From an uncultured Solirubrobacteraceae bacterium (GTDB lineage: Bacteria > Actinomycetota > Thermoleophilia > Solirubrobacterales > Solirubrobacteraceae), in contig CAWDUT010000005.1 in the NCBI GenBank assembly GCA_963805525.1, positions 59,824 through 83,823 on the forward strand: a DNA stretch of 24,000 bases, in the 5' to 3' direction. How positions within the stretch are numbered: position 1 is the first letter of the stretch; every line of letters begins with the position of its first letter. Positions 1 through 24,000 of the stretch are shown piece after piece. The notes beneath the pieces are model-generated. The model was not told the DNA's origin. It saw only the letters and a list, made by a program, of their open reading frames with translations, and did not search any database. The position numbers were made by a program, and so were the translations under genes.

Positions 1-162
1 CGGACGCTCGCCGCTATCGGCGACGAGCTCGGAATCCGCCGTTCCACAGCGAAAACCCACGTGCAACACATCTACAAGAAACTCGGAGCCAACACGCGAG
101 CCCAGGCCATGGAAAAAGCCGACAGCGCAGGCCTGCTCCGAGAGCCCGGATCGCCGCGATGA
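1..162 (+). CDS. LuxR/GerE-type HTH transcriptional regulator, C-terminal fragment (5' end lies outside the window)
   Basis: Frame 1 reads RTLAAIGDELGIRRSTAKTHVQHIYKKLGANTRAQAMEKADSAGLL..., the classic LuxR C-terminal HTH pattern. TGA stop at 160-162. Confidence 0.8.
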   Translation, partial: RTLAAIGDELGIRRSTAKTHVQHIYKKLGANTRAQAMEKADSAGLLREPGSPR

Positions 163-290
163 CCGACTTCGATCTCAACGATTTCGACGAGACGCTCCCG
201 CCCCGTTTGAGTGGGACGTCAAACGGCTGGTGGCGAGCATCGTCGTCGCGGCCCGCGGCAACGGTGACCGTCGCAAGGAGCACTCCGTCA
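163..290 (+). pseudogene. Short internal fragment of a DUF2252-family gene, a frameshifted remnant paralogous to the gene at 1789-3195
   Basis: Nucleotides ~168-290 align with 2167-2290 of the full-length gene. The shared string is ttcgatctcaacga-ttcgacgagacgct..gagtgggacgtcaa, i.e. FDLNDFDETLP..EWDVKRLVAS. The fragment lacks one nt in ctcccg-ccccgtttgag relative to ctgccggcgccgttcgag. No start codon and no remainder of the ~468-aa protein are present. Confidence 0.6.
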
Positions 291-370
291 AGGCAGAACT
301 CCGGGTCGGCCGTTGATCGCCGCAGCCTCGTTCTACGACGTCCTAATCCCCACCCGAATGGAGCTTCTTC

Positions 371-901
371 ATGGCCAATGAGAACCTGTCCCTCTACGTC
401 GCGTCCTACGCCGATGGTGCGGCGGCCGAAGCCGACTTCCGGTCGCTGAAGGATGCCGAGGGGACGTATGACTTCGCGGTGCTCGGCGCGGTCGTCGCCA
501 GCCGCGACGATGCCGGTGAAGTGACCGTTGACGAGCACGGGGCGGCATCGCCGGTGGGTGGGGGCACGGTCCTGGGCGCCGCCGGTGGCCTGGCTGTGGG
601 GCTGTTCGCGCCGCCGCTGCTTCTGGCGACCGCGGTCGGCGCCGGGATCGGCGCGGGGATCGGCGCGCTCAGGAAGCGCCACGACGAGAAGCAGCTCGGC
701 GTCGACCTGGAGGAATACCTCCCGCCCGGCTCGTCGGCAGTGATCATCGTCGTCGACGACACCTACCTCGACCGGGTCGACAAGGCGCTGACGAAGTCGA
801 CCAAGAAGATCAACAAGGCCGTGGACTCCGGTGACTACGAGCAGCTCACCAAGGCACTCCAGGACGCCGACAAGAACGTCTCGACCGCCGTCGACTCCTG
901 A
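371..901 (+). CDS. DUF1269-like membrane protein (soluble N-domain, glycine-zipper TM segment, charged C-terminal tail)
   Basis: 176-aa ORF with GGAG 7 nt upstream of the ATG. It has a Gly/Ala-rich hydrophobic core (GGGTVLGAAGGLAVGLFAPPLLLATAVGAGIGAGIGAL) and third-position GC bias. Family assignment is from memory of DUF1269 architecture. Confidence 0.8.
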   Translation: MANENLSLYVASYADGAAAEADFRSLKDAEGTYDFAVLGAVVASRDDAGEVTVDEHGAASPVGGGTVLGAAGGLAVGLFAPPLLLATAVGAGIGAGIGALRKRHDEKQLGVDLEEYLPPGSSAVIIVVDDTYLDRVDKALTKSTKKINKAVDSGDYEQLTKALQDADKNVSTAVDS

Positions 902-1002
902 TCGACGCGGAGCCGACCCGTGCGCAAGCGTGCGCGGTGCTCCACACCATCTGCGTAACGCGGTAGATGCCGCGTCACGTCCCTCAGCGAGTAAGGAGCC
1001 TC

Positions 1003-1545
1003 ATGGCTATCGGACCGGTTCAATTGATCGTGCTCGGCTTCAGTCACCCCGATTTCCACGGCGAGGTCATCGCCGAGTTGGAGCGGTTGCGGGAGAGTGA
1101 CGCGGTACGGGTTATCGACGCGCTGGCCGTTCACAAGGATGCGGCCGGCGAGATCGAGGTGGCACATCTCAGCAACCTCTCCAAGGACGAGGCGATCGAG
1201 CTCGGCAGCAAGGTCGGCGCGCTGATCGGCCTCGGGATCGAGGGCGAGGAGGGCATGGTCGCGGGTGCGGAGGCGGGTGCCGACGCGGGTGCCGACGGCG
1301 TGAGCGTGTTCTCCGATGACGAGGCGTGGGACGTCATCGAGGACATCCCGAACGACTCCGCCGCCGCGCTGGTCCTGATCGAACACCACTGGGCGGTGCC
1401 CTTGCGCGACGCGATCGCGCGCGCCGGGGGCTTCCGGATCAGCGACGGGTTCATCAGCCCGCTGGACCTGGTCGAGATCGGCCTCGCCTCGCGCGAGGAG
1501 GCGGACACCCTCCATGCCCTCGAGACCGCCGGCCAGCCCACGTAG
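1003..1545 (+). CDS. DUF6325-like protein (uncharacterised actinobacterial family)
   Basis: ATG at 1003 is preceded by AAGGAG (992-997). The N-terminus MAIGPVQLIVLGFSHPDFHGEVIAELERLRESDAVRVIDALAVHKDAAGEI matches the remembered DUF6325 pattern. The longer ORF starting at 967 lacks an RBS. Confidence 0.8.
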   Translation: MAIGPVQLIVLGFSHPDFHGEVIAELERLRESDAVRVIDALAVHKDAAGEIEVAHLSNLSKDEAIELGSKVGALIGLGIEGEEGMVAGAEAGADAGADGVSVFSDDEAWDVIEDIPNDSAAALVLIEHHWAVPLRDAIARAGGFRISDGFISPLDLVEIGLASREEADTLHALETAGQPT

Positions 1546-1650
1546 TTCGCCCTATCTACGAACGATCGGAGATCACGATGTTCGGTTCCCGCAGAGTCGC
1601 CCGCCGCACGTCCAGGCGCGTCGCGCGTCGCCGCTGACCCATCCGTCGCA

Positions 1651-1683
1651 GGCGTCTCGACGGGGCTGGGCCGCCGAGACGCC
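1651..1683 (+). terminator. GC-rich inverted repeat, possible factor-independent terminator of the 371-1637 transcription unit
   Basis: GGCGTCTCG (1651-1659) pairs with CGAGACGCC (1675-1683): a 9-bp perfect stem with a 15-nt loop. There is no U-tract. Confidence 0.3.
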
Positions 1684-1788
1684 GGACCCGACGGAGCACT
1701 ACCGCGGCAGCCGCCGCGGCAAGATCGATGACGCCACGCACCGCGCGACCGGGGGGCGGCAGCGTCTCCCGGTAGTGAAGGAGCAGAG

Positions 1789-3195
1789 ATGACGAAGAAC
1801 GTGAAGGACAAGCAGCGCCGCCGCGGCGTGCTCGACGTCCCGAAGGCGATCGAAGCGCGGTTGGAGGAGGGGCGTGCCGAGCGTGAGTCGGTGGCGCTGG
1901 AGGCTCACGGCGAGTGGGCGGCGCCCGATGACCGTCCGGATCCGGTCGGCGTCCTGGAGCAGGAGGACGTGACGCGTGTGCCCGAGCTGGTGCCGATCCG
2001 TCACGGGCGGATGATCGCCTCGCCGTTCACGTTCTACCGCGGCGGGGCGGCGATCATGGCGTGGGATCTGTCGCGCACCCCGACGACGGGGCTGCGCGTC
2101 CAGTGCTGCGGAGACGCGCACCTGTCGAACTTCGGCGTGTTCGCGGCGCCCGATCGCCGGGTCGTGTTCGATCTCAACGACTTCGACGAGACGCTGCCGG
2201 CGCCGTTCGAGTGGGACGTCAAGCGCCTGGTCGCGAGCCTGGTCGTGGCGGCGCGCAACAACGGCCACCGATCCAAGGAGCAGCGAGCCGCGGCCCGCGC
2301 GACGGCCGCGGCCTATCGGACGACGATCGCCGAGGCGGCGGCGATGCGCTTCCTGGACGTCTGGTACGCGCGGATCGACGCCGACGCAGTGCTCGCCGAG
2401 CTCAGCACCGCTGAGGCCAAGAGCGCGCAGAAGACGCTGGCCAAGGCGCGCACGCGGACGAGCCTGGGCTCGCTGGCGAAGTTCGCGCAGCGCGTCAACG
2501 GCGGCTACCGGATCAAGCAGCAACCGCCGCTGATCGTGCGCCCGCCCGAGGACAGTTACGGCGACTTCGAGCAGATCATCCGCCAGGGGCTCACGGACTA
2601 CGCGCACTCCTTGGCCCCTGATCGGCGCGTGGTGCTCGACCATTACCACTACGAGGACTTCGCGCGCAAGGTCGTCGGCGTCGGCTCGGTCGGCACCGAA
2701 GCCTTCATGGTCCTGCTCGTCGGCGATCGCGAAGACGATCCGTTGTTCCTGCAGATCAAGGAGGCCAGCACCTCGGCGCTGGCTCCCTATGCGGGCGCGA
2801 GCGAGTACGAGCACCAGGGCGAGCGAGTCGTAGAGGGCCAGCGGCTGATGCAGTCGGCCAGCGACGCGTTCCTGGGCTGGGTCACCGGTACCGGCAAGGG
2901 ACGACGCGAGTTCTACGTCCGCCAACTGCGCGACATGAAGGGCTCGGCTGTGATCGAGACGATGTCGCCGAAGCGCCTGGCCCGCTACGGGGAGCTCTGC
3001 GGCGCCGCCCTGGCGCGTGCCCACGCGCGCACCGGCGACGCCGCCAAGATCGCCGGCTACCTCGGCAACGACGACACATTCGACCGCGCCATCCAACGCT
3101 TCGCAGTCGCCTACACCGACCAGACCGAGCTCGACTACGCGGCGTTCACGCAGGCAGCTGACGAGCAGCGCGTCGCGGTCGAAGCCGGCGTGTAA
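1789..3195 (+). CDS. DUF2252 domain-containing protein
   Basis: 468-aa ORF with GAAGGAG 5 nt upstream of the ATG. Characteristic strings: PIRHGRMIASPFTFYRGGAAIMAWDL, QCCGDAHLSNFG, FDLNDFDETLPAPFEWDVKRL. Confidence 0.9.
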   Translation: MTKNVKDKQRRRGVLDVPKAIEARLEEGRAERESVALEAHGEWAAPDDRPDPVGVLEQEDVTRVPELVPIRHGRMIASPFTFYRGGAAIMAWDLSRTPTTGLRVQCCGDAHLSNFGVFAAPDRRVVFDLNDFDETLPAPFEWDVKRLVASLVVAARNNGHRSKEQRAAARATAAAYRTTIAEAAAMRFLDVWYARIDADAVLAELSTAEAKSAQKTLAKARTRTSLGSLAKFAQRVNGGYRIKQQPPLIVRPPEDSYGDFEQIIRQGLTDYAHSLAPDRRVVLDHYHYEDFARKVVGVGSVGTEAFMVLLVGDREDDPLFLQIKEASTSALAPYAGASEYEHQGERVVEGQRLMQSASDAFLGWVTGTGKGRREFYVRQLRDMKGSAVIETMSPKRLARYGELCGAALARAHARTGDAAKIAGYLGNDDTFDRAIQRFAVAYTDQTELDYAAFTQAADEQRVAVEAGV

Positions 3196-3394
3196 CTGAC
3201 CAGCCCAACCTCCACGACGACAATCGCGAGAATCCACCGCGCGGCGATCTGTTCTCCGAGGACATCAACGCACCACAGACGACGTCGCCGACGGGACCAG
3301 CCTCAAGCGATTGCCTCGCTCGCGGGCAGGCGATCAGTCAGAATCTGCGTGATTTGCAGGGATTCTATCCCCTTGCGCTCCTCGTTTCCGGCGC

Positions 3395-3436
3395 CTGAAA
3401 ATCGTGGTGTCCCCGGTTCGAGTCCGGGTCTCGCCA
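3395..3436 (+). repeat. 3' half of a tRNA-Phe(GAA)-like gene (anticodon loop to CCA-proximal end), att-like direct repeat copy 1; not an intact tRNA
   Basis: The sequence parses as CTGAAAA (anticodon loop, GAA), TCGTG, GTGTC (variable), CCCGG-TTCGAGT-CCGGG (T arm), TCTCGCC-A (acceptor 3' strand). Upstream there is no GGCGAGA acceptor 5' strand, D arm or anticodon-stem partner. It is 41/42 identical to 10816-10857. Confidence 0.75.
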
Positions 3437-3936
3437 TGCCGAGGGCCGAAATCCCGTGTGGCTACGAGATTCTCTAGTCGATGGTGCACTGGCGACTCGA
3501 ACTTCCTGCACCACGCGTGGTTGTCGTGAGGTCCGCGGTATGAGTCGGAAGCGGCGAACTCGGCTTCGCCGCCGTGATCTCGGGCGCTCGCGGCGTGTAC
3601 GACGCTCGGAGAGAAGGCCCGGCCGAACGTGCCGCAATCGCCTTTTTGTCTCCTTTTCCTTGAGGCACCTCGAGGGTTCGGACGCGCCTCCGCGCAACGG
3701 CCACCGCGCGAACTTTCGCTCGCGCGCGGCGCGCGCGATGTCCATCACGCCGGCGGACAAGTCGTTGTGGCGCCGGTTTCGGAGTGTCGCCCGGCCAGAT
3801 TGAGCGTCCGACGCCTGCCCTCTGGGTGCTGCTCGTACGCTCGGTCCTTGAGCGTGCCGGTTGGCGCTCTGGTCACGTCGGGCCGAGGACTGGCAGCGGG
3901 GCGGTCGATCGCCGGCGCGCACGCGAGGGCTGTCCG

Positions 3937-3962
3937 GGCACGGCCCGAGGTCGGGCCGTGCC
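3937..3962 (-). terminator. Perfect 11-bp GC hairpin downstream of the fasciclin gene
   Basis: GGCACGGCCCG (3937-3947), loop AGGT, CGGGCCGTGCC (3952-3962). It lies 37 nt past the fasciclin stop codon on the minus strand. No U-tract. Confidence 0.5.
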
Positions 3963-3998
3963 GGGGAATCGGACAGCGTGCAGCGCCGCCGCCGGCGG

Positions 3999-4533
3999 CT
4001 ACGGGATCAGGACGCGGTTGATGACGTGGATGACGCCGTTGGAGGCGCGCACGTCGGCGGTGACGACCTTCGAGCGGTTCACGAACACGTTCTGGTCGCG
4101 GACGCGGATCTTCACGCGCTTGCCGTTGAGCGTCTTGATCGACGAGCGCTTGACGACGCGCTTGGCGGCGAGCCGGCCTGCGGCGACGTGGTAGAGCAGC
4201 ACCGCCTTCAGCTTCGCCTTGTCCTTGCCGAGCGCCTTGAGCGTCTTCTTGGGCACCTTCTTGAAGGCCGCATCGGTGGGCGCGAAGACCGTGTACGGCC
4301 CCTTCGCGGAGAGCGTCTCGGCCAGGCCCGCCTGCTTGACGAGTGAGACCAGCGTGGTGAAGTTGCCGGCCGCGACGGCGGTCTCGACGATGTTGGGCTT
4401 GGCGGCCGCGGCGGCCGCGGCCGTGTCGGGGCGTGCGCTGGCCGGCGCTGCCGCCAGCGCCGCGGCGGCAAGTCCGGCGACGAGCCCGGCGGTGCGCGCG
4501 GCGCGCAGTGGTGGTGATGGTGCTGGTGCTCAT
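3999..4533 (-). CDS. Secreted fasciclin (FAS1) domain protein; reading frame broken by an apparent 1-nt indel about 27 nt after the ATG
   Basis: The frame ending at the stop 4001-3999 translates ..LRAARTAGLVAGLAAAALAAAPASA/RPD..KPNIVETAVAAGNFTTLVSLVKQAGLAETLSAKGPYTVFAPTDAAFKKVPKKTLKALGKDKAKLKAVLLYHVAAGRL..GVIHVINRVLIP, i.e. a signal peptide plus FAS1 domain. That frame is closed by TGA at 4532-4530 and has no ATG/GTG/TTG before 4256. The only SD-preceded start (AAGGAG-N4-ATG, ATG at 4533-4531) is 1 nt out of frame. Confidence 0.8.
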
Positions 4534-4550
4534 GCTGCTCCTTGGTGAGA

Positions 4551-4636
4551 GGGTGGGACAAACACTGAACAAGCTATGGACAGCTAAGCAGCGACTGTCC
4601 TGTCTGTCAAGTCCTTGTTCATTGTTTGTTCGGCGA
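4551..4636. promoter_or_regulatory. Candidate CarH/LitR operator plus divergent promoters: near-palindrome made of 3+3 eleven-bp-phased T-N2-ACA repeats
   Basis: ACA occurs on the top strand at 4558, 4569 and 4580. TGT (ACA on the bottom strand) occurs at 4605, 4616 and 4627. All are mirror-symmetric about 4593/4594. The 18-nt arms GGACAAACACTGAACAAG (4556-4573) and CTTGTTCATTGTTTGTTC (4614-4631) are 16/18 reverse-complementary. TTGTTC(4615-4620)-N17-TATGCT(4638-4643) would place a TSS at about the ATG at 4651 (leaderless). TTGACA lies on the minus strand at 4610-4605. Confidence 0.45.
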
Positions 4637-4650
4637 CTATGCTGCACGGC

Positions 4651-5502
4651 ATGGCAGCCGCCACGCTCCGCATCGGTGAGCTCGCGCGGCGCTCCGGCGT
4701 CAGCGCGGACCTCCTGCGCGCGTGGGAGCGCCGCTACGCGCTGCTGGAGCCGGTGCGCACCGCCGGCGGCTACCGCCTGTACTCCGCCGCCGACGAGGCG
4801 CGCGTGCGCTCGATGCAAGCCCACCTCGCACAGGGACTGTCGGCCGCCGAGGCCGCGCGACTGGTCCGCGACGCGACGGCGCCCGAGCCGCAGAACGGCG
4901 CTCCGGCGGATCTCGCCGCAGCGCTGTGGTCCGCGCTCGACAACTTCGACGACGCGGGCGCGCAAGCCGCCTTCGACCGGCTCGTGGCGACGTTCAGCCT
5001 CGAGGCCGTCGCGGAGACGGCCATCCTGCCCTATCTGCGGGCGCTCGGCGAGCGCTGGCGCGACGGCGACGCCTCCGTGGCGCAAGAGCACTTCGCCACC
5101 GGCCTGCTTCGAGCGCGGCTGCTGGGCCTGGCCCGCGGCTGGGACCGCGGCGCCGGTCCTCGCGCGCTGCTCGCCTGCCCGTCAGGCGAACACCACGACC
5201 TCGGGCTCATCATCCTCGGCCTCGCGCTACACGACCGCGGCTGGCGCGTCACGTTCCTCGGACCCGACACCCCGATCCAGACGCTCGCAGCCGCCGCCGA
5301 CCAGCTCACGCCCGACGCGGTCGTGCTCTCCTCACTCACGCGCGAACCGCTTCGCCGCGGCCGAAACCGAGATCGCGCAGATCGCCGCCTCGCGACCCGT
5401 ACTGCTCGCTGGCCCCGGCGCGGATACCGAACTGGCCGAACGCTCACGGGCCGACTGCTCGCCGGGAACCCGATCGACGCCGCCGACGAGATGTCCGCGT
5501 AG
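4651..5502 (+). CDS. carH: MerR-family HTH / cobalamin-binding light-responsive regulator (CarH/LitR type); C-terminal ~50 codons appear scrambled by two compensating frameshifts
   Basis: N-terminal MerR HTH: TLRIGELARRSGVSADLLRAWERRYALLEPVRTAGGYRLY. Wx9EH motif: W 5056-5058, EH 5086-5091. B12 motif ExHxxG: GEHHDLG at 5188-5205, followed by GWRVTFLGPDTP. From ~5345 to ~5455 the annotated frame reads GRNRDRADRRLATRTARWPRRGYRTGRTLTG, whereas the +1 frame reads domain-like AAAETEIAQIAASRPVLLAGPGADTELAERS. The start is uncertain: 4651 is favoured by the HTH spacing, and 4639 is also in frame. Confidence 0.8.
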   Translation: MAAATLRIGELARRSGVSADLLRAWERRYALLEPVRTAGGYRLYSAADEARVRSMQAHLAQGLSAAEAARLVRDATAPEPQNGAPADLAAALWSALDNFDDAGAQAAFDRLVATFSLEAVAETAILPYLRALGERWRDGDASVAQEHFATGLLRARLLGLARGWDRGAGPRALLACPSGEHHDLGLIILGLALHDRGWRVTFLGPDTPIQTLAAAADQLTPDAVVLSSLTREPLRRGRNRDRADRRLATRTARWPRRGYRTGRTLTGRLLAGNPIDAADEMSA

Positions 5503-5959
5503 CCGCCGGGCGACCGCATGCACCGGAGGTCACCCCGAACCGCGCCGCGAGCCATGCTCGTGAACCTGCTTCTGCGCGCACGGCCGCCGAGCGGATCCCA
5601 TGCCTTCCAGCAGTGCTCAGACGCGCGCAGGTGAGTGCGTCTGTCCCGGCAGGCACGAGCACGCCGTCGTGCAGAACGGGTGCGAGCCCCGTCGCGATGA
5701 CGGCCTGAACGAGGAGGTCGTCGTCGCGGGGGTTAGCGTCCGGCGCCCATCCACCGGATGGTTCACGGCGACGTCAACGACCGAGCCTGCGGGCTGATGG
5801 TGCCACCACCTCCGCGCGGCGCCAGCTGGCGCGGCCGCGACGCCGCCCGAACGCTGAGGCTTCGCCGTGTGTCTCGCCGGTCGCCGTGATCCCACGAGCG
5901 GTGTGCGCCGTAGAAACGCCGACTTTCAACGATCCGGAGGGCGACGTGGCGAGATTGCG

Positions 5960-6157
5960 ATGCACCGACGGGTGGCCATCATGACCAGAGAGCGCTTGGG
6001 CGTGACGCTGATCCTGACCGCTGCCGTGATGTCGTTCCTGCTCTCGATCGGGCTCTGGTTCACCGACAACCGGGAGGAAGGCGTGTTCGTGGGGCTGTGG
6101 GTGCCGTCGATCCTCGCGGCGGGCGGCTTCTGGATGGCCGCGGCGAGGACGCGATGA
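5960..6157 (+). CDS. Small two-TM membrane protein, function unknown
   Basis: The ORF has good third-position GC. Two hydrophobic segments are present (LGVTLILTAAVMSFLLSIGLWF and VFVGLWVPSILAAGGFWMAAA). The stop overlaps the next start as ATGA. The start is ambiguous (ATG 5960 or ATG 5981). Confidence 0.55.
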   Translation: MHRRVAIMTRERLGVTLILTAAVMSFLLSIGLWFTDNREEGVFVGLWVPSILAAGGFWMAAARTR

Positions 6158-6357
6158 CCGGCCTCGACGTGCTCCTTGCCGTCGCCGGGCTCGCCGCGAC
6201 GGCGCTCCTGGTGGCCGGCATGATTCTCCTGACACCACGCGGCACCGTCGAGCCGAGCTCAGCCGGCACTCCAGAGCCTCCCCGCACGGCCCCGCCCCGC
6301 CCAGAGACCCATGGCGAACGAGCGGTGTCGACCGAACGCGCACTGGCCGACCGATGA
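6154..6357 (+). CDS. Small single-TM protein with Pro-rich tail, function unknown
   Basis: There are ATGA overlaps with both neighbouring ORFs (6154-6157 and 6354-6357). N-terminal TM segment: MTGLDVLLAVAGLAATALLVAGMILL. Codon bias weakens in the C-terminal half. Confidence 0.4.
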   Translation: MTGLDVLLAVAGLAATALLVAGMILLTPRGTVEPSSAGTPEPPRTAPPRPETHGERAVSTERALADR

Positions 6358-6632
6358 GCGACCGCCGGCGTGCCGGGCAGCGCGGCTGGCCAGCGAGCTT
6401 CCCGGTCGCGCAAGTACCGAACGCGCAGCTGTCCGCGGCGCTAGCCGGCCTGCTCGTCGCCGCGGCGACGAGCGGCTCAGTGCATGCCTACGCGCGCGGC
6501 GTGTTCTACGCCGGGCTCGCCGCATGGGCGTGGGAAGAGCTGATCGGCGGCGTGAACTGGGTGCGCCGCGCCATCGGTGCCGCTGGGCTGGTCTACGTGG
6601 TAGCCAGGGTCGGCGCGGCGCTCGATGGATGA
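6354..6632 (+). CDS. Small membrane protein, function unknown
   Basis: 92-aa ORF with strong GC3 bias and an ATGA-coupled start. Hydrophobic segments: LSAALAGLLVAAATSG, VFYAGLAAWAWEEL, AIGAAGLVYVVARVG. Confidence 0.6.
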   Translation: MSDRRRAGQRGWPASFPVAQVPNAQLSAALAGLLVAAATSGSVHAYARGVFYAGLAAWAWEELIGGVNWVRRAIGAAGLVYVVARVGAALDG

Positions 6633-6674
6633 CGCGTCGTAGACGATCGGAGCGGCGAGCGAGCTGACGGCCGC

Positions 6675-7460
6675 CTATCCGCCGGCGAGCGCGCCGGCAT
6701 AGACCTGCCAGGCCAGCGCGCTCTTGGCGACGAGGCTGAGGATCAGGTAGACGCGCTCGGCGAACGCTGGGTCCGCCCAGCGGCCGCGGCCCCGGTACTG
6801 CAGCCACATGTTGACCGCAAACGTGTTGAACAGCAGGAACAGGGTGATGAAGATCGCGACGACGAAGCCAGGGACGCCGTTGCCATCGGTGGTCGAGACG
6901 ATGAGTTGGGTGGTGATCGCGATCCACGGCACGGCGCCGATGACGCACCCGTAGATGAACGGCCGCCAGTCCACCTCGTCGCGGCCGACGTTCACTCGCT
7001 CCTGCACGAGCCCGAAGAGGATCATCGCCGCGTTCGCCCCGAACAGGGCGATCAGCGCGACGAGCTCGCTGACCCCGGCGAGCATCGCGATCAGCACGAT
7101 CATCAGCGACGCGCTGAGCGAGTACTCCCACCAGCGCGCCGGATTGATCCCGCGCGCAACGTTGGTCTCGTACCAGCGGCGCGGCCGCCCGCCGCTCAGC
7201 GTGAGGTGATCGACCGCGGCAAGCAACAGGAACGCGGCGACCAGCCAGTCGATCCGCACGCTGCCGAGGCTCGCAGAACCGTAGTCGCCGGCGCCGGGCG
7301 GGCCGGTCAGGAACGACGCCGTGATCGGGAGCGAGGCGGCCGTTGCGATCGCGAGCAGGACGACCGCCTGCATGGCGTGCAACGAGCCGACGATGACGTT
7401 CAGCCGGCGCAGCCGGGAGGCCGCCGCGGCGTCGAGCCGGGCTGGCGAGGGGTCGGACAT
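6675..7460 (-). CDS. Heliorhodopsin (retinal-binding 7-TM photoreceptor with inverted topology)
   Basis: The 261-aa ORF aligns end to end with heliorhodopsin 48C12 as I recall it. Matching strings: NVIVGSLHAMQAVVLLA, TASFLTGPPG, RWWEYSLSASLMIVLIA (counterion Glu), VALIALFGANAAMILFGLVQE, GCVIGAVPWI, VPGFV..FITLFLLFNTFA, AERVYLILSLVAKSALAWQVYAG (Schiff-base Lys). Confidence 0.9.
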   Translation of the reverse strand: MSDPSPARLDAAAASRLRRLNVIVGSLHAMQAVVLLAIATAASLPITASFLTGPPGAGDYGSASLGSVRIDWLVAAFLLLAAVDHLTLSGGRPRRWYETNVARGINPARWWEYSLSASLMIVLIAMLAGVSELVALIALFGANAAMILFGLVQERVNVGRDEVDWRPFIYGCVIGAVPWIAITTQLIVSTTDGNGVPGFVVAIFITLFLLFNTFAVNMWLQYRGRGRWADPAFAERVYLILSLVAKSALAWQVYAGALAGG

Positions 7461-7513
7461 GCCTTAGGTACGGCTACGGGAGAGAAACGGACGACCCGCG
7501 CGACCGGGATGAG

Positions 7514-8548
7514 GTGTCGCTTGTGAGCGATCCGGCGCCGCGTCCCGTAGAGGGAGCAGTGATCACCTCCCTGCTCGACACGATTCTCGACCGCACAGTC
7601 GTCGCCGGTTACGCGAGCGCCGGATACCGGATGCGCAGCCGTGCGTGGGACGCAGACGATCTCCCGTCGATGGACGGCAAGACGGTCCTCGTCACCGGTG
7701 CGACCTCGGGGCTCGGTCTGGCGGCCGCCGAAGGGTTTGCCCGGCTCGGCGCGAGCGTCCGGCTGCTCGCGCGCAACGAGGAGCGCGGGGAGCGAGCGCG
7801 CGCGGCCGTCGTCGCGGCGACCGGCAACAGCGACGTGCGGGTGTGCCTGTGCGATGTCAGCGACATGCAGGACGTGCGGGCCTTCGCGGCGCGCTTCATC
7901 GCCGACGAGCCGCGCCTCGACGTCCTGGTCAACAACGCCGGCGTGCTGCCGCCGGAGCGAGCGGTCACCGCGGACGGCAACGAGCTCGCGCTGGCGACGA
8001 ACGTACTCGGACCGTTCCTGCTCACGAACCTGCTGATCCCCCTGCTCACGCAGAGCGCACCGGCGCGGGTCATCAACGTCTCCTCGGGCGGGATGTACAC
8101 GCAGCGGCTACATGTCGAGGACCTGCAGTCCACGGGCGAGAAGTACGACGGGCCGACGGTATACGCGCGGACCAAGCGCGCGCAGGTGATCCTGACCGAG
8201 CTGTGGGCGAAGCGGCTCGCCGGCACCGGGGTGGTCGTGCACGCGATGCACCCGGGCTGGGCGGACACTCCCGGCGTAGCGTCCTCGCTGCCGCGCTTTC
8301 ACCGGCTGACCGGACCGCTACTGCGCAGCCCCGAACAGGGGGCCGACACGATCGTCTGGCTCGGGGCGGCCGCCGAACCGGGCGAGAGTTTCGGCGGTTT
8401 CTGGCACGACCGCAGACGGCGCCCGACGCACCGCGTGCCGTGGACGAGGGAGGCGCCTGAAGATCGTGAGCGGCTCTGGCGCGAGTGCGAGCGGCTCACC
8501 GGCTGGCACGCCGTCCCGCTCCCGGCCCCGACCCACGCGCGCGTATAG
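7514..8548 (+). CDS. Short-chain dehydrogenase/reductase (SDR), DHRS12 / retinol-dehydrogenase-like subgroup with N-terminal extension
   Basis: Cofactor motif TVLVTGATSGLGLAAA, NNAG motif (LVNNAGV), catalytic S..YxxxK (VSSGG ... YARTKRA). The start may be GTG 7514 or in-frame GTG 7523. Confidence 0.9.
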   Translation: MSLVSDPAPRPVEGAVITSLLDTILDRTVVAGYASAGYRMRSRAWDADDLPSMDGKTVLVTGATSGLGLAAAEGFARLGASVRLLARNEERGERARAAVVAATGNSDVRVCLCDVSDMQDVRAFAARFIADEPRLDVLVNNAGVLPPERAVTADGNELALATNVLGPFLLTNLLIPLLTQSAPARVINVSSGGMYTQRLHVEDLQSTGEKYDGPTVYARTKRAQVILTELWAKRLAGTGVVVHAMHPGWADTPGVASSLPRFHRLTGPLLRSPEQGADTIVWLGAAAEPGESFGGFWHDRRRRPTHRVPWTREAPEDRERLWRECERLTGWHAVPLPAPTHARV

Positions 8549-8559
8549 GAGACACACCG

Positions 8560-9462
8560 GTGGCGCACTACACCGCAAGCATCAACACGCCCCGACCGCC
8601 CGCGGAGACGTTCGCGTACCTCAGCGACTTCTCCACAACCGAGGAATGGGACCCGGGCGTGGTCACGGCGAAGCGGCTTGGTGATGCTCCGATCGGTAAG
8701 GGGACGGAGTTCCGTGTCGTGGCCGATTTCCTCGGCCGCAAGGCCGCGCTCACGTACCGGATCGTCGAGTTCGAACCGGGCAGGGCCCTCACGCTGCGGG
8801 GCGAGAACGCGACCGTGGTCTCGCTTGACCGGATCACGTGCGAGCCGTCCGACGGGGGCACGCGGGTCACCTACGACGCCGACCTCGCGCTGAAGGGGCC
8901 GCTGCGGATCGCCGATCCGCTCCTCGGACTCGCTTTCGATCGCGTCGGCGACCGCGCGCTCGACGGCCTGCGCGACACGCTCGGCAGTCGCGACCCGGCA
9001 CGGCTGCCGCCGCTCTCGGGCCGCAGCCTCGACGGCCGCGACCACCACCTGCCCGACGACCTGCGCGAGCAGCACACCTTCATCATCACCGCCTTCCGGC
9101 GCGAGCAGCAGGCGCTGGTCGACGAATGGCTCCCGTGGCTCCTCGACCTCGAGGAGCGCCGCCCGGACGTCGCCGTCTACGAACTGCCGGTCCTCTCCTC
9201 CGCGTACTCGCCGGCCCGCTGGTTCATCGACGGCGGCATGGCGCGCGGCGTGGGGACTGATGCCGCGCGCGCCCGGACGATCACGGTCTACACCGACGTC
9301 GCGAAGGCCGTGCGCGAACTCGGCCTGGCCGGCACCGACACGATCGGCGTCCTGCTCGTCGACCGCTCGGGCCGCATCCGCGCCCGCGAACACGGCGGCT
9401 TCGACGACGAGAAGACGATGCGGCTCACCGCGGCGCTCCGGCGCTCGAGCGCCGACGGCTGA
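8560..9462 (+). CDS. SRPBCC (START/polyketide-cyclase-like) domain protein fused to a cysteine-less thioredoxin-like C-terminal domain
   Basis: GTG at 8560 follows TAGGAGA (8546-8552). The N-half reads AHYTASINTPRPPAETFAYLSDFSTTEEWDPGV...TYDADLALKG, typical of SRPBCC. The C-half (HTFIITAFRREQQALVDEW...IGVLLVDRSGRIRAREHGGF) resembles a redoxin/ATP10-like fold but has no CxxC. The C-half assignment is tentative. Confidence 0.85.
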   Translation: MAHYTASINTPRPPAETFAYLSDFSTTEEWDPGVVTAKRLGDAPIGKGTEFRVVADFLGRKAALTYRIVEFEPGRALTLRGENATVVSLDRITCEPSDGGTRVTYDADLALKGPLRIADPLLGLAFDRVGDRALDGLRDTLGSRDPARLPPLSGRSLDGRDHHLPDDLREQHTFIITAFRREQQALVDEWLPWLLDLEERRPDVAVYELPVLSSAYSPARWFIDGGMARGVGTDAARARTITVYTDVAKAVRELGLAGTDTIGVLLVDRSGRIRAREHGGFDDEKTMRLTAALRRSSADG

Positions 9463-9499
9463 TAATGCTCCGGTGGCGCCGCAGCTGAGAGGACCTGGC

Positions 9500-10408
9500 G
9501 TGGCGCGGCGCGCGCTGGTGACCGGCGCCACCGGGTTCGTGGGCGGGCGGCTGGCCGCTGCAGGCGCCGGCCCCAGCGAGGTGAGCGCTCTGGAGAGGCG
9601 GCGGGCACGGACGACCCGCGAAGACCGTCCGTACCTTGAGCGCCCGAGCCCGTACCTTCGAGATGTGCCGCCGTTCGGAGTCCCGCAGATCGTCGCCGCC
9701 GCCTCGGCCGCCGGCTCGGTGCTCGACGCCGGCTGCGGGAGCGCGCGACTGACCCTGGCGCTCGTCGAGGCCGGCGCGGCAGACGTCGTTGGCATCGACA
9801 CCAGCCTCGAACGCCTCGCGCAGGGGCGCGCGCGGCTCTCGGCGCATCCGATGGGAGCCCACGTGACGCTGATGGAGGCGGACTTCGACCACGCGCTGCC
9901 GTTCTCGGACGGGCGGTTCAACGCAGCCGTGAGTCGCCTGGCGCTGATGATCGCGTCCGACCCGGTGGTGACGCTGCGAGAGCTGCGGCGCGTGACCGCG
10001 GCCGCCGGACGCATCGTCACCGCCCTGTGGGCGCCGGTCGACGAGAACCCGTGGTTCGCGCTCCCCCGCGCCGCCGCGGCCGCGGTCGTCGGCCCCGAGC
10101 GCGCCGACTACGCACGCGCCTTCGGTCGCCTCGGCAGCCCCGAAGAGGCAACCGAGGTCCACCGCGCCGCCGGACTCGCGGACGTGCAAGCGGAAACACT
10201 GCGGCAAACGCTCGACGTACGGAACGCCGCCGCCCTTTGGGCCTGGATGGCTGGCGAGAACGGTCACGTGCGCCGCCTGGACACGACGCTCAGCGACTCG
10301 GAACGCGCAGCCGTGCTCGACGAGCTCGGCCGGATGGTCGCTGGCTACCGCACACACGGCTCGCTCGCTCTCCCGCGCACCATGACGCTGGTGACCGCGA
10401 CCGTCTGA
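9500..10408 (+). CDS. Class I SAM-dependent methyltransferase with a chimeric N-terminus (fragment of an NAD(P)-binding Rossmann protein)
   Basis: GTG at 9500 follows GAGAGGA (9487-9493). SAM motif I: SVLDAGCGSARLTLAL. Post-I: DVVGIDTS. The first ~35 aa (VARRALVTGATGFVGGRLAAAGAGPSEVSALERR) look like the start of an epimerase/NmrA-type protein. Confidence 0.8.
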   Translation: MARRALVTGATGFVGGRLAAAGAGPSEVSALERRRARTTREDRPYLERPSPYLRDVPPFGVPQIVAAASAAGSVLDAGCGSARLTLALVEAGAADVVGIDTSLERLAQGRARLSAHPMGAHVTLMEADFDHALPFSDGRFNAAVSRLALMIASDPVVTLRELRRVTAAAGRIVTALWAPVDENPWFALPRAAAAAVVGPERADYARAFGRLGSPEEATEVHRAAGLADVQAETLRQTLDVRNAAALWAWMAGENGHVRRLDTTLSDSERAAVLDELGRMVAGYRTHGSLALPRTMTLVTATV

Positions 10409-10559
10409 CCCACCGGCGCGGACGGGTTGGGCAAGTGCGTCCACACGCGTCCTGGGCCACCCACCGCGGACGCACGCCGGGCCGTGTGCGTCACGGGCAT
10501 CCCGACGATCTCATCGGAACACACGTGCAACGTGCTCGTGCCCTTCAGCGGCTCATGAG

Positions 10560-10780
10560 GCAACCCAGCGCCGACGCGTCCACATCGAACCATGACCCGC
10601 GCAGGGTCGAGCGCATCGCCGCCGACGAGGTAGCCCACGACGAGGTCGTTGTTTGGATCCGCGAACGCACTCGCCAAAGGGGAGATGAACCGCCGCCATC
10701 TCCTGAAACGCGCGGGAAAGACCGCAAACTGCGGACTGCTACGCGACGCGCCGGATCCTCGAAAACCACATCTTCTCCAG
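10560..10780 (-). pseudogene. Possible remnant of the C-terminus of a serine hydrolase (beta-lactamase/esterase family), frameshifted and 5'-truncated
   Basis: On the minus strand one frame gives RSLRSFPRVSGDGGGSSPL and the adjacent frame continues ASAFADPNNDLVVGYLVGG. Together these mimic the conserved SFGH-G-GGS-AFADP--L---YV-N block. No N-terminal half is present; the tRNA-fragment repeat lies where it should be. Confidence 0.3.
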
Positions 10781-10815
10781 GGATTTCACCGCTTGCGGCC
10801 GCGAGAACGCAACGA

Positions 10816-10857
10816 CTGGAAATCGTGGTGTCCCCGGTTCGAGTCCGGGTCTCGCCA
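10816..10857 (+). repeat. 3' half of a tRNA-Phe-like gene, att-like direct repeat copy 2 (anticodon position mutated GAA to GGA); not an intact tRNA
   Basis: It is 41/42 identical to 3395-3436. Four extra upstream nt (ACGA, 10812-10815) still pair with TCGT of the anticodon stem. It is followed by a T-rich, lower-GC flank (ctttcttttgcctgcataatgatg). No D arm is present. The short GCGAGA at 10801-10806 could pair with TCTCGC but would leave no room for a D arm. Confidence 0.75.
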
Positions 10858-10969
10858 CTTTCTTTTGCCTGCATAATGATGCTCTCTGCGCCTTTGCGAG
10901 CGGACTCTGAAAGGTGGAGTACCGGCGACTTGCGGGCATTTCACGACCAGGCGTGCGGCCCCGTTTCGC

Positions 10970-12310
10970 TCAGCGCCAGTCGAAGTGCTCGCGGTGAATG
11001 CGCCTGGCGGGTACGCCCGCCTGACGGAGCCCGGTCTGGAAGCTGCTGAGCATGGCGTTCGGCCCGCACATGAAGACCGACAGGACGCGCGGATTGCCGC
11101 CGGTGGTTGTGAGGACCCGTTCGGGCGTGAGGCGCCCGTCGATGCGCGTGTCGATCAGGTGCGCGTGCAATGACGGGTGGCGGTCCGCGATCAGGTTGAT
11201 CTCCTCGGCGAAGGGCGCCTCGCCGGCTGCGGTGTAGAAGAACTCGACGTGCCGGGGCGGGTGCTCGTCGAGCGCGCGCAGCCAGCTGAGGAACGGCGCG
11301 ACGCCGACGCCGGCGGCGATCCAGACCTGCCGGTCCGTGCCGCGCGCGTGGTTGAAGCGCCCGTGAGGGCCGCCGATGACGGCGGGCATGCCGGGCTCGA
11401 TGAGTTGCTGCAGCCGCGAGGTGTAGTCGCCCAGCGCCTTGACGGTGACGCGCACGATGTCCTCCCGCGGGGCGCTGGAGATCGTGAACGGGTGCCGGTG
11501 CCAGCCGTCCTTGGCTTCGAGGTAGACCATCGCGAACTGGCCGGGCATGAACGCGACGGGTCGGCCGAGCGGGCGCAACGCGACCTCCACCAGACCTTGC
11601 TCGACCTCACGCACCGCGTCGACCTGGTAGTCGTGCAGCGAGAGGAGGAAGCGCGCGAGCAGCTCGCGGTAGGCGTAGAACCCGAGCCCGACGGCGCCGA
11701 CTGCCACATAGCTCCAGCGCAGGACCGGCGCAGCATGAAACGGGGTGCCGTCGAGGACGCCGTGCGCGAAGCCCGCGGCGACGAACAGCCCGGTGGTGCG
11801 ATGCAGCGCTCGCCAGCGGTCATAGCCGCCGAAGAGGCGGCGCACGTCGCGCACGCCGGGCGCGTCGCGAGCGGCCAGGACGACACCCCGCAAGGCTGCC
11901 GGCACCACCGATTGCCAGCGCGGCAGGATCGCCCACAGCGCGAGCGCCACCAGCCCGATCGCGCCGATGGCGCCGAGCGGGCCGCCGAGCGTGGTGCCAT
12001 CCCGGTTCGACGCCATCAGCACATGCGGCGCGAGCAGGACGAGACCGGTGATCGCGACGCGGCGATGCCAGATCGCCGCGCGGTCGATCCCGTCAAACCA
12101 CTCCTCCACCCACGGCAACATGCTGATCAGCACCAGGCCGATCGAGAGCAGCAGGATCGACTCGGCGCCCAGCAACTGACCCACGTAACTCCCGGTCGAC
12201 TCTCCGGCCGGACGTGCGACCGTCCACAGGACGCCCTGCCCGACGACGAGGACGCCGATCGTCGCCGGCCCCACGTCCCGAGCGACGAACCGCGCGCGCG
12301 GCGGATGCAT
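10970..12310 (-). CDS. Ferric-reductase-like transmembrane flavocytochrome (NOX/FRE family: 6-TM bis-heme domain + FAD-binding + NAD(P)H-binding)
   Basis: 446-aa ORF. Paired His motifs lie in TM helices (HRRVAITGLVLLAPH; HRTTGLFVAAGFAH). FAD motif HPFTISS. NAD(P)-binding motif VWIAAGVGVAPF and C-terminal CGP motif. Confidence 0.9.
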   Translation of the reverse strand: MHPPRARFVARDVGPATIGVLVVGQGVLWTVARPAGESTGSYVGQLLGAESILLLSIGLVLISMLPWVEEWFDGIDRAAIWHRRVAITGLVLLAPHVLMASNRDGTTLGGPLGAIGAIGLVALALWAILPRWQSVVPAALRGVVLAARDAPGVRDVRRLFGGYDRWRALHRTTGLFVAAGFAHGVLDGTPFHAAPVLRWSYVAVGAVGLGFYAYRELLARFLLSLHDYQVDAVREVEQGLVEVALRPLGRPVAFMPGQFAMVYLEAKDGWHRHPFTISSAPREDIVRVTVKALGDYTSRLQQLIEPGMPAVIGGPHGRFNHARGTDRQVWIAAGVGVAPFLSWLRALDEHPPRHVEFFYTAAGEAPFAEEINLIADRHPSLHAHLIDTRIDGRLTPERVLTTTGGNPRVLSVFMCGPNAMLSSFQTGLRQAGVPARRIHREHFDWR

Positions 12311-12386
12311 CCCGAGAGACTCCCACGACGCGACCGTCGCGCGCCCAGCTGGTGGCGACGCTGCCCGAACGGCTTGCCCTGAGCGT

Positions 12387-13046
12387 TCACACCAGGGCGG
12401 CGATCCCCTTGGCCGTGAGGGCGACTCCGAACGCCAGCGCCAGCACCACCACGATCCGGGTCGCGTTCCGCGTGAGGAAGTCCTGGAAGCGCGCGACGCG
12501 TGCGGCGGTCTTGTCGGGCGAGAACACGTAGCTCACGAGCGGGACCTCGGCGAACGCGAACATGATCAGGTTGAAGAGCACGATCAGCGCGAGCTGCTCG
12601 GCCTTCGAATAGCCGCCGGTCGCCAGGTCGTGCAGCGCCGTCAGGTAGTAGATCCCCGGCACGTTGATCAGCGCGCCGACCGCCAAGGCGACCACCGCCC
12701 GGTCGCCTCCGAGCGCCCGCTCCGCCCGGCTCGGTCCCTCCTTGGGGGGCGCGGCCGGGCGCCTCGCGGCGCGGCGCGGAACCAGGTACGCCGCCGCGAA
12801 GCACAGGACGCCGCCAAGGAGGTACGCGCCGGGATGGACGGTGTCGCTGGAGCCCAGGACCTCGCTCTGCGCGCCCCCGAGCGCGTGGAGCACCAGCAGC
12901 CCGGCCGTGACGCTCATCGCCCAGCCGCCGAGCAGGAAGCTGAGCAGCAGCCGCTTCGGTCGCGGCCGGGTGAGCATCAGCACGACCGCCGCGAGCATCA
13001 GCGGGAAGAGCGCGGCCAGGCAGGCGAGCGCGACGATGTCCAGCAC
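12387..13046 (-). CDS. GAP-family (DUF2910 / Sap-like) integral membrane protein
   Basis: 219-aa ORF with six hydrophobic segments and a central Arg/Pro-rich loop. The GTG start at 13046 overlaps the upstream stop (TAGTG). The family name is from memory. Confidence 0.75.
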   Translation of the reverse strand: MLDIVALACLAALFPLMLAAVVLMLTRPRPKRLLLSFLLGGWAMSVTAGLLVLHALGGAQSEVLGSSDTVHPGAYLLGGVLCFAAAYLVPRRAARRPAAPPKEGPSRAERALGGDRAVVALAVGALINVPGIYYLTALHDLATGGYSKAEQLALIVLFNLIMFAFAEVPLVSYVFSPDKTAARVARFQDFLTRNATRIVVVLALAFGVALTAKGIAALV

Positions 13047-15583
13047 TAGGACATCATCTCGATGTAGCCGTCAGTTCCGTGCACGCGGATCCGCTGCCCG
13101 TCGCGGATCAGCCGGGTGGCGTCCGCCACACCCACGACGGCTGGCAGGCCGTACTCGCGCGCGATCACCGCGCCGTGGGTCATCAGGCCGCCGACCTCGG
13201 TGACGAGGCCTTTGACCGCGACGAAGAGCGGTGACCAGCTCGGGTCCGTGAAGGCCGTGACGAGGATGTCGCCGGGCTCGACCTCCGCGTCCGCCATGTC
13301 GAGGATCACGCGGGCGCGGCCCTCGACCGTCCCGGCGGAGACGGCGAGGCCGGTCAGCGCGCCGGCCGGCACGTCGTCGCGCCTCCACGCGCCGGAGAGG
13401 GCCTCGCCCTCCGACGTGAGCACCCGCGGCGGGGTGAGCGCCTGGTACGCCGCGTGCGCCTCCTTGCGCGCCGCGATGAGCGCGCCGTCGACCGGCGCGT
13501 GCGTGCGCGCGACAGCGTGGAGCTCCTCGAACCTGAGCCAGAAGACGTCGTCCGGCTCGCGGATGACGCCGGCGTCCACGAGCCGCTCGGCCTCTGCCGT
13601 CAGGGCCTGCTTGTAGATGAACGTGCGGCTGACGATGCCGTACTTCGGATACTCGCGGTAGCCGATGAAGGTCCGGACGCGGTCGATCTTCCGCTGGGTC
13701 TCCTCGGCCTTCGCGGCGCCGTCCGGCAGGGCCCGCAAACGCTCCAGCACCTCCTGCTCCTTCGCCGCCGCCTGCTGCCGCCCGTGCTCGAAGCGCCGCT
13801 CGCCGGCGCCCGGCTCGCTGTTCTTGACGTTGCCGAGGATCAGCGGCACGAGCGTGGTGGGGCGCTCGCTCCAGCGCGGCCGCGTGATATCGATCTCGCC
13901 GACGCAGCGCATGCCGTACTCGTCGAGCCAGGCGCGGATCGCGTCGCGCGCCTCGCGCCCGCCGTCGAGCCCGGCGAGCTGCTCCAGGAAGTCCTCGTCC
14001 CCGACGTGCTCCAGGAACGCCACCACCTCCGGGTAGGGCCGGATCACGTCCGCGACGTGGAGGAGCGCCAGGCCCATCTCCGACGTCACGTTGTCCGGGA
14101 CGGAGAGCGTGAGCGTGTCGGCCACGTTCTTCTCGCCCAGCCACGCCTCCAGGTGCTCGTTCAGCCACCCGCTGGCCTCCATCGCGCTCATGAACACCGG
14201 ATGGCTCTGGGGATCGACGAGCAGCCGCTTCAGCTCCTGGATGTCCTCGAGGATGAAGTCGAACAGCGCCGGTCCGGACTTCGTGCCGATCTCGCGCCGC
14301 AGTCCGGCGAGCGAGGCCTGGGTCTTCGCGACGAGCGCGGCGACGACGGCCGGGTCGGTCTCGAGCGCGGGCGGCGCGGCGCCGGGCGGCGGGCCCGCGG
14401 GCGCCTCATCGGGAGCGAGCGGGATGAAGCCGCGGTCGACGACGGTCTGCAGCGCGTCGCCCATCAGCGGCTCCTCCCGCCGGATCATGGTCAGCAGAGC
14501 GCCGCGGATCGCGGGCGACGCAAGGCGCTGCGCGACGTCGACGAACAGCCTGCCGGCGGCCTCGTACATCCGCGGGAGCGCGATCAGCTGGTGCACGGAG
14601 AGCCCCAGCGGCTTCAGGGGGTCGGTCATCATCTGCTGATGACCGACGGAGAGGTAGACATGGTTCTCCAGGTCACCGCTCTCGGGGATGGGGAACAGCG
14701 TGGTGATCGGCCGGCTCTGGACGATCTGGAACCCGTCGTCGGCGAGGCACCACTCGATGTCCTGCGGGCGGCCGAAGCGCGCCTCGATCCGGCGGCCGAG
14801 CTGCACGAGCGCGACGGCCTGCGCGTCGGTCAGCGCGGCCTGCTCGCCGGCGATCTCCCTGCCGGTGATCTCGCCGTCGCGGACCGTGAAGCGATCCGGG
14901 TTCACCAGGCCTGAGACGAGCGCCTCGCCGAGGCCGGGGACCGCCTCCAGCGCGGCGACGTTGCGGTTGGAGGTGACGGGGTCCGCCGTGAAGAGGATCC
15001 CGGCCGCGTGCGCGGAGACCATCCGTTGCACCACGACGGCCATGTGCACCCTGCGGTGGTCGAAGCCGTTCTGGATCCGGTAACTGACGGCCCGCTCGGT
15101 GAACAGCGAGGCCCAGCAGCGGCTGACGTGCTCGAGGATCGCGGCCGGCCCGACGACGTTCAGATACGAGTCCTGCTGGCCCGCGAACGAGGCCGTCGGC
15201 AGGTCCTCGGCGGTCGCGCTCGAGCGGACCGCGTACGCGGTCGTCGCGTCGACCGCGCCGGTGATGGCCGCCGCCAGGTCGCGGGGGATCGCGATCGCCT
15301 CGATGGCCCGGCGGATCTCCTCGCTCAGCGTGCGGATCCCGTCGCGGTCGTCCGCGTCCAGGCCCGCCAGCCGATCGAGCCGATCCTCGATCGCGGGCGC
15401 CACGATCAGCCGGAAGGCGTCCGCCGTCACACAGAAGCCCGGCGGCACGCGGACGCCCTCGACTTGCGAGAGCGCTCCCAGCGAGGCGCCCTTGCCGCCG
15501 GCGAGCGCGAGCTGCGTCGCGTCGATGTCTTCCAGATCCAGGACGTGATCGACGCCCGCCGCACGCTGTGTCGTGCCCACCAA
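13046..15583 (-). CDS. PEP-utilising enzyme of the phosphoenolpyruvate synthase / rifampicin phosphotransferase (RPH) architecture
   Basis: N-terminal ATP-grasp PPDK_N-type domain (LALAGGKGASLGAL, YAVRSSATAEDLPTASFAGQQDSYLNV). It has a long helical middle and a C-terminal swivel His domain (GLVTEVGGLMTHGAVIAREYGLPAVVGV). Size and domain order match RPH-type enzymes. The start is TTG 15583 or GTG 15580, downstream of AAGGGAG. The longer ORF to 15628 lacks an RBS. Confidence 0.9.
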   Translation of the reverse strand: MVGTTQRAAGVDHVLDLEDIDATQLALAGGKGASLGALSQVEGVRVPPGFCVTADAFRLIVAPAIEDRLDRLAGLDADDRDGIRTLSEEIRRAIEAIAIPRDLAAAITGAVDATTAYAVRSSATAEDLPTASFAGQQDSYLNVVGPAAILEHVSRCWASLFTERAVSYRIQNGFDHRRVHMAVVVQRMVSAHAAGILFTADPVTSNRNVAALEAVPGLGEALVSGLVNPDRFTVRDGEITGREIAGEQAALTDAQAVALVQLGRRIEARFGRPQDIEWCLADDGFQIVQSRPITTLFPIPESGDLENHVYLSVGHQQMMTDPLKPLGLSVHQLIALPRMYEAAGRLFVDVAQRLASPAIRGALLTMIRREEPLMGDALQTVVDRGFIPLAPDEAPAGPPPGAAPPALETDPAVVAALVAKTQASLAGLRREIGTKSGPALFDFILEDIQELKRLLVDPQSHPVFMSAMEASGWLNEHLEAWLGEKNVADTLTLSVPDNVTSEMGLALLHVADVIRPYPEVVAFLEHVGDEDFLEQLAGLDGGREARDAIRAWLDEYGMRCVGEIDITRPRWSERPTTLVPLILGNVKNSEPGAGERRFEHGRQQAAAKEQEVLERLRALPDGAAKAEETQRKIDRVRTFIGYREYPKYGIVSRTFIYKQALTAEAERLVDAGVIREPDDVFWLRFEELHAVARTHAPVDGALIAARKEAHAAYQALTPPRVLTSEGEALSGAWRRDDVPAGALTGLAVSAGTVEGRARVILDMADAEVEPGDILVTAFTDPSWSPLFVAVKGLVTEVGGLMTHGAVIAREYGLPAVVGVADATRLIRDGQRIRVHGTDGYIEMMS

Positions 15584-15630
15584 AATTTGCTCCCTTCGTC
15601 GCCTGCGGCAAGCGAGTATGAGGCACACCC

Positions 15631-15651
15631 GGGGGCTTGAATCAAGCCCCC
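15631..15651 (-). promoter_or_regulatory. Perfect GC-rich palindrome GGGGGCTT-GAATC-AAGCCCCC; either an RAE-like regulatory inverted repeat upstream of the RPH-like gene or a terminator of the upstream metalloprotease gene (or both)
   Basis: 8-bp perfect arms with a 5-nt centre. It lies 48 nt upstream of the RPH-like start and 33 nt downstream of the metalloprotease stop (15684). A TAnnnT-poor CATACT lies 12 nt downstream on the minus strand. Confidence 0.5.
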
Positions 15652-15683
15652 CTACCGGCCATAATCTTGGAAGTGGAGGGGGT

Positions 15684-18659
15684 TCAGCGGACGCGTAGCG
15701 TCCCGGTCGTGAGCCTCTTCTGGCGGTTTCCGGCGCGGTCGGTCGCGCGGACCGCGATCGCGTAGCGCCCGCGCGGCAGCTTGCGCTTCAACCGCAGCGT
15801 CCACGTCGCCTTGCCCTTCGCGCGCAGGAAGACGCGCTTGCTGCACTTGCGCGCCTTGGTGAGCTTGCCGGCGGCGGTGACGAAGCGACAGCGGCGCCCC
15901 GCCTTGCGCGAGATCGCCACCTCGACGCGCCCCAGCGAGGAGCAGCCGGCGTCGCTCGCGCGGCCGCGCAGCCGCAGCTTGCGCTGCTTCGCCGTCGCCT
16001 TCGACAGCTTCGCGGTCGGTGGCGAGGCGTCGGCACACGTAGCGGGCGGACCGCCGCCGCCGGGCGACCCTCCCGGCGGGCCGGGCGGCGGCGGAGCCGG
16101 CGGCGCGCGCGTGACCGTGAAGCCGTCGACCTCGGCCGCGGCCTCGCCGCCGGTGGTGACGATCACGTCGCGCAAGCCGAGCGCGGCGCCCGGCGCCACG
16201 TGCACGCGGGCGACCGCCGCGCTGGGCGAGCCGACGTCCAGGCGCTCGACCGTGACGCCGTCGCCGAAGTTGGCCACGCTCTCCGGGCCGAACGCCGTGT
16301 CGGCGCCGGTGAGCGCGACGTCCAGCGTCGCCCCGCGCGCGCCCGTGCCCGGGCTCACCGACACGAGCCGCGCCACGGCGGGCGTCGCCGCCGCCACGAG
16401 CAGCGAGCCGCCGCCCGCGTGCTCGCCCCCGGTCTGCACGCTCACGTCGCGGAAGCCGACGGTCGCGCCCGCGGCGACCGTCACGTTCGCGACCGCCGTC
16501 GTCGGCGACACCACCGTGAGCTTCTTGACCGTCACGCCGGCGCCGAGGTCGACCAGGCTCGCGCTCGAGAAGTGCGTGAGCGCGCCCGAGACGGTCACGT
16601 CGCGTGTGGTGCCGGCGGGGACGATCGGCGGCGTGACCGAGAGGATCGTGGGCGCGCTCGGCGCGCCGACCACCTGCACCGCCCCGATCCCCTTGGCGGT
16701 CTCACCGCCCGTCGTCACGGTCACGTCGCGGAAGCCCAGCGCCGCGCCCGGCGCGACCGTCAGCCGCACGCTCAGACGCGTCGGGGACAGCACGTGCGTC
16801 GCGCCGGCCGACACGCCCGTGCCGGCCACCGCCACGGCGCTCCCGCTCCCGAAGCTCGTGCCGGAGCCTTCGAGCTCGACGTCGAGCGCGGTCCCGCGCG
16901 GCAGCGCCGGCGGCGTGACCGCCGCGACCGTCGGGGCGACCGCCGAGAGCGCGAGGTTGGCGAGCGCGTTCGAGTAGCCGGTCAGCGCGTCGGCGGTGCC
17001 GGTCTTCACGTCGGGCCGGAACTCGAACACGCCGCCGGAGAACAGCGTCTCCTCGGTGAACGTGCGCAGCGCGTTCTCGGGCCCGAGCTGGTCCAGCGGC
17101 GCGTCCTGATCCGGGTTCGCGCCGGGCGGGAAGACCGCCGGCGGCGCGTCCGGCCCGGGGTCGCCGCGGGGCGTGGCGCGCGGCGGGTTCTGCTCCGGCG
17201 GGCAGCTGCCCGACAGCATCGTGTTCAGCCGCAGCCCCTTCGAGGCGTAGAGGCTGTCGACGCTCTCGCGGCTGGGGCCGGTGCGGTGGCTGTCGGCGTC
17301 GGTGACGAGGATCACCTGCCCGCCGCGGCCGAGTTGCCGCCCGGCGGTCATCAGCGCCCGGTTCGATCCCTCCGGGCAGTCGGGCGTCGAGTGCGTCGTC
17401 AGCCCGGCGAGCACCTGCCTGACCTTGTCCGGGTCGCGGGTGACCGTCCGGACCGTCGAGCTGTCGTCGAACGTGACGACCTCCGTCAGCGGGAACGAGA
17501 GCGTCGCGAGGTTGTCGACCATCCGCTCGAGGCCCGTCTTGATGCCCCCGAGCTCCGGGCCCATGCTGCCGGTGACGTCGATCACGAAGGCGAGCCCCGG
17601 GCTGTCGACCTTGAAGTCGGCGACCTTGGTCCCGCTCCCGCCGACCGGCACGCTCTCGCGCTCCTCCGGATCGGTGTCCTGGGCACAGTCGGACTCCTTC
17701 GCCGGCGTGAAGAACTCCTGCGCGAAGTCGGCGTCGATCTCGGTGAACATCGCGAGCGAGTCGAGGTAGCCCGTGTCGCCGGCGAGCGGCTCGACGACGA
17801 TCTCGTAGTCGCCGGGCGGGACGCCGTGGATCGTGTACGAGCCGTCCTCCTCCCCGTCGAAGCCGGTCACGCGCGTGAGCTGGATCGTCGGGTTGGCGAC
17901 GTTGATCGCGCGCACGTTGGCGCCCAGCACCGGCTCGCCGCTGCCGCAGCGGGTGACGGTGCCGGTGATCGTGCCGGTGCTGGTCGTGAACGACGCCTCC
18001 GGGTACAGCTCGGACAGCGCGGCGACGTCATCGGCCTCGAGCGAGCGCCGCTCGGTACCGGTGATCGAGAACGGGTGCATGGTCGGCACCTGGCTCTCGA
18101 GCTCCGCGTCGAGCGCGCTGTCCTTGCCGACGGGGAAGCCGACCGTCGAGTGGGCGAGCCCGAGCGTGTGGCCGAGCTCGTGCACCTCGGTCGAGCGGCG
18201 GTCGAAGTTGGTCCGGGTCCCGTTGATGATCAGGAACATGTCGTCGATCACCGAGTGGCCGGCGCTCACCACGACGTCGCTCGGGCCGAAGCCGTTGACC
18301 GACGCCGGGGCGAGGCCGAGCGCGAGCAGCGCGTTCCCGGTCTCGTCGAGGATCACCTCCTGCTTCCCGTCGCCGGTGAGGTTGCCCCAGGCGCTGAGGT
18401 AGTTGTTGGCGTTGAAGTCGACCGTGGCCAGGGTCTGCGCACCCCACGGGTCCTTGGCCGTGCCGACGCCGTTCCACGTCGAGGTGGCGGCCGCGACCTC
18501 GCCCGTGATGTCGGTCGGCCCGTTGTCGACCGTCAGCGGGATCGGGAGGTGGAGCCAGTGGTCGGGCGGGCCGAAGTTCTCGGACAGGTGCTGGTAGCCG
18601 CTGGCGGGCGCGGCCGTGAGCGCGAGCAGCACGAGCGCGAGTCCGAGGCGGCGGATCAC
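15684..18659 (-). CDS. Secreted multidomain protein: signal peptide, metzincin (matrixin-like) Zn-protease, carboxypeptidase-regulatory-like beta-sandwich, VWA domain, three Ig/TIG-like repeats, Pro/Gly linker, basic Cys-containing C-terminal domain
   Basis: 991-aa ORF. Signal peptide: MIRRLGLALVLLALTAAPASG. Zinc motif HELGHTLGLAHS, encoded at ~18147-18188. GTITGTV...GSYTIHGVPPGDYEIVVEP. VWA: LAFVIDVTGSMGPEL...VILVTDADSH. Three ~90-aa repeats end in FRDVTVTTGGE / FRDVSVQTGGE / LRDVIVTTGGE. Linker: APPAPPPPGPPGGSPGGGGPP. Confidence 0.9.
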   Translation of the reverse strand: MIRRLGLALVLLALTAAPASGYQHLSENFGPPDHWLHLPIPLTVDNGPTDITGEVAAATSTWNGVGTAKDPWGAQTLATVDFNANNYLSAWGNLTGDGKQEVILDETGNALLALGLAPASVNGFGPSDVVVSAGHSVIDDMFLIINGTRTNFDRRSTEVHELGHTLGLAHSTVGFPVGKDSALDAELESQVPTMHPFSITGTERRSLEADDVAALSELYPEASFTTSTGTITGTVTRCGSGEPVLGANVRAINVANPTIQLTRVTGFDGEEDGSYTIHGVPPGDYEIVVEPLAGDTGYLDSLAMFTEIDADFAQEFFTPAKESDCAQDTDPEERESVPVGGSGTKVADFKVDSPGLAFVIDVTGSMGPELGGIKTGLERMVDNLATLSFPLTEVVTFDDSSTVRTVTRDPDKVRQVLAGLTTHSTPDCPEGSNRALMTAGRQLGRGGQVILVTDADSHRTGPSRESVDSLYASKGLRLNTMLSGSCPPEQNPPRATPRGDPGPDAPPAVFPPGANPDQDAPLDQLGPENALRTFTEETLFSGGVFEFRPDVKTGTADALTGYSNALANLALSAVAPTVAAVTPPALPRGTALDVELEGSGTSFGSGSAVAVAGTGVSAGATHVLSPTRLSVRLTVAPGAALGFRDVTVTTGGETAKGIGAVQVVGAPSAPTILSVTPPIVPAGTTRDVTVSGALTHFSSASLVDLGAGVTVKKLTVVSPTTAVANVTVAAGATVGFRDVSVQTGGEHAGGGSLLVAAATPAVARLVSVSPGTGARGATLDVALTGADTAFGPESVANFGDGVTVERLDVGSPSAAVARVHVAPGAALGLRDVIVTTGGEAAAEVDGFTVTRAPPAPPPPGPPGGSPGGGGPPATCADASPPTAKLSKATAKQRKLRLRGRASDAGCSSLGRVEVAISRKAGRRCRFVTAAGKLTKARKCSKRVFLRAKGKATWTLRLKRKLPRGRYAIAVRATDRAGNRQKRLTTGTLRVR

Positions 18660-19093
18660 TTCGGCACCTCGATCACGTTGTCGGGAAAGATCGTCGGCCC
18701 GGCGGGGCCGTCGGGCCCGAGGAACAGCACGTAGCGGTGCGCCCGCGCGAACGGCTGGACCGGCGACGTGACGATGCGGTCGCCAAGCCGCCCGCCGATC
18801 ACCTGGACGACGAAGGCGTGCGGCAGCGAGCCCTTGAGCACGCGCTGGACCTCGAACCGCGTGCGCGTGAACGGGGTGCCCTTGCCGCCGTCGATGACGC
18901 GCGAGCCGCGGGCCACGACGAGCGCGATCCGCTGCGCGCGCTTCGAGGCCTCGGCGGTCGAGAGCGGGTACTCCGGCGCCGCGGGTCGTGCGGCGGGCGC
19001 CGAGGGCGCAGCTCTCTCACCACCGCATCCCGCGGCTGCGAACGCCGCGGCGGCGGCCAGCCCGGCGGCCAAGCGCGCGACGCGGGGCGACAC
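18656..19093 (-). CDS. Lipoprotein of unknown function, translationally coupled to the downstream metalloprotease
   Basis: 145-aa ORF with a signal peptide and lipobox (LAAAAAFAAAGC). Its stop overlaps the next start as GTGA (18659-18656). GGAGG lies 12 nt upstream of the GTG start. Confidence 0.75.
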   Translation of the reverse strand: MSPRVARLAAGLAAAAAFAAAGCGGERAAPSAPAARPAAPEYPLSTAEASKRAQRIALVVARGSRVIDGGKGTPFTRTRFEVQRVLKGSLPHAFVVQVIGGRLGDRIVTSPVQPFARAHRYVLFLGPDGPAGPTIFPDNVIEVPK

Positions 19094-19142
19094 GGCACGA
19101 CTCTACCTCCGCGCGCGCGGCCCGACCTATGCGTTCGCGTAG

Positions 19143-19649
19143 TCAGGCGCCGGCGTCGTCGAGCTGCTCCCGCAGCCAGTCGCGCATGACCGTCGTCGTC
19201 CGCAGCCCGAGGTCGACCGTCGGGGCGAACGGGTGGCCGCCGCTCTCGCCGATCCGCTCGGAGATCTCGCGCAGCATCGCCGCATAGGCCTCGGCGTGCT
19301 CGAGCTCGCGCTCGAGCACCACGCGGCGGTCGGCCGGGTCGAGCAGGGCGACGAGGAACCAGCGCACGGCCGTCTCGTTGCGCTGGGCTCGGTTCGGCTC
19401 CGTCTCGACCAGCCAGCGGCGGAGCTCCTCGCGCCCGGCGGGGGTGATGCCGAACGTGCGGCTGTTGCGCGCCCCCTCGCCGACGACCTCGACCATCCCC
19501 GCCTCCTCGAGCTTGGCGAGCTCCGGATAGATCTGGCTGTGGCTCGCGTGCCACGCGTTGGCGAGCGAGACGTCGAACCGGTTGGTCAGCTCGTAGCCGG
19601 TGCTCGGCTGGGTGGAGAGCAGCCCGAGCACCGCGTGGCGGAGGGACAT
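19143..19649 (-). CDS. PadR-family transcriptional regulator
   Basis: 168 aa. The N-terminal winged helix LRHAVLGLLSTQPSTGYELTNRF...SHSQIYPELAKLEEAGMV is a textbook PadR signature. Confidence 0.9.
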   Translation of the reverse strand: MSLRHAVLGLLSTQPSTGYELTNRFDVSLANAWHASHSQIYPELAKLEEAGMVEVVGEGARNSRTFGITPAGREELRRWLVETEPNRAQRNETAVRWFLVALLDPADRRVVLERELEHAEAYAAMLREISERIGESGGHPFAPTVDLGLRTTTVMRDWLREQLDDAGA

Positions 19650-19668
19650 GCCCCGCAGTGTATCTGAC

Positions 19669-19726
19669 TTGACATGTCAATCTCGACATGTAATCTACGA
19701 CATATGAATCCCGACACGTCGATCTC
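19669..19726. promoter_or_regulatory. PadR/MFS divergent control region: 12-bp palindrome, four 14-bp tandem repeats with ATGT-N8-ACAT motifs, and a near-consensus promoter for a leaderless MFS mRNA
   Basis: TTGACATGTCAA at 19669-19680. Repeats: GACATGTCAATCTC (19671), GACATGTAATCTAC (19685), GACATATGAATCCC (19699), GACACGTCGATCTC (19713). ATGT-N8-ACAT occurs at 19674-19689 and 19688-19703. TTGACA(19669-19674)-N16-TAATCT(19691-19696) puts the TSS at about the ATG at 19704. No SD is present. Confidence 0.6.
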
Positions 19727-21119
19727 TCCGAAGCAGCAGCGCCTGCTGCTCGCCGCCGTCGTCTCCGGCCTGCTGCTGGCGATGCTCGACCAGACGATCG
19801 TCGGCACGGCGCTGCCCGCGATCGTGCGCGACCTCCACGGGTGGTCCTCCTATCTGTGGGTCGTCACCGCCTACCTCGTGCCGGCGACCGTGTCGCTGCC
19901 GGTGTACGCGCGGCTGTCCGACCGCCACGGGCGGCGCGCGCTGCTGCTGATCGGGATGGCGCTCTTCCTGCTCGGCTCGGCGCTGTCGGCCTCCGCGCAG
20001 GACATGACGCAGCTGATCGCCTGGCGCGGGCTGCAGGGTCTCGGCGCGGGGGCGCTCGAGGGCCTCTCGTTCATCCTCGTCGCCGACCTCTACGCCGGCC
20101 GCCGCAGCGCCGCGCTCCAGGGCATGCTCGCCGGGCTGATGGGCCTGAGCTTCATCGCCGGGCCGCTGGTCGGCGGCTTCCTGGCGGACCAGGCCGGCTG
20201 GCGCTGGGTCTTCCTCGTCAACCTCCCGATCGGGATCGCCGCGATGGCGGTGGTCGCGCGCGTGCTGCCCCGCTCGATCGGCCGCCGGGAGCACGGCGCG
20301 CGCGTCGACGCGGCCGGGATCGCGCTGCTGACCGCCGCGGTCGGGCTGCTGCTCGTCGGGCTCAACGAGCACACGCGCGTGGACTCGTGGAGCGACCCGC
20401 GCACCGGCGGGCTGCTCGCCGCGGCGCTGCTGGCCGTCTACGCGTTCGTGCGGGTCGAGCGGCGGGCCGCCTCGCCGGTCGTGCCGCTGCGGCTGTTCGC
20501 CGACCGCCGCACCGCGGCGATCATGCTCGCGGGCGCCACCGGCGCCTTCGGCCTGTTCGCCGGCGTGCTCCTGCTCCCGCGCTACTTCCAGGGTGTGCGC
20601 GAGGTCAGCGCGACGCACTCCGGGCTGCTGATCTACCCGCTGCTGCTCGGCCTCGTGGTCGGCGTCAACGTGGCCGGCGCGCTGATCGTCAAGCGCGGCG
20701 AGTACCGCGCGCCGATCCTCGGCGGCCTCGCCCTGGCGGCGCTCGGCGGCCTCGGGTTCGCGACGTTCGACGCCTCCACGCCCGACTGGGAGAGCCTCGC
20801 GTGCATGGCGCTCATCGGCCTCGGCATCGGCCCCGTTCTCTCGGGCCTGCAGATCGCGCTGCAGCGGACGGTCGCGCCCGCCGCGATCGGCGCGGCGATG
20901 GGGACGCTGCTGCTGCTGCGCCAGGTCGGCGCCTCGGTCGCGCTGGCCGCGAGCGAGACGGTCTACACGGCCGGGCTCGACAGCGGGAGCAGCGCCGCGG
21001 CGGCCACCGGCACCGCGGTCTGCGTCATCGTCCTCGCCGGCGCGGCGGTCGCCGCGGCCGCGCTGGTCAGCCTCCCGCGCGCCGCGACCCGGATCGCGCT
21101 GGTGCCGGCCCCGGCGTGA
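19704..21119 (+). CDS. MFS transporter, DHA2 (EmrB/QacA-like, 14-TMS) drug:H+ antiporter family
   Basis: Typical N-terminus LLLAAVVSGLLLAMLDQTIVGTALPAIVRDL, motif LSDRHGRRALLLIG, and many TM segments. The ATG at 19704 is preferred over the upstream alternative at 19674. Confidence 0.9.
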   Translation: MNPDTSISPKQQRLLLAAVVSGLLLAMLDQTIVGTALPAIVRDLHGWSSYLWVVTAYLVPATVSLPVYARLSDRHGRRALLLIGMALFLLGSALSASAQDMTQLIAWRGLQGLGAGALEGLSFILVADLYAGRRSAALQGMLAGLMGLSFIAGPLVGGFLADQAGWRWVFLVNLPIGIAAMAVVARVLPRSIGRREHGARVDAAGIALLTAAVGLLLVGLNEHTRVDSWSDPRTGGLLAAALLAVYAFVRVERRAASPVVPLRLFADRRTAAIMLAGATGAFGLFAGVLLLPRYFQGVREVSATHSGLLIYPLLLGLVVGVNVAGALIVKRGEYRAPILGGLALAALGGLGFATFDASTPDWESLACMALIGLGIGPVLSGLQIALQRTVAPAAIGAAMGTLLLLRQVGASVALAASETVYTAGLDSGSSAAAATGTAVCVIVLAGAAVAAAALVSLPRAATRIALVPAPA

Positions 21120-21218
21120 ACCTCCCATCTGCGACCCGAAGCTCTCACAAGCTTGTCGCGCGCTCCGCCGAGGCGCGCAACGCCTCCCGCGACGGTACCG
21201 CGCGCCGAGACAGGAGGT

Positions 21219-21698
21219 ATGAGCCGCATTGCCAAGACGATCTTCCGCACCGCGCTGTTCGTCGGCATGCTCGTCGGTGCAAGCCACGCCGACGTCGCGG
21301 CAGCCTTCTTGCAGTCGGGCGGCACCTCCACCGGCGGCGTCCAGGTGACCAGGTCCGTGAGCGTCAATCAGACGGCTCGCCTCGCGCCCGTCGTCCCCGG
21401 CACCCCTGCCCAGACGCTCAGCGGCACGTTCGACAACCGCAGCAGCGAGCCCGTCCATGTCGCGACGATCCGCGTCTCGATCGCCAAGGTCGTCAAGGCG
21501 CCCGGCGCCGCCGCCGGCACCTGCGACGCCTCCGACTTCGTGCTCACGCACCGCACCATCGCCGTCGCCGCCGACGTCCCCAGCGGGCGCGGAACGGGCA
21601 GCTGGACCGGCGGCAAGGTCGCGTTCAACAACAAGCCCGGCGTCGACCAGAACGCCTGCCAGGGCGCCACGGTCAAGCTCCGCTACACGACCTCGTAG
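21219..21698 (+). CDS. Small secreted protein, possibly TasA/camelysin-like (alternate-type signal peptide family)
   Basis: Signal peptide: MSRIAKTIFRTALFVGMLVGASHA. The beta-rich mature part ends in QNACQGATVKLRYTTS with a conserved-looking Cys pair. AGGAGG lies immediately upstream, with unusually short spacing. The family call is tentative. Confidence 0.7.
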   Translation: MSRIAKTIFRTALFVGMLVGASHADVAAAFLQSGGTSTGGVQVTRSVSVNQTARLAPVVPGTPAQTLSGTFDNRSSEPVHVATIRVSIAKVVKAPGAAAGTCDASDFVLTHRTIAVAADVPSGRGTGSWTGGKVAFNNKPGVDQNACQGATVKLRYTTS

Positions 21699-21723
21699 AC
21701 CGCCTCTGGCTACCGTGACCGGC

Positions 21724-22698
21724 ATGCGATTGCTGGTCACCGGGAGCGCCGGACACCTGGGCGAGGCGCTGATGCGCGTGCTCGGCGCGGAGGGCCACGA
21801 CGTGGTCGGGCTCGACGTCCTGGCCTCGCCCTACACGCACCTCGTCGGCTCGATCGCCGACCGCGCCGTTGTGCGCGCGGCGATGGAGGGCACCGACGCC
21901 GTCCTGCACGCCGCGACGCTGCACAAGCCCCACGTCGGCTCGCACGACCGCCGCGCGTTCGTGGACACGAACATCACCGGCACGCTGAACCTGCTCGAGG
22001 AGGCGATGGCGGCCGGCGCCTCGCGCTTCGTCTTCACCAGCACCACGAGCGCGTTCGGCCGCGCGCTCACGCCGCCGCCGGGCGCGCCCGCGGCCTGGAT
22101 CACGGAGGACGTCGCGCCCGTGCCGCGCAACATCTACGGCGCCACCAAGACCGCCGCCGAGGACCTCTGCGAGCTCGTCCACCGCGACCACGGGCTGCCG
22201 TGCCTGATCCTGCGCACCTCACGCTTCTTCCCCGAGGAGGACGACCGCGACGACGTCCGCTCCGCCTACCCGGACGCGAACCTCAAGGTCAACGAGCTGC
22301 TCTACCGCCGGGTCGATCTCGAGGACGTCGTGAGCGCCCACCGCTGCGCGCTCGAGCGCGCAGCGGAGCTCGGCTTCGGCCGCTACATCGTGAGCGCCAC
22401 CACGCCCTTCACCCGCGACGACCTCGCCGAGCTGCGCGCCGACGCCGCCGCGGTCGTGCAGCGGCGCTTTCCCGAGGCCGCCGCGCTCTACGAGCGGCTC
22501 GGCTGGCGACTCTTCCCGGCGATCGAGCGGGTCTACGTCAACGCGCGCGCCCGCGAGGAGCTCGGCTGGGCGCCGCGCTGGGACTTCCAGCACGCGCTCG
22601 AGCGGCTGCAGGCCGGCGAGCCGCCGCGCAGCGAGCTCGCCGCCGCGGTCGGCGCCAAGGGCTACCACGCCGCGCCGACCGGGGTGTATACGCGCTAA
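21724..22698 (+). CDS. NAD-dependent epimerase/dehydratase family protein (extended SDR)
   Basis: MRLLVTGSAGHLGEALMRVL (GxxGxxG), TSTTSAFG, and YGATKTAAE (YxxxK). Its TAA (22696-22698) overlaps the stop of the convergent GGDEF gene (CTAA). Confidence 0.9.
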   Translation: MRLLVTGSAGHLGEALMRVLGAEGHDVVGLDVLASPYTHLVGSIADRAVVRAAMEGTDAVLHAATLHKPHVGSHDRRAFVDTNITGTLNLLEEAMAAGASRFVFTSTTSAFGRALTPPPGAPAAWITEDVAPVPRNIYGATKTAAEDLCELVHRDHGLPCLILRTSRFFPEEDDRDDVRSAYPDANLKVNELLYRRVDLEDVVSAHRCALERAAELGFGRYIVSATTPFTRDDLAELRADAAAVVQRRFPEAAALYERLGWRLFPAIERVYVNARAREELGWAPRWDFQHALERLQAGEPPRSELAAAVGAKGYHAAPTGVYTR

Positions 22699-24000
22699 CC
22701 GGCGCGGGCGATCGCGCCGCCGCCGCGGCTCTTCGCCTGGTACATCGCGGCGTCCGCGGCGCGCAGCAGCTCGTCGGGCTCGCGGCCCGTGCCGTCGAAC
22801 GGCGCGACCCCGAGGCTGAGCGACACGCCCGCGCCGTTGGCCTCGGACTCGATCGCGCCCTGGACGTGGTCGAGCAGCTCGAGCGCCACGCGGTCGGCCT
22901 CCTCCGCCCGCACGCGGCGCAGGATGACGCCGAACTCGTCGCCGCCGAGGCGGGCGGAGACGTCGCTCGTGCGCAGCCGTCCGCTCAGCGCGCGGCCGAC
23001 GCGCTGGATCACCGCGTCGCCCGCCGCGTGGCCGAGCGTGTCGTTGACCGCCTTGAAGTGGTCGAGGTCGAACAGCAGCACCGCGCCGCGCCCGCCGGCC
23101 GTCAGCTCGCGCGCGAGCTCCTCGTGGAAGCGCCGGCGGTTGAACAGCCCGCTCAGCGCGTCGTGGTCGGCGAGGTGGCGCAGCTGCTCCTCGCCGCGGC
23201 GGCGCGCGTCGATGTCCTGCATCTGCGAGATCCGGTACAGCGGCTCGCCGTCCTCGCCGCGCACGATCGAGGCGGTGAAGTCGATCCAGCGCACCTGCCC
23301 GGCGAGCCCGCGCAAGCGGAACTCGATCCGCATCACCGGCACCTCGCCGCGCTGCAGCCGCTCCAGCCCGTCGCGCACGAAGCCGACGTCGTCGACGTGC
23401 ACCAACTCCTGGAGCGAGTCGCTGCCGATGAGCTCGTCGCGCGACAGACCCGTGAGCTCGACGAGGGCCTCGTTGACCTCGAGGATGCGCCCGCCGCGCA
23501 CATCGACGAGCGCCATGCCGGTCGGCGAGTCCTCGAACGAGCGCCGGAAGCGCTCCTCGGCCTCGCGCACGCGCTGCTCCGCCTCGCGGCGGTCAGTCAC
23601 GTCGCGCGCGGCCGCGTAGATCAGGCCCTGCTCGGGGTCGAAGGCCGACGACCACTCGATCCAGCGGTAGCCGCCATCCTTGGTGAGATAGCGGTTGACG
23701 AGACGCTCGGGCCGATCGCCGGCCCGCAGCGCCGCGGCCGACTGCGCGGTGCGCTCGCGGTCGTCGGGGTGCACGAACTCCGAGAACGGCCTCGAGGTGA
23801 GCTCCTCACGCGACCAGCCCAGCGTCTCCTCCCACGCGCCGTTGAGCGCCACGAGGTGGCCGTCGGGGTCCGCGGTGCAGAGGAGGTCGCGCGAGAGCTC
23901 GAAATGGCGGGCCGCGGTGGCGGCCTGATCCGCGGTGGTGCGCAGCCGGTTCGCCATCCGCCCCGTGAGCCAGCCCACGACGACGAACGAGACCGTCCGC
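22695..24000 (-). CDS. PAS-PAS-GGDEF diguanylate cyclase; the N-terminus continues beyond the window end
   Basis: There are two PAS-like modules, then the GGDEF domain (ALSGLFNRRRFHEEL, LLFDLDHFKAVNDTLGHAAGD, RLGGDEFGVIL). The frame stays open to position 24000 (..TVSFVVVGWLTGR, hydrophobic), so the true start is probably outside the window. Confidence 0.9.
   Translation of the reverse strand, partial: RTVSFVVVGWLTGRMANRLRTTADQAATAARHFELSRDLLCTADPDGHLVALNGAWEETLGWSREELTSRPFSEFVHPDDRERTAQSAAALRAGDRPERLVNRYLTKDGGYRWIEWSSAFDPEQGLIYAAARDVTDRREAEQRVREAEERFRRSFEDSPTGMALVDVRGGRILEVNEALVELTGLSRDELIGSDSLQELVHVDDVGFVRDGLERLQRGEVPVMRIEFRLRGLAGQVRWIDFTASIVRGEDGEPLYRISQMQDIDARRRGEEQLRHLADHDALSGLFNRRRFHEELARELTAGGRGAVLLFDLDHFKAVNDTLGHAAGDAVIQRVGRALSGRLRTSDVSARLGGDEFGVILRRVRAEEADRVALELLDHVQGAIESEANGAGVSLSLGVAPFDGTGREPDELLRAADAAMYQAKSRGGGAIARAG

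Follow-up and report, generated by a model that had tools for sequence, protein, structure and literature searches.

A heliorhodopsin gene and a CarH/LitR-type regulator gene, two putatively autonomous light-sensing units on a mosaic accessory segment of a Solirubrobacterales-type bacterium

In the established mechanism of CarH, the adenosylcobalamin (AdoCbl)-bound tetramer binds its operators in the dark, and photolysis of AdoCbl in the light releases repression. The repeat published for the Thermus thermophilus protein (TtCarH) is nAnnTnnACAn, and tandem 11-bp repeats overlap the promoter (PMC8156234). As for heliorhodopsins (HeRs), a 'MerR family regulator' and SDR genes were described as their frequent neighbours by Cho et al. 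2024; these MerR neighbours were not identified as B12/CarH photoreceptors, the text containing neither CarH nor LitR, and B12 only in a reference (PMC11109279). In Trichococcus flocculiformis, the pairing of HeR with photolyase has tied HeR to light-damage functions (PMC9769723).

We analyzed a 24,000-nt stretch of DNA from an uncultured Solirubrobacteraceae bacterium (hereafter the window; features in Table 1), in which a previous sequence-only reading had noticed genes for both photoreceptor types about 1.2 kb apart. The actual gap is 1172 nt (5503-6674) and encloses two small conserved ORFs for membrane proteins, neither of which had a Pfam family. A homologue of the first one, sm5867, adjoins HeR in the related loci L001, L012 and L007, and in L028 it sits between fasciclin and HeR genes.

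Table 1 Features of the analyzed window
Feature	Position	Strand	Remarks
Left tRNA-Phe 3'-end repeat, 45 nt	3392-3436	+	repeat search; aligned to intact tRNA-Phe of L012, L014
Fasciclin (FAS1) domain gene, secreted protein	3999-4533	-	Pfam Fasciclin E 1.4e-23; PDB FAS1 matches
Putative CarH operator A	4551-4583	+	three tandem 11-bp direct repeats, ACA at 4558/4569/4580; adjoins fasciclin promoter
Putative CarH operator B	4604-4636	-	three tandem 11-bp direct repeats; + strand TGT at 4605/4616/4627
carH/litR-type gene	4651-5502	+	MerR HTH, four-helix bundle with Wx9EH, Rossmann B12 domain with ExHxxG...SxL
sm5867, small two-TM membrane protein	5867-6157	+	likely start internal ATG near 5960
sm6354, small membrane protein	6354-6632	+	near HeR in 12/80 loci
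Heliorhodopsin (HeR) gene	6675-7460	-	intact, 261 aa, with H28, H85, E112, K246; Pfam, NCBIfam, 6SU3 alignment
HeR-proximal element TCCGTTTCTCTCCC (minus-strand sense)	7478-7491	-	about 20-33 nt 5' of HeR start
Classical SDR oxidoreductase	7514-8548	+	divergent from HeR, 53-bp gap
SRPBCC (Polyketide_cyc2) domain protein	8485-9462	+	~150-aa C-terminal domain without family match; probably in operon with SDR
Chimeric ORF	9260-10408	+	NmrA-like NAD-binding gene remnant fused to class-I methyltransferase
Right tRNA-Phe 3'-end repeat, 45 nt	10813-10857	+	repeat search; tRNA-Phe alignment

Both photoreceptor assignments held. The HeR product matched the Pfam family Heliorhodopsin (PF18761) over profile positions 1-242 of 242 (E 4e-90, 301.8 bits, above the family cut-off) and scored 289 bits with NCBIfam NF038020 (cut-off 100). 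Residues H23/H80/E107/K241 of HeR 48C12 (6SU3) correspond to its H28/H85/E112/K246, and the two His, the counterion Glu and the Schiff-base Lys are invariant or nearly so across 21 relatives. It falls in a clade of soil Solirubrobacterales in which metagenomic relatives (71-95% identity) number in the hundreds. In the regulator, Pfam detected MerR_1/MerR, B12-binding_2 and B12-binding domains, and its GERW-x9-EH, GEHHDLG and GPDTP motifs align to W131/E141/H142/H177 of TtCarH (5C8D, E 4e-41). Judged by these motifs, it is a class-I CarH/LitR-type regulator with the full set of AdoCbl light-sensing signatures, scoring 157.6 bits with the NCBIfam CarH equivalog, below the curated cut-off of 400. 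An alternative start at 4639 may be used by homologues.

As sequenced, carH contains one additional base at ~5354 and lacks one base after 5451 relative to L001, L004 and L010. The 32 codons in between (5354-5451) are out of frame, with the 'GG' strand of the B12 motif scrambled; GC3 of this stretch is 0.62 in the annotated frame versus 0.76 in the +1 frame. The fasciclin frame is disrupted past codon ~13 by a 1-nt insertion at ~4496 (three-frame translation; DNA alignment with L001 and L004). These three frame-breaking indels, missed by the sequence-only reading, all lie within 1.5 kb, and none were detectable in ~17 kb of other coding sequence. Several ENA long-read versions of the same carH gene carry frameshifts at differing places, one of them a compensated double shift, while the JGI versions are intact (283-287 aa). 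Errors of long-read assembly are therefore a more likely source of the indels than genuine decay, although such clustering would also be expected if this genome were really losing its CarH arm.

Next to carH, the ACA-phased repeats noted previously resolved into two three-repeat sets that take up the 118 bp separating carH from the divergent fasciclin gene. The window has exact TGT-N8-TGT-N8-TGT at 4558-4582 and 4605-4629 and nowhere else; tolerating one mismatch gave four matches versus 0.72 expected. Operator B overlaps the spacer as well as the presumed carH -35 (TTGTTC, 4615-4620); TATGCT at 4638-4643 is the presumed -10, and the carH mRNA would probably be leaderless; a generic promoter/terminator scan of the window found neither. 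The fasciclin gene starts with ATG at 4533, preceded by an RBS (AAGGAG), and encodes a signal peptide with RR and a cleavage site between ASA and RP. In 81 HeR loci (1.4 Mb), 19 exact operator sites were found, all but one of them (18/19) beside a carH and/or fasciclin gene. Among 80 metagenomic CarH loci, an operator lies within 150 nt upstream of carH in 42 of 76 cases, and a divergent fasciclin gene is present in 17 of 43. Of 82 operators, 84% have T at repeat position 5; this base lies outside what the search pattern imposed and agrees with the published TtCarH repeat, which supports the operator reading. From this anatomy, the evident direct targets of CarH appear to be its own gene and the fasciclin gene that diverges from it, not HeR; the sequence-only reading had not recognized this. 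The CarH-fasciclin partnership is stronger than that of CarH with HeR.

The HeR gene, convergent with carH in the window, seems to be under different control. No phased TGT/ACA triplet was found near HeR or SDR, including 7461-7513, even with one mismatch, in agreement with the earlier caveat that the latter region contains no CarH operator. The HeR-proximal element, itself free of TGT/ACA phased repeats, is kept in ~10 close HeR loci regardless of the gene upstream. Since it persists whatever the neighbour and no operator is near, HeR can be read as autonomous from CarH, having its own conserved promoter-proximal element. The same observations make it highly improbable that CarH also regulates HeR in the window, whether by a degenerate operator or by a long-range or antisense effect of the convergent carH transcript. 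Such regulation would be in line with relatives that carry HeR in CarH-headed operons; moreover, because carH and the two small ORFs are convergent with HeR, transcription running on from the light-induced carH promoter would be antisense to it.

The co-localization proved recurrent and not unique to this genome. When 10 kb on either side of HeR were searched, a carH/litR-type regulator was found within 6.6 kb in 9 of 80 species-level HeR loci of Solirubrobacterales, in at least six architectures; these loci are not phylogenetically independent, and the enrichment estimate for the pairing rests on an assumed 1-3 carH genes in a genome of ~4 Mb. Conversely, HeR is near carH in 3/80 metagenomic CarH loci and on two of four long contigs with the closest CarH homologues. 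Operon-like arrays occur in L021 (carH-TerC-HeR), L028 (carH-[8 repeats]-fasciclin-small ORF-HeR), L030 and L075, the last with fasciclin-SDR-SRPBCC-fasciclin-HeR-SDR on one strand. In a second HeR clade (41% identity), four of nine cases are bicistronic carH-HeR units with overlapping or adjacent cistrons. In some relatives, HeR would thus lie within a CarH-controlled transcription unit, and direct CarH-HeR wiring, unsupported by the sequence of this window, is plausible there. As carH is present at only 11% of the HeR loci of the clade and HeR neighbours are highly variable among the 80 loci, the link may be loose. The light-response module suggested previously therefore stands in part: the pairing recurs and is operon-like in relatives, but in the window the genes are convergent, in separate transcription units and on two modules.

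The att-like repeats noted earlier are 45-nt direct repeats, 96% identical. They correspond to the last 45 nt of tRNA-Phe(GAA), a stretch that reaches from its anticodon stem to the discriminator, and are not intact tRNAs; neither ARAGORN nor Rfam detected RNA genes in the window, and no mobility genes (integrase or other) were found in it. The bracketed segment spans 7.4 kb. Relative to L001, its carH-fasciclin part is 89.5% identical and its HeR-SDR-SRPBCC part 97-98%, with unrelated flanks and 836 bp missing from the window at ~9569. Judged by this difference in identity, the segment is a mosaic of two modules with differing histories. HeR segments of L001, L010 and L014 are likewise bracketed by tRNA-Phe 3' copies, and the same segment sits in differing contexts in other genomes. 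HeR and carH-fasciclin might accordingly be unrelated cargo of a variable region downstream of tRNA-Phe, with no functional relationship. Consistent with this are the bracketing copies, the unrelated flanks among the window, L001 and L010, the unequal divergence of the modules, the variable HeR neighbours, and L012, where HeR adjoins an intact tRNA-Phe without carH. However, the pairing also occurs without a nearby tRNA-Phe fragment (L003, L017, L021 and L028) and as overlapping or adjacent cistrons in the second clade, and eight of the nine carH genes are less than 2 kb from HeR despite the 10 kb searched per side. We thus consider pure hitch-hiking unlikely.

It is very unlikely that the proteins of the fasciclin, SDR and SRPBCC genes form a chromophore-handling module, one that would take up or convert a carotenoid or retinoid so as to supply HeR with retinal in an organism devoid of crt/blh, with CarH providing light induction. 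Their genes do recur around HeR (L075, L030 and L164/165, where SRPBCC abuts HeR; the divergent HeR/SDR pair is also found in L001, L003, L015 and L017), and Pfam scans of all sizeable ORFs of the window found no crt, blh, cobalamin or integrase genes, as previously stated for the first three. The window fasciclin matches AstaP, a carotenoid-binding FAS1 protein from algae (E 7e-13). Nevertheless, its match to generic FAS1 is closer (1W7D, E 3e-26), carotenoid binding has been described as a green-algal neofunctionalization, a cyanobacterial FAS1 homologue binding none (PMC10147662), and profile and structure matches of the SDR give no specific retinol-dehydrogenase assignment.

We regard it as rather probable, judging from gene content and operator anatomy, that the window holds an accessory segment of soil Solirubrobacterales type (Thermoleophilia) with two autonomous light-sensing units that are not wired via a recognizable CarH operator. 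The 7.4-kb segment beside the tRNA-Phe remnants would carry both. In the dark, the AdoCbl-bound CarH tetramer would sit on both operators and block both divergent promoters; under UV, blue or green light, AdoCbl would be photolysed, the tetramer would dissociate, and expression of carH and of the secreted fasciclin would follow, as expected from CarH family knowledge and the operator anatomy. HeR, divergently paired with the SDR-SRPBCC operon, would presumably act as a non-pumping retinal photosensor modulating partner proteins, like other HeRs. The proximity of carH and HeR may reflect a 'light-response neighbourhood' that recurs among soil Actinomycetota, juxtaposed here as a two-module mosaic, and represents a sound, moderately interesting lead.

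Compared with known systems, the window HeR aligns over its full length to 48C12 (6SU3, E 1e-61) and TaHeR (6IS6, E 4e-52), with Lys, Glu and both His in common. The regulator shares the three-module architecture of class-I CarH/LitR proteins (T. thermophilus CarH 5C8D, LitR 3WHP), as well as Wx9EH, ExHxxG and the GxxW/EH/GxxH/GxxxP light-response signature (PMC11796333). The operators in the window resemble described CarH operators in overlapping the promoter and in being built from three tandem 11-bp repeats, which carry T5 and ACA8-10 (PMC8156234). Unlike in known CarH systems, there are two mirror-oriented operators for divergent promoters, the regulated neighbour appears to be a secreted fasciclin-domain protein and not carotenoid genes, and the copy as sequenced has the scrambled 32-codon stretch and a score below the equivalog cut-off.

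In Pseudomonas mendocina, the LitR/CarH-family regulator PmlR2 similarly lies beside a mechanistically different photoreceptor, the short LOV protein PmSB-LOV (PMC9758184). This precedent of a LitR-family effector, together with reports that HeRs work by binding partner proteins (PMC9529153, PMC11109279), might suggest that HeR signals to the CarH/LitR regulator. However, PmlR2 is LOV-dependent and of class II, which lacks the Rossmann B12 domain (PMC9758184), whereas the window regulator appears to have its own complete chromophore site and light-sensing signature and would need no external sensor; protein-level coupling is the least probable reading considered here.

As in tRNA-targeted genomic islands, the direct repeats correspond to a tRNA 3' end and the same segment lies between differing flanks elsewhere; L014 has an intact tRNA-Phe at one end, whereas the window has neither that nor a mobility gene. 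An FeS-BCP-type photolyase gene directly adjoins HeR in 13 of 80 related loci, but no photolyase is present in the window. Of the HeR neighbours grouped by Cho et al. 2024, TerC and photolyase are also found in relatives of the window, and a MerR-family gene and SDR are both near its HeR, neither in the HeR operon. Since MerR regulators and SDRs have already been published as HeR neighbours (PMC11109279), this neighbourhood is not wholly new; the identification of the MerR neighbour as a B12 photoreceptor goes beyond the published account.

Both photoreceptors of the window proved to be ordinary members of known families. The rhodopsin matched Pfam PF18761 over profile positions 1-242 of 242 (301.8 bits, cut-off 26.7, E 4e-90) and NCBIfam NF038020 (289.2 bits, cut-off 100). 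When aligned to the reference heliorhodopsin 48C12 (structure 6SU3), its K246 corresponds to the Schiff-base K241 in TM7, E112 to the counterion E107, and H28 and H85 to H23 and H80. Among 21 relatives, K246, E112 and H85 were invariant and H28 nearly so. The sequence-only reading, a full-length heliorhodopsin (HeR) with the Lys, the Glu and both His, is thus borne out by both family models, above their curated cut-offs, and by the structure alignment. Heliorhodopsins have an inverted membrane topology, bind retinal and run a long photocycle without ion pumping; to our knowledge, only a few partner proteins have been described so far. Hundreds of metagenomic relatives share 71-95% identity with the window HeR.

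As for the regulator (carH), its product contains a MerR HTH (MerR_1 E 9.6e-16, MerR E 1.5e-13) followed by B12-binding_2 and B12-binding domains in Pfam. It matched T. thermophilus CarH/LitR structures with E 4e-41, the alignment to TtCarH (5C8D) starting from residue 6. The Wx9EH motif reads W-RDGDASVAQ-EH, preceded by LGER, and ExHxxG reads EHHDLG. The light-response signature GxxW, EH, GxxH, GxxxP (PMC11796333) is complete (LGERW, EH, SGEHH, GPDTP) and invariant in 8 homologues. The assignment to the CarH/LitR type, originally made from the HTH and the two motifs, therefore stands, both the HTH and the B12-binding domain being recovered by HMM. The best-scoring NCBIfam family was NF052513 (TransRegCarH) with 157.6 bits, below the equivalog cut-off of 400, so that the gene is a family relative and not an equivalog of that model's CarH. 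Close homologues are annotated by JGI as 'light-induced transcriptional regulator'. Class I CarH/LitR proteins bind AdoCbl, form tetramers in the dark and disassemble in the light, which leads to derepression.

Not all of the Rossmann B12 motif (E/DxHxxG-x41-SxL-x~25-GG) is readable in carH as sequenced. EHHDLG and SSL are present, 41 residues apart, and the GG strand lies within 32 out-of-frame codons. Comparison with the DNA of three related HeR loci (L001, L004 and L010) revealed a single inserted base at ~5354 and the loss of one base after 5451, placing the codons between them out of frame; LLAGPG returns if both indels are corrected. As sequenced, the Pfam B12-binding match ends at profile position 62 of 121, and the C-terminal 50 residues are arginine-rich nonsense, the +1 frame reading FAAAETEIAQIAASRPVLLAGPGADTELAERS. 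GC3 of the scrambled stretch is higher when read in the +1 frame (0.76) than in the annotated one (0.62), in agreement with a frameshift. The fasciclin gene divergent from carH (ATG 4533, RBS AAGGAG) is likewise broken by a 1-nt insertion at ~4496. No frameshift was found relative to L001 in the HeR, SDR, SRPBCC or small-ORF products, all of which are full length and 94-99% identical. Such clustering of three single-base changes within 1.5 kb could indicate genuine decay, i.e. pseudogenisation of the CarH arm in this genome. However, long-read-derived ENA copies of the regulator are frameshifted elsewhere, at different positions (P0241, P0244 and P0325; P0324 carries a compensated double shift), while the short-read JGI copies are intact (283-287 aa). 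For this reason, an assembly artefact appears the more likely origin of the indels. In L010, a CarH-like fragment with only the Rossmann B12 domain directly follows HeR, at a place taken in L004 by a full carH, and L010 has a complete carH upstream of HeR as well, which is evidence of rearrangement or duplication.

Coordinates of the features discussed (L, HeR loci of related genomes; P, metagenomic homologues)
Feature	Sequence	Coordinates	Strand	Remarks
Paralogous-looking ORFs	window	371-901, 967-1545		upstream of DUF2252
Stretches with CCAGGGATT	window	3355-3391, 10776-10812
Stretches with CCAGGGATT	L001	5810-5846, 14870-14906
45-nt direct repeat	window	3392-3436, 10813-10857		3' end of tRNA-Phe(GAA)
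Fasciclin gene	window	3999-4533	-
Operator A (putative)	window	4551-4583		triple 11-bp repeat; ACA at 4558, 4569, 4580
Operator B (putative)	window	4604-4636		triple 11-bp repeat; TGT at 4605, 4616, 4627
carH	window	4651-5502	+
sm5867	window	5867-6157		small membrane-protein ORF
sm6354	window	6354-6632		small membrane-protein ORF
HeR	window	6675-7460	-
Element TCCGTTTCTCTCCC	window	7478-7491	-
SDR gene	window	7514-8548	+
SRPBCC gene	window	8485-9462	+
SRPBCC-fused C-terminal domain	window	8990-9462
Same domain, stand-alone gene	L013	10751-11158
Same domain, stand-alone gene	L016	10803-11240
Chimeric ORF	window	9260-10408
PAS-PAS-GGDEF gene	window	22695-23978
CarH-like fragment	L010	10799-11269
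Bicistronic carH-HeR	L121	1620-3316		gaps in all bicistronic cases -11 to +47 nt
Bicistronic carH-HeR	P0134 contig
Bicistronic carH-HeR and flanking genes	L166-168	2039-8729 (L166)
Bicistronic carH-HeR	L171-172
SRPBCC gene abutting HeR	L164/L165	4467-5792		zero gap
Fasciclin-SDR-SRPBCC-fasciclin-HeR-SDR	L075	7322-11659		one strand
Photolyase gene beside HeR	L039	12197-13705

Next, three 11-bp direct repeats occur twice in the 118-bp gap between carH and the fasciclin gene, the two sets being mirror-oriented. The exact pattern TGT-N8-TGT-N8-TGT occurred in this gap only within the 24-kb window, and with one mismatch permitted there were 4 matches in the window against 0.72 expected. Phased repeats are kept in the homologous gaps of L001, L003, L004, L010 and L017, which together with the pattern search substantiates the ACA-phased repeats noticed earlier at the carH promoter. 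Across 1.4 Mb of HeR loci, 18 of the 19 exact phased sites adjoined carH and/or a fasciclin gene. Among metagenomic CarH loci (n=80), a phased site lay at most 150 nt upstream of carH in 42/76, and the divergent fasciclin gene was found in 17 of the 43 having enough flank (40%). The TtCarH operator is composed of 3-4 tandem 11-bp repeats nAnnTnnACAn overlapping the promoter (PMC8156234), and the window sites share with it T5, ACA and the tandem triple architecture. In 82 operators (246 repeats), position 5 was T in 84%, T5 being absent from the search pattern; position 2, unlike in the published consensus, is not conserved (A in only 28%). A plausible -35/-10 pair, TTGTTC-17-TATGCT, overlaps with operator B; the position of this pair would suit a leaderless carH mRNA.

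Classical CarH dark repression and light release is the best-supported mechanism for this region. In the dark, an AdoCbl-CarH tetramer would occupy the predicted operators and occlude both divergent promoters (carH and fasciclin); in the light, it would be released from both. The conserved cargo of CarH is a predicted Tat/Sec-exported fasciclin-domain protein, not carotenoid genes. This divergent secreted protein represents a widespread predicted CarH target undescribed in the literature searched, where no paper combined fasciclin with CarH or LitR. A role of the fasciclin protein as an AstaP-like carotenoid binder is a weak proposition, carotenoid binding being reported as an algal neofunctionalisation and a cyanobacterial homologue being non-binding.

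Is HeR wired to CarH in the window as well? The two genes are convergent and 1172 nt apart, confirming the distance of about 1.2 kb, and the interval holds the two small, conserved ORFs for membrane proteins. No phased TGT/ACA repeats, exact or with one mismatch, were found in or near the 53-bp HeR-SDR gap, and the original caveat that none precede HeR was correct. A generic scan of 3300-11000 found no sigma-70 promoters or terminators. In the ~40 nt upstream of HeR, a conserved element, TCCGTTTCTCTCCC (minus-strand sense), stands ~20-33 nt from the start and is kept in about ten close loci irrespective of the upstream gene; it may serve as HeR promoter or as a regulator site unrelated to CarH. 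In L004, the element directly abuts a tRNA-fragment copy. From its upstream sequence, HeR does not appear to be a direct CarH target in the window. HeR shares an operon with MerR or SDR neighbours in relatives (L021, L121, L166-168, L171-172 and L075) but not here, where carH is convergent 1.2 kb off and SDR divergent. Since the sensors are not directly wired, the window serves as an example rather than as a discovery.

Several other neighbours of HeR deserve mention. Both sm5867 and sm6354 encode small predicted membrane proteins conserved beside HeR; sm6354 is present in 12/80 HeR loci, and in L028 fasciclin and HeR are separated by an sm5867-like ORF. Neither these two nor the C-terminal domain of the SRPBCC protein matched any family in Pfam (E<=5). 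This domain (~150 aa) is a stand-alone gene directly downstream of HeR in L013 and L016, and in L164/L165 an SRPBCC gene abuts HeR. The SDR was considered as a retinol dehydrogenase and rejected, matching only generic SDR/PRK06197 and POR-like models, all under cut-offs.

We surveyed the best 80 genomic HeR loci at species level, including flanks of up to 10 kb; all came from MAGs, which carried the labels Solirubrobacteraceae, Solirubrobacterales, Thermoleophilaceae or Actinomycetes. The pairing is not unique to this genome, a CarH-type gene being found by tblastn and a family HMM alike in 9/80 loci (L001, L003, L004, L006, L010, L014, L017, L021 and L028), where about 0.5 would be expected by chance if one to three such regulators are assumed per ~4-Mb genome. 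In 8 of the 9, carH lies less than 2 kb from HeR, and at least six different gene orders or orientations occur; seven of them belong to the ~23 loci whose HeR is at least 88% identical. In L021 the ORFs of carH-TerC-HeR overlap, and in L028 carH, eight phased repeats, fasciclin, a small membrane ORF and HeR follow each other on one strand. Fasciclin is also immediately upstream of HeR in L030 and L075, with a 4-nt overlap in the latter, whose extended gene cluster is listed in the table. Reciprocally, HeR was detected on 3/80 metagenomic CarH contigs, which are mostly short, and on 2/4 long contigs of the closest CarH homologues. In a second HeR clade, 41% identical to the window HeR, 4 of the 9 proteins examined were encoded in bicistronic carH-HeR arrangements, with TGT/ACA repeats upstream of carH. 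Recurrence in both clades and the reciprocal counts indicate an association that is facultative but recurrent across lineages, and the gene arrangements make it very probable that HeR is transcribed from a CarH-controlled promoter in some genomes. Downstream of the pair in L166-168 come FA_desaturase_2, amine-oxidase/DAO, DUF1365 and CMAS genes, a neighbourhood that looks like a photo-oxidative-stress lipid-modification cluster. A divergent DUF4397 gene occupies the other flank of the pair in this distant clade. Further genes met repeatedly in the surroundings of HeR encode DUF1295, acyltransferase and methyltransferase proteins.

The att-like repeats reported around the segment are real: the 45-nt pair matches the 3' end of tRNA-Phe(GAA). 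Neither ARAGORN nor Rfam at gathering thresholds detected an intact tRNA or other RNA gene in the window, so the repeats are tRNA fragments, not genes; only in L012 and L014 is the corresponding position occupied by an intact tRNA-Phe. A HeR segment between two tRNA-Phe 3' copies is also present in L001, L010 and L014. Relative to L001, identity is 97-98% over 5837-10857 and 89.5%, with many gaps, over 3838-5547; there is no alignment outside the repeats. From this it follows that the segment sits in different contexts in different genomes and is a mosaic of two modules, carH-fasciclin and small-ORFs-HeR-SDR-SRPBCC-methyltransferase. In addition, 836 bp of L001 (7053-7889) are missing from the window at ~9569, and with them the larger part of an NmrA-like NAD(P)-binding gene, the first ~20 codons of which are joined to a class-I methyltransferase in a chimeric ORF. 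The tRNA 3'-end repeats at both ends and the presence of this segment with other flanks in other genomes are features of a tRNA island; no integrase or recombinase domain was found in any window ORF and no intact tRNA at the junction. As an integrase is absent, 'island' describes anatomy only, not demonstrated mobility. The sequence CCAGGGATT precedes all four tRNA-Phe 3' fragments of the window and L001 by ~35 nt, a pattern pointing to element ends that are related and to islands arrayed in tandem at tRNA-Phe.

The whole window (G+C 70-75%) was annotated by scanning all ORFs of sizeable length against Pfam and NCBIfam. The segment is preceded by DUF1269-like proteins and DUF2252, and followed by a ferric-reductase-like flavoprotein, SfLAP, a PEP-utilising enzyme and a large secreted VWA/peptidase protein, then PadR, an MFS transporter, an epimerase and a PAS-PAS-GGDEF protein toward the window end. 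These scans found no crt, blh, cobalamin or integrase genes, upholding the stated absence of carotenoid/retinal synthesis and cobalamin genes. The two neighbouring paralogous-looking ORFs upstream of DUF2252 gave DUF1269/glycine-zipper and weak DUF1269/DUF6325 matches. The PAS-PAS-GGDEF diguanylate cyclase matches PAS_9-type PAS models; it lacks the LOV NCRFL motif and hence gives no pointer to a third photoreceptor.

The proposed light-response module is supported in part: the recurrent pairing and the operons in relatives speak for it, and its weak points are the lack of a CarH operator at HeR in the window and the doubtful integrity of carH as sequenced. We tentatively propose, as a possibility short of an even chance, that HeR of soil Actinomycetota belongs to an AdoCbl-CarH light regulon in which a UV-to-green B12 photoreceptor gates a retinal photoreceptor, the window representing a rearranged, uncoupled module. 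If so, HeR would be co-expressed with the secreted fasciclin protein and SDR/SRPBCC proteins, to which the other clade would add fatty-acid-modifying photo-oxidative-stress genes. This would place HeR inside an inducible cell-envelope light-stress response and provide the first transcriptional handle on its physiological role. The CarH identity of HeR-adjacent MerR genes and the carH-HeR operons lead to a testable prediction, namely that HeR would be light-induced via AdoCbl.

In the literature searched, no paper combined heliorhodopsin with CarH or LitR. What appears to be new is the identification of HeR-adjacent MerR genes as probable CarH-type sensors with canonical operators, together with the predicted CarH-fasciclin regulon and the carH-HeR operons in relatives. 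Ten kinds of gene that often share an operon with HeR were classified by Cho et al. 2024 (PMC11109279), among them a MerR family transcriptional regulator, SDR, TerC and photolyase, but the MerR neighbours were not recognised there as B12 photoreceptors. A FeS-BCP-type photolyase gene lies directly beside HeR in 13/80 related loci (for example L039), in line with the described HeR-photolyase link (PMC9769723). This FeS-cluster cryptochrome/photolyase-type neighbour has a C-terminal CxxC...C motif and a median gap of 12 nt, and accompanies a HeR subclade of 60-66% identity. Finally, a LitR-family protein is known to serve a neighbouring LOV photoreceptor (PMC9758184); whereas that protein is devoid of the B12 Rossmann domain, the window regulator possesses one.

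Follow-up and report, generated by a model that had tools for sequence, protein, structure and literature searches.

CarH is the model B12-based photoreceptor and has become a widely used optogenetic part. To our knowledge, the known CarH operators are single runs of direct repeats located before carotenoid genes. The sites bound by the AdoCbl tetramers of Thermus and Bacillus CarH are 11-bp direct repeats in tandem, of the form 5'-nnnnTnnACAn-3', with three repeats in Thermus and four, or three and a pseudo-repeat, in Bacillus, and these repeats overlap with the -35 or the -10 element (Perez-Castano et al. 2022, PMC9304148). The myxobacterial Pcrt carries five full or pseudo-repeats (DR/dr) over about 55 bp with a TTGACA -35 element inside a sense-strand repeat, and the CarH of Cystobacter binds as two dimers to overlapping sites (PMC9304148). 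A preliminary description of the locus discussed here had given the consensus as T-N2-ACA at 11-bp spacing, which matches the published nnnnTnnACAn in three or four tandem copies (PMC9304148).

The locus belongs to the genome of an uncultured Solirubrobacteraceae bacterium (5.84 Mb, 72% GC, seven contigs), and the window, which is the whole stretch of 24,000 nucleotides that was analysed, corresponds to G000:C5:59824-83823. Two divergent genes in the window are separated by an intergenic region of 117 bp (4534-4650):

3999 to 4533, minus strand: secreted fasciclin (FAS1) gene (PF02469, E 3.4e-41), with its ATG at 4531-4533
4651 to 5502, plus strand: carH, encoding MerR HTH, B12-binding_2 and B12-binding domains (from Pfam, the translation, the alignment with TtCarH and comparison with an intact duplicate)

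The fasciclin gene is preceded by AAGGAG at 4538-4543, 4 nt upstream of the ATG, and an SD sequence is absent before the carH ATG at 4651. The identification of the adjoining gene as carH in the preliminary description is borne out by its three domains, by two signature motifs and by homology to TtCarH. The product contains a MerR-type winged-helix domain (PF13411, E 9e-16; PF00376, E 3.8e-13), a four-helix-bundle B12-binding_2 domain (PF02607, E 4e-10) and a Rossmann-type B12-binding domain, for which the Pfam match of the window copy ends at profile position 62 of 121 because of two indels discussed below. The Wx9EH motif of CarH, which caps the adenosyl group and serves as a criterion for the CarH class, aligns as W-RDGDASVAQ-EH with W-HRGEIGVAE-EH in TtCarH, and the ExHxxG motif with the lower axial His reads GEHHDLG compared to GERHEIG. 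The recognition helix (SA..LR.WERRY) and the wing (RT.GG.RLYS) are near-identical to those of TtCarH, and residues 6-268 of the intact paralogue P0004 align with TtCarH/LitR (5C8D, 3WHP) at E 3e-41. A PduO-type adenosyltransferase gene (PF01923) is present in the genome as a source of the cofactor.

The intergenic region contains two blocks of repeats, which together span 86 bp:

4551 to 4583, plus strand: distal (fasciclin-side) array with the units gggtgggACAa (pseudo-repeat, no T), acacTgaACAa and gctaTggACAg
4584 to 4603, no strand: inter-array spacer, not conserved, containing the symmetry centre 4593/4594
4604 to 4636, minus strand: proximal (carH-side) array with the units tcgccgaACAa (pseudo-repeat), acaaTgaACAa and ggacTtgACAg

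Direct reading places ACA on the top strand at 4558-4560, 4569-4571 and 4580-4582 and on the bottom strand, as TGT of the top strand, at 4627-4629, 4616-4618 and 4605-4607. Within each set the triplets are exactly 11 bp apart, the two sets mirror each other about 4593/4594, and a T at position -3 is found in four of the six units, with the two outer units devoid of it; all of these features, as first reported for this stretch, were recovered when the sequence was read again. Out-of-phase triplets are also present (ACA at 4562; TGT at 4597, 4601 and 4623). An independent repeat search returned arms of 26 nt at 4558-4583 and 4604-4629, which are 81% complementary and 20 nt apart. Taken alone, each array consists of three tandem units in one orientation, namely two full repeats and one pseudo-repeat reduced to ACA. 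The middle unit of the distal array differs from its proximal counterpart by a single base, and the outer proximal unit, which reads cgaACA in the window, has lost a T that is kept in relatives.

The reading that we favour, and hold to be likely, is that this stretch represents two separate predicted CarH operators of three 11-bp TnnACA-type repeats each, which face each other and would jointly repress both genes in the dark and release them in the light. The resemblance to the CarH of Thermus thermophilus (PDB 5C8E) and Bacillus megaterium extends from the 11-bp direct repeats with a TnnACA core and tolerated pseudo-repeats to the protein itself, with its MerR domain, both motifs and full-length homology, as well as to carH being probably autoregulated. 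Unlike in these systems, two arrays of three repeats lie here 20 bp apart and facing each other in a single divergent region, the repeats are antisense to carH and the gene predicted to be co-regulated encodes a secreted fasciclin rather than a carotenoid protein. As the six units form two inverted blocks and not one tandem, the composite must be seen as a variant and not as the described layout. A parallel to the size of the element is the Pcrt operator of the myxobacterial CarH/CarA system, which likewise exceeds the three repeats of one tetramer, embeds a TTGACA -35, mixes full with pseudo-repeats and is plastic in design. In Pcrt, however, the units are contiguous and in a single orientation, whereas the blocks considered here are inverted and separated by a non-conserved spacer, and the targets are different. 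The facing triplets were new to the author of the preliminary description, and a literature search found no CarH operator with facing arrays.

The phased pattern is not a product of chance. When the 117 bp between the two genes were subjected to mononucleotide shuffling, a phased set of three ACA appeared on any strand at a frequency of 6.5e-4, and such sets on both strands were obtained in 0 of 200,000 shuffles. Two tandem TnnACA units at 11 bp occur 15 times on both strands of the 5.84-Mb genome, and the stricter combination of one ACA and two TnnACA units in 11-bp phase is found at five places, of which four are accounted for by the arrays here and in the second copy of a duplicated cassette that is described further below. 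An 11-bp unit matrix was built from the carH-proximal sites of 22 distinct orthologous loci only, with the consensus ACaCTnGACAa, and used to scan the genome for three phased units. The carH-side array scored 33.9 bits, the best value in the genome, and the fasciclin-side array scored 30.2 bits, with the next best site at 20.4 bits and a genome mean of -36 (sd 9); only the two arrays, in both cassette copies, exceed 22 bits. As the matrix contains proximal sites exclusively and still gives 30.2 bits for the distal array, the latter is supported independently. When the genus of the window was excluded from the matrix, both arrays scored about 20 bits, a value matched by 0 of 20,000 shuffles.

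Scanning the genome with the strict pattern and with the matrix gave no other credible site that would point to a wider regulon. No array was found at the single SQS_PSY gene (C4:470003-470773), upstream of a pair of heliorhodopsin and SDR genes or at the three other fasciclin genes of the genome, and the absence from the fasciclin paralogues points to specificity for the cassette. Weak two-unit matches at C7:603522 and C1:259065 have neighbours that are not related to light, and array matches in rpoC and 16S rRNA were dismissed as chance. The best two-unit match beyond the cassettes (19.5 bits) lies in G000:C7:603500-603560, a non-coding stretch of lower GC content 3' of a histidine-kinase gene, in which three TGTCCA motifs, 12 and 11 bp apart, adjoin a T-rich run resembling a terminator.

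Comparison with about 40 carH loci of Thermoleophilia, 39 of which are distinct and were counted under a strict rule, gives a broader picture of how such arrays are arranged. At least one array upstream of carH is present in 36 of these 39 loci, in most cases with one near the start, and the layouts under the same rule are 10 convergent, 9 direct, 15 single, 2 other and 3 without any array. In nearly all loci the proximal array takes the form TGTnnA-N5-TGTnnA(-N5-TGTnnA) on the carH strand, which corresponds to TnnACA repeats on the opposite strand, and its ACA centres are located near -45, -34 and -23 from the carH start in Thermoleophilia as a whole, alike for fasciclin, DUF378, amine oxidase/DUF1365 and SDR/SRPBCC as divergent genes. 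At a further 20-45 bp upstream, at least 21 of the 39 loci contain a distal array with two or three units, which is found in several clades of CarH and can have either orientation. In an alignment of eight genus-level relatives, 21 of 33 columns are invariant in the distal array and 19 of 33 in the proximal array, with 3 of 21 in the spacer. Conservation of the repeats upstream of orthologous carH genes, which the preliminary description had proposed as a check, is therefore evident both in the Thermoleophilia loci and in the genus alignment.

These numbers bear on the question of whether the fasciclin-side array takes part in regulation. It could be an inverted copy that is vestigial or of low affinity and plays little regulatory part, the carH-side array alone acting as the working operator for both promoters, an explanation that we consider improbable. 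It draws on the order-wide conservation of the proximal triplet, on the 15 loci with a single array, on the finding that three repeats suffice for Thermus CarH (PMC9304148), on the lower matrix score of the distal array and on the fact that the proximal array already covers both putative -35 elements. By contrast, a vestigial copy is difficult to reconcile with a distal array that is as conserved within the genus as the proximal one while the spacer between them drifts, that recurs in at least 21 loci of several clades in both orientations and that scores about 10 bits above the rest of the genome.

A second question concerns the facing orientation. Eight of eight genus relatives share the facing 3+3 layout, which is found in similar form in L047, L034/L040, L015 and L029/L031. 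In a tree of CarH proteins, for which the architecture labels were assigned by hand from the locus scans and five broken-frame and three partial loci were omitted, the convergent layout occurs in the clade of the window and in its sister L029/L031, in L034/L040, and in L015, the last of which is nested among direct loci. This scattered distribution implies that the orientation has switched more than once, and since distal arrays of both orientations are common, the facing 3+3 arrangement appears to be a lineage variant of a two-operator design. The preliminary description had proposed a near-palindromic single operator; the mirror symmetry is real, but it is one orientation variant of a proximal-plus-distal design with two arrays, in which the distance of 24-26 bp varies.

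The same observations have to be considered for the idea that both arrays form one composite symmetric operator for a single higher-order CarH assembly, either of touching tetramers or with wrapped DNA, which would require a defined orientation and spacing. The distance between the inner units is 24-26 bp within the genus, with a spacer length that varies by +/-1 bp among relatives, but convergent loci elsewhere have distances of 27, 39 and 45 bp, and in sister lineages both arrays point the same way and are separated by gaps that are not in phase. The centres of the two arrays are 47 bp or about 160 Å apart, which exceeds the span of one CarH tetramer. We regard such an assembly as highly improbable, even though the near-palindrome extends over 86 bp, the facing layout persists throughout the genus and beyond it, and one DNA-binding domain is left free in the Thermus tetramer (PMC9304148). 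The variable spacer and the free orientation in sister lineages favour two independent operators over one rigid palindromic complex.

The inverted repeat could also act as a hairpin, in RNA as an attenuator or terminator or in DNA as a cruciform, or be the site of another, dimeric regulator that binds palindromes. The 81% complementarity of the arms is what such a reading would build on. Among the eight relatives, however, the 26 arm pairs show 0 compensatory double changes and 19 pair-breaking changes, upon which an RNA or DNA hairpin was rejected, and conservation tracks the 11-bp periodic core instead of the stem. The predicted fasciclin transcript would hold only one of the arms and the carH transcript neither, and in other lineages the same repeats form direct arrays that are always found beside carH. 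Taken together, a hairpin or an unrelated palindrome-binding regulator is very improbable indeed. No Rfam family was detected in 3300-5000, the sole match being a chance miRNA hit (E 0.92), so that a riboswitch or another known RNA was discarded as well.

The candidate promoter elements are the following:

4605 to 4610, minus strand: TTGACA, putative fasciclin -35, a perfect hexamer within the inner proximal repeat
4582 to 4587, minus strand: TTAGCT, weak candidate for the fasciclin -10, 17 nt after TTGACA, non-canonical and abutting the distal array
4615 to 4620, plus strand: TTGTTC, putative carH -35 within the middle proximal repeat, invariant in the genus and inseparable from the repeat core
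4638 to 4643, plus strand: TATGCT, putative carH -10, 7 nt before the ATG and 17 nt after TTGTTC, kept in seven of eight genus relatives

A strict sigma-70 scan returned no promoter in this region, and related sequences are found in DNA soil metagenomes only, with no RNA run carrying them, which is why the promoter positions are deduced from conservation. On the carH side, a TANNNT hexamer is located 6-7 nt before the ATG across the order and is usually overlapped by the third proximal unit, which suggests that a leaderless, autoregulated carH is the rule in the order. The TATGCT of the window, 7 nt before the ATG, likewise implies a leaderless carH mRNA, and the promoter TTGTTC-N17-TATGCT with a leaderless ATG at 4651, as put forward in the preliminary description, fits this order-wide position. 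A second carH promoter with the distal TGGACA as its -35 was dismissed, there being no -10-like hexamer 16-18 nt downstream. On the divergent strand, TTGACA coincides with the inner unit in 31 of the 39 distinct loci and is followed by TANNNT 16-19 nt downstream in 17 of these 31; as this recurrence is far above what composition would give, the inner repeat probably doubles as the -35 of the divergent promoter. The earlier claim that the inner repeats cover a TTGACA applies to the right-hand inner repeat, as the left-hand one does not contain this hexamer. In the genus of the window, a T(T/G)A(G/T)CT-type hexamer (TTAGCT- or TTATCT-like) keeps the position of the fasciclin -10 but is not a canonical TANNNT, and it must be seen as weaker evidence for the fasciclin promoter.

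We infer binding, stoichiometry, promoter positions and light dependence in a model that would proceed as follows. In the dark, AdoCbl-loaded CarH tetramers would occupy the two arrays, one tetramer per array, and each would contact a single face of the helix with three DNA-binding domains, in the manner known from Thermus. At 4604-4636, the carH-side array would cover two back-to-back -35 elements, i.e. the TTGACA of the minus strand and, on the plus strand, the TTGTTC and the spacer of the leaderless carH promoter. The fasciclin-side array at 4551-4583 would cover the edge of the -10, the start site at about 4575 and the first 25 or so nucleotides of the fasciclin transcript. With both arrays occupied, both divergent genes would be off, and in the light the photolysis of AdoCbl would cause the tetramers to fall apart and both genes to be switched on. 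Occupancy of both arrays would be an extrapolation from published CarH operators, since these have no facing arrays, and cooperation between the two tetramers may occur. When three DNA-binding domains were modelled on the distal array, they took up the 11-bp periodicity with a score of 0.71 compared to 0.61 for the best shuffled DNA, a weak difference that was given no weight as evidence, the tool setting no verdict for protein-DNA complexes.

The cassette of fasciclin gene, intergenic region and carH is present twice in the genome. The segment 3999-5547, which starts exactly at the fasciclin stop and extends about 45 nt beyond that of carH, has a second copy 48 kb upstream at C5:11466-13013 (L002). 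The two copies have the same orientation, their identity over 1.55 kb is 98.3%, and their intergenic regions do not differ. The duplicate is intact, with carH at C5:12117-12965 encoding P0004. In the copy of the window, an extra G at 4494 uncouples the fasciclin ATG from the frame of the signal peptide and the FAS1 domain. In carH, one G too many at 5354 and the loss of a base near 5452 act as two compensating indels that scramble about 33 codons of the B12-binding domain; these two indels flank a 115-bp patch which holds 20 of the 22 substitutions between the copies, and nearly all substitutions fall within 5346-5461. Soil-metagenome contigs of relatives are free of all three indels, one of them (run X5) having many of the patch letters in frame, and broken carH frames also occur in several related long-read MAG loci, which makes real decay no more likely than an error of assembly or polishing. 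Should the indels be genuine, the window copy may be inactive; in either case the intact carH 48 kb upstream, with its identical operator, could supply CarH in trans.

The surroundings of the cassette in the window contain further genes. A heliorhodopsin gene (6675-7460, minus strand, PF18761, E 4e-90) is located 1.2 kb downstream of carH, and a second heliorhodopsin gene with 84% nucleotide identity (G000:C6:33751-34593) is found 2.4 kb from a fasciclin lipoprotein gene (C6:30816-31385). CarH-type repeats were absent upstream of either heliorhodopsin. Divergent from the heliorhodopsin gene of the window is a pair of SDR and SRPBCC (polyketide-cyclase-fold) genes at 7514-9462 on the plus strand, which has no array; a pair of the same type is divergent from carH in L042:835-2346, where it follows a CarH-type array. 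Finally, a 45-nt direct repeat (3392-3436 and 10813-10857, 95.6% identical) brackets a 7.4-kb segment with the cassette and the heliorhodopsin gene. It also matches G000:C2:25621-25671, and an earlier reading took the copies as 3' halves of tRNA-Phe and att-like island borders.

Across the order, the fasciclin gene is the commonest divergent partner of carH, occupying this position in 15 of 27 loci, where it either faces carH itself or follows a DUF378 gene. Elsewhere, carH is divergent from SDR and SRPBCC genes, from the gene of an HtaA-like protein, or from amine oxidase and DUF1365 genes, these last two in L030:272-2388, L035 and L069. In L039, a CMAS-type (cyclopropane-fatty-acid-synthase-like) methyltransferase gene (L039:524-1120) lies near the amine oxidase and DUF1365 genes. 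The set of amine oxidase, DUF1365 and CMAS genes belongs to photo-oxidative stress regulons in Proteobacteria.

Fasciclins have been connected with light or singlet oxygen in other bacteria. In R. sphaeroides, the fasciclin RSP_1409 is induced by singlet oxygen in an RpoE-dependent manner (PMC7074977), a fasciclin of A. brasilense is under the control of RpoE-ChrR as far as the work is cited in a later paper (Dubey 2021, cited in PMC10949492), and the fasciclin genes mpk70 and mpk83 of M. kansasii are induced by light (PMC9861118). The regulons of these three bacteria thus resemble the one predicted here in having a secreted FAS1-domain protein as an output of light or singlet oxygen. Unlike here, they are driven by ECF sigma/anti-sigma pairs or by unknown regulators, and none of the drivers is a B12 photoreceptor repressor. 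No paper linking CarH to a fasciclin was found in a literature search. The claim that a fasciclin is an unusual target consequently needs to be qualified: it is unpublished for CarH, but fasciclins are members of light or singlet-oxygen regulons in Rhodobacter, Azospirillum and Mycobacterium kansasii, and the gene is the commonest neighbour of carH in the order.

What is new at this locus, as supported by the comparisons above, would be a variant layout for an operator of known type, together with the lineage in which it occurs and a target unpublished for CarH, and not a new class of mechanism. The two-array design with a second array facing either way would widen the known plasticity of DNA recognition by CarH, and the locus and about 35 related ones provide natural sequences for testing which orientations and spacings the tetramer tolerates. 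The comparative evidence also suggests that a secreted fasciclin, with DUF378, is a recurrent light-controlled output in non-phototrophic soil Actinomycetota, and light control of a fasciclin would tie the Actinomycetota to the fasciclin members of the singlet-oxygen regulons of Proteobacteria. A more speculative proposal, which we put forward tentatively and think unlikely, is that the main ancestral output of CarH in Solirubrobacterales is the light-switched export of fasciclin as an adhesion-type protein, often together with the membrane protein DUF378, and not pigment, and that in the genus of the window this is brought about by two cooperating tetramers which clamp the back-to-back promoters by means of their spare domains or by bending of the DNA. 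If true, such a cooperative clamp of two tetramers would be an undescribed mode of CarH-DNA assembly.
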